Shown here: piece by piece, positions 1 to 64,000 of the stretch
Position numbering within the stretch: position 1 is the first letter of the stretch
How the letters are laid out: the number at the start of each line of letters is the position of its first letter
NCBI GenBank assembly: GCA_000961695.1
Contig: LADW01000003.1
Span: forward strand, 1,224-65,223
Length of the DNA: 64,000 nt
Direction: 5' to 3'
Source: Hyphomonadaceae bacterium BRH_c29
GTDB taxonomy: Bacteria > Pseudomonadota > Alphaproteobacteria > Caulobacterales > Hyphomonadaceae
Notes under the pieces: generated by a model
What the model saw: only the letters and a program-made list of their open reading frames with translations
Told to the model about the DNA's origin: nothing
Database searches by the model: none
Made by a program: the position numbers and the translations under genes

Positions 1-534
1 TGGCACGACCTTGTTGACCATGCCGAGTTCATAGGCGCGCTGGGCCGGCAGTGGGTCGCCGGTCAGGATGACTTCGAGCGCCATCGCCTTGCCGATCACG
101 CGCGGCAGGCGGAACAGGCCGCCCGCACCGGCAACCAGCGAGCGCTTCACTTCCGGCAGGCCGAAATTCGTGTCGTCGGCGCAGATGATCATGTCGCAGG
201 AGAGGGCGACTTCCGTGCCGCCAGCCAGCGCCGAGCCTGTGATCGCGGCGATCAGCGGCTTGGTGCGCTCGCGGCGGGCGATGCCTGCAAAGCCGCCTTT
301 CTTTGTTGAAAGGGCGGCGCCGTTGCCGGCGGAGATTTCTTTCAGGTCCGCCCCGGCGCAGAAGGCCTTGCCGACGGCGGTGAGGATGCCAACCCAGACT
401 TCCGGATCGGATTCCATCTGGTCGAGCGCGGCTTCCATTGTGGCGGCCATCTCGCCATTGATGGCATTGCGGGCTTCCGGGCGGTTCATGGTGATGACCG
501 CAACGTGGCCGTTCTTGACGTATTCGACGGGCAT
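1..534 (-). CDS. Enoyl-CoA hydratase/isomerase (crotonase) family protein, 3' end outside window
   Basis: Manual translation from ATG at 534: MPVEYVKNGHVAVITMNRPEARNAI...KAFCAGADLKE...PLIAAITGSALAGGTEVALSCDMIICADDTNFGLPEVKRSL; classic crotonase motifs. Not in the ORF track because it has no stop in the window. Confidence 0.93.
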   Translation of the reverse strand, partial: MPVEYVKNGHVAVITMNRPEARNAINGEMAATMEAALDQMESDPEVWVGILTAVGKAFCAGADLKEISAGNGAALSTKKGGFAGIARRERTKPLIAAITGSALAGGTEVALSCDMIICADDTNFGLPEVKRSLVAGAGGLFRLPRVIGKAMALEVILTGDPLPAQRAYELGMVNKVVP

Positions 535-640
535 GGGGCTTCCTCCTATGGGATTGTTTCCCAAGAGCTAGAAGGCTTTCCCCAACGTCGCGCAAGTCTC
601 CCTCTTGCCGGACCTTGGGGCAGGGTCTTGTAATGGGGGC

Positions 641-1834
641 ATGGAACTTGATCTCAGCCCCGAATACGAAGCCTTCCGCAAGGACGTGAACCGTGTCCTG
701 ACGGAAAATGCCCATCTTGCGCCCGGACCGGAAGACAAGGGGTATAAAAACCCCAAACGGCTCGCCTGGCAGAAATTCCTGATCGAACAGGGCCTCACGG
801 CCCGAACGATCCCGAAGGAATATGGCGGCTATGGCGCCGAGCCGGACTTGCTCAAGTCACGCATCATTGCGGAGGAGTTTGCCCGAACCGGCGTGCCACG
901 CGCGCTGGCCGGGCAGGGCATCTCGATGCTGGTGCCGACCCTGCTGGAACTGGGCACGCCAGAGCAGAAAGAGGCGTATATCCGCCCGACGCTGCATGGC
1001 GAGATGATCTGGTGTCAGGGCTATTCCGAGCCGGGCGCGGGCTCTGACCTCGCCGCCCTGCGCACGACGGCGGAGGAGGATGGCGACGACTTCGTCATCA
1101 ATGGCCAGAAGATCTGGACCTCCACCGCCAAACAGGCCGACATGATTTTCTGCCTTGTGCGGACCGATCCGAACGCGAAGAAGCATCACGGCATCTCCTA
1201 CATCCTGTTCCCGATGGACACGCCGGGCATCGATGTGCGCCCGCTGGTCGACATGACAGAGAATGCGAACTTCAACGAAGTCTTCTTCACCAATGTGCGC
1301 GTGCCGAAAAGCGGCATCGTGTTCGAGGTGAACAAGGGCTGGCAGGTGGCGAATGCCACGCTGACGCATGAGCGCGGCATGCTGGGCGACCCGAACGCGA
1401 CCAAGGCGCGGTTCCTGGAACTGGTTGAGCTGTTCAGGACCGAGACGCTGAACTGCGAGCGGCTGATGGACAATCCGCTGATGCGTGACCGCCTGATGAA
1501 GCTGCAGGCGGAAGTCTATGCGATGCAGGCGAACGGCCTGCGCGTGACGACGGCGAGCCTGAAGAAGGAAAGCGCTGGCCTGGCTGGCCTCATCGTGAAA
1601 CTGATGGGGTGTGAGCTGAACCACCAGATCGCGGGCCTTGCCATCGATGCGCTGGGCGAGCTTGGCATCCTCTATGGCGAGGGGGACCATCTGAGGGCGG
1701 ATGGGTCGTGGCAGTGGCGCTACATGTACGATCTCGGCCTGATCATTGGCGGCGGCACGGCGCAGATCCAGAAGAACATCATTTCCGAACGCGGCCTCGA
1801 CATGCCGCGCGAACCCAAGCCGGCGAGGGCGTAA
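641..1834 (+). CDS. Acyl-CoA dehydrogenase family protein (larger subunit of a paired ACAD)
   Basis: WCQGYSEPGAGSDLAAL, INGQKIWTS, FNEVFFTNVRVP and IGGGTAQIQKNII motifs; start set at ATG 641. Confidence 0.95.
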   Translation: MELDLSPEYEAFRKDVNRVLTENAHLAPGPEDKGYKNPKRLAWQKFLIEQGLTARTIPKEYGGYGAEPDLLKSRIIAEEFARTGVPRALAGQGISMLVPTLLELGTPEQKEAYIRPTLHGEMIWCQGYSEPGAGSDLAALRTTAEEDGDDFVINGQKIWTSTAKQADMIFCLVRTDPNAKKHHGISYILFPMDTPGIDVRPLVDMTENANFNEVFFTNVRVPKSGIVFEVNKGWQVANATLTHERGMLGDPNATKARFLELVELFRTETLNCERLMDNPLMRDRLMKLQAEVYAMQANGLRVTTASLKKESAGLAGLIVKLMGCELNHQIAGLAIDALGELGILYGEGDHLRADGSWQWRYMYDLGLIIGGGTAQIQKNIISERGLDMPREPKPARA

Positions 1835-1838
1835 GGCG

Positions 1839-2885
1839 ATGGAATTTGCACTCTCAGAAGACCAGCGCCTGCTGCAGGATTCAATTTCGGGCTTCCTGAA
1901 GGACGCCGCCCCGCTGGATGTGATCCGCAAGATCGCCGATGGCGATGCGGAGGCTGCGGCTGCGCTGGATGCCGGGATCGCGGAAATGGGCATTGCGGGC
2001 CTGCATGTGCCTGAAGCGGTCGGTGGTTCCGGACTTGGCTTGCTGGAGGCCTGCCTCGTGCAGGAGGCGCTCGGCTATGCGGTCGCGCCGTCCGGCTTCA
2101 TGGCAGCAACTGTTGCGGCGCACTTGTTTGCGCAGGCCGGGTCTGAATATGCCGGGGGCATTGCGACTGGCGACATGGTGTTCGGCCTTGCGCTGACGGA
2201 GCTTGTCTCCCGGCGCGATGGCGCGGGCGTGATGTCTACGGGAGACCTGCTGTCAGGCCGGTCCTTGCTGGCCATGGTGCCAGAGGGTGCCACGCATGTG
2301 CTGACAGCGGATGGGGATGGCGTGTTCCATGTCGTCGATGACTGGTCTGCCGCGCCCATGCGGACGATTGACCGGACGCGGATGTTTCAGGAGCTCGTCT
2401 TTGATCGCGTAGAGAGTCGCAGTGAGGTGATGGGGGACGATGGCGTGCTTGCGGCCGCGCGCCTGCTCGTCGCTGCGGACACGCTAGGCGCCGCGCAGGC
2501 CATGCTCGACAAGGCTGTGGCCTATGCGAAGGAGCGCAAACAGTTCGGCCGGGTGATCGGCTCGTTCCAGGCGGTCAAGCATATGTGCGCCGAGATGGCC
2601 GCGAAGCTGGAACCGGCCCGCGCGCTCGTCTGGCATGCGGCCTATGCGATGGACACGGGCGATCCGGAAGCGTTCGCGATGGCGAACCTCGCCAAGGCGC
2701 ACCTTGCGGAGGTTGGCACGTTTGTCGCCAAGATTTCCACGGAAGTGCATGGCGGCATGGGCTTCACCGACCTTGTGGGCCTGCACTACTGGTTCAAGCG
2801 GATCGGCGTGAACCGGCAGCTGTTCGGCAGTCCGGAACAGGCACGCAAGACAGCGGCAGAACTGCAGGGGTTCGTAGAGGCTTAG
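1839..2885 (+). CDS. Acyl-CoA dehydrogenase family protein (partner subunit)
   Basis: MEFALSEDQRLL start, YAKERKQFGRVIGSFQAVKH, EVHGGMGFT; starts 4 bp after the previous stop. Confidence 0.93.
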   Translation: MEFALSEDQRLLQDSISGFLKDAAPLDVIRKIADGDAEAAAALDAGIAEMGIAGLHVPEAVGGSGLGLLEACLVQEALGYAVAPSGFMAATVAAHLFAQAGSEYAGGIATGDMVFGLALTELVSRRDGAGVMSTGDLLSGRSLLAMVPEGATHVLTADGDGVFHVVDDWSAAPMRTIDRTRMFQELVFDRVESRSEVMGDDGVLAAARLLVAADTLGAAQAMLDKAVAYAKERKQFGRVIGSFQAVKHMCAEMAAKLEPARALVWHAAYAMDTGDPEAFAMANLAKAHLAEVGTFVAKISTEVHGGMGFTDLVGLHYWFKRIGVNRQLFGSPEQARKTAAELQGFVEA

Positions 2886-3841
2886 GCCTGACGGCGAATG
2901 GGTGCCGGTTGATCTGCACGCAGGGCCTGTAGCGGGTTTTGCCGGAAGCAGGTGTTTTGCTCTGCGTCCAGGAGGCCGCGCAACCAGTCCAGCACGGCGG
3001 CGCAGCGTTCCAGCCGCTTTGTGCGTTCCGGGAACGAGATCCAGATGTCTGACCGCACTTCAGGGATCGGGCAGATGCGCTGAATGTCCGTCTGCGTGCT
3101 TTCGATGAAGGTCGGCAGGGCGCAGAGGGCTGCGCCTGTCCGGCACTCGGCCAGCGCGGCGGCCAGGCTGTTGGAGACGGGCGAACGCTCGCAGAACTGC
3201 CGAAGCGGATCAGATGGCTGCTGGGCGGCTGTGATCATGTTGGCCAGTGGTTGCGGGAACAGGCAGCGCGCGGAATAGATCGCAGCCAGCTGCGACAGGC
3301 CACCGGATGCCGCCGGATGCGACGGGATCGCGTAGATCGCGTAATGCACCTTGCCCAGCCTGCGGGTGATCAGGTCTGACTGGACCGGGCGTTCCAGGGT
3401 GAGGAAAATGTCTGCGACGCCGGAATTGTCAGCCGTTGGGTGGACCCAGGCGCTGGCGCGCAGGTCAATGTCCGGCTTGGCTTTCAGGAAGTCCGCGATC
3501 CGTGGCGCGATCCAGTAGGCCAGTAGCGCCTCGTCCGCATCCAGCTGTACCCGGCCGATGTCGGTGCTTTCCTGGTCGGCCACATCGACCTGAACCGCTT
3601 CCATCACATCCGCCATGACATTGGCGTGGCGTAGCAGGATCTGACCGGCGTCGGTGAGTTCAATGCCCCGGGTCGAGCGATGGAAGAGCCTCGTATTGAG
3701 GTCTGCTTCAAGGTCAGACATCCGTCGGCTGATGGTGGGGACGGAGCCACCCAGCCGGGCGGCCGCCGCACTCATGCTGCCTAGAAAAGCGACCGCCCGG
3801 AACACCCGGATCTTGTCCCAGTCAAACAGCTCAGCCTGCAT
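2882..3841 (-). CDS. LysR family transcriptional regulator
   Basis: N-terminal HTH DWDKIRVFRAVAFLGSMSAAAARLGGSVPTISRRMSDLEADLNTRLFHRSTRGIELTDAG; 319 aa. Confidence 0.93.
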   Translation of the reverse strand: MQAELFDWDKIRVFRAVAFLGSMSAAAARLGGSVPTISRRMSDLEADLNTRLFHRSTRGIELTDAGQILLRHANVMADVMEAVQVDVADQESTDIGRVQLDADEALLAYWIAPRIADFLKAKPDIDLRASAWVHPTADNSGVADIFLTLERPVQSDLITRRLGKVHYAIYAIPSHPAASGGLSQLAAIYSARCLFPQPLANMITAAQQPSDPLRQFCERSPVSNSLAAALAECRTGAALCALPTFIESTQTDIQRICPIPEVRSDIWISFPERTKRLERCAAVLDWLRGLLDAEQNTCFRQNPLQALRADQPAPIRRQA

Positions 3842-3943
3842 CCCATCCCCTTGCAGGGCTGAAAAGCCCTCTTTCTCTCACGGCTAAAGCCCCAACCAGA
3901 GAAAACTGAAAAACTCTATCTCAGCGTGTAGGGGAGAGTTAAC

Positions 3944-4519
3944 GTGAACGCAACGAGAAATAGTATTTTATCCACAATGCACGTAGACATTGTCCGCGTC
4001 GAACAGCGGGCGCGGGACTTCGGGTTCCGCCATGCGGGCCTTGCTGATCTGACAGCAGGCATAGAGATGGCCGAATCGCTGATGGGGTCCGCCATTGCAA
4101 CGGCTGAGGCCGTGATGCGGATGGATGTGGTCACCGGCATGACCGCCTGGGTGACCGGAGACCCCGTCGACGGCATCTTCTTCGTGCTGCCGCTGTCACC
4201 CGCCGGCGAACAGGCCGTGCGGGATGGCAGCTACCACCCGGCAGACCCCGCGCCCACACATCTTGCCTGGCAGGGCCGGGACGTGGCGGGTGTCTATATC
4301 GGCGTCTATGCTGGCGCCACGAAAGAGGCGCGCCGCGCGGTGATGACCGCCGCCGCCGTGATGCGGGTCGAACTGTTCGCCCCTGTGCCGAGCTTTGCGC
4401 GCGGCGCCACGGAGGACGGCAAGCGCTCCATGGCGTCGCTTGGCTTTTCGCCGCTGGAAGGCGGCCTTCCGGATCTTTGGGTGCAGGAAGCGCTGTCCAC
4501 CGGATCGGAGGCCGCGTGA
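3944..4519 (+). CDS. Hypothetical protein (possible degenerate GNAT-like fold), coupled to the downstream GNAT
   Basis: 191-aa ORF with GGGGAG RBS before GTG; its TGA overlaps the next ATG (TGATG). Confidence 0.7.
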   Translation: MNATRNSILSTMHVDIVRVEQRARDFGFRHAGLADLTAGIEMAESLMGSAIATAEAVMRMDVVTGMTAWVTGDPVDGIFFVLPLSPAGEQAVRDGSYHPADPAPTHLAWQGRDVAGVYIGVYAGATKEARRAVMTAAAVMRVELFAPVPSFARGATEDGKRSMASLGFSPLEGGLPDLWVQEALSTGSEAA

Positions 4520-5145
4520 TGGGGCGCCCCTGGATTGGCCTGCAGGGACTTTGCCGTTCGGTGCCTGATGAGGCCTGGGGCCGCTACCGCGCTCGCCCGG
4601 TGCGTACACTGGACGAGCTTCAGATGGTGGCGGCCATCCGCGCGGCGGTGTTCATGTCGGAACAGGCCTGTCCGTATAAGGAGGAGTATGATGGCAACGA
4701 TCTTTGCGCCACGCACTTTCTTCTGTTCGACGGGAAGGAGCCTGTCGGCACGCTGCGAGTGCGCTGGTTCGCGGATTTCGCGAAGCTGGAGCGGATCGCC
4801 CTGTTGCCGCGAGAGCGGGGGCGGATGGGGCTGCGCGTCCTGCTGGCCGAGATGTTCGAACTGGTCGCGCGCAAAGGCTATTCCCGCATGCTGGGCCAGA
4901 TACAGGCGCGCCTCTGGCCGGTCTGGTCACGCACGTTCAATTGCCGCCTGCTGCCGGGACGCGGGCCGTTCTGGTTCTCTGACTATGAGTATCGCGAGAT
5001 CGAGATTTTCGTGCCGGCTCACCCAAGGGCGCTGCCAATGGAAGCAGACCCCTACGTCATCATCCGCCCCGAAGGCAGCTGGGACACACCGGGCGTGCTC
5101 GACGCCTCCGCCGGGCGTTCGCCGGGGCATGAAGAAGCGGCGTAA
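4519..5145 (+). CDS. GNAT family N-acyltransferase
   Basis: IRAAVFMSEQACPYKEEYDGND...EPVGTLRVRWFADFAKLERIALLPRERG resembles ElaA/YjcF-type GNATs. Confidence 0.85.
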   Translation: MGRPWIGLQGLCRSVPDEAWGRYRARPVRTLDELQMVAAIRAAVFMSEQACPYKEEYDGNDLCATHFLLFDGKEPVGTLRVRWFADFAKLERIALLPRERGRMGLRVLLAEMFELVARKGYSRMLGQIQARLWPVWSRTFNCRLLPGRGPFWFSDYEYREIEIFVPAHPRALPMEADPYVIIRPEGSWDTPGVLDASAGRSPGHEEAA

Positions 5146-5251
5146 GCCTATCATTTGATTGCTAGGAAGTCTGGAAGGGGCCCCGAGGGCTGTGCTGTAG
5201 TCTCCTCGTCGCGTACGGTCTGATTCGATAGCAATTCTCGTGGAGACCGCA

Positions 5252-5911
5252 ATGTTGTGTTTTGTAGCTCAGCCGTTCCGCGATCCGTATGATCAGCGGT
5301 TTAAAGATGTTTACGCGCCAGCATTGCGTGAAGCGGGCTTAGAACCTTACCGCGTTGATACAGACCCGGGCGTCAGCATTATCATCGATACTATAGAAGA
5401 GAAAATTCGTGAGGCTGATTTTGTCTTCGCCGACATTACGGAAGACAATCCCAGCGTGTACTTTGAAGTCGGATACGCGCGATCACAGAACAAGCCTTTG
5501 ATTTTGGTGAGGGAGCGACGACCTAGGAGGCGCCTTCCATTCGACATTCAACACCGGTTGGTAATCTATTATGGCACTGGCTCCCCAACAGCCTACGAAG
5601 ACTTGAGATCTAAGATCACAGCACGAGCAAATGCCCTAAAGAAGGAAATTAAGCCGCGGACACGCAGTCAAAGCGTCGAGGCCTACTTGGAACGGGTCAT
5701 TGCAGAAAATGTGACGCTCCATGCATCTATGGCCACACTTGAAACCGAGTTAAAGAGTTGGGCGGCGAGTGAATCGTCAGCGCGCGCGATGTTGGAAATG
5801 CAACTTGAGGAACGAAAGCCAGAAAATACGGTTGCGGCGGCAATATATGGTCAAGGGCCTTTTGCTACGGCAACGGTAGCGGAGGCAAAGGCATTACTTG
5901 GATTAGACTAA
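5252..5911 (+). CDS. Nucleoside 2-deoxyribosyltransferase-like (NDT/TIR-like flavodoxin fold) protein with C-terminal coiled coil
   Basis: CFVAQPF...IEEKIREADFVFADITEDNPSVYFEVGYARSQNKPLILV...LPFDIQH; visibly lower GC than flanks; GGAG RBS before ATG 5252. Confidence 0.8.
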   Translation: MLCFVAQPFRDPYDQRFKDVYAPALREAGLEPYRVDTDPGVSIIIDTIEEKIREADFVFADITEDNPSVYFEVGYARSQNKPLILVRERRPRRRLPFDIQHRLVIYYGTGSPTAYEDLRSKITARANALKKEIKPRTRSQSVEAYLERVIAENVTLHASMATLETELKSWAASESSARAMLEMQLEERKPENTVAAAIYGQGPFATATVAEAKALLGLD

Positions 5912-5940
5912 TTCCAATTGTGCGCCTGTTTGATTTGAAA

Positions 5941-5961
5941 TGGTGCCCGGGGGCGGAATCG
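5941..5961 (-). other. att site: duplicated tRNA 3' end (probably tRNA-Phe; tRNA-Leu not excluded)
   Basis: Reverse complement CGATTCCGCCCCCGGGCACCA = part of the T loop, T stem 3' arm, acceptor arm, discriminator A and CCA; the tRNA-like sequence stops abruptly at 5962. Confidence 0.8.
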
Positions 5962-6001
5962 TGATGGCTCTCAATGCCTTGTATTAACTGCACAAATCAA
6001 G

Positions 6002-6039
6002 TTGTTGGCATTTGCCCATGCCATGAATTCTGCCAACAA
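6002..6039. repeat. 9-bp inverted repeat next to att (possible integrase arm-type/accessory site)
   Basis: TTGTTGGCA (6002-6010) and TGCCAACAA (6031-6039), 40 bp inside att. Confidence 0.4.
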
Positions 6040-6120
6040 GAGGAATTCGCAAATGGTTTGATTCCGAATTCCACAAGAAATGAGTACTGAAGTCATCCAT
6101 GTGTCCCCGAACGGGGGCGA

Positions 6121-9100
6121 GTGCCAAGGTCTGGACTGACTCTTGAGGACTTTTTTTCACAGCCTCTTAAGTCATCTAATATTTGGAGAGGTCGTTGCCC
6201 ACTCGCCGCGGCTCAGATTGGTGAACTCCTTGCTAGTGCGCTGCTTGAGTCCAAAAAGAGCTGTTCTGAGTTTCTGAATCGAGTCTCGAAGCGGGTGCCA
6301 TACTTGAGCGAATTCATTGACATAGAAAGGCGGTTCACGCCGCTGCTTGAAGACGAACCCTTCGACGCTTTGCTGTCGGCGCGCTGCAGCGTCATTCTCG
6401 GTATGCAGGGATCAGGAAAGACGACTGAGCTCCGCCGCGCGCGCGAGAGATTGCGGCTTGCCGGCAAGGCCTGTTTCCTGGTGCGCCTAGAGACGCTCGA
6501 GAGGCTCGGACTGAGAGACAGCTTTGATCCGGAAGACAGAGATGCCCGCAGGCGTTTTGACCTCTGGCTCCTTTCGAAGACACCTGGCATCTTTCTACTG
6601 GACGCCCTTGATGAAGCGACACTTCCGGCGGGGGCAGGCGCCGAGGTGCTGACCGGCGCGATGAGAGCGTTTGAACAAGGCGTCGGCGAGGCTGGCGGGA
6701 GATGTACGCTCGTCATCACTTCCCGGGGAAGTGAATGGGACCACGAAACGGATCGCCGTCTGCTCATGGCATTGATGAGCGATCTCGTGGGTGAGACTTT
6801 TGACAAGCTGCCCCGCGAGAAGGCGCTCAACGTGTACGCCCTTGCGGCGCTGAGCCGGCAACAGGTGGCAGCGCTCGCGACAGCCCGTGACATCGAAGGC
6901 GGCGCCTTTGTCAAAGCGATCCTCGACAATCGCTGCCAGGCGCTCGCCCGAACCCCGCTGGAAGTTGGCTACCTGTGTGATGTCTGGAAAGAGGATCTCG
7001 CGAGCGGACGTGCGTCGGCGGACAGTTTTTCGACACGGGCAAAACTCTTCGAAAGAGCAACCGAGTACAAGCTGCGTCCTCCTGCACAAGGATCAAGGCG
7101 GTCTAACTTGCCGAGGGACGCTGTCCTTGAGGGGGTTGAGGCGCTCGCAGCGGCGACGATCATCTGTGGTGTGAACGACATCTCACTGAACATGCAGACC
7201 GGTCGGGTCATCGATCCGGGAGATGTGCTGTCCGGCACGACACGAAGCTGGGCGGAATCCGAATTGCGCCAGCTCCTCAGTTTCGGATTTTTTGCGGCGG
7301 AGATTGCAGGCAGGGTCCGGTTCGCTCACCGTGAAATGCGCGACTTTCTGGCTGCGCGTTATTTCGATCACCTGATAACGCAATCCGGAGGGGCGCTCGA
7401 TTGTATTGCGCCTTTGATCGCACGGTTCGGGCAGTATGAGACCATTCCCGGCGGGTTGTACAATTTCTTTGGATGGCTTGCGACGTTCAACGCCGCCGCC
7501 AGAAGAAGGGTAATCGCCCTGTATCCGACATTGATCATGGAAACGGGCGACCCTCGTAAAATATCGCCAGACGACCGTGCCAGGGCGCTCCGGGCGCATG
7601 CCGCGGCGTACCGAGACCGGGTGTCGCGTGGTCATTATTTCTACGATGCCGATCTTGTGGCTTTTTCAACGCCCGATCTGGCGCCAACACTCGCTGAACT
7701 GTTGCGGGATGCCACATCGCCAGAACTGTTGATGCATCTCCTCGAGATCGCGAGATGCGGGCGGTTCGTCGATCTCGCCGAACCGGTCTGTCTCCTCGCC
7801 TGCGATCAGAGTCAAAAACTCAGTGTACGTACTGAAGCGCTCGCGGCGCTGCACGAGACCGGAAATGATATGGCCACTGGAAGGGCGCTCGACGCGGTCC
7901 GGCAGACCATCGCGTCCGGGGGGATCGTCTCACCGGACAGTGCCGGCCGCTGGAACGAATTCCTGATCATGGCCGCCAGATTGGCGACCGCCGGAGGCGG
8001 GCAGGTGGATTGCGCTCGCGAGTTTCTGGCGCCGTTAGCGCGCGAACGGCGTAACGGCTCTGCGATGGCTGGAAGCGTGGCAAAGACCATGGTCGACACC
8101 GATGATCCTCAGCGCCGGAACGACTGGATCGCTCTGCTGATACCGTTAATTCTGTCTGGCCGCTCCGACGATCACGGTCGCGCACCAAAGTACGTCGTGG
8201 AGCGCCTTTGCCTGCTGCCGGCTGCAGCCTCACTCCTGGCTGATCGGCTGACTTGGACCGACGATGCGGCCGTCACGCCAGAATTACTGTACCTTGCAGA
8301 AGGCTTGTGCAGCCTGACTTACGAACAGGCGCCCTACCGGTATGCCGGTGACATAAAGGGATTTGCCAAGGGCTTGGCAAAGCGATGTGACATCAAAGCC
8401 GAGATGCTGGCCAGCCGGTGGTCATCCCTTGAAGGCGATGCCCGCGGAAAGTCCTGGGATGTGATACATTATCTGGGGACGGATCGAACTGGATCGGACG
8501 AAGCCATCTGGCACGCCGGAGATGTTATCGAACAGCTGGAGCGCGCCAAGAAGGCTCAGAGCGAAGAAGACAAGGCCGCCCATTTTCACATCGCCCGGCA
8601 AATCGTCTCTGAACTGCGAAGCGATGCCGGGCGGACCGAAGCCTACGAAGCGCTTGTGGCGTTTGCGCGCCAAAGCGGCAGGAAGGATTTCAGGCGCCTT
8701 GTTGTCATGCGATGGCCTCGCCCCTTCTGGTCCTGGTGGAACCAGAACAGCTATATATTCAGATACGACCATGTAAAACGGGTTTGGCCGAGGCGGGTCA
8801 GGGACATTTGCACGCGCAGCAGGCGGCGCATCTATGATCGCTGGTACAGATTGCGACATGCGAAAAAAACAGCGCGGGGCGAAGCTGGGAACGTACTCGC
8901 TTGGGCAGGGCGGCAGCATCGGCGAGACCATGAAGACAAGGGCGTTGCTGTCAATCTCGATGTGCTCGCCAAACGATATGGCCGCACTTTCGCCCGGCGC
9001 GCAGAGGCCGGATACCGTGCGCTCTGGCGGAAGGTTCAGCCGGGCCTGCCCCTCAACTGGGGAGAGCCACTCATCGAGGCGGCGGCGCTTGGGCTGGAGC

Positions 9101-10563
9101 GCGATCTACAGCACGGCGGTACCCTGCAACCGGGTGAATCAGCGAAGGCAGCGACGATAATATTCTCCCTCTGGGGCGGCGCGCCTGACTGGGCGGGCGG
9201 CTGTCTGCCCGCGTATGCCGAGACCTTCCAGACCATTGCCCGCCCGGCCATCCGGGCGGAACTGCGACTTCCGGACGGAGATGCGCCGCGAAGCAACGGC
9301 ACAATTTCAACCATCGCCTACGGGCCGCTCCCATTCCAGGTTTTCCTTGCCAACACGCTCGTTGAGGAGCTGGTGGCATTCCCGGACGCTGCCCATGAAA
9401 CGCTTCGGCAGATACTTTCGCTGGCGTTGCATCATCAGGCGGGCGTACTCATTCCAACCGAATTCATACGGCGAATGGCGGGCGCACTCCTGGCAGAAGG
9501 CCGGTTCGAAAAAGCCTTTCTGTGGGTCGAATTCTGGCTGAGACAGGATCCGGAGGCAACCTGGGAATGGCTCGAGCCGTGGTTCGGTCTCTGGGGCCGA
9601 ACCAGTGACAGTCCTTACAGGTTCTTTCTGGCAAGCTACGGAGCCCTCGGGCAGAAGAGCCCGGGCGATCCCGAACCCAGAGAAGAATTCAGGACCTGCC
9701 CAATAGTTCTGGCTGGCTTGCTGAAGGCTGCCTATCAAGTTGCCGATCCGCGCACGGACAATATCTACGAAGACGGCTATACACCCAACAGACGCGACAA
9801 CTGCGCAGAGACCCGGCGCAATTGGCGGGAGAGATTGGGGGCGATGCAGTCGCCAGAGGCCCATTCGGCGCTTCTGGCGCTCGCCGGAGATCCGGATCTG
9901 TCGGATCATTGCAGCGATTTTCTCTATCATGCCGACCGGCTCGCTCTGGCTGCAGCGCGGCACTTCCCTATTCCAGTCGGGGAGGTACGCCATTGGCTGG
10001 CCGGGCATTCGCCGGTGCCGCACGATCGGGCGAGTTATGCGGCTTATGTTTTCCGGCTCGCCGGCGCCCTGCTCGAGCGGTTTGCACATTCCGACCATGA
10101 CGAAGCCCGGCCTTTCCGGCGGCTAAGCCGGCAGGACATCACATCGAGAGATGAAGCGGATGCCCGGAACTGGCTGAGCGCCCGTCTTGCTGAGGCCGGC
10201 GTGAGGGTTTTCGAGCCTGTCCGGGAGGCAGAAGTGGCGGAAGGCAATCGCACGGACATCCATTTGATTGCGCGGGATTCGGCGCTCGGAAAAGTCGTTC
10301 TGGAGGTAAAACTGGCAGACCGGCGACATTGGACCGGGGATATCCTAGTTTCGACTGTGGAGCTTCAGCTTCGGGACCAGTATCTCAGGGAGAATCATGC
10401 CCATGCTGGAGGGATTGTCCTTATCAATACGCGGCGGGATGGATTTGCGAAGGAGGTTGCAGGGCAGACCGTCGACTTTGATGGCCTCTGCCGCGCCATC
10501 AAAGCCCGAATAGATGGCCTTGATGACGGTAAAACCTACCGCTTGCTGGCCATTACACTTTAG
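6121..10563 (+). CDS. Large STAND/NACHT-like NTPase with C-terminal PD-(D/E)XK nuclease; candidate antiphage NLR-like protein
   Basis: Walker A GMQGSGKT, Walker B IFLLDALDE, LVITSR sensor, RFAHREMRDFLAA winged-helix motif, long helical middle, C-terminal RTDIHL...VVLEVKL. Start uncertain (GTG 6121 or TTG 6304). Confidence 0.8.
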   Translation: MPRSGLTLEDFFSQPLKSSNIWRGRCPLAAAQIGELLASALLESKKSCSEFLNRVSKRVPYLSEFIDIERRFTPLLEDEPFDALLSARCSVILGMQGSGKTTELRRARERLRLAGKACFLVRLETLERLGLRDSFDPEDRDARRRFDLWLLSKTPGIFLLDALDEATLPAGAGAEVLTGAMRAFEQGVGEAGGRCTLVITSRGSEWDHETDRRLLMALMSDLVGETFDKLPREKALNVYALAALSRQQVAALATARDIEGGAFVKAILDNRCQALARTPLEVGYLCDVWKEDLASGRASADSFSTRAKLFERATEYKLRPPAQGSRRSNLPRDAVLEGVEALAAATIICGVNDISLNMQTGRVIDPGDVLSGTTRSWAESELRQLLSFGFFAAEIAGRVRFAHREMRDFLAARYFDHLITQSGGALDCIAPLIARFGQYETIPGGLYNFFGWLATFNAAARRRVIALYPTLIMETGDPRKISPDDRARALRAHAAAYRDRVSRGHYFYDADLVAFSTPDLAPTLAELLRDATSPELLMHLLEIARCGRFVDLAEPVCLLACDQSQKLSVRTEALAALHETGNDMATGRALDAVRQTIASGGIVSPDSAGRWNEFLIMAARLATAGGGQVDCAREFLAPLARERRNGSAMAGSVAKTMVDTDDPQRRNDWIALLIPLILSGRSDDHGRAPKYVVERLCLLPAAASLLADRLTWTDDAAVTPELLYLAEGLCSLTYEQAPYRYAGDIKGFAKGLAKRCDIKAEMLASRWSSLEGDARGKSWDVIHYLGTDRTGSDEAIWHAGDVIEQLERAKKAQSEEDKAAHFHIARQIVSELRSDAGRTEAYEALVAFARQSGRKDFRRLVVMRWPRPFWSWWNQNSYIFRYDHVKRVWPRRVRDICTRSRRRIYDRWYRLRHAKKTARGEAGNVLAWAGRQHRRDHEDKGVAVNLDVLAKRYGRTFARRAEAGYRALWRKVQPGLPLNWGEPLIEAAALGLERDLQHGGTLQPGESAKAATIIFSLWGGAPDWAGGCLPAYAETFQTIARPAIRAELRLPDGDAPRSNGTISTIAYGPLPFQVFLANTLVEELVAFPDAAHETLRQILSLALHHQAGVLIPTEFIRRMAGALLAEGRFEKAFLWVEFWLRQDPEATWEWLEPWFGLWGRTSDSPYRFFLASYGALGQKSPGDPEPREEFRTCPIVLAGLLKAAYQVADPRTDNIYEDGYTPNRRDNCAETRRNWRERLGAMQSPEAHSALLALAGDPDLSDHCSDFLYHADRLALAAARHFPIPVGEVRHWLAGHSPVPHDRASYAAYVFRLAGALLERFAHSDHDEARPFRRLSRQDITSRDEADARNWLSARLAEAGVRVFEPVREAEVAEGNRTDIHLIARDSALGKVVLEVKLADRRHWTGDILVSTVELQLRDQYLRENHAHAGGIVLINTRRDGFAKEVAGQTVDFDGLCRAIKARIDGLDDGKTYRLLAITL

Positions 10564-10590
10564 AAATTCTGGATCCGAAGTGTTGCAATA

Positions 10591-10619
10591 ATCAAACGTA
10601 AACCTATTTCATGTTTGAT
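10591..10619. promoter_or_regulatory. Inverted repeat upstream of hipB (candidate autoregulatory operator)
   Basis: ATCAAAC-N15-GTTTGAT in an AT-rich stretch just upstream of the AGGAG RBS. Confidence 0.45.
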
Positions 10620-10642
10620 AAATGCGACACAGGAGCAGGTTG

Positions 10643-10978
10643 ATGGCAAAGCAGACCCGAACCTATGCGGCGATGACGAAAGATGCGCTCATCCTGATGG
10701 GTAAGCAGATTCAGCTTGCCCGAAAGGCACGGCACATGTCTGCCGCCGAACTGGCAGAACGCGTCGGCGTCGCGCGCTCCACTCTCTGGCGTATCGAACA
10801 GGGGGAGCCTGGTGTCGAGATCGGACTGGTCTTTGAAGCGGCAATCCTGGCCGGTGTTCCGCTCTTCGAGAAGGCGAGTGGACAACTGACAGCCGAAATC
10901 GAACGGCTGAACGACAAGCTCGCACTGCTTCCGGCATCCATTCGCGACCGCTCTGCGGAGTTGAAAGATGACTTCTGA
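10643..10978 (+). CDS. hipB: XRE-family HTH antitoxin (HipB-like)
   Basis: IQLARKARHMSAAELAERVGVARSTLWRIEQGEPGV; overlaps the hipA start; AGGAG RBS. Confidence 0.82.
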   Translation: MAKQTRTYAAMTKDALILMGKQIQLARKARHMSAAELAERVGVARSTLWRIEQGEPGVEIGLVFEAAILAGVPLFEKASGQLTAEIERLNDKLALLPASIRDRSAELKDDF

Positions 10979-12260
10979 GGTGGCCGCTCCAGGTGAAGCT
11001 TTTGTATGGATATGGCTCCCCGGCGCGCTGGAGCCTGTTGTGGCGGGCCGGATTGCGCGGGACGGACAGCTGTTTGTTTTCAACTATGGTCAGTCCTACC
11101 TGAACCGCACGGATGCGATCTCCCTGTTACCGAACGAACTCCCGCTCCAGGCCGGGCTGCAGCGCCCGCTGGCGCCGCTCACCATGGCCGGCTGCCTGAG
11201 GGATGCGTCACCGGATGCCTGGGGGCGCCGGGTCATCATCAATCGGCTTACCGGCTTGAAGGGGCAGGCTGCCGGCGCGGTGGAACTGGGCGAGCTGACC
11301 TATCTGCTCGAATCCGGATCGGACCGGATTGGCGGACTGGATTTCCAGGCGCAGGCGGATGCGTACATTCCGAGAGGCGGGCGTGAAGCGACGCTCGAAG
11401 AGCTCCAGGCCTCGGCCGAAAAGGTACTCGCAGGTGAGCCGCTTCATCCTGAAATCGACCGTGCCCTGCATCATGGAAGTTCGATAGGCGGGGCGCGGCC
11501 AAAGGCGCTCCTGACTAATGGCGACAAGAAGCTGATCGCGAAATTCTCGGCTTCGTCGGATACCTACAGCGTGGTGAAGGCTGAATTCATCGCCATGCGC
11601 CTGGCAGCCCGGTGCGGCATCGATGCCGCACCCGTCGAACTCGTCTCGGTGTCCGGCAAGGATATCCTCCTTGTCGAGCGGTTCGACCGCGTCGCGCATG
11701 CCGGGCAATGGTCGCGCAGGATGATGATTTCTGCGCTGACGCTGTTCGGGCTCGACGAGCTTGCGGCGCGCCATGCCTCCTATGAGGATCTTGCTGAAAT
11801 CATCCGGACACGGTTTACCGCGCCTCGCGACACCTTGCACAACCTGTTCCGCCGGCTCGTGTTCAACATTCTCGTGGGCAATACGGATGATCACGCCCGC
11901 AATCATGCGGCCTTCTGGGATGGCCAGGCGCTGAGCCTGACACCGGCTTATGACATCTGTCCTCAGGCGCGCACCGGGCGTGAAGCCAATCAGGCCATGA
12001 AGGTCCACCGCGAAACGCGCCAGAGCCAGCTTGTGACAGCCCTTCGCCTCGCGCCAGCCTGCCTGCTGGATGAAGCCGAGGCGGCTCGGATCATCACTTA
12101 CCTTGTCGAGGGTATTGCCGCGATGTGGACGGAAGTTGTCGATGAAGCTGAGCTGTCCGATGTCGACAGGCGGCTGTTCTGGCGGCGCCAGTTCCTGCAC
12201 CCCTATGCATTCGAGGGCGTTGAAGGCCCACTGAGTGGCCTGGCGTGTTGGGTGGAGTAA
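10968..12260 (+). CDS. hipA: HipA-family Ser/Thr kinase toxin
   Basis: GSSIGGARPKA P-loop, LLVERFDR, NTDDHARNH catalytic loop, LTPAYD. Confidence 0.92.
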   Translation: MTSEVAAPGEAFVWIWLPGALEPVVAGRIARDGQLFVFNYGQSYLNRTDAISLLPNELPLQAGLQRPLAPLTMAGCLRDASPDAWGRRVIINRLTGLKGQAAGAVELGELTYLLESGSDRIGGLDFQAQADAYIPRGGREATLEELQASAEKVLAGEPLHPEIDRALHHGSSIGGARPKALLTNGDKKLIAKFSASSDTYSVVKAEFIAMRLAARCGIDAAPVELVSVSGKDILLVERFDRVAHAGQWSRRMMISALTLFGLDELAARHASYEDLAEIIRTRFTAPRDTLHNLFRRLVFNILVGNTDDHARNHAAFWDGQALSLTPAYDICPQARTGREANQAMKVHRETRQSQLVTALRLAPACLLDEAEAARIITYLVEGIAAMWTEVVDEAELSDVDRRLFWRRQFLHPYAFEGVEGPLSGLACWVE

Positions 12261-12265
12261 GGACC

Positions 12266-13837
12266 ATGGACGATGATCGCATCGGCACGATCGGGCAGAA
12301 TGAATTCTTCAGCCTGTGCGAACGCGAACGCCTGTATGCGTCCCGGCCCGAACCAGACCGCACCGGAAAGGATTTTATTGTCGAGTGGAAACCTGACGAA
12401 GGGAATGGATTTGATACACGGCCACCGCCGCGCAAATGCCTGGTTCAGGTCAAATCGACCCGGCTCGGATCAAGACAGGTCCGCGTGAAACTCAGCGCGG
12501 CAGAATGGCTGGCCAAGGATCTCAGTCCCGCTTTCTTTATATGTGCGGTTATTGATGAGGCGGAGACAGTCGATCACTATGTCGGATACCATATCGCGAA
12601 TGTCTGGCTGGAACGCATACTGGCATGATTGCGCAAGGCGGCAGTGGAGCGCAAAAACCCGAGTAATCTCTCCGTCACGCTGACATTGTCCAAGGGGCAC
12701 GCGTTGCCGCCGCCCAAGGTTCGGGACTGGCTGGAGGAGGTATGCGGCGCGGATATGGCTCTCTATTCAGCCGAAAAATCTCTCGCGCTGAAAACGCTGG
12801 GATACGACGATGATGGCCCTGAATATGTCATGACGTTTTCGGCGAGTAGCGTAGACGAAATCGTTGAATGCCTCCTGGGCCAGCGTGAACTGGATGCGTC
12901 TTTCGGGCCGCCGCTTCGCAGCCGGTTCGGGGTCAAGGCCGAGGCGCCGGACGAACTTGTTCTTCCGCCTGCAGGCCGGGTTTCTGCTACGCCGCGCGAT
13001 TGCGACCCGTGGGTAGCGGAGGTCCTCGACGAGGCTGGCGCTCCGCAGGCCTCCATTGAACTGAACGGTCAGACAATCGCGTTTGAAGGTCTGCCGCGAG
13101 AGCATTGGCGGTCCGAAGCGACCAACGATCTCATTCGGATTTCGATCCTGAGGCAGTCGGTAACCGTGAAATTTCTCGCCGCACAGTTGCTGGACAGGAC
13201 GCACAGTCTCGACCGGTTGATCAGGAGTGTCGAATTCTGGCTGTCATTGGTATCGTGCGGGGGCCGGTTCAGAATTCTGAAGCTGAACAGATACTCTCCG
13301 GATATGCAGATCAAGGGCATGACAAGCAATCTTGATCCCGTGCTCGAACGCGGTCTTGACCTCCTGAAGGCGGCGCGGACCCTGTATGCTTATTGTCAGA
13401 TTGATAGCCCGACAATCAGTTACGAGTCTCTCACAGAGAGGGCACGTCAAATCATCCATGCTGCCCAACAGCTCGACTTGCGTCAGGCCGCGGACTCCTG
13501 GGTTATCTGCGAGTGTCGACCTGAAAATGTAGAGGAACTTGCCGAACGGCTTTCTGGCGGCGTGACCCTACTGATGACCTTTCCTGTAGATTTGGGCGAC
13601 GACATACTCGCCTTTTCGGTTGCTTATGCGGTCCGGCCCGAATGGAGGGGAGCGACGCTGAAACTCCATGCCACGAGCCGGTTTCCACTTCGAGGTTGCA
13701 GGCTCGAGCGAAATGATCCCGTCAAGGACTATGAGTCTTTTGTCGCCGGGATTCGGGGGGAGGTGTCTCCGGCCTTGCACGCACATATCCCTTTGATCGT
13801 GATAGACGCTGAGCCAACTGCTGAGGCAGAGAGCTGA
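12266..13837 (+). pseudogene. DUF4365-like PD-(D/E)XK nuclease with a large C-terminal domain, interrupted by one in-frame TGA at 12626-12628
   Basis: ORFs 12266-12628 and 12629-13837 are contiguous and in the same frame; N-terminal DRTGKDFIVEW...LVQVKST nuclease motif. Confidence 0.7.
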
Positions 13838-14125
13838 TCGAGGGCGGGAGCGGCGGCGCTGAACCCGGATCCTGACGTCGGATACCGGAGCCGTCTGGCA
13901 ACTTCAGGAGCGGCGCGCCTTAGCGAGCAGCTACCGGCTTGTGCTGGACCACCGCGAAATTGCGGCGCCAGTCATAGATTGTCTACGTTGCCCAACCGTC
14001 CGATGCTTCTGCCTCAATCGCAAGCTGCCGACTCCAAGCTATGATAACGAAAGTCGAGTGAGTGACGTCCAACTACCTGGCAGCAATTGCCGGGCTTCCA
14101 GCGGATAATCGGACGTAGTTGGCGA

Positions 14126-14563
14126 CTAATTGACGGGTTGTGTGAGGCAATCGGTACCTTCTGTTGCTGTGTTGCAGATGGACGTGATGCGAAAGGACCC
14201 GTCGCGACCTCGCTTGACCATGAAAGACACCGCGTCTCCTTCTGCGAACCCCGACAGGTCGATATCATCCAGAATGCCGAATCCCATGGTCATGGCGCCC
14301 ATGTCGATGCCGTTAAACGGACCGTGCTCGATGGTCAGGAAGTCGCCGTTCTGACCAATAGACCTGATTGTGCCTGTGGCCTGACCTGAACCATTTCCCG
14401 CAGCTTCGCTGACTGCCGCAGCGTCGGGGCTGCTGCCTTCAGTTGGCATGTCGGCTGCCGCCTTTGTCGCCGGCGCCTCCGGAAAAGGTGCTTCCTGTGC
14501 TTTACCGCAGGCAGTCAGGCCGAAGGCCAGCAGGCTGGCTGCAAGATAGTTGAGGGCTTTCAT
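14126..14563 (-). CDS. cusF: CusF-like periplasmic Cu(I)/Ag(I)-binding lipoprotein
   Basis: Lipobox LTAC; TIEHGPFNGIDMGAMTMGF; overlaps the cusA stop. Confidence 0.85.
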   Translation of the reverse strand: MKALNYLAASLLAFGLTACGKAQEAPFPEAPATKAAADMPTEGSSPDAAAVSEAAGNGSGQATGTIRSIGQNGDFLTIEHGPFNGIDMGAMTMGFGILDDIDLSGFAEGDAVSFMVKRGRDGSFRITSICNTATEGTDCLTQPVN

Positions 14564-17500
14564 GGCGTTTGTCCTTCGTTTGTTGCGGGATTGATTGCTT
14601 GTCTCGGGATTGGTTGCGGGGCCGACTTTGAAAGCTGGGCTCCGACCCGGATATAATAGATCGCCGGTATGACAATGAGCGTCAGGACCAGAGTTGATGC
14701 CATCCCGCCGAGCATGGGTAGCGCGATGCGGCGCATCACGTCCGATCCGAGACCGTCGGTCAAGAAGATCGGCGCCAGTCCGACCAGCAGTGTAAAGACG
14801 GTCATCAGTTTCGGGCGGACACGCATGGCTGCGCCCCGGCCGATGGCTGCGAACAGTTCGGCGTGTGTCTGCGGGCGCGCCTTGCGCACTTCGGCGTCTA
14901 TGTAGAGCAGCATGACGATCGCCGTTTCTGCGGCGATGCCGCCCAGCGCAATGAAGCCTACGGCGACGGCAACCGACAGGTTGTATCCGGCAAGCCAGAC
15001 AGCCCAGAACCCACCAATCAAGGCAAAAGGCAGGCTGGCCATGATGATCAACGTACGATCAAGCCGCCCGAAATGCAGCATCAGGAGGAGAAAGATAAGG
15101 GCAACGGCGGCCGGGATGGCAATTGCCAGTCGGGCATTGGCCTCTTCCAACTGCTCGTACTGTCCCGAGAAGGCGACGGCATACCCGGGAGGCAGATCGA
15201 CGCCAGCGGCGACGGCTTGGCGTGCCTCAGCGACGAAGCCCCCCATGTCGCGGCCCGCAATATCGACGAACACCCACCCCGTGAGGCGTGCATTTTCAGA
15301 GCGGATCATCGGCGGACCCTCAGCATACAGAATTGTAGCGAGTTCGCCGAGCGGGATATGTGCGCCGGTTGGCGTCGGAACGAGAATGGCTTCCAGATCC
15401 TGCGGAGCCTCGCGAAACGGCCGGTCATAGCGCAGGATGATGTCGTAGCGTTCGCGGCCCTGGACCGACTGTGAAAGACGCATGCCGCCCAACGCGCTCT
15501 GCACGACGGACTGGAATGTGCCCATGTCTATGTTCCGCCGGGCTAGCTCGGCGCGGTCAGGTGTGATCTCGAGGTATTTTCCGCCGAGCACCCGATCGGC
15601 AAAAGCCGAGCGCGTGCCTGGGATATCCGCCACGACACCTTCCACTTCGCGGGCAATGCGCTCGATTTCCGAAAGGCTGTCACCGGTGACCTTGACGCCG
15701 ATGGGGGTACGCACGCCAGTGGAGACCATGTCCATGCGTATCTTGATCGGATAGCCCCAGGAGTTGACCAGTCCGGGCATTTTGAGGCGCTGGTCGAGTT
15801 CGTCCGTGATATCGTCGATGGTGACGCCCGGGCGCCAGTCTTTCTTTGGCTTCAGGCGTATCCAGGTCTCGATCATGGTCAGGGGCGCAGGGTCGGTTGC
15901 GGTGTCGGCGCGTCCGGCCTTGCCGAACACACGTTCGACTTCCGGAACCGTCATGATCACGCGATTGGTCTGACCAAGGATCTCGCGCATCTTGGTCGAG
16001 GACACGCCGGGTAGGGTCGTCGGCATGTAGAGCAATTCGCCTTCATACAGGGCCGGCATGAATTCGGATCCGATCCGCTGAACGGGGATTAAGACACTGG
16101 CGGTGAGCGCTAGGGAGATCGCGACGGTGATCCATTTGAAGCGAAGCGCAAGGTTGAGGACCGGCTTGTACGCCCAGATAAAAAAAGCGTTGATCGGATT
16201 GGCTTCCTCGCGCCGGAACCGTCCCCGCATCAGGTACAGCATGAGCACCGGTACGAGGGTCACCGACAGAAGCGCCGCAAAGGCCATGGCATAGGTCTTG
16301 GTGAATGCCAGCGGGCTGAACAGGCGGTAACTTTCGCCGGTGAGAGCAAAGACGGGCAGGAACGAGACCGTAATGATCAGCAGGGAGAAGAAAATGCCGG
16401 GTCCGACTTCCTGCGCCGCTTCGAGGAGGGCGGCGCGGCGGGTCTGCGCATCAATCCTGTCTCCGAGCTCCGACAACCGCCGACTGGCGTTTTCCACGAG
16501 TACGATGGAGGCATCGACCATAGCGCCGATCGCAATGGCGATGCCGCCAAGGCTCATGATGTTCGCCGTTACGCCCTGGAGCGACATGATGAGAAATGCC
16601 CCCAGAACCCCGAGCGGCAGGGTGATGATCGCGACCAGTGAAGAGCGGACGTGAAGAAGAAAAACCAGGATCACGAGCGCGACCACGAGACCCTCTTCGA
16701 ACAGCTTTTCCTTCAAATAATCGACCGCGCCTTCGATCAACGGCGCGCGGTCATAAACCGTCACGATCTCGACTCCTTCCGGCAACCCGCGCTGGAGCTC
16801 GGCCAGCTTGGCTTTGACCCGGTCGATCACCTGAAGCGCATTCTCGCCGTCGCGCATGACGACAATGCCGGCGACTGTCTCGCCCTCTCCGTTCAGTTCA
16901 ACGACGCCCCGGCGGAGCGAAGGCCCTTCCACTATGCGGGCAACATCGCGCAGGAGGACGGGTGTTCCGCCTTCGGCGTAGATGACCACCTCTTCAAGGT
17001 CTGCAAGTTCGTCGACATAGCCAGACGACCGGATCACGAATTCGGTTTCGGCCTGTTCCAGGACACGTCCGCCGACTTCACTCGAGGCTGCGCGGACGGC
17101 GTCGCCGATCCGCGCGATCGGGATATCGTAGCTGCGTAGAGCATTGGGGTCGATCAGAATCTGATATTCTCGCACGAAACCGCCGACAGACGCGACCTCC
17201 GCGACACCTTCGACGCCCGCGAGTTCGAGTTTCAGGAACCAGTCCTGAAGGGAGCGAAGTTGCGCAAGGTCGGTGTTTCCCGACTTGTCGACCAGTGCAT
17301 ACTGGTAGACCCAGCCGACGCCGGTCGCGTCCGGTCCGATCCGCGGCACGACACCTTCAGGCAGGGCCGAGCCCAGACGAGACAGCGCCTCCAGGACACG
17401 CGAGCGCGCCCAGTAGAGATCGACATCATTCTCGAATATGACATAGACAAAGCTCGTGCCGAACATCGAACTGGCGCGCACGTCTTTCGTCCGGGGTAGG

Positions 17501-17769
17501 CCCAGGAGATTGGCCGACAGCGGATACGTGACGAGGTCTTCGACAATCTGCGGGCTCTGTCCCGGAAAATCGGTCCGGATGATGACCTGTGTGTCCGTCA
17601 AATCGGGTACGGCATCCAACGGCGTGCGCTCCACGGCGAGCCAGCCGGCCACTGCCAGCGCGCCGGCGAGAACCAGCACAATCAGCTGATTTCTGACCGA
17701 CCAGGATATGAGGCCTGCGACCCAGGAGCGGGACGGGTCGCGGCCGGAAAGGTCGTCCTGCGTGCTCAT
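14560..17769 (-). CDS. cusA: CusA-type heavy-metal RND permease (Cu/Ag)
   Basis: LDAVPDLTDTQVII, AIGAMVDASIVLVEN, ELLYMPTTLPG, GIAAETAIVMLLY; start MSTQDD at 17769. Confidence 0.93.
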   Translation of the reverse strand: MSTQDDLSGRDPSRSWVAGLISWSVRNQLIVLVLAGALAVAGWLAVERTPLDAVPDLTDTQVIIRTDFPGQSPQIVEDLVTYPLSANLLGLPRTKDVRASSMFGTSFVYVIFENDVDLYWARSRVLEALSRLGSALPEGVVPRIGPDATGVGWVYQYALVDKSGNTDLAQLRSLQDWFLKLELAGVEGVAEVASVGGFVREYQILIDPNALRSYDIPIARIGDAVRAASSEVGGRVLEQAETEFVIRSSGYVDELADLEEVVIYAEGGTPVLLRDVARIVEGPSLRRGVVELNGEGETVAGIVVMRDGENALQVIDRVKAKLAELQRGLPEGVEIVTVYDRAPLIEGAVDYLKEKLFEEGLVVALVILVFLLHVRSSLVAIITLPLGVLGAFLIMSLQGVTANIMSLGGIAIAIGAMVDASIVLVENASRRLSELGDRIDAQTRRAALLEAAQEVGPGIFFSLLIITVSFLPVFALTGESYRLFSPLAFTKTYAMAFAALLSVTLVPVLMLYLMRGRFRREEANPINAFFIWAYKPVLNLALRFKWITVAISLALTASVLIPVQRIGSEFMPALYEGELLYMPTTLPGVSSTKMREILGQTNRVIMTVPEVERVFGKAGRADTATDPAPLTMIETWIRLKPKKDWRPGVTIDDITDELDQRLKMPGLVNSWGYPIKIRMDMVSTGVRTPIGVKVTGDSLSEIERIAREVEGVVADIPGTRSAFADRVLGGKYLEITPDRAELARRNIDMGTFQSVVQSALGGMRLSQSVQGRERYDIILRYDRPFREAPQDLEAILVPTPTGAHIPLGELATILYAEGPPMIRSENARLTGWVFVDIAGRDMGGFVAEARQAVAAGVDLPPGYAVAFSGQYEQLEEANARLAIAIPAAVALIFLLLMLHFGRLDRTLIIMASLPFALIGGFWAVWLAGYNLSVAVAVGFIALGGIAAETAIVMLLYIDAEVRKARPQTHAELFAAIGRGAAMRVRPKLMTVFTLLVGLAPIFLTDGLGSDVMRRIALPMLGGMASTLVLTLIVIPAIYYIRVGAQLSKSAPQPIPRQAINPATNEGQTP

Positions 17770-19580
17770 GGCTGCAGACCTGCCTCGGGGGCGGGCCAGG
17801 GCACGCGTTCCGTCTCGCCGTCGCCATAGGGGTTTAGCGGAGCAGTTCCCTCTTGTAGCCAGAGACGCCCGGTTTCGGTATCGCTGAACAAGCTCAGGCC
17901 GGCCTCGCGGTAGTGCACCGGCGCGCCGCCGAGTAGCCAAGGCTCGAGCGCGCTCATCAGCCGGGCGAGTTCGCCCGCGAGGGCACCGGCGTCGTCCGCC
18001 TCCTTCGCTGCGCGCAGGGCCGCTTCCGCCTCTTCAAGGATCGGCACAAGCACCGTGTCAGCAAGGCGGGTACGGAGCGCTTCGCCGAGGCCGAGCGCCG
18101 GGTCAACGAAACGCGGATCGATCCGGTAGCCGTCGATGAGGGCTTCATGGAAATAGAGCGCCATGTCTGTGAAGTGATCAATTTCGGCGAGAGTCGCCGC
18201 TTCGATCGGTAAGTCCGACAGTGGCGTTTCTGGCCCGGCTGTCATCACGGCCGGTGCCGTCAGCTTGGCGAGGCCTTCGCGAAGATTGGCTTCACTGTCC
18301 AGAAGGAACTGGCCGCTGGCGACGACCTGGTCACCGGCAACCAGGCCGGTGACCACTTCGGTTCGTCCGCCCGCGCGGACCCCTGTCGTGATCTTGCGAC
18401 CTGCGAACCGGCCACCGCCCAGTGCAACAATCACGTGTGCGCCGTCGCTGTCGCGCAGCACGGCTTCACTGGGCACCGACAGCCGGGCTTCGTCGGCAAT
18501 GTCGATCGCTATGTCGGCATAGGCGCCCGGGCGAAGATATCCCGAGCGATTGTCGACTTCGATCCGTACCTGCGCGGTACGGGTTTCGGGCTCTATGGTC
18601 GGGTAGATATAGTCGATCACACCTTGCCCCGGCGCTTCCGGCGCACTCGGATAGTCGAGCCTGACTCCAAGCCCGCTTCTGATCAGAGGCAGGTCGGTCT
18701 CCGGAATGGATGCGATGATCCAGACTCCGGAATAGGATTGCAGGCGAAGGATCGGGGTGCCTGGTTTTACATAGTCGCCCTCCCTGACCTGTAGCTCTGC
18801 AACGGTGCCGCCCGTCTCGGCATAGACCGGCACACGGTCGATGATCGCACGGGTCTCAACCAAGCGGTCAATCACCCGGTCCTGCATGCCGAGCGAGCGT
18901 AGCCGCTGGCGAACCGCCGAGATGCGGGTTGCATTGCCAATGGTCAAAGATGCCAGCATGTCCTTCTGCGCGGCGATCAGGTCCGGGCTATATACCCGGT
19001 AGAGGCGTGAGCCGGGGCGAACACTGTCGCCTTCGGCACGAACCGTAAGATCCTCGATCCAGCCTTCAAGGCGGGCAACCGAGACAGTTTCCAGGCGCTC
19101 ATTGGTCTCGACGACGCCAAATGCACGCAGGGATCTGCCGAAGGCCGCGACCTCTACGGCGGCGGTTCGAATGCCCATCGTCTGGATCATTTCGGACGCA
19201 ACAATGACGCCGGCTCCGGCGTCCGGCTCCGCGTAGACGGGTATGTAGTCCATGCCCATCGAGTCCTTCTTGGGAACGGGCGAGGTGTCGGGTTGGCCCA
19301 TCGGATGCTTGTAGTAAAGGATATCGCGGGCCGCGCCTTCAGCGGGCGCGCCGCCTGAACCTGTGACCGGGACAAGGTCCATGCCGCAGATCGGGCAGGT
19401 TCCGTTCGGGTCCGTCGAAATATAGTGCGGGTGCATCGGACAGGTATATTGAGCGGCTTCCTGTCCCGCGGCGGTCTGTCCGGAAGGGGCGGCACCTGCG
19501 GTGGCCGGGACCTTCGGGTTGCCGCATGCCGAAAGGAGTATAGCGGCCACGGGGATCGCGAGGAGGATGAGGCGGTTCAT
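17766..19580 (-). CDS. cusB: CusB-type membrane fusion protein with N-terminal CPMHP metal-binding domain and C-terminal extension
   Basis: YTCPMHP...CPICGMDLVP, YYKHPM...DSMGMDYIPVY, MFP core, ~150 extra C-terminal residues. Confidence 0.9.
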   Translation of the reverse strand: MNRLILLAIPVAAILLSACGNPKVPATAGAAPSGQTAAGQEAAQYTCPMHPHYISTDPNGTCPICGMDLVPVTGSGGAPAEGAARDILYYKHPMGQPDTSPVPKKDSMGMDYIPVYAEPDAGAGVIVASEMIQTMGIRTAAVEVAAFGRSLRAFGVVETNERLETVSVARLEGWIEDLTVRAEGDSVRPGSRLYRVYSPDLIAAQKDMLASLTIGNATRISAVRQRLRSLGMQDRVIDRLVETRAIIDRVPVYAETGGTVAELQVREGDYVKPGTPILRLQSYSGVWIIASIPETDLPLIRSGLGVRLDYPSAPEAPGQGVIDYIYPTIEPETRTAQVRIEVDNRSGYLRPGAYADIAIDIADEARLSVPSEAVLRDSDGAHVIVALGGGRFAGRKITTGVRAGGRTEVVTGLVAGDQVVASGQFLLDSEANLREGLAKLTAPAVMTAGPETPLSDLPIEAATLAEIDHFTDMALYFHEALIDGYRIDPRFVDPALGLGEALRTRLADTVLVPILEEAEAALRAAKEADDAGALAGELARLMSALEPWLLGGAPVHYREAGLSLFSDTETGRLWLQEGTAPLNPYGDGETERVPWPAPEAGLQP

Positions 19581-20794
19581 GGTTGCACCAGAAGCGCATT
19601 CATGCGTGCCGCTGCACCGGCCATGCGCGCCTCCTCGGCAGCAATGTCCGCGCGAAGCTTCAGGATCGAAATATCGCCATCGACGATGGGCGCATAGCTA
19701 CCCGTGCCGGATTCATAGAGGTTCAGCTGGCTGGCAACGGCGTCTTCGACGGCGATGATATTATCAGACAGTACAATGATTGCCTCCTTCGCTGCCGTCC
19801 AGCTTGCCGCTTCCGCAGCATACCGGGCCGCAGCGCTCCGGGCAGATGCCTGATAGCGCATTTTGGCGCTTGCCCGGTCTGCCTGGGCGGCGCGCAGGCG
19901 CGGCTCCTGGCTACGCCTGGACCAGAGCGGGACGGTGAACGTGACCATGCCCGATACCCAGTCATCGCCCGCAAACATCGCGCCGGACTCGCGCTGCTGG
20001 TAGGTCAGCTGCGCCCCCCAATTGGGCTTCCATGCAGCTTCCGCTCCGTCTACGGATGAGTTGGCGATCTCTATCGCTGAATCGGCAACAAGGACAGCGT
20101 GAAAATCAGGTGCCTGGCCAGACCACTCAATGGGAGCAATCGCCGGCGCCTCAGTCTCGGGCACAATCCCGACAAGGTCAATCAGCCGGGCATCAATGCC
20201 AGCCTCGTCGCGCTGAAGATCAACGAGCACACGTGCAACATCGGCGCGCTCGATATCGATTTCGGCGAGGCGGAACACTGCCGGGCGCCCGGCATCAATC
20301 TCCGCTTCGAAGACCCTCGTCAGTTCGTCATATTTGTCGCTGCGCACCCGGGCCAGGTCTCGCTGCCGGGCGATGCGCGTCTTATCATGCAGCAGGGCAA
20401 TCAACTCTGCGCGCAGCGTCGCGCACTGCGCGGCGCGGACCCGGTCAATCTGCTCGGCCATTGCCTGCGCTTCGTCTGACCGGGCCTGCCGTCCGGCACG
20501 ACTGGGAAAGGACTGGCTGATCCCCACGGCTTTATTGGTGGGCAGGTAGCTGGAGAAAGATGGGTCAAAAACGGGAAAATTGTTGACCCCGAGCGAGACG
20601 ACCGGGTCGGGCAGAGCGGTTGCGGCGACGCTGCGTTCGCGGTTCGCGTCGGCCTGGTATGTGAGGGCGACCAGTGACGGATGATCCGCGAGACGTGTTT
20701 CGAGCACGTCGAAGCTCTGGGCGGACGCCGCTGCACCCAGCAGCGATGCCGCCAAGGTCGCGCAAAACACGCGGAAAGTCAAATGGGGGAGCAT
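19577..20794 (-). CDS. cusC: TolC/CusC-type outer membrane efflux protein
   Basis: Signal peptide, ALPDPVVSLG, WVSGMVTFTVPLW; first gene of the CBA operon. Confidence 0.85.
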   Translation of the reverse strand: MLPHLTFRVFCATLAASLLGAAASAQSFDVLETRLADHPSLVALTYQADANRERSVAATALPDPVVSLGVNNFPVFDPSFSSYLPTNKAVGISQSFPSRAGRQARSDEAQAMAEQIDRVRAAQCATLRAELIALLHDKTRIARQRDLARVRSDKYDELTRVFEAEIDAGRPAVFRLAEIDIERADVARVLVDLQRDEAGIDARLIDLVGIVPETEAPAIAPIEWSGQAPDFHAVLVADSAIEIANSSVDGAEAAWKPNWGAQLTYQQRESGAMFAGDDWVSGMVTFTVPLWSRRSQEPRLRAAQADRASAKMRYQASARSAAARYAAEAASWTAAKEAIIVLSDNIIAVEDAVASQLNLYESGTGSYAPIVDGDISILKLRADIAAEEARMAGAAARMNALLVQP

Positions 20795-20860
20795 GGGAAG
20801 AGCACCTTGTTGAAATGAAACCGATTGTCGCGGGCGCGCATGGTGCGCGGCGCGGCCGTA

Positions 20861-21283
20861 TCAGATCAACAGGCGCTGCTTGAGTGTGAGAGGGGTGACA
20901 GGGGTCTTGGGCGGGCCAGCCGGCGGACCGGTTGTCAGGATGAGGGGGGGAGGCAAATGCCCCGGGTACTGTGCAGCAGTGACGGCAAGAGCCCCTTCCG
21001 GCGCCGGCTGCGGCAGTACAGACATGTCACCGGAAACTTGTCCCTGCATTGCCGGCAGGTTGCAGTCAGGACATCCCGGACAGGCATCTGCGTCTGGCAT
21101 CGACCTATGATCGCTATCCGCGCGAATGGCGCCGTCTGCGTCATCATTGTGGCATGGCGGGGCGTCCATCTCCGCCATTTCGACGACTGGAGCCGCATGC
21201 CCGGTGACACAGCACGCCATGACCGGTTGGGCCACCATAAAGGCGATGGTCATCAGGGTTAGAAGGCGCGAAACCACAAACAT
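20861..21283 (-). CDS. Small exported Cys-rich leader protein (CutF/CruR/DUF2946-like) upstream of cusC
   Basis: Signal-like N-terminus, CPGCPDC, C-terminal TTGPPAGPPKTPVTPLTLKQRLLI. Confidence 0.75.
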   Translation of the reverse strand: MFVVSRLLTLMTIAFMVAQPVMACCVTGHAAPVVEMAEMDAPPCHNDDADGAIRADSDHRSMPDADACPGCPDCNLPAMQGQVSGDMSVLPQPAPEGALAVTAAQYPGHLPPPLILTTGPPAGPPKTPVTPLTLKQRLLI

Positions 21284-21317
21284 CTGGCCTGTCTAACCCG
21301 GAACGACAAATAAATAT

Positions 21318-21334
21318 ATACGATGCGGGGGTAT
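21318..21334. promoter_or_regulatory. CsoR-type operator upstream of the cus operon leader
   Basis: ATACGATGCGGGGGTAT, 35 bp upstream of ATG 21283; same length and ends as the boxes at 24595 and 31925. Confidence 0.55.
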
Positions 21335-21408
21335 CACCAGATTGTGAAGCCAGGCTTTGGACATGGATGCAACCTGTGCTTTGATCTAGGTTCTGGCGGT
21401 TAGGCACT

Positions 21409-21969
21409 CTAGTGAGCACTGCTTTCCTGGTCGCCAGTCACGGACGCGTCCGGCCGCTCTTCGAACGGGGGGACAGGACGCGCGCGGGCCTCGGCTTCAC
21501 TAAGTGCCGGGCCGTTCGCCTCGATATCCTTGATTAGCCACTCCATCTCGCTGATTTCGCGCCGCTGCGCAGCGATGATCCCGTCCGCAAGTTTGCGGAC
21601 ACGGACATCCTCGATTCCCGCGCGCTCGCTGGTCAGAATGGCAATGGAGTGGTGAGGGATCATCGCCATCATGTAGCTGCGATCCCCCACAGTGCTTTGA
21701 CTGCGTACCAGCCACAGCGCCAGTGCGAAAACGACCGCTGCGCCACCGAGGACGGCGAGGTTGACCTTTTTGTCTGGATACATTTTCCACATGAATCCCA
21801 TCATCACGACTGCCATCGCAGCCCCCATGAAGAGAGTCATGTAGACCCTTGTCTCACTCCAGTGGACGTGGTCCCACGCATACGTGTTGAGATACATCAA
21901 AGTGAACATCACGACTGTGGATGTCGCAATCATTGCGGCAAACCGCAGGTAGCTGTTCTTCGACTCCAT
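21409..21969 (-). CDS. DUF305-domain (CopM-like) membrane protein
   Basis: Three TM segments, then YMMAMIPHHSIAILTSE...IIAAQRREISEM. Confidence 0.85.
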   Translation of the reverse strand: MESKNSYLRFAAMIATSTVVMFTLMYLNTYAWDHVHWSETRVYMTLFMGAAMAVVMMGFMWKMYPDKKVNLAVLGGAAVVFALALWLVRSQSTVGDRSYMMAMIPHHSIAILTSERAGIEDVRVRKLADGIIAAQRREISEMEWLIKDIEANGPALSEAEARARPVPPFEERPDASVTGDQESSAH

Positions 21970-22119
21970 GCGTAATTCCTCGGATGTGCAGCGGTCGTTG
22001 ACTGACTCAACGCAGCGCAGACTACAAGGTTCCCTCGCCGGATTTCACGCGTAAAAGACATCGCGCCGAGCCGGCTAGCGTCATTCACGCCCGAGGCTCG
22101 ACGATCATACTGACCCCGG

Positions 22120-22136
22120 TAACCCCATGAGAGTAT
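22120..22136. promoter_or_regulatory. Degenerate CsoR-like box upstream of the DUF305 gene
   Basis: AACCCCATGAGAGTAT matches 13/16 of TACCCCATGGGGGTAT at 24621. Confidence 0.35.
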
Positions 22137-22169
22137 GACCTTGCCGGGAGAAAGGGAACGGAAGCTTTT

Positions 22170-24575
22170 CTAGGCGGCGCGGTTCAGCCGCAGCGAATTG
22201 GCAATCACTGATACGGAAGACAGGGCCATCGCGGCGGCTGCGATCATGGGAGAGAGCAGAGCGCCGGTGATGGGATAGAGCACACCGGCGGCGATGGGGA
22301 TCCCGGCAGCGTTATAGGCGAATGCAAAGAAGAGATTCTGGCGGATATTCCGCATGGTTGCCCGCGAGATCGTCCTTGCCCGAACGATGCCGACCAGATC
22401 ACCCTTGAGCAGCGTGACGCCGGCACTTTCGATGGCGACGTCTGTGCCTGTCCCCATGGCAACGCCGACATCGGCGGCCGCCAGGGCAGGCGCATCGTTG
22501 ACGCCGTCACCCGCCATCGCGACGACCCGGCCTTCTGCGATCAGGCGTTTTACGATATCGGCCTTCTGCGCCGGCAGAACTTCGGCTTCGACGGATTCGA
22601 TGCCAAGCGAACGGGCAATGGCTTCGGCCGTCGTGCGATTGTCGCCCGTCGCCATGACGATGTGAAGACCAGCTTCCCGCAGGGCGTTCAAGGCATCGGG
22701 CGTGGAGTCCTTGACCGGATCGGCAATGGCAAATACCGCCCGCACGCCGTCGTCAACGGCAAGGTAGATGGCCGTCGCACCGTCGGCCCGGCGGCGTTCC
22801 GCGAGCCTGCGAAGTGTGGATGTGTCGATCGCAAGCTCGTCCATGAACCGTTCGGCGCCCAGCGCTATCTTTTGTCCCTCGATGATGCCGACGACGCCTT
22901 TTCCGGTTGGAGAGTCGAAGTCCGACGGTTCGGCGAGTGAAAGCCCTTTCGCATTGGCTGCCGATACGATGGCATCGGCCAGGGGATGCTCGCTACGGCT
23001 TTCGAGACTTGCCGCAATGCGCAAGGCATCGGATTCATCCGTACCGGGAGCGAGATCGATGCCGACAAGGGCGGGTTTGCCTTCGGTCAGGGTTCCGGTC
23101 TTGTCGATCAGCAACGTATCCACTTTTTCCATACGCTCGAGCGCTTCGGCATTCCGGATCAGAACGCCGGCGCGCGCCCCGGCTCCGACTCCGGTCATGA
23201 TCGACATCGGCGTGGCAAGGCCAAGCGCGCAGGGGCAAGCGATGATCAGTACTGACACGGCGGTTATGAGACCGTACGAGAAGGCAGGTTCCGGGCCGAA
23301 CATCAGCCAGCCGAAGAAGGCCGCGATGGCTATAACGATCACCGCTGGAACAAACCAACCCGACACCTGGTCGGCAAGGCGCTGGATTGGCGCGCGGCTG
23401 CGCTGCGCCTCTGCCACGAGATGGACGATCTGCGAGAGCATGGTCTCGCTGCCGACGCGTTGCGCCTCGACAACGAGGCTCCCGGTCTGGTTGACCGTTG
23501 CCCCGATCACCCGGTCATTCACCGATTTGGTTACCGGCATGGATTCGCCTGTCACCATCGACTCGTCTATGGAGGAGCGTCCTTCAAGGACGACACCGTC
23601 GGCCGGGATCTTTTCTCCCGGGCGCACGCGCAGTCTGTCACCGGCGACGATTGTCTCGAGCGGCACATCTTCCTCGCTGCCGTCGGCATGGATGCGGCGG
23701 GCAGTCTTCGGCGCAAGATCAAGGAGTGCCCGTATGGCGCCGCCCGTCGCCTCGCGGGCCTGAAGTTCGAGCACCTGTCCAAGCAGCACCAGCGTGATGA
23801 TGACCGCTGCGGCTTCGAAATAGACAGGTACGGTGCCATGTATCGAGCGCAGTTCGGCCGGGAAAAGGCCGGGCGAAATAGCCGCGATCATGCTGTAGCC
23901 CCAGGCCGCACCTGTTCCGAGCGCAATCAGCGAAAACATGTTGAGACTGCGATTCCGGACGGAGGCTATCCCCCTTGCAAAGAATGGCCAGCCTGCCCAA
24001 AGCACGACGGGTGTCGCCAGAGCCATCTGGACCCAGGGATTGAGCGTGGGCGGAATGATACGGTCGATTCCAAAAACATGACCGCCCATTTCGATGACGA
24101 GCAGCGGCAAGGACAGGACAAGCCCGACCACGAAGCGCTGCTTCATGTCACGCAGCTCGGGATTGGGACCGTCGCTCGCGCTCGGAGTCATTGGTTCAAG
24201 GGCCATGCCGCAGATCGGACAATCACCCGGGCCGTCGCGCACGATTTCCGGGTGCATGGGGCAGGTCCATTGGCTGCCCGCCGCCGCCTCTTTCCGAGCA
24301 GGCGCGCCATGCGAGGCATGTGAGCAGGCTGCATGGTCCTTATGGCCGGACATCTCCGGAGAGTCGGTGCCATCTCCATGTACTGGAAAGGCAGTGGGGT
24401 CGGCTTCGAACTTGCCCTTGCAGCCTGCGCTGCAGAACACGATTTCGGCGCCGTCATGGACCAGACGATGCGGGCTGTCTGATTTTGGCGTCATGCCGCA
24501 GACGGGATCACGTATGGCTTTCGCTTCGGCGGATTCGGGGGTTTCGGAGATTGGCATTACAGGCTCCTGTACCAT
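22170..24575 (-). CDS. copA: Cu(I)-exporting P1B-1 ATPase with YHS and CPMHP N-terminal domains
   Basis: RDPVCGM...[55 protein letters not shown]. Confidence 0.96.
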
Positions 24576-24594
24576 CTATTCGATCCGAGTTGGC

Positions 24595-24636
24595 TATACC
24601 CCTACGTGGTAAATGTCAATTACCCCATGGGGGTAT
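24595..24636. promoter_or_regulatory. Tandem CsoR operators flanking a minus-strand TTGACA upstream of copA
   Basis: TATACCCCTACGTGGTAA (24595-24612) and TACCCCATGGGGGTAT (24621-24636); TGTCAA at 24614-24619. Confidence 0.7.
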
Positions 24637-24656
24637 ATATTGCGCTGCCGCTCGGG

Positions 24657-25511
24657 TCAGCCGCCGCGCCGGAACGGCCTGATCAGCTGACTAATATAGG
24701 ATGATGGGTAGGCGGGCTGATTATCGATGCCGAGATCACCGGGAAAGAACCGGCGGTCTGCATCAAAGCGGGCTGTTCCCAAAATATGATCCCAGATTGT
24801 AGTGAACAGACCAAAGTTGACATTGCCCTCAGTCGAAGACTTGAGGTGATGAAACCTGTGAACGGGCGCAAGCGCGAGCAGACGGCGCAACGCGCCAATT
24901 TGCATGTCGGCATTGGAATGCTGAAGGAGTAGCTGGATAGCTACTGCGAAAGCAAGCAGCACGGCGATATCAAGCGGCATGCCTGCGAGAATGAGCGGCG
25001 CGGTCCCTGCGAATAGCTCGATCGCCTGATGGAATGGATGCTTCATGAGGCCGTTGAAGCCGTACATCCGTGTTACGCTGTGATGTACGGCATGGAAACG
25101 CCAGAGGAATTCGTTTCGGTGGCTCGCCCAATGAATGAGAGTGATCCCGGCGTCGGCTAATAGGATTGCAATCAGCAACTGCGTCCAGAGTGGCCAGCTT
25201 TCAGGCCAGATTGTGGGGAAGGGTGTGAGGGCAGCCAAAAGCGGGATCAAAAGCACAGACATGACTATAGAGCTTTCATTGACGAGGGCGTGAAGACCGT
25301 CTCTCAAAGTATCGCCCTTTGGGTGGTTCCAGTCCTCCTGGTACGGAATATACTGCTCAGCAAGGAATGACATCGCGATTGCCGCAAGCAACAGCCCGGC
25401 AAGACTGACTTTGGGTGCATCTGAATGTACAAGTGCGATTGCAGCGCCATTGAAGGTCAGCAGCATCAGGGGCGCATAGGTCCACCTGGTGATCTGTTTT
25501 AGAATGGGCAT
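24657..25511 (-). CDS. Sterol desaturase/fatty acid hydroxylase family protein
   Basis: His boxes HWASH, FHAVHHS, LQHSN, HRFHH; several TM segments. Confidence 0.9.
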   Translation of the reverse strand: MPILKQITRWTYAPLMLLTFNGAAIALVHSDAPKVSLAGLLLAAIAMSFLAEQYIPYQEDWNHPKGDTLRDGLHALVNESSIVMSVLLIPLLAALTPFPTIWPESWPLWTQLLIAILLADAGITLIHWASHRNEFLWRFHAVHHSVTRMYGFNGLMKHPFHQAIELFAGTAPLILAGMPLDIAVLLAFAVAIQLLLQHSNADMQIGALRRLLALAPVHRFHHLKSSTEGNVNFGLFTTIWDHILGTARFDADRRFFPGDLGIDNQPAYPSSYISQLIRPFRRGG

Positions 25512-25595
25512 GGGGGCTCCGTTTGACTGCGAGCAGGCAAGTGTCGCCTCATTTGATCGCAGGGTAACGGGCGCAGCCCCGCCGTCTTGAACGAT

Positions 25596-26336
25596 TCAAC
25601 AGCCTTGCCGCATCGGGGCAATCCGGACTTCCAGGCCAGAAAGGCCTGCGCCGGGCGAGACACCGAACCAGCGGCGCATGCGGCGCGTGAAATGGGATTG
25701 ATCGGAAAAGCCGCCGGCCTCAGCCGCCTCGGCCAGACTTGCGTTGTCTGAAAGGGCGCGCGCTGCGCGTTGCAACTGCCGCCATTGCAGAACGTCTGAG
25801 ATGGGCGCCCCGAATGTTGCATGTGATATCTGGCGCAAGCGACTGGGCGACACTCCAAGGTCGTGAGCAATCGAGGCTGGCGTGGCGGAGACAGGGGCGT
25901 CATCAAGCAGCTGTGTCAGCGATCTCTTTTGCTGTGCGGATTGTTCTCCAATTGCGAATGCACCCATCAGGCTAGCCGGCGAGCCGGTTTCGTTCAGCGC
26001 ATCCAATGCGGCTGACAGGTGCGAATCTGCAAGGTTAAAGCCGCGTCCGTGACCCGATCCCTTTGGGGCAGCCCTTGCGCGGTCAAAGTAGATGCTTCGC
26101 AACCTTGTCTCGATCGGACCGATGGCATGTGCACATCCCGACGGTATGACCACGTACTGCCGCGGCGGGATGATCTGGAGTCTGCCGAAGCACTCGACTT
26201 CAAGCGGACCATCAATCCCCGCAGTCAGCTGGTGAGCGAGATGGGTATGAGGCGCGTTGGCGCCCGCCACGCCTTCCAGAATCGCCCATCCGTCTCCGAT
26301 GGTGAGCGAGCCACGCCAGCGCTTTGCCTGATTCAA
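25596..26336 (-). CDS. AraC family transcriptional regulator
   Basis: N-terminal cupin HTHLAHQL; C-terminal SLAEAAEAGGFSDQSHFTRRMRRWFGVSP. Confidence 0.9.
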   Translation of the reverse strand: MNQAKRWRGSLTIGDGWAILEGVAGANAPHTHLAHQLTAGIDGPLEVECFGRLQIIPPRQYVVIPSGCAHAIGPIETRLRSIYFDRARAAPKGSGHGRGFNLADSHLSAALDALNETGSPASLMGAFAIGEQSAQQKRSLTQLLDDAPVSATPASIAHDLGVSPSRLRQISHATFGAPISDVLQWRQLQRAARALSDNASLAEAAEAGGFSDQSHFTRRMRRWFGVSPGAGLSGLEVRIAPMRQGC

Positions 26337-26815
26337 TGTTTTTCGTCCTCGGAGATCTTGGCCGAAGACCAGTGAATGTGGACAATCTTCCAGTCGCCAT
26401 GAGTCTGTTGGAGAACCATGGTCTCCATCAGACGGCTGTTAACGGGCTTTCCCCGAAACGTGCCGGTCGACACAGCTTCAGTCATGATCGTTACCAGACC
26501 TGCGCCTTCGTAGACCCGCCGGTCGAGCACGGTTGTTTCGACCGCCTTGGAGAATTCGATGTCGGCGCTCATGTGATGGGAGCGGTATTCTTCAAACGAG
26601 CGCTCGAGGCCGCCACTTTCGGCGATTTGGACATCTGAGGCGAGCAGGCGCGCGAGGGTTGCCGTATCACCGGCATCAAGCGCCGCGCCAAAGGCGGTCA
26701 CAACCGCCACAGGCGAGCTTCCCTCCGTCTCAGGATGGGATCCTTCATGCGCCAGCGCAGGGTTTGCAAGGGCGACCATCGCGGCCGTCGTCAGGCTGAA
26801 CAGGATGGATTTCAT
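26333..26815 (-). CDS. Exported NTF2/SnoaL-like (DUF4440-type) protein
   Basis: Signal peptide ALAHEGSH; EYRSHHM; ETMVLQQTHGDWKIVHIHWSS. Confidence 0.8.
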   Translation of the reverse strand: MKSILFSLTTAAMVALANPALAHEGSHPETEGSSPVAVVTAFGAALDAGDTATLARLLASDVQIAESGGLERSFEEYRSHHMSADIEFSKAVETTVLDRRVYEGAGLVTIMTEAVSTGTFRGKPVNSRLMETMVLQQTHGDWKIVHIHWSSAKISEDEKH

Positions 26816-26825
26816 GTGAGTCTCC

Positions 26826-27656
26826 TTACTCGGTTGGACCAGAAAATGTTGTGGCGGCGGCAATCAGCACGAGGATGACCGCAAAAAGGATGGTGTCGAT
26901 CCGGAGCGTGGACCGGAGCGCTGCGCGTCCTCGGGCCGGATCGGAGATGAGCTGGCGGGTGATGAGCGTCATGTTGAGCGCGCCGAGCCCGAGGATAATT
27001 GTTGCCAGCACGAGCTTGGCGGCAAGGAGCCGTCCGTATCCGGTGGTCAGGGCGGCCTCGAAGCCGCCATTTATCCGCCAGAAGAGATAGACTCCAGAGG
27101 CGAAGAGAAGGGGAACGAACAGGCGGGCAATGCGGCTGAAGCCTTCGGTGCGGCTCAGAACCTCTGCATCCGCCGTCGTGGTCATGGGCCAGAGCGTGGC
27201 GGGCGCACCCAGCCAGAAGCCTGCGATCAGAATGTGGCCCGCCACGACCCAAGGGGCAAATCCCGGCGACGCGAGCCCCGCCGTGTGCCCTGTCAACGCG
27301 AAGGCTGCACTGATACTTCCGGCGGCCAGGAGCGGTACGGCGCGATTTTTTGACCCGGCCGACATAACCAGGAGGACGGCGCCTGCGAACAAAACGAGGG
27401 CGGGGCGTCCCCCGCCTGCCCAGGTCCACCCGAATTGGTCTAAGGAAAAGGCGGAAGCCAGGCTGCCGCCCATCTGTGCGTTCAGGACGACAAGCCGCAG
27501 CGCCGCGGCGCCGGCCACGAGTGCGGCAATCCAGAGATAGGCGCGGCGGCTGGAGTGCAACCCCAGCGCTCCATGGAGCGCCGCAGCGATGCCGCCGAGG
27601 CTGGCTGCATAGAGCAGGACCTTGGTCGTGAAGTTTGCGGCGTCCAGGAGGAGCAT
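26826..27656 (-). CDS. copD: CopD family inner membrane protein
   Basis: Multi-TM; LTGHTA, GHILIAGFWLG, YGRLLAAKL, LGALN. Confidence 0.85.
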   Translation of the reverse strand: MLLLDAANFTTKVLLYAASLGGIAAALHGALGLHSSRRAYLWIAALVAGAAALRLVVLNAQMGGSLASAFSLDQFGWTWAGGGRPALVLFAGAVLLVMSAGSKNRAVPLLAAGSISAAFALTGHTAGLASPGFAPWVVAGHILIAGFWLGAPATLWPMTTTADAEVLSRTEGFSRIARLFVPLLFASGVYLFWRINGGFEAALTTGYGRLLAAKLVLATIILGLGALNMTLITRQLISDPARGRAALRSTLRIDTILFAVILVLIAAATTFSGPTE

Positions 27657-27668
27657 GGGTTGAAGCCC

Positions 27669-28022
27669 CTATTTCAATTCAAAAGCCGATTTGCCCGTCA
27701 TCGGATGGCCGTCCTTGGACATCGTGCGCCATTCCAGGGTGTAGTGGCCAGGCGCGAGATCCGGCAAAGGAATGGTGAACGTGTCGGACCTGTCCTTTGG
27801 CGGCGTGAAGCCCGTGTCGACCGTCTTGCCCGCGTCTGTGCGGATCGTGAACGCGACCAGGCCAACGGGCTGGCTGAAGCTGAATGAAAAGTCTGCAGGC
27901 AGCGTATCGATGACAGCGGCGTCTTCGATACTGGTCGTCTTTACACTGACATGGGCAAAGGCCGGGGCGGCGGCGATGGCCAGGGCCAGAACGGTCACGC
28001 TGATGAGTCTGGAGAAGTGCAT
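27669..28022 (-). CDS. copC: CopC periplasmic copper chaperone
   Basis: Mature N-terminal His (AFA|HVS); YTLEWRTMSKDGHPMTG. Confidence 0.88.
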   Translation of the reverse strand: MHFSRLISVTVLALAIAAAPAFAHVSVKTTSIEDAAVIDTLPADFSFSFSQPVGLVAFTIRTDAGKTVDTGFTPPKDRSDTFTIPLPDLAPGHYTLEWRTMSKDGHPMTGKSAFELK

Positions 28023-28060
28023 TTGAAGTCCTTTCAAGAGAGATGTTCAGAGGTTTGGGT

Positions 28061-28858
28061 TCAGAACCAGAGCCGGATGCCGGTAACGAAGGAAAGGGAT
28101 TCTGTGTCGTCGCCCCGGGCGCGAATATAGTCTGCCGTTTCGCCGGCCGATGTTTTCCAGTTGACCCCGACATAGGGCGCGAACTGGCGATCGATCTCAT
28201 AACGCAGGCGAAGGCCGGCTTCGGCCGTCGAAATCCCCGCGCCGGTTTCAAGTTCCGGCACATCCTGAGCCGCGAGGTTCAGTTCCGCGCGAGGCTGCAG
28301 GATGAGGCGCTGCGTCAGACGGAATTCATACTCGGCTTCGAGACGGCCGGACAGGTCGCCTTTCTCACTCAGGAATACGGCACCGTCGACTTCGAACCAG
28401 TAGGGCGCCAGTCCTTGAACGCCCAGGACGGCGTAGGTGCGGGACGGTCCGGGTTTGAAGTCGTGGCGCAGACCCGCCTGGACATCGAAGTACCGGGCAA
28501 TGGGTCGTGACCAGAGTGTCTGGATTTCGGCGTCTTCAAAGCGTCCGGCGTCCAGGTCGTAGTCAATCTCGGACTTGATCCAGAGCCGGTTCTCGTCCGT
28601 TCCCCACCATCCCTGGCCTCCGAGAAACAGGGCAGGCAAGCCTTCATTTGTCTGGTATTCGAACCGGTCGGCCAGAAGGAACAGTGTCGAGCCGCCGCCG
28701 TGCTCCTCCTTCAGGGCATCTTGCGACGCCTTGAATGCGTCCTTGTCCCAATAGGCTTCGGCCTGGGACCCTGGGATCGGCGCGTCTTGCGCCTTGGCGT
28801 ATCCTGCCATCCCCAGCGAAAGCACGAGAAAGGCCGCGAGGTAATGCGTTCTGTTCAT
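28061..28858 (-). CDS. copB: CopB/PcoB outer membrane copper resistance protein
   Basis: GQGWWGTDENRLWIKSE, QGLAPYWFEVD, LRLRYEIDRQFAPYVGV, GIRLWF. Confidence 0.93.
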   Translation of the reverse strand: MNRTHYLAAFLVLSLGMAGYAKAQDAPIPGSQAEAYWDKDAFKASQDALKEEHGGGSTLFLLADRFEYQTNEGLPALFLGGQGWWGTDENRLWIKSEIDYDLDAGRFEDAEIQTLWSRPIARYFDVQAGLRHDFKPGPSRTYAVLGVQGLAPYWFEVDGAVFLSEKGDLSGRLEAEYEFRLTQRLILQPRAELNLAAQDVPELETGAGISTAEAGLRLRYEIDRQFAPYVGVNWKTSAGETADYIRARGDDTESLSFVTGIRLWF

Positions 28859-30708
28859 CTGCGGTGTCCTTCGTGTTGCTTGTCCACCTGGACGTAAGGT
28901 TGGGCGCGTTCTTCCGACGGCTGAGCAGGCGCCGGCGCATCTGCCGTGTGCCCGGTGTCAGCAATGTCTGACGCCCCGCGTGGCAGGACCGAGACGACCT
29001 GCATCATCCCGGCATGCATATGAAAGAGGAGGTGGCAGTGAAACGCCCAGTCGCCGACATGATCTGCCGTTACGTCGAAGGAGAGGCGTTCGGCTGGCTT
29101 GACGATTACGGTATGCTTGCGCGGCTTGTGATCGGTATTGTCGACGACGAGATCGAAAAACATGCCGTGCAAGTGGATCGGGTGGGTCATCATCGTATCG
29201 TTCACAAGGGTGACGCGCAGGCGTTCACCTTCATGGAATATGATCGGGCTTGTGATCTCGCTGAGCTTCACACCGTCGAAGGACCACATATAGCGTTCCA
29301 TGTTGCCGGTGAGGTGGATCTCCATTTCGCGACCCGGCGCGCGCGTGTCGGGGTTGGACACCAGGCTGCGCAACTGAGAATAGCTGAGCGCCCGGTGGGG
29401 GACGGATTCGAGCCCCAGGCCCGGCTCGTCGATCCGGCTGACACGCACCATCGCGACATTGTCGACACCGACGCCCATCCTATGGTCATGGGTCTGGGCA
29501 ACCGGGTCGGATATGGTCATGCTGCCATGGTCCATACCGGCCATACTGCCGTGATCCATTCCGGCCATGGAGCCGTGATCCATCGATGACATGTCCATGC
29601 CCATGTCTCGGTGCGTCAGAACCGGCGGTTCGCGAAGCAGGGGGGCGGTTGCGACGAGACCCGTTTCGGGCGCCAGGGTGGCGACAACCTGACCGGACCG
29701 TTCCATGGATTCCGCGACAAGGGCAAAGGCCCGGGCACGCGTCGGGGTGACGAGCACGTCGTAGGTTTCGGCCACTCCGATCTGGAACTCGTCAGTTTCA
29801 ACGGGCTGGACATGAAGTCCGTCGGCCGCAACTACGGTCATGGGCAGTCCCGGTATGCGGAAATTGAAGATCGTCATGGCCGAGGCATTGATGATCCGCA
29901 AGCGGATGCGTTCGCCGGAGTTGAAGATCGCGGTCCAGTTGTCTTCGGTCGCGTGACCGTTGATGAGGTAGGTATAGGCTGCGGCTGTGACGTCTGAAAT
30001 ATCGGTTGGCGACATACGCATGGCGCCCCAGGAGGCGCGGTCCGACAGCGTCGGGCCGAGACCGTTGTCTCGCGCGTCCCTGACGAAGTCACCCACGGTC
30101 CGCTGCTGGAAATTGTAGACCGCCGCATCTTTCTTCAAACGGGCATATACCTTGTGCGGATGTTCGAAGCTCCAGTCGGACAGGACCAGCACATACTCAC
30201 GGTCTGCCTGGACCGGATCGGCATCCGCAGGATCGATGATCAACGGCGCGTAATGGCCTTGCTGCTCCTGGAGGCCTGAATGGGAATGGTACCAGTAGGT
30301 GCCGCTCTGTGGGACGGCGAATTCATAGGTGAAGCTCGATTTCGGCTTGATGCCGGGGAAGGATATCCCGGGGACTCCGTCCATATGGAAAGGCACCAGA
30401 AGCCCGTGCCAGTGGATGGATGTGTCTTCATCAAGTGTATTATTGACCTTGAGGGTCACCTTCTCGCCTTCGCGGAACCGGATGAGCGGCCCGGGAAGCG
30501 TCCCGTTGAGTGTGATCGCGTGACCCGTGTGTCCCGCGATGTTCACGGCGCTGTGCCCGATGGTGAGATCGAACGCGGTGCCGCGGGATTCGAATATGCC
30601 GGTATTGCCTGCATTGGCGCTGCGGGCCCAGGCAGGCAGGAGCGCTGCAGACGCGGTCATCACGCTGCCGGCGGCAGCGGTCCGCAGAAGATGTCGTCGA
30701 GTGAACAT
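28855..30708 (-). CDS. pcoA: CopA/PcoA-family multicopper oxidase (Tat exported)
   Basis: TRRHLL Tat motif; IHWHG, YWYHSH, HPIHLHG, WAFHCHLLFHMHAGM. Confidence 0.96.
   Translation of the reverse strand: MFTRRHLLRTAAAGSVMTASAALLPAWARSANAGNTGIFESRGTAFDLTIGHSAVNIAGHTGHAITLNGTLPGPLIRFREGEKVTLKVNNTLDEDTSIHWHGLLVPFHMDGVPGISFPGIKPKSSFTYEFAVPQSGTYWYHSHSGLQEQQGHYAPLIIDPADADPVQADREYVLVLSDWSFEHPHKVYARLKKDAAVYNFQQRTVGDFVRDARDNGLGPTLSDRASWGAMRMSPTDISDVTAAAYTYLINGHATEDNWTAIFNSGERIRLRIINASAMTIFNFRIPGLPMTVVAADGLHVQPVETDEFQIGVAETYDVLVTPTRARAFALVAESMERSGQVVATLAPETGLVATAPLLREPPVLTHRDMGMDMSSMDHGSMAGMDHGSMAGMDHGSMTISDPVAQTHDHRMGVGVDNVAMVRVSRIDEPGLGLESVPHRALSYSQLRSLVSNPDTRAPGREMEIHLTGNMERYMWSFDGVKLSEITSPIIFHEGERLRVTLVNDTMMTHPIHLHGMFFDLVVDNTDHKPRKHTVIVKPAERLSFDVTADHVGDWAFHCHLLFHMHAGMMQVVSVLPRGASDIADTGHTADAPAPAQPSEERAQPYVQVDKQHEGHRR
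29518..29604 (-). repeat. Met/His-rich tandem repeat (MDHGSMAG) inside the multicopper oxidase
   Basis: Imperfect 24-bp repeats encoding MGMDMSSMDHGSMAGMDHGSMAGMDHGSM. Confidence 0.85.
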
Positions 30709-30775
30709 GGAGAATGCCTTTTTCAATTGCGCGGACGTCCCTGCGCGGCGGGGGGCCACGCAGGGGGCAACCGCA

Positions 30776-31354
30776 TCAGTGCTGGCTGTGATCGCCCGAG
30801 ATCTTTTCGGTTTCGGACGGTTTTGTCGCCTGGTCCGTCTTCATTCCGGGCATCTGGCTATGGTCCATGCTCTTCATGGCGCTATGGTCCATTTCAGGCA
30901 TTGAGCCATGATCCATGCCGCTCATCTCGCAGGCTTTCCCGCTCTTTGCGGTTATCGCCATGGCGGTTTCGTGCATCTTGCCCATGCAAGCTTCGTACAG
31001 GCCTTCTGATGCATCGAGTGCGCAGATGGCCTCAATCCGGTAGGAGGCCGACTTTGTATCTTCGACGAACAGGATGTGGACGCGGTCGCCTTCAGCAAAA
31101 GCCGAAAGGTCGATACCCTTCGCCACCTTGAAGTCCATTGCCATCGCATCCCAGCCGAGCGCGGCGATGGGGCCATGATTCAGTGTGACTTTCGACGCTT
31201 TGACGTCGAGGCCGGCGACTTTGCCTTCGCCCATTGGCAGGCCGCAAGCTCCGGAATGGTCCATTTCTGCGGCCATGTTGTTGGATTCAAGCGCCAAGGC
31301 AGGCGCGGCTGAAAACCCGAAGGCTGCCGCGATGATCAGATGTGAGAGTTTCAT
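30776..31354 (-). CDS. Second CusF-like copper-binding protein with Met/His-rich tail
   Basis: TLNHGPIAALGWDAMAMDF; tail MSGMDHGSMPEMDHSAMKSMDHSQMPGM. Confidence 0.82.
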   Translation of the reverse strand: MKLSHLIIAAAFGFSAAPALALESNNMAAEMDHSGACGLPMGEGKVAGLDVKASKVTLNHGPIAALGWDAMAMDFKVAKGIDLSAFAEGDRVHILFVEDTKSASYRIEAICALDASEGLYEACMGKMHETAMAITAKSGKACEMSGMDHGSMPEMDHSAMKSMDHSQMPGMKTDQATKPSETEKISGDHSQH

Positions 31355-31371
31355 GGGAAGAATGTCCTATG

Positions 31372-31475
31372 GAATTGATCGATGAGGAAGCGGGCGGTTA
31401 TTGCGCGCACCTCCGATTGATGAAATTGGCGGCGCTGCCCGTGAGGCGTGCGCACAGGTCATCAGGGATCAATTC
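31372..31475 (-). promoter_or_regulatory. Predicted RNA stem-loop linking the leader ORF stop codon to the downstream SD region
   Basis: Perfect 9-bp inverted repeat GAATTGATC (31372-31380)/GATCAATTC (31467-31475, covering the TGA); inner 11/12-bp stem TGCGCACGCCTC/GAGGTGCGCGCA. Confidence 0.6.
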
Positions 31476-31891
31476 TGCAGGCGGATCTTCAGTGTCACGA
31501 GGGACGGCCGGGACCGGGGAGGACCTCTGGCTGGTTCGATTCTCTGGTCGGCGAGTCTGAAAAGATTGGCAGGTGTCGTCTCCGGCCTCGATGGCAGGAT
31601 GGCGATAGCGGCCGGCGAAGGGGGGCCAGCCATGGCCAGAGCCTCGGCCGGAAGTGCATTGACTGCGCAAGGGGGGCAATCATGGCGCTGATCTTCGCAA
31701 CCTTGATCACCGTGCGCGTCTTGCGTGGCGTCCGGCTGTACAGCGTGATCGGTGTGGCCGACTGTCACCGACAGTACAGCATCTCGCCCCGTCTGCGCAC
31801 CCGCGACGGCCGCGCAGGCGCACGCAGCATGTCCGGCGCCCAGTGCAAGCAGGGCGAGAGCGACAATGGTGCGGCGAAGGGAGTCCAGCAT
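31469..31891 (-). CDS. Small exported Cys/His-rich leader protein (CutF/CruR-like) upstream of the cusF2-cop operon
   Basis: Signal-like ALALLALGAGHAACAC, HDCPPC, C-terminal PARGPPRSRPSLVTLKIRLQN. Confidence 0.75.
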   Translation of the reverse strand: MLDSLRRTIVALALLALGAGHAACACAAVAGAQTGRDAVLSVTVGHTDHAVQPDATQDAHGDQGCEDQRHDCPPCAVNALPAEALAMAGPPSPAAIAILPSRPETTPANLFRLADQRIEPARGPPRSRPSLVTLKIRLQN

Positions 31892-31924
31892 GGAGCGTTG
31901 ACCAACCAATCTCGAGTCGCTATT

Positions 31925-31943
31925 TATACCCTATGGAGGTATA
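31925..31943. promoter_or_regulatory. CsoR operator between the divergent csoR and leader-cop operon
   Basis: Palindrome TATACC-CTATGGA-GGTATA next to TGTCAA (minus-strand TTGACA) and 6 bp from the csoR ATG. Confidence 0.75.
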
Positions 31944-31949
31944 TGTCAA

Positions 31950-32225
31950 ATGCATCAATCCCAACCTAAATCGGTTGTAACGCGGCTCAAAAGAATAGAA
32001 GGCCAGGTGCGGGGCGTTGCCGGCATGGTCGAGGGAGGCCGGTACTGCATGGATATCCTCACCCAGGTCCAGGCCATCAAGGCCGCGCTCGGCAAGGTTG
32101 AAGATGAACTCCTGAAAAACCATGCCGCGCACTGCGTGGAAGAAGCGATCCGCGACGGTGATGCCGAAAGCCAGAGGCAGAAATTTTCCGAACTCGTGGA
32201 CCTCTTCGGGAAGTACAGGAGCTGA
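31950..32225 (+). CDS. csoR: CsoR copper-sensing repressor
   Basis: RLKRIEGQVRGV...RYCMDIL...NHAAHCV; Cys-His-Cys fingerprint of CsoR. Confidence 0.92.
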   Translation: MHQSQPKSVVTRLKRIEGQVRGVAGMVEGGRYCMDILTQVQAIKAALGKVEDELLKNHAAHCVEEAIRDGDAESQRQKFSELVDLFGKYRS

Positions 32226-32269
32226 ATAAGAGGTCGAAGTAGTCTACCCGGCCCTGGGTGCGCATCAAA

Positions 32270-32683
32270 TCAAAAAAGCCGCCAGGCAAGGACAACGGTC
32301 GCGGCGAGGGCGATCCGCACGCTGATCACCTGCAGGCGATTTCGCGACGGGATCAGATTTTTCAGCGTCTGAGGTACCGACATCGGCTTGAAAGCCGAGA
32401 CATTGGCGCCGCCGGTATTTCCCACGGGCACCCAACCGAAGATGAAGGCTGGGACGGTGGCGGCCAGCCGGTTGATTTGACCAATGATCTCGCGCTTGTC
32501 ACTGCGAGCGATCCCCACGCGCAGCATCCAGAGGTGAACCGTGACATGAGGCAGCAGGTACTGCTGTCCGAGAATGTGTGCGGTCTCCAGTTCGGAGAAA
32601 GCTGCGACGAAATTCTTCATCTGAAAATGGGTCCTGGCGGCCAAGAGCCTTTCATGGAAAGCGGACCGGAGTTCGGGGGTCAA
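32270..32683 (-). CDS. DUF3703-domain protein
   Basis: LETAHILGQ...HVTVHLWML...[19 protein letters not shown]. Confidence 0.8.
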
Positions 32684-32910
32684 TTTGCACCTGTCTCATG
32701 CTCGGCGATCGCCGACGCTGCTCTGGCTTTGCAGGACCGGTAAAGCACAAGCCGCGATGCCCGGAAAGATCTCACCCGGCCGGCAGGTCTGGGGCCGCAG
32801 GCTTTCGTCGTTTGCACGATTTCAGACGCTTTGACCGGTTTGGTCGGCCCGGCAGAACTGGCACATGCGGTCAGAGCGAGGATAGCGGCGAAAAGGATGA
32901 TGGGTTTCAT
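32680..32910 (-). CDS. Small putative lipoprotein (76 aa)
   Basis: [24 protein letters not shown] lipobox; stop overlaps the DUF3703 start. Confidence 0.6.
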
Positions 32911-32972
32911 GAAGTCGTCCTTGTTTCCGGATTGCAGCACAGGCACGAAATGGTCATTAGGGCGGGATGGAT

Positions 32973-33300
32973 ATGCGCGAGACGTTTCTTGTGTATGTGG
33001 GTGCGGCGGCGGCTGAGATCGTCGGCTGTTTTGCGTTTTTGGGCCTGGTTGAGGCTCGGCAAGTCGGTGCGCTTGGCGTTGCCGGGCGCTGCTTGCCTGA
33101 TCGTCTTCGCCTGGCTGCTGACACGGGTCGAAACGGCTGCGGCGGGATGCGCCTATGCGGCTTATGGCGGAGTCTACATTACGAGATCCATTGTCTGGCT
33201 CTGGACTGTCGAAGGCGTGCGCCCTGACCGCTGAGATGGTCTGGGCGCCGCGTTCTGCCTCCTTGGCGCAGCGTTCATTCTTCAGGGGACACGGGCGCCG
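32973..33300 (+). pseudogene. ynfA: YnfA/UPF0060 small multidrug-type membrane protein pseudogene
   Basis: [12 protein letters not shown] then a +1 frameshift in a T5 run (33036-33040), WAWLRLGKS...[10 protein letters not shown]...EGVRPDR, TGA (33232-33234) where Trp is expected, then GAAFCLLGAAFIL. Confidence 0.85.
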
Positions 33301-33310
33301 GGCTGTTCCC

Positions 33311-35287
33311 CTACGCATCGCGGTAGACCAGTAGTCTCAGAGCGTTGGCGACGACGATCAGTGTTGATCCTTCGTGCAGCAGAATGGCCGGGCCTATCCC
33401 CAGACCGAACAATGTCGCCGGAACAAGTATGGCGACGACGCCAAGACTGACCCAGAGGTTCTGTCGAATGTTGCGGCTCGTTGCGCGGCTCAGCCCGACA
33501 GCAAAAGGGAGTGTGTCGAGGTTGTCCGCCATCAGGGCTATGTCGGCGGTTTCCAGAGCGACGTCAGAGCCCGCTGCGCCCATTGCAATTCCGACATTCG
33601 CATTCGCCATAGCCGGGGCATCGTTGACGCCGTCGCCAACCATCGCGACGCCGCCTTGCTGTCTCAGCTCCTTGATCTTTGCTACCTTGTCGTCCGGCAT
33701 CAGGTCTCCGAACGCATCGTCCAGTCCGAGATCGCGGGCGATGGCGTTGGCGACACGGTGATTGTCGCCGGAGATCATCATCATCCGCGTGATTCCGAGC
33801 TTGTGTATCTGCGCGATCACACGTTTTGCGGCGGGACGCGGCGTGTCCATCAGGCCGATGGCGCCCAGGAAGCGGCCGCCCTGCGCGACCACCATCATGG
33901 TGCGGCCCTTATCGAACAGGGCGTCTACCTCCCGCGCGAGCGTTTCGGGCATGACAGGACCGCTTTCGCCGTCAAACATCGCAGGCTTGCCGATCAGGAC
34001 GACTTCGCCTCCGACCATCGCGCTGACGCCCTTGCCGGTAAGGCTTTGGAACTCTTCCGCTTCCGGACCTTTCGGAAGATCCTTCTGGCGTGCCGCCTCC
34101 ACGATAGCACGCGCGAGGGGATGATCGCTGAAGGCCTCCACAGCGGCGGCGGTCCCCAGCAGCGCGCGCTCGTCGGTCACTTCGAAGGCGACGATATCCA
34201 CGACTTTGGGCTCGCCAATGGTCAAGGTGCCGGTTTTGTCGAACGCGATTGCGTTCAACCGGCCAAGCGCCTCCAGCGGCGCACCGCCCTTGATCAGTAC
34301 ACCGCCATTTGCTGCCCGGGCGATACCGCTGAGGATCGCGCTCGGAGTAGCAATGGCCAACGCGCAGGGGCTTGCTGCAACCAGAACGGCCATCGCGCGA
34401 TAGAAGCTTTCCGAGGGTGCCTCGTCCAGGAAAAGCCATGAAAACCCTGTGAGCACCGCGAGGGCGATGACCAGCGGCACAAAGATCTTCTCGAAGCGCT
34501 TGATGAACGTCTGTGTCGGGGACTGTCGAGTTTCGGCTTCAGAAACGAGTTTGACAACGCGGGCGAGCGCAGACTCTGACGAGAGCCGCGTGACGTAAAT
34601 GTCGAGACTGCCGCTCCCGTTGATTGATCCGGCGAAGACCTTGTGTTCCGGCCCGGCTGCCTTGATCTCGGCAGCCGATGTGCCGGATAGAGGACGTTTG
34701 TCGACCGGAGCACTTTCACCGGTAATCGGCGCCTGGTTGACGCTGCTTTCGCCGGCGGTAACGACCCCGTCCACCGGAAGGCGCTCGTTGGACCGCACGA
34801 CAACGATGTCGCCAAGCTGAATATTTTCGATGCGTATCTCGACGGTCTCGCCATTGCGTCTGACGAGGGCCGAGTCAGGGGCGAGGTCTGCCAGCGCCTG
34901 AATGGCCCGCGTCGCGCGGCCCATCGCATAGTGCTCCAGAGCATGCCCGAGACTGAAGAGGAAGAGCAGGAGCGCTCCTTCCGCCCACGCACCAAGGATT
35001 GCGGCGCCGGCCGCCGCAACAAGCATCAGGAAGTCAATCTCGAACTTTCTGTCGGCAAACTTTTCGGCGGCCTCACGCAGCGCGAAGAACCCGCCAAAGA
35101 AGTAGGCCCCGACGAGCATTGTCAGGGAAAGCCATCCTGGCATGATTTCCAGCCTGGGCCCAAGCCATCCGGCGACCAGCAACACGCCGCATGTCAGAGA
35201 GAAGATTAGCTCGAGATTGTCGGACTTGCCATGATCATGCTCTTTCGCGGTCAATGGCTTAAGCTTCGGATTTTCGGTCGACATCAT
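33311..35287 (-). CDS. P1B-4 type heavy-metal ATPase (Zn/Cd/Co; CzcP-like)
   Basis: VAASPCALAIATP (SPC), DKTGTLT, LLHEGST; lacks N-terminal CxxC. Confidence 0.92.
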   Translation of the reverse strand: MMSTENPKLKPLTAKEHDHGKSDNLELIFSLTCGVLLVAGWLGPRLEIMPGWLSLTMLVGAYFFGGFFALREAAEKFADRKFEIDFLMLVAAAGAAILGAWAEGALLLFLFSLGHALEHYAMGRATRAIQALADLAPDSALVRRNGETVEIRIENIQLGDIVVVRSNERLPVDGVVTAGESSVNQAPITGESAPVDKRPLSGTSAAEIKAAGPEHKVFAGSINGSGSLDIYVTRLSSESALARVVKLVSEAETRQSPTQTFIKRFEKIFVPLVIALAVLTGFSWLFLDEAPSESFYRAMAVLVAASPCALAIATPSAILSGIARAANGGVLIKGGAPLEALGRLNAIAFDKTGTLTIGEPKVVDIVAFEVTDERALLGTAAAVEAFSDHPLARAIVEAARQKDLPKGPEAEEFQSLTGKGVSAMVGGEVVLIGKPAMFDGESGPVMPETLAREVDALFDKGRTMMVVAQGGRFLGAIGLMDTPRPAAKRVIAQIHKLGITRMMMISGDNHRVANAIARDLGLDDAFGDLMPDDKVAKIKELRQQGGVAMVGDGVNDAPAMANANVGIAMGAAGSDVALETADIALMADNLDTLPFAVGLSRATSRNIRQNLWVSLGVVAILVPATLFGLGIGPAILLHEGSTLIVVANALRLLVYRDA

Positions 35288-35360
35288 GGCCAATCCTCAT
35301 TGGTTTGACTTTTGTTATTGCGACCGGGGCGGCACCAACGGCGCCGCCCCTTGCCAATCC

Positions 35361-38300
35361 CTATTCCGCCGGAACGGCAGGGTGCTCGTGCTTTGCCTCG
35401 ACCAGCGAGTGATGCCCGTCCGGTCTCGGCGCAAACCAGCGATGGAGCGCCGGCACCACGAGCAGGGTCAGCACGGTCGAAGACACCAGGCCGCCGATCA
35501 CCACGGTGGCCAGCGGGCGTTGCACTTCTGCGCCGACGCCGGTGGCGAAGAGGAGCGGGGCGAGCCCGAGCGCCGTTGTTGCGGCTGTCATCAGCACCGG
35601 CAGTGCTCGCAGTCCCGCGGCCTCAATGGCGAGTTCCTCGAGATTGCGGCCTGCCCTCGCAAAGTCATCCATGAAGCTGACCAGCACCATGCCATTGCCA
35701 AGGGCGATGCCGAACAGGGCGATGAACCCCACTGTCGCGGGAACGGAGACAGGTAGCCCTGCGATCCAGAGTGCCAACGCCCCGCCGGTCAGAGCCAACG
35801 GAATGTTGAGCAGGATGAGCACCGCCGACATCAGCCGCCCGAATGTCAGGAGGAGGATCAGGAAGACGATGCCGAGCGTGATCGGGATCACGACAGCGAA
35901 GCGAGCATTAGCTTGCTGTTGCAGTTCGTATTGTCCGCCCCACTCGACACGGTACCCGGCCGGTAGGTCGAGTCCCGCCGTCACGGTCGCCTGAGCTTCC
36001 TCGACATAGCTGCCGATGTCGCGATCCCGCACATTGAGCTGCACAGTGATAAATCGCTCACCATTCTCGCGCGTGATTTGCCGGGGTCCCACGATCTCCC
36101 GGATATCCGCAATGCTCTCCAGGGGGATGCGGGCCCCGCTGGACGACTCGAGGATGATGCGCCCGATGGCTGCGGGCGTGTCGCGGTCGGCTTCGTCGTA
36201 ACGCACGACAACCGGAAACTGCCGGACCCCCTCGAAGACGACACCGGCCTCGGCACCGCCGACGCCCGACCGCAAAGCCTCGAGCGCCTCCTTGACGCTG
36301 AGTCCATAGCGGCCAAGCGCAACCCGGTCGAGCGACACGACAAGCTGCGGCGCGCCGGTAATCTGGTCGGCCTGGACGTCGCTCGCGCCTGTAACCTCCT
36401 GAAGGATGGATTGAAGGGCTTGCGAGCTTTCTAGCAGGACTTCCGAGTCCGGCCCAAAAATCTTTACGGCGAGTTGTGCCTTGGTGCCGGTCAGGAGTTC
36501 GTCAATCGACATGGCAATCGGTTGCCCGATATTGACCCGCACCCCGGGGAACTCCGCAAGATTGTCCGAAATCGCCTCACGCAACTCTTCCGGACTGATC
36601 CCCTTGCGCCACTCCTTTCTGGGCTTCAGCGCAACAAATGCTTCGATGCTGTTGACCGGGTCGGCATGGGCGCCGACTTCGCCTCGCCCGATCCGGCTGA
36701 CGATGGAATCGATTTCGGGAAACGCTTCCATAAGCCGCTTCTCGACACGGGTTGATGTTGCGCTGGCTTCCGTAAGCGAGATCGACGGTGCCATGGCTAC
36801 TCTCAGCAAGATATCACCCTCTTCGAGCGCGGGTGTGAACTCCGACCCCAGACGCGTTGCTGCGAGGCCGCCAGCGACCAGCAGCAAGCCTGCTAGGGCA
36901 AGAGCAGCAATCCGTTGTCGGACGAAAAATGCGGCGAACGGCTTGACGATGCGCGTCAGGCGGCTGTCGCCCGTGTTCTGTGTGGAGCGTGACGGCCGCA
37001 TCAGGCCCAGTGCCATTGCCGGTGCAATCAGCGCTGCGTAGATGAGCGATCCGGTCATTGCGAGCGCTGCCGAGGCCGCCAGCGGCCGGAAGGTCTTGCC
37101 TTCGGTGCCCTGCAGCGAGAACAGTGGCAGGAACACGATAATGACCACTGCCACGGCCGCAATCAGCGGCGCGATCACTTCTGCGCTCGAACGCGCAACT
37201 GTCGTTCGGTTGTCCTCGCCCTCCTGTCTTTCTCGGAAGCCGCGCGCGACGTTCTCTGCGATCACGATTGCGCCGTCGACCATCATGCCGATGGCAATGG
37301 CGACCCCACCGAGCGTCATCAGATTGGCGCCGATACCGAAAACACTCATCGCGATGAATGCAAATCCCACCGAGAAGGGAATCGAGAGCACGACGACCAG
37401 GCTCGGACGCCAGCCGCCAAGGAACAAGAACACCACGATCGCAACCAGCAGACCACCCTGCCAGAGCGCTGTCGTCACCGTCGCAGCCGCTTTCTCCACT
37501 AGGGTGCCCTGGTCGTAGTAGGGTATTGCGCGGACGCCGTCCGGCAGGGAGGTGTTGATCTCGACAAAGCGCGCCTTGGCGTTCTCAATGACGTCGGAGG
37601 TGTTGCTGCCATACAGTTTGAGAACAAGGCCTGCAACGACTTCGCCTTCGCCATTCGCCGTGGCCATACCCTGGCGAACAGCGCCGCCGATGACGACGTC
37701 TCCAAGGTCGCCAACCCGTACCGTTCGTCCGTCGACGGTCTTGACCGGTGTTTCCATGAGATCTGCAATGGTCGTTGCCAGACCAACACCGCGAACGGTG
37801 TATTGCTCTGCGCCTAGCTCGATGAACTGTGCACCCGCCGTTCTGTTGGCGCTTTTCAGGGCGTCAATCACCTCCCCGACCTGGATGTCCTGAGCAAGCA
37901 GCGCATCGGGGTCGAGATTGACCTGGTATTGCTTTTCATAGCCGCCAAGCGCCAGGACTTCGGTGATGCCTTCGACGGACTGGAGCGGGTACTTGATCAT
38001 CCAGTCTGCAATCTCGCGCAGCTCGATCAGCGAGCGGGTGCCGGATTCGTCAACGAGCCGGAAGTACATGATGATACCGAGGCCGGTCGAAATCGGTCCC
38101 ATCTTGGGCGTACCAAAACCTTCGGGAATGGATTCGGCGGCTTCTCCGAGCCGCTCACCTACCACCTGGCGGGCAAAATAAACGTCGGTCCCATCTTCGA
38201 AATAGATGTTGACGACGGATAATCCGAAGTTCGATGTCGACCGCATTTCGCTGACCTTGGGCAGGCCAGACATCGCTGTTTCAATCGGAAAGCTCACATA

Positions 38301-38486
38301 GCGTTCGACCTCCTCAGGGGAGAGGCCTTCGGTCTCGGTGAAGATCTGGACCAGCGCGGGCGACGGATCGGGAAAAGCGTCGACCGGCAGACTGCGAAAG
38401 GCAAACAGGCCGCCCAGGGTCATTGCGATGACAGCTATCGCTGCCAGCAGGCGTCCGCCTGCAATTCTGTGCATGAGGTTCAGCAT
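35361..38486 (-). CDS. czcA: CzcA-family heavy-metal RND permease
   Basis: [41 protein letters not shown]. Confidence 0.9.
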   Translation of the reverse strand: MLNLMHRIAGGRLLAAIAVIAMTLGGLFAFRSLPVDAFPDPSPALVQIFTETEGLSPEEVERYVSFPIETAMSGLPKVSEMRSTSNFGLSVVNIYFEDGTDVYFARQVVGERLGEAAESIPEGFGTPKMGPISTGLGIIMYFRLVDESGTRSLIELREIADWMIKYPLQSVEGITEVLALGGYEKQYQVNLDPDALLAQDIQVGEVIDALKSANRTAGAQFIELGAEQYTVRGVGLATTIADLMETPVKTVDGRTVRVGDLGDVVIGGAVRQGMATANGEGEVVAGLVLKLYGSNTSDVIENAKARFVEINTSLPDGVRAIPYYDQGTLVEKAAATVTTALWQGGLLVAIVVFLFLGGWRPSLVVVLSIPFSVGFAFIAMSVFGIGANLMTLGGVAIAIGMMVDGAIVIAENVARGFRERQEGEDNRTTVARSSAEVIAPLIAAVAVVIIVFLPLFSLQGTEGKTFRPLAASAALAMTGSLIYAALIAPAMALGLMRPSRSTQNTGDSRLTRIVKPFAAFFVRQRIAALALAGLLLVAGGLAATRLGSEFTPALEEGDILLRVAMAPSISLTEASATSTRVEKRLMEAFPEIDSIVSRIGRGEVGAHADPVNSIEAFVALKPRKEWRKGISPEELREAISDNLAEFPGVRVNIGQPIAMSIDELLTGTKAQLAVKIFGPDSEVLLESSQALQSILQEVTGASDVQADQITGAPQLVVSLDRVALGRYGLSVKEALEALRSGVGGAEAGVVFEGVRQFPVVVRYDEADRDTPAAIGRIILESSSGARIPLESIADIREIVGPRQITRENGERFITVQLNVRDRDIGSYVEEAQATVTAGLDLPAGYRVEWGGQYELQQQANARFAVVIPITLGIVFLILLLTFGRLMSAVLILLNIPLALTGGALALWIAGLPVSVPATVGFIALFGIALGNGMVLVSFMDDFARAGRNLEELAIEAAGLRALPVLMTAATTALGLAPLLFATGVGAEVQRPLATVVIGGLVSSTVLTLLVVPALHRWFAPRPDGHHSLVEAKHEHPAVPAE

Positions 38487-38500
38487 GGAGTGAGGTGTCC

Positions 38501-39796
38501 TTAGTGGGCGTGGCCGTCGCCGAAAGCGTCTTTTTCAAGCTGCGCTTTCAGGGTGAAGGCACCGGACGAGACAAAGCTTTCGCCTTGCTCCAGCCCGTCG
38601 AGGATTTCAGTTAGACCCGCGCTTGCGCGGCCCGGCTTGACAGGCCGGGGCGCAAAACCGCCCTCGACCGGGACAAATACCGACGGCTTGTCCTCGACAA
38701 CCACGACGGCATCGGACGGGACATGCAGTGTGCGGCCGGATTCGCCGACCGAGATTTCGGCTGTAACGAACTGGCCTGGGCGCAGGCGGCTGTCCGGATT
38801 GTCTACGATTACGCGCGCTGTACTGGTGCGGGTCGTTTCACTGATGACAGGAAGTATCAGGGCGATCGTGCCACGGGCTGCTGCCGAGCCATCACGGGTG
38901 CGCAGAATGACCGGCTGGCCGGTTTCAATCGCGCCGGCATCATCCTTGTAGACCGCAATATCGGCCCAGAGTTGGCTGTCGTCGACAATGATGAACAAAG
39001 CCTCGCCGCCTGCCTCAACGCTTGAGCCGATCGATACACTCCGTGATATGACGGTTCCGCCCAGAGGGGCCACGAGCGCTGCGCTCGCCAGAGAGCCATC
39101 CTGTGCCTGGCCGAGCCCGTTGAGCACGCTATCGCTGATGCCGACGGCGTGGAGTTTGTTCTCCATCGCTTCCCGTTCAGCACGGGCGCTGATAAGCGCC
39201 GCTTTGGCGGCATCCAGATCAGCCTGCGAAGTAATCTTGTCGGCAAACAGGCGCTCTTCACGAGCAAACTGCGACGCGGCTAGGTTCTCGGCGGATTTTG
39301 CCGTCAGGAAGTCCGCCTTCAGTCCGGCGAGTTCGCGGCTGGACAACACCGCGAGGCGTTCGCCGCGCTTGACCTTGTCGCCTTCGCCTTTGTCAAGTCT
39401 CGAGACCAGACCGCTCACGGGAGCAGCAACCTGCGCCACACGGTCCGCATCGAAACGAAGTTCCGCTGGCAATGACAGGGTTTCACTGAGCGGTCCCGTT
39501 TCAGCCGGTGACAGGGCGATCCCGGCTTCAGCCGCAGCAGCCTTGTCGAGCAGTACAACGTCGCCGTTCGCTTCGTCGCCATGCTCATCATGGCCTTCCT
39601 CTTCGCCGTCGGCATGGCCTTCCTCTTCGGGATGGCCGCCTTCTCCTTCGCCGTGATCGTCATGATCGGCGTGCTCGTCGGCTGTCGCTCCGGCGACCGC
39701 CGCGGAACCTGCACTGGCAGTTTCACTTGCGCCGCCGCAGCCGGCGAGCGTGATGGCCAGCACCAGTGCCAGCCCAGTCAGCTTGGGATCAATCAT
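38501..39796 (-). CDS. czcB: CzcB-type membrane fusion protein with His/Glu-rich N-terminus
   Basis: Lipobox LAGC; EHADHDDHGEGEGGHPEEEGH; C-terminal FGDGHAH. Confidence 0.9.
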   Translation of the reverse strand: MIDPKLTGLALVLAITLAGCGGASETASAGSAAVAGATADEHADHDDHGEGEGGHPEEEGHADGEEEGHDEHGDEANGDVVLLDKAAAAEAGIALSPAETGPLSETLSLPAELRFDADRVAQVAAPVSGLVSRLDKGEGDKVKRGERLAVLSSRELAGLKADFLTAKSAENLAASQFAREERLFADKITSQADLDAAKAALISARAEREAMENKLHAVGISDSVLNGLGQAQDGSLASAALVAPLGGTVISRSVSIGSSVEAGGEALFIIVDDSQLWADIAVYKDDAGAIETGQPVILRTRDGSAAARGTIALILPVISETTRTSTARVIVDNPDSRLRPGQFVTAEISVGESGRTLHVPSDAVVVVEDKPSVFVPVEGGFAPRPVKPGRASAGLTEILDGLEQGESFVSSGAFTLKAQLEKDAFGDGHAH

Positions 39797-41088
39797 TGTG
39801 TGTCTCCGTCAAAGGGGGCCGCGCCGATCAGGCTACGGAGCAAGAGGTCCGCCGCGCGCGCATCGCGCCGAGCGGCAATGGTGGCCTGGCGCACGTCGAT
39901 CAGGGCAGCGTGCGCCTGGAGGGTGGTAGTGAGGTCGAACCGGCCGATCGCGTAACCCTGGTCAGCCGCATCGAAAGCGGCTTCGGCCTCTGGCAACGCC
40001 TCTTCCGTGAGGATTGAAAGCCGCATGTTCGCGGCGCGGGCGGTGGCGGTGGCTGCCGCCTGTTCAGCCCTCAGCCGCGCCTCGACGGCTTCGGCAGAAA
40101 CCTTCGCGGCGTCGCCGCGAAAGCGGGTCGCCCGAACGGCATCACGACCGCGATCAAACAGCGGCAAGGGCAGGCTCAGCCCGGCAACGAAGGCGTTATC
40201 GCCTGTCGCTTCAAACCGGCGAACACCCCCCGAAAGCGTGATATCAGGAATGGCAGCAGCCCGGGCGCGTCTGAGTTCGGCCTCTTTTGCGTCCACCGCA
40301 GCCTTTGCGGCGGCCAGGCTTGGATGAGGCGCTGTGTCAGATTGAGCGGTTGCAATAATCTCGTACTCTGCCGGAACGGCGAACTGCAGATCGGCTCCAC
40401 CCCACAGACTCGCGAGCGCATAGGCGCGCGCCTCGACCACGCCCTGGGTCAGAGCAGCCTCGGCACGCAGGCTCGCTGCGTCTGCTCGGGCGCGGGCGAG
40501 CTCAGGAGGTGCAGCGGCGCCGGCCTCGACTCTTTTGCTGACGGTTTCTGCGAGGGTTGAGCTGAGACTTGCTGCCTCATCGGCCAGCTTTGCTGCTTCC
40601 GACGCCGCGACCAGATCAGCATAAGCAAGCGCTGCCTCGCGTTCTGCTTCGCGCAGGATGACCGCGCATTCAGCGGTCCCGAGCGCCGCCCGGGCACGGG
40701 CCGCGCGTTCGTCAAGGCCCCGCTTGTTGCCCAGCCGGAAAGTTTGCGCGACACCGAATGTTGTCTCGGACTGGTCGATGCCGGACAGGGCGCCCCCGCC
40801 GGAGAAGTTCTCGAAATCTGCGCTGAGAGTCGGATTGAGCCACCTACCAGCCTGGTCCGCATCGGCATTAAGCGCGCGGGCTTCAAGTCCGGCGGCCCGT
40901 ATATCCGGAGACGTGTTGCGGATTTCATTTAGCGCCGCCCCGAGCGTCAGGGGCGCGTCTGGAGAGAGCGCGCTCGGCGCGGCAACATGGTCTGGCATGC
41001 AAGGGCTTGCAGAGGCGCTGCCTGCCGCAAAAAATGCGGCCAAGGTGAACGCCGGGGCGGCAAGGACGCCCCGAAATGGAAATGACAT
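39793..41088 (-). CDS. czcC: CzcC/TolC-type outer membrane efflux protein
   Basis: NPTLSADFENFSG, LSLPLPLFDRG, YAIGRFDL. Confidence 0.88.
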   Translation of the reverse strand: MSFPFRGVLAAPAFTLAAFFAAGSASASPCMPDHVAAPSALSPDAPLTLGAALNEIRNTSPDIRAAGLEARALNADADQAGRWLNPTLSADFENFSGGGALSGIDQSETTFGVAQTFRLGNKRGLDERAARARAALGTAECAVILREAEREAALAYADLVAASEAAKLADEAASLSSTLAETVSKRVEAGAAAPPELARARADAASLRAEAALTQGVVEARAYALASLWGGADLQFAVPAEYEIIATAQSDTAPHPSLAAAKAAVDAKEAELRRARAAAIPDITLSGGVRRFEATGDNAFVAGLSLPLPLFDRGRDAVRATRFRGDAAKVSAEAVEARLRAEQAAATATARAANMRLSILTEEALPEAEAAFDAADQGYAIGRFDLTTTLQAHAALIDVRQATIAARRDARAADLLLRSLIGAAPFDGDTQ

Positions 41089-41166
41089 TGTAACAATTAA
41101 TCCTCAGGCTGATGTCTCGGCAGGTATCGGTCGAGCAGGTCGCTCTCCGATGATGGCAGACGAGAT

Positions 41167-41511
41167 TCAGGCCCGGGGGGGACGCAGGAGTTCGTAGGGC
41201 GGAGCGTTCAGCAACGCGTTGTCAGGCACGAGAAAATAGCGGGCAGCGACCTTGGGCAATCCGAGCGGCTGCAACTCATCGGTCCGCCAGACATATTGAT
41301 GGCAAGTTCCGCAATGATGCACTGCGTGCTCGTGCCCGCCCGAACGGTCCCTGTCTGCCGGGGCGGCAGCATCCGTACCGTGATCCGCGTAGCAAATCTC
41401 AGGAGTTTCTGCAGCGTGAGCGTTTTCCGCCAATGGCGACGCCACAAAGGCCAGCGCGACGAGCGCGGCCAATAACATCCGGATCCAGAAAGGAGCAGAA
41501 CTGGGCATCAT
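41167..41511 (-). CDS. Small exported His/Cys leader protein (DUF2946/CzcI-like) upstream of czcC
   Basis: Signal peptide, HEHAVHHCGTCH, C-terminal PPYELLRPPRA. Confidence 0.78.
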   Translation of the reverse strand: MMPSSAPFWIRMLLAALVALAFVASPLAENAHAAETPEICYADHGTDAAAPADRDRSGGHEHAVHHCGTCHQYVWRTDELQPLGLPKVAARYFLVPDNALLNAPPYELLRPPRA

Positions 41512-42017
41512 TGAAATCAGATAGCATCAAACGGTTGCAGATGCATGAAAAAATTACCTCGAGCAATTTTGTCGCAGACATCAGCTCCGCCTGTTGACAG
41601 TGTAACACATCGGGGCGTTCGAAACGTCCGGCCCGGCCAATGCCTACAGAACTCAAGCATTCAGTAGCTTGAACTGGAGGAAGACGGGACGGAATCAATT
41701 GCACATCAGTGGCGCTGTCGCCGCAGTGGAACGCTTCGCCGCCGCTACAAGTGGGGGTAAGCCGACTCCGTTCAGAGCGCACATTGCTGGTACTAGAGGA
41801 GTGTCTCTGCCGACAATCGGATCGCGCATCCCTTCAACGAAGCAAGTCGGCAATCTGGCTGCTGCGAGAGTAAAAGTCCGGCCATTGAAAACATCATCAG
41901 GAGTTTCTCGTTGATACATCCTTCTGCTGACTATGCAGTGCCGACTGCAGATCTGATTGCACGGGAGCGAATGGTGATGAACTTCGGACTCAAGAGGCAG
42001 TTTCACAGCAGCTTCCA

Positions 42018-43217
42018 TCAATCCAGAGGCTTAGGAGATTTCAAGCAATGGGGAATCATCAGAACGACGAAAGCTGCAATTCCGGCTCCCGCCAGAAAGG
42101 TTGTGGTGGCACCGAACGTCGTCCACAGCAATCCGGCGAGCAAACTTGCCCCCAACAACGAGAGCCCGGAACACAGATTGAACAGTCCAAAAGCCGATGC
42201 ACGTAGATGCGGCGGCGCACGATCGGCGACGAGCTTCGATAGCAGGCCCTGGCTGAGCGCCATGTGTGAGCCCCAAAGGGTAATTCCGGAAAAGACGCCG
42301 ATCACGGAGTCAAAAAGAGCAAGGCACAGATCGGCGGCGATCAGGGCGAGCAGGGAGAAGGTAAGCAGCCGCGAAGAGGAGACACGATCGGACAGCATCC
42401 CGGCCGGATAGGCGCCGGCAGAATAAACAAGATTCATGGCAACCAGGACAAGCGGTGCAAGATACAGGGGTAGACCAAGCTGATGTGCCCGTAAGATCAG
42501 AAAGGCCTCGCTGAAGCGCGCGAGCATGAATACTACCCCAAGGGCAACAATTTGCCAGAAAGGCGTGCGAAGCGATTTCAGGTCTTGAAGTCGGATAGGC
42601 GGAGGAGCTGCTTCGACGTCATTGGCGTCCAGATCGTCCACGCGGAACACGACAAGCAGAACGGCAATTAGACCGGGGATCAGAGCCAGCCAGAAGATGA
42701 CGCGCATATTGTTTGCCAGAAGCGCCATCAGCCCGATCGCACAAAGCGGCCCGATGAACGCGCCCGCCGTGTCGAGGCTTTGTCTCAGCCCAAAGGCGCG
42801 TCCGCGCAGGATGGCTGGCGTCACATCGGCGATGAGGGCATCGCGCGGCGCGCCGCGAATGCCTTTGCCGATCCGGTCGGTAAACCTCGCTGCGAGGACC
42901 ATGCCGGGCGCGCCTGCGATGGCAAACAGGGGTTTCGACAAGGCTCCCAGCGCGTAACCCAGCAGGATCAAAGGCTTGCGGCGCCCGATCCGATCAGAGA
43001 CATAGCCGGAGAAAACCTTCACTATGGAGGCAGCTGCTTCGCCGATGCCTTCGATCGCGCCGACGACCAGCACAGACGCGCCGAGCGTGCCAGTGAGGAA
43101 CAGCGGAAGCAGCGCATGGACCATTTCCGAGGAAACATCCATGAATAGGCTGACAAGCCCTAGCGCCCATACCGTGCGCGGGAGGACGGGGCCGGCGCGG
43201 GCGTGATTCGCGGTCAT
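42018..43217 (-). CDS. MFS transporter
   Basis: GYVSDRIGRRKPL motif A; 12 hydrophobic segments; start overlaps the RND stop. Confidence 0.9.
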   Translation of the reverse strand: MTANHARAGPVLPRTVWALGLVSLFMDVSSEMVHALLPLFLTGTLGASVLVVGAIEGIGEAAASIVKVFSGYVSDRIGRRKPLILLGYALGALSKPLFAIAGAPGMVLAARFTDRIGKGIRGAPRDALIADVTPAILRGRAFGLRQSLDTAGAFIGPLCAIGLMALLANNMRVIFWLALIPGLIAVLLVVFRVDDLDANDVEAAPPPIRLQDLKSLRTPFWQIVALGVVFMLARFSEAFLILRAHQLGLPLYLAPLVLVAMNLVYSAGAYPAGMLSDRVSSSRLLTFSLLALIAADLCLALFDSVIGVFSGITLWGSHMALSQGLLSKLVADRAPPHLRASAFGLFNLCSGLSLLGASLLAGLLWTTFGATTTFLAGAGIAAFVVLMIPHCLKSPKPLD

Positions 43218-46200
43218 GCAGGGCGCGGTGACTTTTGGGCAAGTGCCGCATGGATAAGCGGGGCAGCAATCAGGACGAGCGGCGCACCGATAATCAGTCC
43301 AGAGATGATGGCTGTCGCCATGGGAGCAAGCAACGCAGATCCTTGGCCCAGTTTCAGTGCAAGCGGTGACAGGGCTAGGATGGCAATGAGCGCTGACATC
43401 AAGATCGGTCTCAGGCGCGCCTTGCCGGCTTCGATCTTGCTTTCATGGCTGGCGGCATCGCCCTCTATTTCCGCGAAGTAGAAGATGCCGAGCTCGGCGA
43501 TGATGCCGATGACCATTGTCAGTCCCATCATCGCGGCAATGTTGAGTTCGGTTCCTGTTAGGTAAAGCCCTGACAGGACGCCTGCGACCGATAAGCCGAC
43601 GACGGAAAGAATGGATGCGGCTTGTGCGAGGCTGCGGAACAGGAAGACGAGTAACAGTCCGGACAGCAAAAATGCGGCGGCGAACACCGTCACCAAGTCC
43701 GCAAAGGATTTCTGTTGTTCTGCATAAAGTCCTCCGAATGCATAACGGACGCCTGCCGGCAGGGCCACTGAGCCCATGGCTTTGCGAACATCAACCATCG
43801 CTGAGCCCATATCCCGCCCTTCAAGGCGTCCGGTGACAGCTGTCATGGGTTGCAGGTTTTCACGGCTTGACTGGGCCTGGCCAGATACAATCTCGACCTT
43901 TGCGATCCGTTCCACGGGTACGAGGTGCCCGTCCAGGGCCCGCAGCATGAGATCTTCAAGCTGGGGAACGCGTTGGCGCAGGCCTTCCGGAGACCAGAGG
44001 CGAATATTCAGGCTGCGCTGACCATCAAGGATCGTGCCGGCTGTCCGCCCACCGACAAGGGTTTCGATCTGGGTGCTGACGCTGGCCGGATCGAGACCGT
44101 CCAAAGCCATTGCCGTCCTGTTGAGTGTGATGACAATCGCATCGCCCGCCGTGCGATCGGACTTCCGGACCTCGACGACGCCGCGCACCGTTTCGAGCGC
44201 GGCGAGCGCCTGATCTGCGGCGCGGGATAGGGACGCAGCGTCATTGCCAAACAGCTTGACCTCGATGGGCTGCGGGACGGCCGTCAGGTCACCGATAACA
44301 TCGCCGATCAACTGAATCGTTTCGATCTCCAGTCCCGGCACGGTCTCGGAAACCTGTCGGCGGAGATCCGCCATCACATCCTCGATGGGGCGCCGCGGAA
44401 AAGGCTTCAGGCGAATGAACAGATCGCCCTCATTGGCTTCGGTCAGTCCGCCGCCCAACTGCAAGCCGGTACGCCGGGAATAGCTGGCAACATCGGGGTT
44501 GGACTGAATAATGGCTTCCATCTGCGTCACCAGACGATCGGTCTCGGTCAGTGAGAGACCGGCCGGGGCGACATAGTCGAGAACAAAGCCGCCCTCATCC
44601 ATCTGTGGCATGAAGCCGGATGCAATCCGGCTCGACGAGAAGAGCCCGGCTCCGAGTGCGACGGCGACCAGCGCCAGCGACGCAACGCGGGCGTGTTGGA
44701 GCAGAGGTTTCATCAGGACGCCATAGGCATTGGCTATCCTGTCCAGCCAGCCGCCGGCGCGTTCGGCGCGCTCGGCGTCCTGCTGCCGGGTCAGGAAGCG
44801 CGCCAAAACCGGCACCACAGTCATTGCGAAAATCATCGAGAAAACGAGACTGGACGCCATGGTGATGGCCAGAGCCTTGAAGAAGCCGCCCGTGACGCCG
44901 GAGAGAAAGGCAAGCGGCGTGAAAACGACGATCGTGGCAAGTGAAGATCCGATCAGGGGGCGGATCATTTCGCTGGACGCGTCCAGAACGGTTTTTGTTC
45001 CCTCTGACAGCCGCCGGGCGATGTGTTCCAGCATCACGACAATATCATCAACGATCAGTCCGACCGCGGCTGCCATGCCGCCGAGGGTCATGATATTCAG
45101 GCTCTGTCCCAGCGCCATCAATAGAAGCGCTGTCGCCGCAAGCACTGATGGCAACAGGATGGCGACGATCAGGACAAGTCTCAGGCTGCGCAGGAACAGG
45201 AAAAGGACGAGTCCGGCAAGAAGGGTCCCGATCAGAATGGCATCGCGCACGCTTCCAGCGGCCGACACGACAAGGTCGGACTGGTCGTAATAGGGGGTGA
45301 TCGTCAGGTCCTTGGGAAAGCCGGACGTCTCCCTCGCCAGCGCCGCCTTGACGCCAGAGGTTAGAGCAAGGGAATTGGCATCGGGTGCCTGCCTTATGTT
45401 GACCAGTACGGCGCTTCGGCCATCCGCTGTGACGCGCGTCCAGCTTGGCGTAGTCGACAGGGCTACTTCCCCCACATCCGCCACGTTGATGACGCCTCCG
45501 CCGGGAAGACTTCGGAGGACGATTTCCTCGATATCCCGAGTACCCGAGAGTTGGTCGTCAACAATCGTCAGATAGAGGCGTGAGCGGTCCTCCAGGCGGC
45601 CAGAGGCGGAGACGATGTTGGAGGCGGAAATGGCAGATTCGACGTCAGCGACGGACAGTCCCCGGGCCTGCAGCCTCGCTGGGTCGACAAGGACTTCGAA
45701 TTCCGCTTCATGCCCGCCAAGCACCGAGACATCCACAACGCCGTCAATTGCTGCCAGCAGCGGCCGCAGCGTGTATTGGGCAAAGGTTCTGAGTTCGACC
45801 TGGGACAGCGTGTTCGACGTCAGGGAATAGCCCATGACGGGGAAGATTGTCGGGTCCATCCGGCGAACGTTGAAATAGAATCCGGCTGGCAGTGAAGGTG
45901 CCAGTCGGGCGAGTTCCGATTCAGACTGAAGAGCGGCCGTGACAATGTCGGCGCCCCAGTCGAACGTTACGGAGACTTCGGCCGATCCGCGGCTGGTTTG
46001 CGACCGGATATTGCGTACGCCGGGCACGGCACGCAGGGCATCCTCGACTGGCCGCGTGACCGTGGCTTCCATCTGATCGACGGGCCGGTCGCCCGCCTCA
46101 AGAGCCACGGCTATGCGGGGAAACTGGATCGTCGGGAAAAGGCTGACCGGCAAATGCGTCAGTGCGAAGGCTCCACCGGCGCTGAGGAGCAGGAAAGCGG

Positions 46201-46240
46201 CAAGAATGAAACGTGCCTGCAGGCCCAGCCAATGGCTCAT
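43214..46240 (-). CDS. RND efflux permease (AcrB/AcrD/AcrF family)
   Basis: LPVSLFP, GLIVDDIVVMLEHI, RLRPILMS; 1008 aa. Confidence 0.9.
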   Translation of the reverse strand: MSHWLGLQARFILAAFLLLSAGGAFALTHLPVSLFPTIQFPRIAVALEAGDRPVDQMEATVTRPVEDALRAVPGVRNIRSQTSRGSAEVSVTFDWGADIVTAALQSESELARLAPSLPAGFYFNVRRMDPTIFPVMGYSLTSNTLSQVELRTFAQYTLRPLLAAIDGVVDVSVLGGHEAEFEVLVDPARLQARGLSVADVESAISASNIVSASGRLEDRSRLYLTIVDDQLSGTRDIEEIVLRSLPGGGVINVADVGEVALSTTPSWTRVTADGRSAVLVNIRQAPDANSLALTSGVKAALARETSGFPKDLTITPYYDQSDLVVSAAGSVRDAILIGTLLAGLVLFLFLRSLRLVLIVAILLPSVLAATALLLMALGQSLNIMTLGGMAAAVGLIVDDIVVMLEHIARRLSEGTKTVLDASSEMIRPLIGSSLATIVVFTPLAFLSGVTGGFFKALAITMASSLVFSMIFAMTVVPVLARFLTRQQDAERAERAGGWLDRIANAYGVLMKPLLQHARVASLALVAVALGAGLFSSSRIASGFMPQMDEGGFVLDYVAPAGLSLTETDRLVTQMEAIIQSNPDVASYSRRTGLQLGGGLTEANEGDLFIRLKPFPRRPIEDVMADLRRQVSETVPGLEIETIQLIGDVIGDLTAVPQPIEVKLFGNDAASLSRAADQALAALETVRGVVEVRKSDRTAGDAIVITLNRTAMALDGLDPASVSTQIETLVGGRTAGTILDGQRSLNIRLWSPEGLRQRVPQLEDLMLRALDGHLVPVERIAKVEIVSGQAQSSRENLQPMTAVTGRLEGRDMGSAMVDVRKAMGSVALPAGVRYAFGGLYAEQQKSFADLVTVFAAAFLLSGLLLVFLFRSLAQAASILSVVGLSVAGVLSGLYLTGTELNIAAMMGLTMVIGIIAELGIFYFAEIEGDAASHESKIEAGKARLRPILMSALIAILALSPLALKLGQGSALLAPMATAIISGLIIGAPLVLIAAPLIHAALAQKSPRPA

Positions 46241-47304
46241 TTACCGTCTCCCGATGGAGTTTGTGCGGCCGGTGAAGTGTTCAGTTTCATGCCATCGGAC
46301 AGGATCGCACCGCCCTCGGTTACGACGTGATCTCCGTCCGATATGCCCGAGAAGATTTCCACCAGATCACTGCTGGACGGGCCGGTCTTGACCCGGCGGC
46401 GAGCCGCCGTTCCGTTCATGTCGACAAAGACAAAGGCGCCTTGTTCGTCGGTGAATATGGACTTCAGCGGAACCAGGAGTGCATTTTTCCGGATCTCCGC
46501 AACGGCCGCGGCGCGGACTGCTTCTCCGGGCAGGAATCCGTTTCCGGGCGGAACCGGCACGAGGATCGCGGTCATTCGTGTCTGGGGATCAACCCGCAGG
46601 TCGATAGTCGTGATTGTCGCATCAGCAATCTGGCTTCCCCCATCGAGTCCTTCAAGGTGGACGGGGTCGCCGGGCGACAGCCGGGTTGCATCTTCGAGTT
46701 CCAGGTTGATGCGGGTCAGGATCGCATCGGGTGCGGAGACGCGAACCAGCGGGCTGCCGGACGCAACCACGTCGCCAGCCGAAACCATGATCGTGTCGAC
46801 AATGCCTTCGCGAGGCGCCCGCACCTCCCGGATGGCGCCGGCATTCTGGTTGAGCGTTCCGACCTGTGCCGCGAGGTCCCTCGCGGCCAGCTGCGCCCGC
46901 TCGACATCAGCGTCACTTGAAAGACCGTCATCGCGTAGGCGTTTCTGTCGTTGGAGTTCTGCCTCAGCGGCATTGGCATCGGTCCGTGCGCGGGAAAGAT
47001 CGAGGCCAGAGGCGGATGACGGGGTAAGCCGGACCAGAACCGTTCCCTGTTCAACGCGCGCGCCGGGCTGGACAAGAATATCCGTCACGCGGGCTTCGAT
47101 CTGGGTCGCCAGGACCTGCTGGCGCGCCGGATCAAATTCGACTGTGCCAAAACCGTTCACCGTGATCGGCAGATCGCCGCGTTCGGCCGGTGTTGTGACG
47201 ACCCGCGCGACCGGTTCGGGTGCGGCTGGTTCAGGTGTTTTGGAACACGCAGAAATTAACAGCAAGGCCGCCGCAGGCAGCATCCGGGCAAGAGCTTTGT
47301 TCAT
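46237..47304 (-). CDS. RND membrane fusion protein
   Basis: Lipobox ISAC; biotinyl-like and beta-barrel MFP segments. Confidence 0.88.
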   Translation of the reverse strand: MNKALARMLPAAALLLISACSKTPEPAAPEPVARVVTTPAERGDLPITVNGFGTVEFDPARQQVLATQIEARVTDILVQPGARVEQGTVLVRLTPSSASGLDLSRARTDANAAEAELQRQKRLRDDGLSSDADVERAQLAARDLAAQVGTLNQNAGAIREVRAPREGIVDTIMVSAGDVVASGSPLVRVSAPDAILTRINLELEDATRLSPGDPVHLEGLDGGSQIADATITTIDLRVDPQTRMTAILVPVPPGNGFLPGEAVRAAAVAEIRKNALLVPLKSIFTDEQGAFVFVDMNGTAARRRVKTGPSSSDLVEIFSGISDGDHVVTEGGAILSDGMKLNTSPAAQTPSGDGK

Positions 47305-48608
47305 TCAAATATCTCCATTGGCCGGCCGATTGCCGTTTCGAGCGCGATCGCAGATTCTGCTGCGGCGAGCGCGAGTGAATCCGCGAGAATTTCTTTGTCG
47401 AGTGCGGTCAGCCGAGTCGCGGCTGCGGACGTCTCCGACACATCTCCGCGTCGGGCAGCTATTTCGGCCCGGGCGGCCTGATCGGAAATGCCGGCCAGAT
47501 CCTGGACGACGTCGGCGCGCTGGCGCCGGGCAATGCTTACAGCGGTCAAAGCAGCGCCGATATCTGCCCGAACTGTTTCGGCACGGGCCTGATACTGAGC
47601 CTCCAGCACCTGGAGATTTGTCTGCGCTACAGCCTGATCGCTGCGCGCCCGGTTCCAGACTGGCAGGGTGAAGCTTACAGCCGGCCCCAGTGTTCGGAGG
47701 TTGCCGGTGTCCCTTCCGGCATTGAGCGAAATGCCGGGCAGGGGAAAGCGCGAAGCGTCTGCGACTGCCCGTCCGGCATTTGCGGCGGCAAGTCCTTCGC
47801 GCAGGCCTTGCAAATCCGCCCGAGCATCCAAGGCTGTCTTGAAGAGTGATTCTGCAGCTGGCATGCCAGCCTCCGTGGCGGACGGCGCCTGCAGGCGGAT
47901 GATTTCGTCTGGTGCAATGCCAAGTAGGCGGTTGAGATCAAGCCGTGCGGCGGCGAGCTGGTTTTCTGCAGAGCGGTCACGGTCCGAAGCGTCGGCAGCG
48001 GCAAGCCGGCGCGCATCCACTTCAATTGCCGCGATATCGCCGCGCGCAGCCGCAGCGATGGCCCGGTCAAGATCCTGATCGGCGATTTGCCGATAGCTTG
48101 TCGTTTTGAGTTTGATGCCTTCCAGCCAGGAAATTCGGGTGGCCAGAAGTTTGGCATTCTGGCGGGTCAACCACTCCGTCCACAGAACGTCCTGCCTGAC
48201 GCTTGCGGCGTTGGCTTTCGCTGCGTCGACGCGGGCGGGCCGTGTCGATAGGGCTGCCAGATCGAGCCCCAGTGATGAGGTAAGAGCAATCACTGTGTTG
48301 ACACCGTTGATCGGGAAATCGGCGCCAAGACCAAGAGTGGGATCTGGTAGAAGCCCGGCGGCAAACAATTGCGCCCCGGCGAGACCTTCCTGCGCGCGAA
48401 CGACCTTGAGATCAGGATTGCTCAGGATCGCGATACTCGCGAGGTCGTAGGCTGAAAGCGGATGCGCGATGTCGACAACGCCTTCTGGGCCCGCGGCCTG
48501 CGCGAGTAAAGCGCCTGAAATCGCAATGTCAGGCGGGGAATAGGGCGTTGGCTGAATCGCGCAGGCCGATGCGGCAACCAGCATCGGGATCATCGTCACG
48601 AATTTCAT
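47301..48608 (-). CDS. TolC-family outer membrane lipoprotein
   Basis: MKFVTMIPMLVAASAC lipobox; LLPDPTLG; SFTLPVWN. Confidence 0.86.
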   Translation of the reverse strand: MKFVTMIPMLVAASACAIQPTPYSPPDIAISGALLAQAAGPEGVVDIAHPLSAYDLASIAILSNPDLKVVRAQEGLAGAQLFAAGLLPDPTLGLGADFPINGVNTVIALTSSLGLDLAALSTRPARVDAAKANAASVRQDVLWTEWLTRQNAKLLATRISWLEGIKLKTTSYRQIADQDLDRAIAAAARGDIAAIEVDARRLAAADASDRDRSAENQLAAARLDLNRLLGIAPDEIIRLQAPSATEAGMPAAESLFKTALDARADLQGLREGLAAANAGRAVADASRFPLPGISLNAGRDTGNLRTLGPAVSFTLPVWNRARSDQAVAQTNLQVLEAQYQARAETVRADIGAALTAVSIARRQRADVVQDLAGISDQAARAEIAARRGDVSETSAAATRLTALDKEILADSLALAAAESAIALETAIGRPMEIFE

Positions 48609-48680
48609 GTTGATGTCCTCACTCTTGAAATCAGGGCGTCGCACCGGATCGCTCCAGCTGTCATCAGATGAGCCGGGCGG

Positions 48681-50057
48681 TCAACGTGCATCGGACCTGA
48701 GGGCTTCATCAAACCTGGCGAAGTCAACGCGAACCAGAAGGCCCGGATTCGCATTGCTGAGGCGGAGCGATGCACCATGCAAGTCAGCGATGGCCTCCAC
48801 CAGGGCAAGCCCGAGGCCGGAGCCGGGTGTGTGGCGGGATTTGTCCAGCCGGTAGAAGCGCCCAAGCACCCGTTCATGTTCTTCCGGCGGGATCCCCGGG
48901 CCGTTGTCGCCAACACTCATCCAGACGCCATTGTGCCCGGAGCCGGTCTCAAGCCAGATTTTGGCGCCTGGCCCTGCATGCCGGATGGCGTTCTCTATCA
49001 GATTGGCCCCCAGCTGGATGAGCAGATCCCGATCTCCGAACACGAGCGTATCGGTATTGGCAAAAGTGGATACCGACAGAACCTGATCGGAATCCTCGGC
49101 GACGGCAGTGTACACGTCGCTGAGTGCAGCAGCCACCTCTGAAAGCGGCACCGCCCGAAACTTGGCCTTTCGCGCGCCGGCTTCGATCTGAGAGATTCTC
49201 AGAAGTGCATCAAAGGTCGCGGTAATCTGTCGAATCTCGTCGGTCACCAGATCAAGATGCGCCTCAAGATTGGGATACGATTCCGATTCACTCCGTAGAC
49301 GTTCAATCTGGATACCGAGCCGGTTTATGGGCGTTCGCAGATCGTGGGCTATGTCGGCGCTGACCTGTCTGATACCCGATACCGTGGCCTCCAGTTGGCC
49401 GAGCGCTTCGTTGATACGCTCAGACAGTAAGCCAAGATCGTCCTGATGTCCTCTGGTGTCTATCCGGCGCTTCATGTCGCCAGAGGCGACCTTGCGCAGA
49501 ACGCTCGAAATACGATCAATTCGGGCGCGCCCATTGCGGGACAGGACTATGGCGGCCAGTCCGGCAAGCGCTGACACAAAGAAAGTTGCGCCGCCAAAGG
49601 CTTTCAGGATCGTGCTTGCGATGTCGTCGGTTTCTTCATAGCTTCTGGCGGTGATCAGCCGGAGATCGTCAAACCGTCTGCTGATCAGCAGGTAGGTGTC
49701 ATCATCGTCCTGACCCAGACGGGTTCCTGTAACATCGCCGTCGCCAAGCGCGCCGGGATCCGGGAGGGGGTGTCCGGCCAAGTATGTCCCATCGGACCTG
49801 CCGAGCCAGACAATGTCGTCTTCCGGGTCCAGGCTTGCGGCACGCGCTTCGACATCTGCCAGTAGCGCGTCTTGGCCATCCGCCTCATAGGTATCCAGGA
49901 CTTGCGCCGACATGAGTGCGGCAGCCTGTTCGACACGGCCGTCGAGGTCATGATGAATCGATTGGAAGGCAATCCAGCCTGCGACAAGGTTCGACAGCAC
50001 GAACAGGCTAGTCAGTGCGAGGGCGAACCTGAAATATGTGCCGCGCAAAAGGTCCAT
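48681..50057 (-). CDS. Sensor histidine kinase (HAMP-HisKA-HATPase)
   Basis: IAHDLRTP, NLIENAIRH, DNGPGI, GSGLGLALV. Confidence 0.93.
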   Translation of the reverse strand: MDLLRGTYFRFALALTSLFVLSNLVAGWIAFQSIHHDLDGRVEQAAALMSAQVLDTYEADGQDALLADVEARAASLDPEDDIVWLGRSDGTYLAGHPLPDPGALGDGDVTGTRLGQDDDDTYLLISRRFDDLRLITARSYEETDDIASTILKAFGGATFFVSALAGLAAIVLSRNGRARIDRISSVLRKVASGDMKRRIDTRGHQDDLGLLSERINEALGQLEATVSGIRQVSADIAHDLRTPINRLGIQIERLRSESESYPNLEAHLDLVTDEIRQITATFDALLRISQIEAGARKAKFRAVPLSEVAAALSDVYTAVAEDSDQVLSVSTFANTDTLVFGDRDLLIQLGANLIENAIRHAGPGAKIWLETGSGHNGVWMSVGDNGPGIPPEEHERVLGRFYRLDKSRHTPGSGLGLALVEAIADLHGASLRLSNANPGLLVRVDFARFDEALRSDAR

Positions 50058-50058
50058 A

Positions 50059-50730
50059 CTAAGCACGAAGTGTATATCCCACATTCTTGATCGTGTGCAG
50101 GAGCTCCGTCTCGAACGGCTTGTCGATCTTGGCTCTCAACCTGCTGATATGCGTTTCGACGACAGAGGTCTGCGGATCGAAATTGAAATCCCAGACATGT
50201 TCCAAAAGCATCGTCTTGCTCAGGACACGCCCTTCGGACCGCATAAAATATTCCAGCAAGGCGAACTCCTTGGCGAGGAGCTCGATCCGGATTCCGCCGC
50301 GCATCACTGCCCGCCGTACGAGGTCCATTTCGAGGTCTCCGACGGTGAGCTTTGTCTGTTCGGTCATCCGGGCAGGCCGCCGCGCGATAGCGGCGAGCCG
50401 CGCGGCGAGTTCCGAGAACGCAAACGGCTTGACAAGGTAGTCATCGGCGCCCGCTTCCAGGCCTTCTACCCTGTCATCTATGCCGCCAATGGCTGTGAGA
50501 AACAGGACAGGCGCAATACTGCCGGCTGCCCGGATGGCCTTCAGAATGGCCAGTCCGTCCATCCCTGGCAGCATCCGGTCAAGAATGATAGCGCCATAGC
50601 TGCCTCGCGCTGCGAGGGTCAGACCATCGACCCCGTCGGCGGTCGCATCAACAAGATGTCCTGCGCCGATGAGGCCGGATTCCACATAGTCACGGGTGAC
50701 AACATCGTCTTCGACGAGCAGAATTTTCAT
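50059..50730 (-). CDS. OmpR-family response regulator (CusR/CzcR-like)
   Basis: IILDRMLPGMDG, DDYLVKPF, VVETHISRLRAKID, TIKNVGY. Confidence 0.95.
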   Translation of the reverse strand: MKILLVEDDVVTRDYVESGLIGAGHLVDATADGVDGLTLAARGSYGAIILDRMLPGMDGLAILKAIRAAGSIAPVLFLTAIGGIDDRVEGLEAGADDYLVKPFAFSELAARLAAIARRPARMTEQTKLTVGDLEMDLVRRAVMRGGIRIELLAKEFALLEYFMRSEGRVLSKTMLLEHVWDFNFDPQTSVVETHISRLRAKIDKPFETELLHTIKNVGYTLRA

Positions 50731-50778
50731 GATGCCGTTTCGCTCTTATGTCGGAAATCTGGGCGGGACTCGTCGAAC

Positions 50779-51126
50779 CTACTTGGCCTCACCCGTGCTG
50801 TCGCGATCTTCAAGTTCGACAGACAGCACCGCGGCGGTCTCGGGATCGATGTGGACTTCAAGTTCGCCGCCGTTGGCGTCCAGAAGTTCGACAGTGAACG
50901 TCCACGCTCCATCCTCGTCTTCAAATTCAGCCGCGATTGCCTTTGCGCTTGTTTCCGCTTCTGCAGCCGCGATCGCCTGAGTCAGGCTGACAGGGGAGGC
51001 GCGTAACGCTGTAGCTTCTGCGAGATCGTCGTTATCGGGGCGGGCTTCAGCAATTGCCACGCCCATCGCGCCCAGCGTCAGGGCAGCCACCGCTGCGAAT
51101 GAAAGTGTCATCATCTGTTTGTTCAT
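50779..51126 (-). CDS. PepSY-domain exported protein
   Basis: Signal peptide; SLTQAIAAAE...AEFEDEDGAWTFTVELL...EVHIDPETAAVL. Confidence 0.85.
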   Translation of the reverse strand: MNKQMMTLSFAAVAALTLGAMGVAIAEARPDNDDLAEATALRASPVSLTQAIAAAEAETSAKAIAAEFEDEDGAWTFTVELLDANGGELEVHIDPETAAVLSVELEDRDSTGEAK

Positions 51127-51218
51127 GTCGGGTCTCCTGATTGTGACATATAGGTGCGACCGAACGGCACCTTCCGCCTTTAGACACGACTGATCTGCCC
51201 CTGATCCGTCGGCTAGTT

Positions 51219-51232
51219 TACAAATATGTACA
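51219..51232. promoter_or_regulatory. Response-regulator-type box 1 (TACA-N6-TACA)
   Basis: TACAAATATGTACA upstream of the PepSY operon; 13/14 identical to box 2. Confidence 0.55.
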
Positions 51233-51352
51233 CTTTCGATTGGCTGGCGGAGCGTTGCCAGTGGGCGGACATGCAGCACACGCCGACGTCTGCTTGTAAG
51301 GCGCGCCTTTGGGCAGACCGTCAGCTTGGCGCATGTCCTCAAGTTGGCAATA

Positions 51353-51366
51353 TACAAATTTGTACA
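51353..51366. promoter_or_regulatory. Response-regulator-type box 2 (TACA-N6-TACA)
   Basis: TACAAATTTGTACA upstream of the MlaC-like gene. Confidence 0.55.
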
Positions 51367-51429
51367 ATGGCCACCATCTTGATTTAAGTGGCGGGCGAGA
51401 AGGATGATGCTTCCAAACCGGAGATCTCC

Positions 51430-51975
51430 ATGCGCCGAATTGCTGCACTTCTCCTGCTGTTCGTTCAGTTTCCGCTTTCCGCCATCGCCAACCCCCAAGC
51501 CGAGGAACACGTTCAGGCCGTCGTCCAATCGATCCACGCCGAGCAGGACGGAGCGCTCGCAGCAGCGCTCGTTGAAGAAATCGACATCAGCCGTACGTCG
51601 CGGTTTGTTCTCGGGCGGCACCTGCGCGACGCGACGCCGGCACAGATCGAGGCATTCGAGAGCCGGTTCAGGGCTTATCTGGTCAGCTTCCTGTCCGGTC
51701 GGACGGATGAGCTCGCACAGGCAAAGATCGAGATTGTCGGATCGAGTGATCGAAATCCAGGCGATTCGATCGTGACCACGCGCGTCTCCTCACCTTTCCG
51801 GGAGCCGATGATCATGCGTTGGCGCCTTATCGAGCGAGAGAACGCATGGAGGCTGGTGGATGTCGAAGTTCACGGGATATGGCTGGCAATTGAACAGCGT
51901 GCGCAGATTGCATCGCTTCTCGACCGAAAGGACGTTGGAATCGGCGACCTCTATTCCGGGCAGGAGGTTCGGTGA
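51430..51975 (+). CDS. MlaC/Ttg2D-family periplasmic lipid-binding protein
   Basis: IDISRTSRFVLGRHLR, WRLVDVEVHGIWLAIEQRAQI; signal peptide; GGAG RBS. Confidence 0.85.
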   Translation: MRRIAALLLLFVQFPLSAIANPQAEEHVQAVVQSIHAEQDGALAAALVEEIDISRTSRFVLGRHLRDATPAQIEAFESRFRAYLVSFLSGRTDELAQAKIEIVGSSDRNPGDSIVTTRVSSPFREPMIMRWRLIERENAWRLVDVEVHGIWLAIEQRAQIASLLDRKDVGIGDLYSGQEVR

Positions 51976-52245
51976 AGCCGCGCAGGTTTTGGCCTGGAGG
52001 CGGGCAACCTTGACGTCCGAACCGCGCTTCGAACCCGTGTATCGACCCAGAAAAATGCTCAAGCCATAAGGAGCAAAATTGGCTATGAGAGTGCGCATGG
52101 ACCGACCCGCTCCGATTCTTCGGACCACCGTTACTTCGGGAGAGCGACCAATTGGCGTGCGTCTGCGAGATGTCATTTTCCAAGCATCGACCCGATCTCG
52201 TTTTCCACACACACCATTTATTGTGTGGCAAACGCTGAGATCAAC

Positions 52246-52890
52246 TCAGATAACCCTTCTGACTTGGGAGTATGCGCCTTTGGTGCGGAGTGTCACGTCT
52301 ACGGCAACACCACTCCGGTTGCGCCAGTACCAGCCGTGGGCGCCGTCGAACGCGGCGGTAAATTCGCCAGAATCTTCGGTTGCAGACCGGCCCTTGCTAT
52401 AGCTTGTAAACGATTCATTTGCGCCGTCTGCGTGAAGGTCAAAGTTCACATGACCAGGCGCAGCGGTCCATTCGTAGATTGCTACTTCACCCTGTTTCAT
52501 AGTGAGTTTGATTTCAGCCGCCTCATCGGGCGCAAGGGTCAAAGTGACTGTGTCACGCCATGAGGAGCGCACGGAATCTTGCGAAGCGCCGCCGGGTGAG
52601 GGGACTACATTGACAGCTTCATCGGAGATCTCGGCGACCAGGAACGGCGGCGCTTCGCCTGTTGCCGTGGTAGCGTCTGAATCCGCTTCGGCGATCAGCT
52701 GCTGCTTGATTTCGCCCATCTGGGCAAGACCGAGCACCCGTCCTATGCCGGTGGGATCAAACCCATACTCAGACGGCAGAACGACGGTGACAAGAAGAGC
52801 GGATGCAGTAGCAACTGCAATTGCGGTCGAGCGCAGGAGTTGGGGTGTCGTGGGAAGTTCGGCGCGCGTTGGCATGTCAGTGTTGTACAT
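52246..52890 (-). CDS. Membrane-anchored periplasmic protein of unknown function, associated with HupE/UreJ
   Basis: One TM (VTVVLPSEYGFDPTGIG); C-terminal beta domain with FDLHAD and GAHGWYWRNR. Confidence 0.75.
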   Translation of the reverse strand: MYNTDMPTRAELPTTPQLLRSTAIAVATASALLVTVVLPSEYGFDPTGIGRVLGLAQMGEIKQQLIAEADSDATTATGEAPPFLVAEISDEAVNVVPSPGGASQDSVRSSWRDTVTLTLAPDEAAEIKLTMKQGEVAIYEWTAAPGHVNFDLHADGANESFTSYSKGRSATEDSGEFTAAFDGAHGWYWRNRSGVAVDVTLRTKGAYSQVRRVI

Positions 52891-52902
52891 TTTCAGGTCC
52901 TC

Positions 52903-53634
52903 CTAAGAGACAAAATAGCCGGTGAGCTGGTAGCCGATCAGCAGGAAACCTGCGGCCATCATCGCCACGTTTGCGGTATAGGCGTGTTTCAGGAATGAGG
53001 GCGTGCGCCGCCAGAATCCCATGACGATCAGGATGGCGCCGAGGGCGAGCAGCTGGCCGATCTCGACGCCCACATTGAAGGCTAGGAGATTCGGCAAAAG
53101 GCCGTCCGGTGAAATCTCATAGTCGAGGATTTTCGAGGAGAGGCCGAAGCCGTGGCAGAAGCCGAAGATTAGCGTTGCCGCTTTCGTGTCCGGCTGGAAA
53201 CCGAACCAGCGTTGGTAGGCGCCCATATTGTCGAGCGCCTTGTAGACAATCGACAGGCCGATGATCGCATCGATGATGTAGCTGTTGATGCCAAAGTTGA
53301 AGAAGACGCCAGTCAGCATCGTGGTTGAATGCCCGATGGCAAACAGGCTGACATAGATGCCGATATCCTTCATCCGGTAAAGGAAGAAAATCACGCCGAG
53401 CAGGAAGAGGATGTGATCGTATCCGGTCACCATGTGCTTGGCGCCGAGATAGAGGAAGGACATCAGGTGGACGCCTGAAATCTCCTGGATATAGCCCTTG
53501 TCGCCTTCAGCAACGCCATGGGCCGCGGCCACTCCCGGCAAGGCGCATGCCAAGAACAAGAGCACCAGACTGATGTCCGGCCGCAAGCCGGCGCGGCGCG
53601 TTCCCCGCCGAGTGGGTCTGAAGCGTTTCAGCAT
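52903..53634 (-). CDS. HupE/UreJ-family membrane protein (Ni/Co-associated)
   Basis: GAKHMVTGYDHILFLL, FAIGHSTT, FGFCHGFGLS, FNVGVEIGQ. Confidence 0.88.
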   Translation of the reverse strand: MLKRFRPTRRGTRRAGLRPDISLVLLFLACALPGVAAAHGVAEGDKGYIQEISGVHLMSFLYLGAKHMVTGYDHILFLLGVIFFLYRMKDIGIYVSLFAIGHSTTMLTGVFFNFGINSYIIDAIIGLSIVYKALDNMGAYQRWFGFQPDTKAATLIFGFCHGFGLSSKILDYEISPDGLLPNLLAFNVGVEIGQLLALGAILIVMGFWRRTPSFLKHAYTANVAMMAAGFLLIGYQLTGYFVS

Positions 53635-53703
53635 TGAAGAATTCCTTTGATCTGGGAAGGTTGGTCAGTCGGTCCGTCCGTCTTTCATCGTTGCGAGGAA
53701 GTC

Positions 53704-55047
53704 TCAGCGTGTCGGCGATGGCCAGCGGCGGTGTAGATCGTCGATCACGAAGGCGTGCGCGGACTGTCCTTCCTTATGGTGATCAGTGAGGTGGGGATGA
53801 TCCGGCGGCAAATCGGGATGCTGATGTGCCGCTTCGCCGTCAGCCGAAGTGGGCCAGAGCCACCAGGCAAACAGCACTCCGATGACGGCAAGCCCTGCAG
53901 AGGCTGCAAATGCTGCTGACAGTCCAAACTGGCTGCCTGTCCAACCCGCAAGCGGATAGGCAAGCAGCCAGCAGATGTGGCTCAAGGAAAACTGCGCGGC
54001 GAAGATGGCCGGACGTCCGTCAGCGGAAGAAGACCGGCGAAGCAGGCGCCCACTCGGTGTAACAGCCATGGAATAAGCTGCGCCGAGTATCAGCCAACCC
54101 ACCAGAATGATCGGCCAACTCATGCCGCCCGGCACAAAAAAGGAAAGGCCGCTCAACACGATGAGCGTTGCCGACAGAGCGGCCGCAGCGGTCATCATCG
54201 CACTCCGGTCGCTCAGTCTTTCAAGCAGTTTGGGCAAAATGAACGCCACCGCCATAGAGCCTGCGCCGTAGGCGGCAAGGGTCATTGCATAGGCCTGGGT
54301 ACCGAGCCCCAGCTGCTCGCGAACAATGACGACTGTGTTGACGATCACCATGGCGCTCGCGGCGGCGGCCGAGAGCGTGACCGCCAGCATTCCGCGCAGG
54401 CGCGGAGTGCCGAGGTATTGCCGCATTCCCCGCGTCAGGCGCACCAGAACCTTCTCCTTTCGCCCAGATGAAATTGCCGGGGAAGGCAAGGTCGTTGCAA
54501 AGACCAGAAGTGCCGAGGCCAGGAAGCCAATAGCCGTGCCGCTGAAAAGCGCGTGAAAATTCATCACCAGCAACAATAGTCCGGCCAACAAGGGGCTCGT
54601 GAGGTTCTCCATATCGTAAGCGAGGCGCGAGAGTGACAGGGCGCGCGTATAGTCACGCTCATCCGGCAGAACATCAGGAATGGTCGCTTGGAATGTTGGC
54701 GTAAACGCCGCAGAGGCCGATTGCAGGACAAAGATGAGCACAAACACCTGCCAGACCTGATCCACGAAGGGCAGGCAAAGCGCGACGCCCGTTCGCAAGA
54801 GGTCCATGGCAATCAGGAATGCCCGGCGCGGCAACGAATTGGCAAATGCCCCGACGATCGGAGCGATGACAATATAAGCCCCCATCTTGATTGCGAGCGC
54901 TGTGCCAAGGACGGCGCCTGCATCTGCACCCGCGAGATCGTGCGCCAGCAGGCCCAGTGCAACCGTGGCGAGGCCCGTGCCAATGAGCGCAATCACCTGC
55001 GCTGAAAACAAATTCCGGTAAGTCCGGTTTGACAGTATCTTCAACAT
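53704..55047 (-). CDS. nreB: NreB/NrsD-like MFS nickel exporter with His-rich tail
   Basis: NRTYRNLFSAQVIALIGTGLATVALGLLA; AQFSLSHICW; tail HQHPDLPPDHPHL...HAFVIDDLHRRWP. Confidence 0.8.
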   Translation of the reverse strand: MLKILSNRTYRNLFSAQVIALIGTGLATVALGLLAHDLAGADAGAVLGTALAIKMGAYIVIAPIVGAFANSLPRRAFLIAMDLLRTGVALCLPFVDQVWQVFVLIFVLQSASAAFTPTFQATIPDVLPDERDYTRALSLSRLAYDMENLTSPLLAGLLLLVMNFHALFSGTAIGFLASALLVFATTLPSPAISSGRKEKVLVRLTRGMRQYLGTPRLRGMLAVTLSAAAASAMVIVNTVVIVREQLGLGTQAYAMTLAAYGAGSMAVAFILPKLLERLSDRSAMMTAAAALSATLIVLSGLSFFVPGGMSWPIILVGWLILGAAYSMAVTPSGRLLRRSSSADGRPAIFAAQFSLSHICWLLAYPLAGWTGSQFGLSAAFAASAGLAVIGVLFAWWLWPTSADGEAAHQHPDLPPDHPHLTDHHKEGQSAHAFVIDDLHRRWPSPTR

Positions 55048-55078
55048 GATGGTTCAATTCCCTTCCAGCGGGCACCTG

Positions 55079-58264
<3,186 letters not shown>

Positions 58265-59527
58265 CTAGTGATCGTGGCTTGCGCCGGACTTGTCGATGTC
58301 GGCCTTGATAAGGAACGAATTCTCTGTGACGTAGATTTCGCCGGGCCTGAGCCCGCCAAGCACTTCGACATACTCGCCATCACGGCGCCCAAGTTCGAGC
58401 ATCCGGACCTCGTAGGTTTCATCCACCTTGGCATAGACGACCGTGAAATCGCGGAAGCTCTGAAGACCGGTTTCCTTGACAGCGAGCGGCACTTCAGCAG
58501 CGTCCGTCTGGACTTCCGCCATTAGGCGCATCCCCGGTTGTAGACCGGCATCGGCCGGAATCTTGGCGACCGCGATCCGGGTCTGCGAGTTGGCGCCGGT
58601 TACCGGAAGGAACCGCGAAATCGTTGTCTCAACAGAGAAGTCGCCGCCCGCAATTCCGAGGCGGACGGGCTGGCCTGCTTTCACGCGCCCTGCGTCGCGT
58701 GGGAAGACATGCAGATAGGCCTCCAGTTGGTTCAAGTCCGCGATCACGAACAGGGGATCAGTTCCCGCCACGTCGCCTACATTTGTCAGCCGCTCCAGAA
58801 CGGCCCCGCTTATCGGTGCAGCCACCGAATATTCCTGGAGACTGCTGGACGACTCTATTCGGGCAAGTGTCTGGCCCCGGCGCACGGTGTCGCCAACCGT
58901 GATCGAGACGGACTTCACGGCACCTGGATATGTCGCGCCAACTTGAGCGGTAGCTGATGGCGCAAGTGTGGATTCACCGGAGAGCGCCAGGATGTCCTTG
59001 ATCGCTGCGGCGCCTGCGGGTTCCACGGCGACTCCGGTTTCAAGGGCTATTTCGTCCGGGATCGTCGTGCGGCCCTCGAACGAGTCGTAGCGCCAGCTGT
59101 ACGTCTTGCCATCATGGCGAGCCTCCACAACGACTTCGAAAGAGTGAGGCTCGGTGACAACACCGTCTCCCATCAGATAATCCTGACGCGGAGTGAATGC
59201 GAATGTGTCAGTAATATCGCCAAGACGGTTCAGCCGCACCGTGAGGTCAACCTTTGAGGGGTCCAATGGGGCGCCGTCCAGGGTGGGATACACCCGGTAC
59301 TGCGGCGGCACACCCGTTTCGAAGATTGTCATTTCGACAGCGAAGGGTCCCTCCTGAAGCAGGCGCCCGCCATGACTACCTTTCGGATATTCATCGGCGG
59401 CGGCTTCCGTCTCGCCGTGAACCCCGGCATTTGGATTCGAGGGCGAGTTACCGCCGCAAGAAGCCAGAAGGCCAGCTACCAAGAGCGCAGCAATCGCTCG
59501 GGCATTGTTTCGGATAGGCGATTTCAT
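58265..59527 (-). CDS. czcB: CzcB-type membrane fusion protein
   Basis: Lipobox LASC; GSHGGRLL; C-terminal KSGASHDH. Confidence 0.9.
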   Translation of the reverse strand: MKSPIRNNARAIAALLVAGLLASCGGNSPSNPNAGVHGETEAAADEYPKGSHGGRLLQEGPFAVEMTIFETGVPPQYRVYPTLDGAPLDPSKVDLTVRLNRLGDITDTFAFTPRQDYLMGDGVVTEPHSFEVVVEARHDGKTYSWRYDSFEGRTTIPDEIALETGVAVEPAGAAAIKDILALSGESTLAPSATAQVGATYPGAVKSVSITVGDTVRRGQTLARIESSSSLQEYSVAAPISGAVLERLTNVGDVAGTDPLFVIADLNQLEAYLHVFPRDAGRVKAGQPVRLGIAGGDFSVETTISRFLPVTGANSQTRIAVAKIPADAGLQPGMRLMAEVQTDAAEVPLAVKETGLQSFRDFTVVYAKVDETYEVRMLELGRRDGEYVEVLGGLRPGEIYVTENSFLIKADIDKSGASHDH

Positions 59528-60807
59528 TGTTCTGTCTCCTGGCGCGCGCTGGACGGGTCATTCTGACCGGTCAAACGGGCGAGTGCGGCATCGTTGAGGA
59601 CATAAGTGCGGACATGATCGAGGCGCGCTTCGCGCAGCGCGGTCAGCGCGCGCTGAGCATCGAACACGTCGAGATAGGTGAAGGCGCCGCGTGCATAACC
59701 GTCCTCGGCGAGCGCGAGTGCGCGCGTGGCTTCGGGCAGCAAATCCGAGTCGATTGCCTTGATCGCATCGGCGGCGCTCAAGGCGGCGCGCTGGTACACA
59801 AGCGCCTGCCGGATCAGCTGTTGCCGGACGGCCTCGGACTGGAGTTCGATCTGTTTGCGGGCAGCGCTCGCGCGCGCGGCGCCTGCTTCGCTGCGACCCG
59901 CCGAACCGAGTGGTATAGAGGCGCCGCCGGTTACGGCGACATCATCTTCAATGCCGAACTTCCGTACACCAACGGACCAGGTAATGTCCGGAACCGCCTG
60001 AGCCTTTTCAAGTTCGATCTGCGCTGATGCACGAAGTCGTTCTGCTTCCAGCCGGTCGAGTTCAGGCGACTTTATTGCTGAGAAGTCATAGGCGCGTGGT
60101 GAAAGCCGCCGGTCAAGGAACTCCGGATCAAGTTGCGGCGCCTCGGCTGCGTTCCAATAGCTGCCGAGCGCCGCCTTCAGATTCTGTGCGTCCTGATCCT
60201 CTCGCCGGGCATCGGCAATCGCGACCGCGAGATCAGTAGATGCGCGCGCGCCCGCAAGCAGGGGATCGCGCGCCGCTTCCACGCGCCGGTCAACGGCGGA
60301 CTGAAGCGACATAACCGTCTCAACCCGCTCGCAAGCCAGCAAGGCGCGCCGCTCGGCAAGAGCGGCCTCAATGTAGAGCGTCTCAACTTCTGTCAGGATT
60401 TCGATTTGCGCCGCTTGTCGTTCGGTTTCAGCAACATCGACACCGCGGCGGGCAAGCACGGTGCGAGCATCTTGTTTTCCGCCGCGTTCCCAGACCCGTG
60501 AAAATTGGCCTGTGACCTGAAGGTTGTCGATTTCACTCGCCAGTCCGATTCCGGGGAAGTCTTCGATCTCGAGTGAGACAGTATCCGCAGGACGAAGTGC
60601 GGCGATGGCCTGTTCGGTTCGCGCTGCGGCAATGCCTGCATCCGCGACCTCCGGCCGAAGATCGGCGGCAGCAGCGAGTTCTACCGCTTGTGTCAGGGAT
60701 AGGATTGCGCCGGTTTCGGCAGGCCTGCCACACGGACCGGCCCCCTCCTGCGCGAGGGCAGCGGGAGAGACCATCGCCAGCGCGAGGCCCAGAATTTTGA
60801 GAGACAT
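59524..60807 (-). CDS. czcC: CzcC/TolC-type outer membrane efflux protein
   Basis: VWERGGKQDAR, AVPDITWSVGVRKF, YARGAFTYLDV. Confidence 0.88.
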   Translation of the reverse strand: MSLKILGLALAMVSPAALAQEGAGPCGRPAETGAILSLTQAVELAAAADLRPEVADAGIAAARTEQAIAALRPADTVSLEIEDFPGIGLASEIDNLQVTGQFSRVWERGGKQDARTVLARRGVDVAETERQAAQIEILTEVETLYIEAALAERRALLACERVETVMSLQSAVDRRVEAARDPLLAGARASTDLAVAIADARREDQDAQNLKAALGSYWNAAEAPQLDPEFLDRRLSPRAYDFSAIKSPELDRLEAERLRASAQIELEKAQAVPDITWSVGVRKFGIEDDVAVTGGASIPLGSAGRSEAGAARASAARKQIELQSEAVRQQLIRQALVYQRAALSAADAIKAIDSDLLPEATRALALAEDGYARGAFTYLDVFDAQRALTALREARLDHVRTYVLNDAALARLTGQNDPSSARQETEQ

Positions 60808-60874
60808 GAAACAAAGACCTCGTGACCATGAACAATTGACTGGTCTGCATTATGCAAACCAGCGACGCTCAGGG

Positions 60875-61276
60875 TCAGGCGCGGTCAGGGTCCGGTTCTG
60901 GGGGAATAATAGCCGATGGGTAGTGCAGATCGCCGAAGTAAAATTTCTCGGCTGTTAAAGGCCCCGGTGAACTGACGCCTGCGACTTCGAGACAAAGTGC
61001 AATGCCGTGAAGTTCTGCGCCGTGGTCTCCGGCATGCCCGTTAAATGATCCATACTCATCGCCGGAGTCGTGGTCCAATTGCGCTGCCGCAAAGTCATGA
61101 TCATGATGGTGAGAGTGCCCGGTGTCATGATCGGCAACATCAGCGATGGCCGCGTCAGCATGCGCCAGCGAATGCTTCGCCGGAACCAGCGAACCCCACA
61201 TCGAGAAGCCGATGCAAAACAGGACAATCCAAAATTTGCGCACATTACCGGATACCATGAGGGAGTTAAAAAGCAA
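60875..61276 (-). CDS. Small exported His/Asp-rich leader protein upstream of the second czcC
   Basis: Hydrophobic N-terminus, DHDTGHSHHHDHD, GHAGDH, C-terminal IIPPEPDPDRA; alternative start 61258. Confidence 0.72.
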   Translation of the reverse strand: MLFNSLMVSGNVRKFWIVLFCIGFSMWGSLVPAKHSLAHADAAIADVADHDTGHSHHHDHDFAAAQLDHDSGDEYGSFNGHAGDHGAELHGIALCLEVAGVSSPGPLTAEKFYFGDLHYPSAIIPPEPDPDRA

Positions 61277-61514
61277 ATAATGTAGAACGAGGCGCCGGTG
61301 CTCAAAATCAACAGGCCTCTGAAGGGCTCAGTCGCCAGCCATCATATAGTTCCCCGGAATTCTCATATTCCTTCCGATCAGCTGAAAACACACTAGTTTG
61401 CGGCTGAGGTTGGAACCGGAATTTCCTCGCGCTCCTGGTTGGAGCGTCCTTACGCCATGCTGTTTTCCCGGGGCAGCCCGGAAACAAGACGCCAAATGAA
61501 TTGTACGCAGCAGC

Positions 61515-61539
61515 GCGCTACAAGAGTGAACTGTAGTGC
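61515..61539 (-). terminator. Possible hairpin directly downstream of alpA
   Basis: GCGCTACA-N9-TGTAGTGC; no clear U tract. Confidence 0.3.
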
Positions 61540-61545
61540 CAAACA

Positions 61546-61839
61546 TCACGGACGCGCTGTAGCCAGAACCGCCCGCATATAGTCATCGACTTCTTGCTCT
61601 ACCCAGACGCTGCGACGACCGATGTGAAGGGGCGTCGGGAATGGCTGGACCGGATCCTTGATCAACTCGTAGAGGAGTGACCGGCTGATTGTCAGTCGGT
61701 CAAGTACATCGCGAAGTGAAAGAAACCGTATTCCGACCTGACGGTTCCTCACGTCGGGCCCAAGCGCGGACGTCTGCGGTCCTGCAGCGTCCAGTTCTGC
61801 GGCCATGCGAATAAACGCGCGTGGAGGAAACTGGCTCAT
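61546..61839 (-). CDS. AlpA-family regulator / recombination directionality factor
   Basis: RFLSLRDVLDRLTISRSLLYELI...FPTPLHIGRRSVWVEQEV. Confidence 0.88.
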   Translation of the reverse strand: MSQFPPRAFIRMAAELDAAGPQTSALGPDVRNRQVGIRFLSLRDVLDRLTISRSLLYELIKDPVQPFPTPLHIGRRSVWVEQEVDDYMRAVLATARP

Positions 61840-62147
61840 TTGGGTCGGTTCCAGACCATGACGCCGGTGCCTTCGGCTTCATTTTCGAAGAAGGCCGCGC
61901 GCATCGGCTTGGCAAAACTCGGGTCATCGAGTTTCACGGCGAGGTACGGCGTTTCACCATCCTTGGAGTCCTGGCGCCAGGCTGCGCCGAGTTCTGCGCC
62001 GCCGGCGTATAGCCGGAAGTCTGGCGTGTCCTTGCTCTTTCCCTTTTCCTTGTTGGGAACAAGCTGAGCTTTGACATTAATGGTCATGGTACGGATGGTC
62101 CCGGTCCAGGTTCCGTCCTTCAGGGTAAATGCGCCGATCTGTGCCAT
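61836..62147 (-). CDS. DUF736-domain protein (ICE-associated)
   Basis: MAQIGAFT...GTIRT...PDFRLYAGGAELGAAW...YLAVKLDDPSF. Confidence 0.88.
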   Translation of the reverse strand: MAQIGAFTLKDGTWTGTIRTMTINVKAQLVPNKEKGKSKDTPDFRLYAGGAELGAAWRQDSKDGETPYLAVKLDDPSFAKPMRAAFFENEAEGTGVMVWNRPK

Positions 62148-62150
62148 GGG

Positions 62151-62387
62151 TCAGTCTCCTTTGCTGGCAGTGGTGGGCAGGGCCTTCCGGGCCCGTCTGA
62201 ACCCGGCATCTGACGCCAGGAACATCTCGATCATGGCGGCGGCAAGCGTTTCGCTTCGCTCGGCTTCGCCATAAGTCTCTTGGTAGACCGCCGCATAGTC
62301 CTGCAGCGCGGCCGCAGTGTCGGGATCAAGTGCGAGGGTGAGTCTGACCGGCGTGCGATCAGCGAGTTTTCCGAGGCGGAGGTTCAT
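62151..62387 (-). CDS. DUF2274-domain protein (follows trbI)
   Basis: LRLGKLADRTPVRLTL...LQDYAAVY...FLASDAGF. Confidence 0.88.
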   Translation of the reverse strand: MNLRLGKLADRTPVRLTLALDPDTAAALQDYAAVYQETYGEAERSETLAAAMIEMFLASDAGFRRARKALPTTASKGD

Positions 62388-63628
62388 TGGGCTGTCTCCT
62401 GAAAGGGACGAAGGACGAGATCCTTGGTCACGATGACACGGACGGGCCAGCCGGGGCGGATGGTGATCGAAGGCTGGACGCTGAGACTGCGATCAACGGC
62501 CCGCTGGCCCACTTCGTTGATCGTGTCGGTTGTCCCTCGGCGGATGGCGCGCTCGATGTCGCCGTCGTCCCCGGGCCCGAGTTCAGCACCGATGCCGAGC
62601 AGGGTGGCGAGACCGGCCGCTGCGAACACCTTGTCCCAGTGGTGATCGGTCCGGTCTTTGAGGCCCGCATAGCCGGAGGCATCGCTGCCCGGTTCAGAGA
62701 TCGTGATCGAGCTGCCATCGGGCATCAGGATCCGGTCCCAGACGACGAGTGCGCGGTCCTGGCCGAACGAGACCTCCGACTGGTAGCGCCCGATCAGGCG
62801 GCTTCCTTGCGGGATCAGGAGGTGCTGGCCGCGCACGGTATCGTAGACGTTCTGCGTGACCTGCGCGATGACCGTGCCTGGAAGGTCCGAGTTGATACCC
62901 GTGATGAGGCTCGCGGGGATCAGGGAGCCTGCCATCAGCTGGTAAGGCGAAAGCGGGTCCTGCACGCGGTCCGGATTGTAGACCGGGCTGGAGGCCGGCT
63001 CACGGGCAAACGCGGCCTTGCGGGACTGGAGGTTCGGGTCGGGCTCGGCGCCTGATGTGGCGTTCGGGGATTGCCGCGTGAGAGCCAGGAGCTCTGACGA
63101 CAGGTCGAAGCCGGATTCCGGTGTGCGCTGCGCTGAAGTTGGCGGCGCACCGGTCCCGCTAAGGCGGAACAGGATTGGCGCGCGGGCAGCCTCTTCAGCC
63201 TGGGCGGCGGTTTCAAGCCGCGCGGTGCGGACAGCTTCGTCTTCCGGACGCGTGCGAAAATCCGTCCGATACTCGGTCTGGAATTCTGCTTCTATACCGT
63301 AGGCCTGTTCGGCCGCGAGAATGGTAGAGCCGAGATCACCGGCCAACGGCGCCCCTAGCACGGGCACATCTGTGAGCGCCGTATAATCCGCTGGCAACGC
63401 CGAGAATCCATCGGGCTTGCGCTTGCCGGCCGTGACCAACTCTTCCTGCTGGGCGGCCTTTGCGGGGCGCGGCGGCGCAAGTGCAATTGAGGTTGCCGCA
63501 AAGAGGCCTAGCGCGCCGAGGCCTGCACCGGCCATCAGCAGTTTGCGGTTGATCCGTGTGGCGGGTTTCGGCGCCGAGCGGATCTGCAGCTGCCGGGCAG
63601 CTTCCTTGAACGGGGGAGGCTCGGTCAT
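62384..63628 (-). CDS. trbI: TrbI/VirB10 conjugal transfer protein
   Basis: SPYQLMAGSLIPASLITGINSDLPG, IPQGSRLIGRY, PSITIRPGWPVRVIV. Confidence 0.95.
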   Translation of the reverse strand: MTEPPPFKEAARQLQIRSAPKPATRINRKLLMAGAGLGALGLFAATSIALAPPRPAKAAQQEELVTAGKRKPDGFSALPADYTALTDVPVLGAPLAGDLGSTILAAEQAYGIEAEFQTEYRTDFRTRPEDEAVRTARLETAAQAEEAARAPILFRLSGTGAPPTSAQRTPESGFDLSSELLALTRQSPNATSGAEPDPNLQSRKAAFAREPASSPVYNPDRVQDPLSPYQLMAGSLIPASLITGINSDLPGTVIAQVTQNVYDTVRGQHLLIPQGSRLIGRYQSEVSFGQDRALVVWDRILMPDGSSITISEPGSDASGYAGLKDRTDHHWDKVFAAAGLATLLGIGAELGPGDDGDIERAIRRGTTDTINEVGQRAVDRSLSVQPSITIRPGWPVRVIVTKDLVLRPFQETAQ

Positions 63629-63632
63629 CGGC

Positions 63633-64000
63633 TCAGCCCCCGAACCAACGCGACCTTTGCGCCGCGCTTACTTTCGAAATCCGCACGACTGTCTGGGGCC
63701 TTGTCCCGTGGCGCAGCTCGGCCGCGCCAAAGAGTCGGTCGGCAATGTAGTAGTTCCCGCGGACCCGGTAGTTGACGAGTTCAGCCTCTCCAGCAGCAGA
63801 CAGGACAAAGAGCGGCGGCATCTCGGAGGCGGAGATCGACGCCGGCATCTGGATGAACACCTGGCGCCCGTCATCGAACACGCGGACCGGTTTCCAGTAC
63901 GGCGTGTCGCCGGTTACGCGGTAGTCGAAGTTCAGGGTCTCGAGGCTCAGGCCGCGTTCGATCGAGACGGCGTCCTCTGCAGCGGCGATCGTGTTGCGGG
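63633..64000 (-). CDS. trbG: TrbG/VirB9 conjugal transfer protein (C-terminal part)
   Basis: LNFDYRVTGDTPYWKPVRVFDDGRQVFIQMP...ELVNYRVRGNYYIADRLF; start outside the window. Confidence 0.92.
   Translation of the reverse strand, partial: RNTIAAAEDAVSIERGLSLETLNFDYRVTGDTPYWKPVRVFDDGRQVFIQMPASISASEMPPLFVLSAAGEAELVNYRVRGNYYIADRLFGAAELRHGTRPQTVVRISKVSAAQRSRWFGG

Follow-up and report, generated by a model that had tools for sequence, protein, structure and literature searches.

The gene at 6121-10563 of the window, the 64,000-nucleotide stretch of DNA analysed here, encodes a large protein that begins with an NTPase and ends in a nuclease-like domain. The question it raises is whether this protein is an antiphage receptor and, if so, which known system it belongs to and what it senses. 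The protein is a distant, divergent member of a described antiphage family, Hypnos/Erebus/bNACHT64 (= Avs10), and does not represent a novel type of system. It probably works as an NTPase-sensor-nuclease antiphage receptor.

Open reading frame and start codon

The ORF (6121-10563, forward strand, stop codon included) is present as the first-pass annotation had described it, encoding 1480 amino acids from a GTG at 6121. Full-length homologues are found at E = 0 to 1e-150. A whole-library HMMER profile search recovered 6,661 cluster representatives at E<=1e-3, including 2,008 at E<=1e-30; the best 150 of the 6,661 are mostly ~1,400-1,500 aa long and match almost the whole profile. Given these homologues and the 6,661 representatives, the ORF is not a product of chance.

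Most homologues start ~60 aa downstream of GTG 6121, and the alignment with the relative P0002 begins at L62. The true start may therefore be GTG 6295 (V59) or TTG 6304 (L62), which would give a protein of ~1,420 aa. These alternative starts (6295-6306, forward strand; codons verified by script) are probably the real ones. A promoter-like match at 6156-6183 lies within the N-terminal extension, upstream of both; such matches are no more frequent here than in shuffled sequence. With either start the NTPase forms the extreme N-terminus, as had been claimed, and the protein is without an N-terminal effector domain.

NTPase module

The N-terminal module possesses the features of STAND NTPases: a GxxxxGK[ST] Walker A, an hhhhD Walker B (IFLLD, aa 157-161), a sensor-1 Arg, and a winged-helix FxHR..FLAA motif (RVRFAH403R..FLAA). 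Residue conservation was counted in 33 aligned full-length, diverse relatives. The Walker A or P-loop, GMQGSGKTT (aa 94-102), was confirmed by script exactly at 6400-6426 on the forward strand, where it had been placed approximately; G99 and K100 are invariant (33/33), and G97 is kept in 32/33. The LDALDE that had been read as Walker B is part of IFLLDALDEA (aa 157-166, 6589-6618, forward strand), where D161, D164, and E165 are invariant (33/33). R202 and W206 of the sensor-1 strand VITSRGSEW (6712-6738, forward strand) are likewise found in 33/33. The winged-helix motif RVRFAHREMRDFLAA (7312-7356, forward strand) contains H403, conserved in 27/33 relatives; by motif resemblance alone, this residue would correspond to the His of NLRs that contacts the nucleotide.

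In the Pfam/InterPro definition, the NACHT clade has a tiny residue after the Walker B Asp followed by an acidic pair, D-[GAS]-h-D-E. D161-A162-L163-D164-E165 fits this pattern, and the relatives in the alignment give DSVDE as their majority consensus. All of the best Pfam matches of the window protein are below threshold (ORC-CDC6-like, AAA_22, AAA_18, and NACHT), with NACHT (PF05729) at E 0.096 and 13 bits against a cut-off of 26.7 bits. Among 34 relatives, Pfam matches are nSTAND_NTPase5 in 10 (best E 1.5e-6), AAA_16 in 4, and NPHP3_N in 3, and also include nSTAND3; NACHT at E<=0.01 is matched by only 2/34. NCBIfam nevertheless labels the family 'NACHT domain-containing'. The nSTAND5 NTPases (PF25199; Kaur et al. 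2020) are the commonest match of the relatives, whereas the window protein has no match to them at E<=0.01. The Walker B pattern, the TSR of sensor 1, the FxHR..FLAA motif, and the nSTAND_NTPase5, NACHT, NPHP3_N, and AAA_16 matches of the relatives agree with the original assignment to the STAND/NACHT-type NTPases.

Helical middle region

The presumed helical-repeat sensor spans aa ~480-1335 (~850 aa; 7558-10125, forward strand) and varies more than any other part of the protein. Here the mean pairwise identity amounts to 0.20-0.23; the NTPase module and the C-terminal domain, at 0.30-0.32, are ~10 points higher. Outside the nearest clade, identity of the sensor to relatives is 18-27%. The first-pass annotation described ~900 aa of helical sequence. 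This holds in part: residues 1180-1335, the modelled portion of the region, are helices, and Pfam HEAT_2 is matched in 4/34 relatives.

C-terminal nuclease-like domain

The end of the protein (10126-10560, forward strand) is a PD-(D/E)xK-like domain, predicted to have the restriction-endonuclease fold, and the presumed effector. Its assignment draws on an AF2 model, Foldseek, and residue conservation. Both parts of the PD-(D/E)XK motif noted earlier in the last ~150 aa were located by script, RTDIHL at aa 1377-1382 (nt 10249-10266) and LEVKL at aa 1394-1398 (nt 10300-10314). Residues E1345, E1369, D1379, E1395, K1397, Q1416, and Y1421 are kept in 33/33 relatives, as strictly as the Walker motifs. 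The family consensus is RPD...IExK, and the window protein has RTD at D1379.

AF2 models the last 150 aa with a pLDDT of 89.5, a pTM of 0.84, and an alpha-beta-beta-beta-alpha-beta core (H16-30, E35-38, E51-55, E62-69, H77-92, and E98-107 in model numbering). D1379 is model residue 50, at the head of strand 2; E1395 and K1397 (model residues 66 and 68) make up the ExK of strand 3, and Q1416 is in the helix that follows. The restriction-endonuclease-like model and the E...(P)D...ExK...Q residues, unchanged across the relatives, support the restriction-like nuclease fold proposed from the sequence.

The best PDB match in Foldseek is NucS (2vld; prob 0.99, E 1.3e-3), and McrC, BstEII, and EcoT38I are within the top 12. 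Further matches include an Mrr-type REase (prob 0.99, E 1.1e-2), a Holliday-junction resolvase, and a RecB-family nuclease, and the named viral fold matches are nearly all PD-(D/E)xK nucleases. Every Foldseek match of the domain has an E-value above 1e-3 and a TM-score no higher than 0.53, and folds of the AAA+ and caspase types are matched at E-values similar to those of the nucleases. At the sequence level the domain matches no solved PDB structure, and none of the Pfam nuclease families is matched in the 34 relatives. The domain has an E...D...ExK...Q..Y arrangement in common with NucS/EndoMS and the RecB/Mrr-type PD-(D/E)xK nucleases, a similarity at the level of the fold only (16-17% identity, TM about 0.4). 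Unlike these nucleases, the window protein has a Q-to-Y spacing of five residues.

Family membership and known systems

The window protein matches the NCBIfam model HyoA, 'NACHT domain-containing antiphage protein' (NF058534), at E 3.6e-143 and 479 bits. The alignment pairs aa 82-1463 with model positions 34-1406 of 1430 and is unbroken through the sensor, which suggests a conserved sensor fold. The equivalog cut-off of HyoA is 1200 bits, so the protein is a full-length homologue and not an equivalog; six tested relatives score 513-591 bits, also under the cut-off. EruA (NF058535) is matched at E 5.9e-41 and 141 bits against an equivalog cut-off of 1000 bits, most strongly over aa 157-592. From the resemblance of the names and the homology of both models, we infer the identities HyoA = Hypnos and EruA = Erebus. 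The nearest relatives have 63%, 35%, and 29% identity. The protein falls in a separate clade that is mainly alphaproteobacterial and environmental, and the ~35% clade includes a Hyphomonadaceae MAG. PADLOC v2, a check that had been suggested for the protein, returned no match.

Erebus, Hypnos, and bNACHT64 are grouped as Avs10, a sensor of the phage major capsid protein (MCP), in a 2026 Nature paper (PMC13581612). In that work, Avs families are defined by sensor structure, and mutation or deletion of the Avs10 effector abolishes toxicity. It also reports phage protection, and cell death dependent on both trigger and effector, for exemplars of the family. The literature consulted holds no description of the Avs10 effector domain. 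The window protein shares with Avs10 (van den Berg et al. 2024; Kibby et al. 2023; Lee et al. Nature 2026) end-to-end HyoA homology in the ~1,430 aa class, an N-terminal NTPase, a long helical sensor, a C-terminal domain, and a single-gene layout. It differs in its score (479 bits against 1200) and in forming its own clade. With this score and a sensor identity of ~20%, function and trigger are extrapolated across a deep divergence. The NTPase-sensor-nuclease order first proposed stands, but this architecture is already that of Hypnos/Erebus/bNACHT64. With MCP reported as the Avs10 trigger, the accompanying remark that the trigger is probably uncharacterised fits the divergent clade alone.

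Two other groups invite comparison. bNACHT25 (Kibby et al. 2023; Conte et al. 2025) is also a NACHT-type STAND with a restriction-endonuclease-fold effector, and its toxicity on hyperactivation is nuclease-dependent. Its Mrr-like nuclease is N-terminal and it senses via DnaJ, whereas the window protein has a C-terminal nuclease-like domain without a Pfam nuclease match. Extreme C-terminal effectors are described in some bacterial NACHT proteins (bioRxiv 10.1101/2022.07.19.500537). Avs1-4 and Avs7 (Gao et al. 2022; Lee et al. 2026) likewise combine all functions in one protein: alongside the STAND NTPase, a TPR-like sensor wraps around a conserved phage protein, and tetramerisation switches on the nuclease. 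Their Cap4 or Mrr nucleases are N-terminal, their NTPases and sensors belong to other clades, and PADLOC finds no sequence match between them and the window protein.

Genomic setting

The evidence supports placing 6121-10563 just within an integrative conjugative element (ICE), as its first gene and att-proximal cargo. The left attachment site is marked at 5941-5961 on the reverse strand by a 21-nt remnant, the 3' end of a tRNA (T-loop/T-stem/acceptor/CCA), the reverse complement of which is CGATTCCGCCCCCGGGCACCA. The remnant occurs once within the window, and neither a second att copy nor, by ARAGORN, a complete tRNA is found there. Other groundwater metagenome contigs that carry the gene (runs X14 and X17) part from the window sequence exactly at 5938. 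The remnant and this break support the reading of the gene as the first inside att. The conjugation gene TrbI is at 62384-63628, and the right end, integrase, and intact tRNA of the element lie beyond the window. The element's cargo also includes HipBA, which adjoins the gene, and many metal-efflux operons.

In a comparison of 20 loci, the big gene alone is conserved and no neighbour is kept, which makes this a single-gene system. Relatives adjoin AbiEii, a Mokosh-like helicase, a helicase+PLD pair, a Schlafen/AlbA gene, a P4-like integrase/primase, and integrases; many relatives lie among housekeeping genes. Four Rhodobacterales loci have a separate small Mrr_cat nuclease gene just upstream. 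The defence-related neighbours and integrases, together with full-length matches to the HyoA and EruA models, sustain the antiphage reading of the first-pass annotation.

Proposed function and alternatives

The protein is likely a stand-alone antiviral STAND (NLR-like) protein of the HyoA/EruA superfamily, with a helical sensor, a C-terminal DNase effector, and MCP as the likely ligand. Its defence activity, oligomerisation, DNase activity, and trigger are inferred. At rest, the NACHT-type NTPase at the N-terminus would be locked. The ~850-aa helical-repeat region would bind a phage protein, by analogy with Avs10 most likely the HK97-fold MCP. Ligand binding would relieve autoinhibition and allow ATP-dependent oligomerisation. 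The oligomer would then gather the C-terminal PD-(D/E)xK domains into an active DNase that may cut phage and/or host DNA and so abort the infection.

The same architecture could serve another trigger, such as a non-MCP phage protein, a plasmid or ICE protein, or a host perturbation, which is possible though not the favoured explanation. The sensor is only ~20% identical across the family and 18-27% outside the nearest clade, and the scores of the window protein and the six tested relatives fall well short of the HyoA equivalog threshold. Published bacterial STANDs with related NTPases also sense many different proteins (PMC13581612). Against this, the HyoA profile is unbroken through the sensor, and sensor structure is what sets the Avs families in the 2026 paper. 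A more tentative proposal, somewhat speculative, is that the window protein, P0002, and the ~35% clade make up a distinct Hypnos/Erebus sensor class with a non-MCP ligand and an uncatalogued NucS-like QxxxxY PD-(D/E)xK family that has no Pfam model. The activation geometry would differ from that of the N-terminal nucleases of Avs1-4/Avs7 because the C-terminal domain sits after the sensor.

It is improbable that the C-terminal domain binds DNA, has a regulatory role, or is a nuclease fold without activity, with the protein sequestering a ligand or recruiting a factor instead of killing. The weak fold matches (none at E<=1e-3, TM <=0.53), the missing Pfam nuclease match, and the separate Mrr_cat gene of the four Rhodobacterales loci would suit such a role; the E, (P)D, ExK, and Q set, invariant in 33/33 like the Walker motifs, speaks against it, as does the lack of any second candidate effector domain in the protein and of a conserved partner gene. 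A role outside phage defence, as a STAND NTPase serving the mobile element in conjugative-element competition, addiction, or regulation, is also improbable. The gene is the first cargo gene of the ICE and adjoins HipBA, several relatives lie among housekeeping genes, and STAND clades change from defence to other roles and back (PMC13581612). The window protein, however, lacks an HTH and any other domain for regulatory output, it shares homology with the NCBIfam 'antiphage' models, and several relatives are in defence-gene neighbourhoods. Moreover, defence systems are known to travel in the cargo regions of ICEs. Least credible, at a very low probability, is a two-gene system with the adjacent upstream gene at 5240-5911. 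This TIR / nucleoside-deoxyribosyltransferase-like gene is on the same strand, and its small product matches the PADLOC TIR effector model (E 4.7e-7) and, weakly, Pfam Nuc_deoxyrib_tr and TIR_2. The att remnant and contig break-point (5938-5961) fall between the two genes and thus place them on different DNA segments, and no such neighbour occurs at any of the 20 loci; the pairing is disfavoured on both grounds.

Implications

The window protein opens no new category of immune system. The analysis gives a residue map for testing the family's presumed C-terminal effector: K100; D161 and E165; H403; and E1369, D1379, E1395, K1397, and Q1416. The Hypnos/Erebus/bNACHT64 family was previously studied in Pseudomonas and enterobacteria. 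The gene described here extends this experimentally validated antiphage STAND family to uncultured subsurface bacteria and to a metal-resistance conjugative element.

Gene Structure and Family Assignment

The gene under study is the longest ORF of its neighborhood (6121-10563, + strand) and is translated without interruption into a protein of 1480 aa. Walker A (GMQGSGKTT, nt 6400-6426), Walker B (IFLLDALDEA, nt 6589-6618), and the C-terminal motifs RTDIHL (nt 10249-10266) and LEVKL (nt 10300-10314) lie on the + strand, and their positions were checked by script. The ORF and motif coordinates of the first-pass annotation, which was made from the sequence alone, are thus borne out. The gene is real because homologues exist along nearly all of it; the nearest are 63%, 35%, and 29% identical across 95-96% of the length. 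The start in most homologues is approximately 60 residues further in, and the alignment with the closest relative, P0002, opens at L62, which suggests that the true start may be GTG 6295 or TTG 6304. The N-terminal extension contains a promoter-like match (6156-6183), of a kind that is not enriched over shuffled sequence. Whichever start is used, the P-loop falls within 35-95 residues of the N-terminus, with no space left for an N-terminal effector domain.

The protein matches NF058534 of NCBIfam release 20, "NACHT domain-containing antiphage protein HyoA" (E 3.6e-143, 479 bits), over aa 82-1463 and model positions 34-1406 of 1430. The match to the EruA model of the same release, NF058535, is weaker (141 bits). 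The equivalog cut-offs are 1200 bits for HyoA and 1000 bits for EruA, and the window protein is far under both; against HyoA, six relatives taken from other genomes reach 513-591 bits. By these scores, the window protein and the sampled relatives are homologues over the full length but not equivalogs. In Pfam, the window protein has only sub-threshold P-loop and NACHT matches, and in PHROGs it has no match. Searches of PDB sequences, with the single protein and with a full-length profile, returned generic P-loop matches only. The first-pass annotation had proposed a PADLOC check, which did not recover the protein; the version used, PADLOC v2, is probably older than these systems.

The NTPase Module and Helical Middle

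An alignment of 34 diverse members was made, and invariance was counted over the 33 covering each position. In the NTPase, G99, K100, D161, D164, E165, R202, and W206 are invariant (33/33). In the signature of NACHT NTPases, the Walker B Asp precedes a tiny residue and, two positions on, an acidic pair. Walker B reads D-A-L-D-E here and has this arrangement behind its Mg-binding Asp. Next come a "TSR" sensor-1 strand and a winged-helix motif, RVRFAH403REMRDFLAA, which is similar to the NLR motif FxHxxxQEFLAA and keeps H403 in 27 of 33 members. A Pfam scan of the 34 members matched nSTAND_NTPase5 in 10, AAA_16 and HEAT_2 in 4 each, NPHP3_N and nSTAND3 in 3 each, and NACHT in 2. Judged from the motifs and these matches, STAND membership is solid. 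The putative NACHT clade assignment is based on the motif signature and NCBI naming, and not on a significant Pfam match.

Conservation is uneven along the protein. Mean pairwise identity is 0.32 in the nucleotide-binding domain, 0.30 in the helical/winged-helix part, 0.20-0.23 in the three helical segments of aa 481-1335, and 0.32 in the C-terminal domain. A conserved switch and output around a diversifying middle would be the pattern expected for a pathogen sensor.

The C-Terminal Domain

Eight C-terminal residues are invariant in all 33 members (E1345, E1369, D1379, E1395, K1397, Q1416, Y1421, and G1430), and around the Asp the family consensus itself reads "RPD...IExK". A structural model of aa 1180-1480 (pLDDT 80) contains helices followed by an alpha-beta-beta-beta-alpha-beta unit. 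Its top PDB match is NucS (2vld; prob 0.95, E 0.025), with McrC, EcoO109I, and Card1 lower in the list. The weakness of these fold matches is attributed to the helical N-terminal part of the model. A second model, of aa 1330-1480 alone and from a deeper alignment of 32 sequences, has a pLDDT of 89.5 and a pTM of 0.84. In this model, D1379 starts strand 2, E1395-x-K1397 is in strand 3, and Q1416 is in the next helix.

Foldseek searches of the PDB with the shorter model placed NucS first again (prob 0.99, E 1.3e-3, TM 0.40), and the top 12 include McrC, BstEII, and EcoT38I. Among predicted viral structures, an Mrr-type restriction endonuclease was matched (prob 0.99, TM 0.50); other named matches are a Holliday-junction resolvase, a RecB-family nuclease, an exonuclease, and a cyanophage restriction endonuclease. 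Across both collections, nothing was found at E<=1e-3, TM-scores were <=0.53, and AAA+ and caspase alpha/beta folds appeared at comparable E-values. At the sequence level, the C-terminal profile had no meaningful match to PDB sequences and matched no solved structure, and the Pfam scan of the 34 members contained zero nuclease family matches. Taken together, the fold and the invariant residues make a PD-(D/E)xK nuclease the most likely reading of the domain. Failure of the domain to model as this fold would have counted against the first-pass annotation, and no such failure is seen.

The Probable Integrative Element and Its Cargo

A 21-nt remnant of a tRNA 3'-end, CCA included, is located at 5941-5961 in reverse orientation. 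In two other groundwater metagenomes, gene-bearing contigs diverge from the window exactly at 5938, and the flanking sequence of these contigs does not occur in the window. The remnant and the break support the earlier description of the gene as the first inside att, and 5938-5961 probably marks where an integrative element ends on the left. The att evidence comes from metagenome contigs aligned to the window; a direct-repeat scan of the entire window found imperfect chance repeats only and no att pair. The window contains no intact tRNA, integrase, or right att site.

Just outside the boundary, in the kilobase where the GC content of the window is lowest (0.53), is a gene for a 223-aa TIR/nucleoside 2-deoxyribosyltransferase-like protein (5240-5911, +). 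It has weak Pfam matches to NDT and TIR_2 and a PADLOC TIR-effector match (E 4.7e-7). This gene was considered as a partner of the STAND gene and was ruled out, because the att boundary separates the two and the neighbor is not conserved. It may be a separate small defense or NADase-like gene.

Downstream of the STAND gene are, in order, a HipB-like HTH gene, HipA, an unmatched ORF, and copper/metal efflux operons. The HipB-like antitoxin gene (10622-10978, +) overlaps the gene for the HipA-family kinase toxin (10968-12260, +; HipA_C E 3.9e-52), which also has weak matches to the PADLOC candidate PDC-M03A. The 402-aa ORF (12629-13837, +) has no Pfam, NCBIfam, or PADLOC match; it is also conserved, together with the element, in other metagenomes (covered by runs X14 and X20). 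Metal-resistance genes dominate the cargo from 14000 to 61000. These include several predicted RND efflux pumps (the one at 14560-17940 has an ACR_tran match), HlyD/CusB-type fusion proteins, a CusF-like protein, an outer-membrane factor, HupE/UreJ, and a heavy-metal P-type ATPase (22170-24575). A TrbI/VirB10 conjugation protein is encoded at 62384-63628 (-; E 3.1e-63), which marks the element as conjugative or as a descendant of a conjugative element. Among plasmids, the closest TrbI homologues in tblastn are <=44% identical and taxonomically uninformative, and megablast of the region against plasmids gave no match. The STAND gene is probably cargo next to the att site of an integrative conjugative element reaching past the window.

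Neighborhoods of the Relatives

When 20 loci carrying relatives were compared with the window, the large gene alone was common to all, and the system is therefore a single-gene system. Relatives occur beside AbiEii and a helicase/PLD pair, beside a Mokosh-like helicase and an Rhs toxin, and in a P4-like integrase/primase island that also contains a Schlafen/AlbA gene and a deoxyribosyltransferase. Some relatives sit amid housekeeping genes. Immediately upstream of the STAND gene, and in the same orientation, four Rhodobacterales loci have a gene of ~195-197 aa (L007 280-873, L010 7387-7968, L012 399-986, and L018 3658-4245). The L007 copy matches the Pfam restriction endonuclease family Mrr_cat (E 4.6e-9), and the other three are tied to it via blastp only. 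This gene, absent from the window, may be a clade-specific partner or mere shared synteny.

In a Hyphomonadaceae MAG (L004), a 1311-aa ORF (3949-7884) with no Pfam or PADLOC match ends exactly at the STAND gene start. At the P0002 locus (L001), a 527-aa gene (12322-13905) with no Pfam match begins 2 nt past the STAND gene stop. Both may be lineage-specific operon partners.

Distribution

A word-indexed homologue search returned 9 relatives, as for a rare family of nine proteins. An exhaustive HMMER search, run with a profile of aa 300-1480, overturned this picture: it retrieved 6,661 cluster representatives at E<=1e-3, of which 2,008 reach E<=1e-30. The best 150 of the 6,661 are nearly all 1,400-1,500 aa and cover almost the entire profile. 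The C-terminal alignment profile returned nothing from the word-indexed database, missing family members too. For this family, rarity judged by the word-indexed tool alone would be badly wrong.

Relatives among species-representative genomes are mostly from Alphaproteobacteria, with carriers in Hyphomonadaceae, Mycoplana, Paracoccaceae, Celeribacter, Mameliella, Litoreibacter, Maricaulis, Pseudochrobactrum, and Sinirhodobacter; Pokkaliibacter and Glaciecola are other such genomes with one relative. Full-length copies annotated "hypothetical protein" are present on Rhizobium, Sinorhizobium, and Phaeobacter plasmids, and a fragment is present on one predicted viral contig. The sequence is sourced from rock-porewater, subsurface, and groundwater metagenomes, and the element is widespread across subsurface communities. 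No RNA run containing the gene was found. The gene was detected at ~100% of sampled words in at least 11 rock-porewater/subsurface metagenome runs from several studies (X1-X11), and a soil metagenome contains diverged copies of it at 90-95% identity.

Proposed Mechanism

Lee et al. (Nature 2026, PMC13581612) unite "Erebus/Hypnos/bNACHT64" as Avs10 and report phage major capsid proteins as its activators. The names Hypnos and Erebus are credited to van den Berg et al. 2024 (Cell Host Microbe), as cited in that paper. Literature searches with the symbols HyoA and EruA gave no relevant result. We infer that HyoA is Hypnos and EruA is Erebus, because both are named NACHT-containing antiphage proteins, the models are mutually homologous via the window protein, and the names correspond. 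A phage-encoded inhibitor, Bdi1, is reported to be protective against Hypnos (PMC12390725). In some bacterial NACHT proteins, the effector is at the extreme C-terminus, behind repeats, and a hyperactive His mutant of bNACHT25 has nuclease-dependent toxicity (Kibby et al., bioRxiv 10.1101/2022.07.19.500537).

The window protein would be a one-protein pattern-recognition receptor. Its helical region would bind a phage protein, for which homology makes the major capsid protein the most plausible candidate, although the clade is very divergent. The NACHT-type NTPase would then exchange nucleotide and oligomerize, and the clustered C-terminal PD-(D/E)xK domains would become an active DNase that stops infection, probably at the cell's cost. 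This general course from receptor to oligomer to DNase is considered probable. A capsid protein as the trigger is proposed tentatively, by analogy with Avs10, and may well not hold for this clade. The analysis shows the gene, its motifs and their invariance, the family, the fold-level model, the single-gene status, and the place on the mobile element, while defense activity, oligomerization, DNase activity, and the trigger are inferred. What the first-pass annotation observed is confirmed, and its interpretation as a candidate antiphage NLR-like receptor of NTPase-sensor-nuclease order is supported.

Earlier work has already described this architecture and family, with experimental validation, and the family has a known trigger. 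By its sequence, the window protein appears to be a divergent member of that known family. It is noteworthy for its uncatalogued C-terminal nuclease-like domain and for the different trigger that its clade may possess.

Follow-up and report, generated by a model that had tools for sequence, protein, structure and literature searches.

An exported-type CxxC/RGPP leader and a conserved RNA helix that occludes the Shine-Dalgarno sequence of a cusF-like gene in a copper-resistance operon

The stretch of DNA analyzed here (the window; 64,000 nucleotides from Hyphomonadaceae bacterium BRH_c29) contains a set of copper-resistance genes on the minus strand that are preceded by a small ORF, the leader, and by a divergent gene for a metal-sensing repressor. 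The genes and promoter elements are as follows.

31950-32225, plus strand: divergent gene for a csoR-type metal-sensing repressor of 91 aa (PF02583, E 1.5e-28)
31921-31949, minus strand: probable promoter of the leader operon, with TTGACA (31949-31944), a 17-nt spacer, and TAAATA (31926-31921), read from the sequence
31942-31926, minus strand: CsoR-type inverted repeat ATACC-N7-GGTAT, inside the promoter spacer
31469-31891, minus strand: leader ORF, 140 aa (31891-31472) followed by UGA (31471-31469), recognized from homologues and a sub-threshold DUF2946 match
30776-31354, minus strand: gene for a CusF-like periplasmic copper-binding protein of 192 aa with a Met/His-rich C terminus (PF11604, E 1.8e-20)
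28855-30759, minus strand: ORF for a CopA/PcoA-type multicopper oxidase (Pfam Cu-oxidase_3/2/1), with a Tat-type start that is probably Met18, at 30708
28061-28858, minus strand: copB (Pfam CopB domain)
27669-28037, minus strand: copC (Pfam CopC domain)

The arrangement of these genes supports the assignment of the leader as the head of a copper-resistance operon, as it lies on the same strand and is separated from the cusF-like gene by a short spacer of 114 nt. Beyond the cusF-like gene, the remainder of the operon (27669-30759, minus strand) comprises the multicopper oxidase, copB, and copC. A preliminary description of this DNA had named it a cop/multicopper oxidase operon; the operon does hold the oxidase, but the gene next to the leader is the CusF-like one and the oxidase comes second. 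A sigma-70 consensus scan of 31250-32050 called no promoter, and it missed the probable one because the -10 hexamer ends in A. The cassette TTGACA-TA-TACCynnnnrGGGTA-TAGATA is, moreover, found upstream of most members of the leader's family. Among public sequencing runs, the locus is found in many groundwater and subsurface DNA metagenomes, and the one RNA-type run yielded five contigs, all short and of low depth, that derive from a ~97% relative.

Within the leader ORF, the following elements were recognized.

31793-31891, minus strand: predicted export signal or membrane helix at the N terminus (residues 1-33), with the conserved GHAACAC at its end (AlphaFold2; alignments A1 and A3)
31667-31678, minus strand: C72-P-P-C75, a putative Cu-binding CxxC motif conserved in alignments A1 and A3
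31517-31528, minus strand: R122-G-P-P125, a candidate ribosome-arrest core, from its conservation and its spacing to CxxC
31472-31516, minus strand: conserved 15-codon tail, RSRPSLVTLKIRLQN, with the family consensus xxxTPV[ST]LKxRLxx-stop

Comparison of the leader with 28 homologues, nearly all of which have 140 aa (the exceptions have 128, 138, and 157 aa) and which are 38-60% identical to it, shows that its invariant residues include C72, C75, P125, S130, L134, K135, L138, and Q139, with P124 nearly invariant. In the family alignment A1 both cysteines of the CxxC motif are invariant, while in A3 C72 is invariant and C75 nearly so; the N-terminal hydrophobic segment is conserved in both alignments. 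The sequence ARGPPR, which the preliminary description had placed about 14 codons before the stop, is found at residues 121-126, with 14 codons after R126 and 15 after P125. The CxxC and RGPP motifs of the leader are separated by 46 residues. Across the family, 48-53 residues lead from the second cysteine to the first proline, and PP is followed by 13 or 15 residues (15 in the leader). AlphaFold2 predicts a helix at residues 2-33 (pLDDT 85-91) and a short helix in the tail, at 131-139, and assigns low confidence to the remainder, a picture that fits a role as a nascent chain or leader better than that of a folded protein. The predicted structure is consistent with the anticipated N-terminal export signal or N-in/C-out membrane segment.

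The leader matches DUF2946 (Pfam PF11162) with 19.6 bits (E 0.0017), which is below the gathering score of 23.7. The alignment is nonetheless full length, covering profile positions 3-117 of 117, and its end falls exactly at P125; the relatives of the leader score 14-21 bits against the same profile. An NCBIfam scan, which included CopL, gave no above-threshold match to the leader. When 1.8 billion representative proteins were searched with a profile, ~40 clusters (50% identity) were recovered. Almost all are of 127-191 aa, and they share an architecture consisting of an N-terminal helix, CAC, a His-rich stretch, CxHC, a ~50-residue spacer, W/R-x-x-P-P, and then x3-T-P-V-S/T-L-K-x-R-L-x-x and the stop. 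Within the order to which the window belongs, 59 of 201 genomes (about 30%) encode a member of the family, whereas a sample of 401 genomes from the whole class yielded only 3, with the window's own genome among them. That genome holds three copies, namely the leader described here (leader 2), leader 1, which lies at 20861-21283 of the same window upstream of cusC, and a third on another contig, upstream of a Tat-type oxidase; across the family the neighbors are cusF, Tat-type multicopper oxidase (MCO) genes, and cusC. Collectively, these sequence data support the view that the leader is a genuine, conserved gene product, exported and bearing CxxC and RGPP, and that it belongs with the CutF/CruR (DUF2946-like) proteins.

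The preliminary description had also pointed out that a stretch containing the leader's UGA is perfectly complementary to one that ends 3 nt before the AGGA Shine-Dalgarno (SD) sequence of the next gene. This pairing is present exactly as claimed and proved to be part of a larger helix, which we term P1. The stop codon and its flanks, GAAUUGAUC (31475-31467, minus strand), which consist of the G of the Q139 codon CAG, the N140 codon AAU, the stop UGA (31471-31469), and UC, form the perfect complement of GAUCAAUUC (31380-31372). The latter is followed by CAU, the AGGA SD (31368-31365), 10 nt, and the AUG of the cusF-like gene (31354-31352), so that the ribosome-binding site (RBS) masked by P1 is that of the cusF-like gene. 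P1 and the hairpins that it encloses are located as follows.

31467-31500, minus strand: 5' arm of P1, spanning codons 131-140 and the stop codon plus the next 2 nt, with the anti-SD CCUG at 31481-31478 (MFE fold, RNAalifold, recoding)
31351-31380, minus strand: 3' arm of P1, with GAUCAAUUC, the SD AGGA (31368-31365), UCUUC, and the cusF AUG (31354-31352) (MFE fold, duplex energy)
31418-31464, minus strand: hairpin P2, in the spacer (MFE fold and RNAalifold; pairs kept in 19 loci, with one-sided changes)
31386-31414, minus strand: hairpin P3, in the spacer (MFE fold and RNAalifold; 5 double-sided changes at the pair of columns 106/123)

In the minimum free energy (MFE) fold of 31500-31340 (161 nt), the 9-bp helix is lengthened by three sub-helices that extend over the SD and the AUG. 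CCUG (31481-31478, codons R137/L138) pairs with UAGG over the SD, GAAGA (31490-31486, codons 134-136) pairs with UCUUC, and UCGUG (31500-31496, codons 131-132) pairs with CAUGA over the start codon. The fold has a dG of -51.4 kcal/mol (z = -3.67), which none of 200 shuffled sequences equaled, and only 0.1-0.3% of controls would be expected to show a perfect complement of at least 9 bp linking the stop region to the 35 nt that precede the start. P1 spans 115 nt and encloses the two hairpins. The inner stem of 11/12 bp that had been described corresponds to hairpin P3 (31414-31386), which consists of 7+3 pairs around one mismatch, with two G-U pairs; the second enclosed hairpin is P2. Two other pairings were considered and set aside. 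The P2 segment AUCAAU, as an alternative partner of the P1 5' arm, was rejected, as it is not conserved, and the 5'-UTR motif GGUCAA is unlikely to compete for UUGAUC because it is kept even where the stop region differs. An Rfam search at E <= 1 returned nothing but a chance sRNA match on the opposite strand.

Comparison among loci indicates that this helix is under selection. The RNAalifold consensus of 19 distinct close loci contains CCUG:CAGG at the SD, UGAUC:GAUCA at the stop codon, and both inner hairpins. P1 is nearly invariant in these 19 loci, and because of this near invariance among close relatives its classical covariation is thin; the covariation that is seen comes mainly from P3. 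Distant relatives, however, build the same SD-sequestering design from other sequences, which provides independent support. In the distant locus L020 the SD is masked by CCUC:GGAG plus UUGAAUGCAG:CUGCAUUCAA, in L031 and L032 (28-31% identity) it is masked by CCUGAAG:CUUCAGG, and in the paralogue leader 1, in the same window, CAGCGCCUGUUGA pairs with UCAACAAGGUGC at the cusC SD. Of 42 distinct loci, 35 give a probability of 0.5 or more for pairing of the SD with the tail, counted here as the last 12 codons plus the stop and the 9 nt that follow. Native codon choice favors this pairing, as the probability is 0.66 for native sequences compared with 0.40 after synonymous recoding of the last 12 codons (Wilcoxon p = 4e-5). 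At the window locus recoding lowers it from 0.75 to 0.28, and none of 60 recodings reached the native value. Duplexes between tail and RBS are likewise more stable for cognate than for non-cognate combinations (mean -16.9 versus -11.8 kcal/mol; permutation p < 5e-5). In the window, the cognate duplex reaches -24.5 kcal/mol and ranks first of 24, with non-cognate RBSs averaging -13.4. Loci with a spacer longer than 160 nt gave no cognate signal in the pairing or duplex tests. These findings support the conclusion that a conserved RNA helix blocks access to the SD of the cusF-like gene.

The same findings bear on a different reading of the spacer, in which its main output would be transcription attenuation, either Rho-dependent as in CruR or intrinsic, and not SD masking. 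CruR provides a precedent (PMC9426467), the spacer is C-rich, and in some relatives (L009, L031) a GC hairpin is followed by a U-run. However, an intrinsic terminator scan of 31250-32050 found none, and thus no terminator-like site in the window's spacer; the spacer is highly structured, which would make it a poor Rho substrate; and the feature that is conserved and coevolves is the pairing between tail and RBS. We therefore regard attenuation as most unlikely to be the main output.

The position of the helix relative to RGPP was examined with modeled ribosomes, with footprint limits assumed at -12 to +15 nt. With P124 or P125 in the P site, the footprint ends near 31507-31503, which is 3-7 nt short of the weakest, basal pairs of P1, while the anti-SD (31481-31478) and the 9-bp arm (31475-31467) lie 22-40 nt 3' of that end. 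The free energy needed to open the RBS region from -18 to +12 was modeled for the window and for 16 loci of the family, with the following results.

Free mRNA: 11.7 kcal/mol in the window; mean of 16 loci, 13.2 kcal/mol
Ribosome at PP: 11.5 kcal/mol in the window; mean of 16 loci, 13.8 kcal/mol
Ribosome at the stop codon: 5.0 kcal/mol in the window; mean of 16 loci, 7.4 kcal/mol

A ribosome at PP hardly changes the opening energy, while one at the stop codon lowers it relative to the free mRNA (p = 3e-4, 16 loci). We adopted the opening energy in place of the equilibrium probability that the SD is unpaired. With the stop footprint masked, the latter rises in 9 of 14 loci but changes little in the window, where the SD re-pairs in a weak local hairpin; this small change counts against the RGPP gate described below. 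According to the modeling, a ribosome would open the stem once it has reached the end of the ORF, and one stalled at RGPP would not. Because the last ~10 codons of the leader and its stop pair with the SD and AUG of cusF, initiation at cusF would, by these computations, be possible only with a ribosome present on the final stretch of the leader ORF. The copA, copB, and copC genes are probably under the same control as cusF, via coupling or polarity.

These calculations run counter to the mechanism that had been proposed for the locus, in which a ribosome stalled at RGPP unfolds the stem as in CutF. In its literal form, with a copper-induced stall at RGPP and melting of the SD-occluding stem by the stalled ribosome, this mechanism appears to us very unlikely. 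It can draw on the CutF precedent (PMC9973294; bioRxiv 10.1101/2025.02.05.636593) and on a family resemblance that extends to the export signal, CxxC, PP, the occluded SD, and the copper-resistance operon. But the footprint falls short of the helix, the opening energy is unmoved by a ribosome at PP, and the PPP of CutF lies 2 codons before its stop (PMC8456105).

A further possibility is that P1 merely ties cusF to leader translation, with no sensing by the leader and with all copper control exerted by CsoR; the small protein would then act after its release, as a periplasmic or membrane copper-binding protein or as a CopL-like factor. Coupling of this kind follows directly from a helix that an upstream ribosome must open, a conserved CsoR operator precedes family members, and the Cys- and His-rich regions could bind metal. 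We nevertheless consider plain coupling improbable. The leader has no predicted fold beyond the N-terminal helix, its conserved CxxC-to-PP spacing is typical of nascent-chain sensors, the RGPP core is otherwise avoided by proteomes (PMC12992588), and CutF-type products are undetectable in cells (PMC9973294).

The data point instead to a regulatory leader of the CutF/CruR/CopL (DUF2946-like) kind, in which the nascent chain would combine a CxxC copper site with an RGPP arrest core. The reading that we prefer, though tentatively and with slightly less than even confidence, is that arrest at RGPP represents the OFF state and that relief by copper allows ribosomes to reach and open P1. RGPP, 15 codons upstream of the stop, would serve as the gate. 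A ribosome arrested there would sit just 5' of P1, so that P1 stays closed and following ribosomes are blocked. Periplasmic copper would bind the emerging Cys motifs and relieve the arrest, as reported for CruR, and the released ribosomes would traverse the tail and terminate inside P1, each passage unmasking the RBS (the ON state). The fixed register and peptide-level conservation of the tail (see below) suggest that there may be an additional effect of the nascent chain at termination, prolonging the unmasked state. The divergent CsoR would control transcription separately, through the operator in the promoter, and with the two layers the operon would integrate cytoplasmic and periplasmic copper. 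The sign of the copper effect follows from the geometry. If arrest at PP is OFF, and a resistance operon must be induced, then copper must relieve the arrest, unlike in CutF. RGPP is reported to be the most robust, EF-P-refractory arrest core (PMC12992588), and copper relieves RAPP arrest in CruR (PMC9426467). In CutF, the effect of copper is the opposite, as copper promotes arrest, and this counts against RGPP acting as a gate.

The conservation of the tail also weighs against the RGPP gate, which does not explain why the tail peptide should be more conserved than PP. As judged from the family alignments, the tail is the more conserved of the two. The K-x-R-L-x-x-stop register is fixed in all family members, while the last two residues and the identity of the stop codon (UGA, UAG, or UAA) vary. 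Among 92 distinct C termini of the family, 33 contain R[AG]PP and seven lack PP, numbers that the gate likewise leaves unexplained; about 60% of family members show a different xxPP motif, or no such motif, in place of R[AG]PP, and members in which PP is missing but the tail is kept include L054, L057, P0047, and L012. The codons of the tail vary between AGC and UCN for serine, CGN and AGA for arginine, and CUN and UUR for leucine. Such codon-family changes indicate that selection acts on the peptide, whose conservation is thus not a by-product of RNA pairing. Slowing by rare codons in the tail was considered and dropped, as GC3 is the same in the tail as in the rest of the leader (0.62 versus 0.62).

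These properties of the tail are better accounted for if the tail itself, with PP deeper in the exit tunnel, is the arrest peptide and the ribosome pauses at the last codons or the stop, on the 5' arm of P1. In that case copper on the periplasmic Cys motifs would remove a pulling force that would otherwise end the pause, and the parked ribosome would keep the cusF RBS open, a CutF-like logic. In addition to the conservation of the tail, its retention in members without PP, and its fixed register, such an arrest would be consistent with the selection seen at the peptide level despite synonymous and codon-family changes, with the predicted helix at 131-139, and with the location of the P1 5' arm, which is centered on the stop codon such that, in our models, only a ribosome there unmasks the RBS. 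However, no known arrest peptide resembles TPVSLKxRL, and a search for the tail motif in the available literature gave no relevant paper; the last two residues and the stop codon, at which the ribosome would pause, vary; and the conserved CxxC-to-PP spacing together with the exact RGPP core points to PP as the arrest site. Arrest by the tail is in our view unlikely, though it is the strongest rival of the RGPP gate, and a hybrid of the RGPP gate with arrest at the terminus is possible.

A broader proposal, which we put forward only as a possibility and with some doubt, is that T-P-V-S-L-K-x-R-L-x-x-stop is an undescribed module of copper sensors, either a termination-stage arrest peptide or an extension that inverts the sign of the switch. 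As an arrest peptide, the tail would park the ribosome on an anti-SD that is encoded in the leader's own last codons. As an extension, it would shift the stop 13-15 codons past R-x-P-P and into the RBS-masking helix, and in this way a copper-relieved arrest, which in the logic of CruR means OFF with copper, would become a copper-induced switch for resistance genes. Nascent-chain metal sensors such as CutF and CruR are a recent discovery, and the two respond to copper in opposite ways, with arrest promoted in CutF and relieved in CruR. The clade described here, in which a fixed tail conserved as a peptide stands between the arrest core and the RNA switch, may thus provide a natural test bed for asking whether the location of the arrest site with respect to the masking helix decides the sign of the output, whether there is a second, termination-stage effect of the peptide, and how CsoR, which reads cytoplasmic copper, and a periplasmic sensor combine on one mobile copper-resistance operon.

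Copper-sensing leaders of the CutF/CruR type are a known kind, and comparison with them shows which features the present leader shares and which set it apart. CutF of Rhodobacter capsulatus cutFOG has 118 aa, a CxxxC motif, and a PPP 2 residues from its C terminus (PMC8456105), and CutF-like leaders have been described in thousands of genomes, with CusF among the common downstream neighbors (PMC9973294). Like CutF, the leader is a small protein, apparently exported by Sec, in which a Cys motif lies centrally and a proline motif toward the C terminus; as the first gene of a copper-detoxification operon it would likewise act in cis, and the SD of the gene that follows is shielded by an RNA structure (PMC8456105, PMC9973294, bioRxiv 10.1101/2025.02.05.636593). 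The preliminary description had called it the clearest CutF-like architecture in the window, and the exported CxxC/RGPP leader, the occluded SD, and the copper operon are in line with a CutF-like architecture. The sub-threshold match to DUF2946 and the conserved extra tail do not fit that picture. CutF has a local stem-loop in the spacer, and with its PPP near the end a ribosome stalled on CutF reaches the stem; here, in contrast, the anti-SD lies in the last codons of the leader and the helix spans 115 nt, the Cys motif is CxxC instead of CxxxC, RGPP is followed by a conserved 15-residue tail, and a PP-stalled ribosome would, from the modeling, be unable to reach the helix. Of the two elements of the CutF mechanism, the SD-shielding RNA structure is present here by the fold, RNAalifold, recoding, and duplex tests, while the modeled ribosome at the proline motif neither overlaps nor melts it.

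CruR (Bp2923) of Bordetella pertussis, a DUF2946 protein with RAPP 3 residues from its C terminus (PMC9426467), resembles the leader in its export signal, CxxC, R-x-P-P, and status as a presumably cis-acting upstream ORF. The CxxC and R-x-P-P motifs are separated by 45 residues in CruR compared with 46 here, and the distance from the second cysteine to the first proline is 47 in CruR (PMC9426467). The relief of its arrest by copper (PMC9426467) is, moreover, the sign that the RGPP gate needs. The two differ in that the output of CruR is Rho-dependent termination, which turns off a TonB receptor for copper uptake (PMC9426467), and in that CruR is without the conserved tail and without a reported SD-masking helix, while the present leader is below the Pfam threshold. 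In DUF2946/CutF-like leaders the proline motif is placed at the very C terminus, and the published filter for CutF-like leaders requires PP within the last 15 residues; here 15 residues come after PP. The arrest peptides with RAPP or RGPP (ApdA, ApdP, ApcA, and SecM variants) share with the leader the exact RGPP core, the small secretory protein, and the position upstream of a regulated gene, and copper-related downstream genes have been reported as enriched among them (PMC12992588), but their motifs lie near the C terminus (PMC12992588), and in the leader 15 conserved residues follow RGPP.

CopL (NCBIfam NF033807), encoded by a small Cys/His-rich gene of the Xanthomonas/Stenotrophomonas copL-copAB operons, is needed in cis for copper-induced expression of the downstream multicopper oxidase, and many members of the leader's family likewise lie directly upstream of a Tat-type MCO gene. 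NF033807, however, gives no match for leader 2 and only 17.6 bits, compared with a cut-off of 40, for leader 1. With respect to the RNA, the leader resembles the "Min Jou" interaction between the coat and replicase cistrons of the RNA phage MS2, in which the RBS of the second cistron is paired with codons of the first, so that initiation there depends on ribosomes translating that stretch. Both involve long-range masking of an RBS that upstream translation opens, but the biological context of MS2 is another one, and it has no nascent-chain sensor. Pfam DUF2946, NCBIfam CopL, and the published filter for PP in the last 15 residues all miss part of the leader's family. What appears to be new here, compared with these systems, is a clade that falls below curated thresholds and whose sequences carry a conserved tail of 13-15 residues after PP, and a geometric argument, drawn from the modeling, that arrest at PP would have to mean OFF. 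New as well is the placement of the anti-SD within the last codons of the leader, as part of a helix that spans 115 nt.

The design of leader 2, the 140-residue exported CxxC/RGPP reading frame ahead of the cusF-like gene, is shared by its paralogue leader 1, where the predicted fold (z = -3.23) pairs the last codons and the UGA with the cusC SD. Under that fold, the GC hairpin seen at leader 1 in the preliminary description would be the inner hairpin of the SD-pairing helix and not a terminator. For the third family copy of this genome, L038, pairing between the SD and the tail is likewise predicted (P = 0.91), and a Tat-signal multicopper oxidase lies 78 nt downstream.

20795-21283 (leader 1 region), minus strand: paralogue leader 1, 140 aa, tail GPPKTPVTPLTLKQRLLI
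G000 (this genome) contig C23:121352-121747, beyond the window: third family copy L038, tail GPPRQTPRQLKTRFLN

The region 5' of leader 2 is also conserved. The spacer between the -35 and -10 elements of the probable leader promoter is occupied by a CsoR-type box, ATACC-N7-GGTAT (cassette region 31921-31950), and the complete cassette is kept 5' of most family leaders. No SD of its own is evident upstream of the leader 2 start codon; about 13 nt 5' of the leader start, the motif UGGUCAA(C/G)G(C) is retained by almost the whole family, its distant members included, and could serve either for SD-independent initiation or as a binding site.

31950, plus strand: csoR ATG, directly adjoining the -35 of the divergent leader promoter
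31949-31944, minus strand: leader promoter -35, TTGACA
31900-31912, minus strand: 5'-UTR motif UGGUCAA(C/G)G(C), at the equivalent position in family loci L001-L059

The listed start of the window's multicopper oxidase is a GTG 17 codons 5' of a Tat-type MFTRRHLL motif (30708-30759). The real start is probably Met18 (30708), which gives a gap of ~67 nt between the cusF stop and the oxidase.

Some family members depart from the pattern. The PP motif is substituted in loci L054, L057 and L012 and proteins P0047 and P0053, with WRDQRAQ, WRTPS, AAAPS or GHP in its place, and the TPVSLKIRLLx tail is unaltered in all of them. Cognate tail:RBS pairing is absent from the long-spacer (164-230 nt) loci L042, L044-L048, L050, L053, L054, L058 and L059; either the downstream start is mis-assigned there or a different mechanism is used.

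41167-41511, minus strand: leader 3, 114 aa, C terminus LLRPPRA

Leader 3 matches DUF2946, the CutF/CruR-type family, at 25.5 bits, over the threshold, and is thus a bona fide short-tail member. Therefore, the classic and long-tail architectures occur together in the window.
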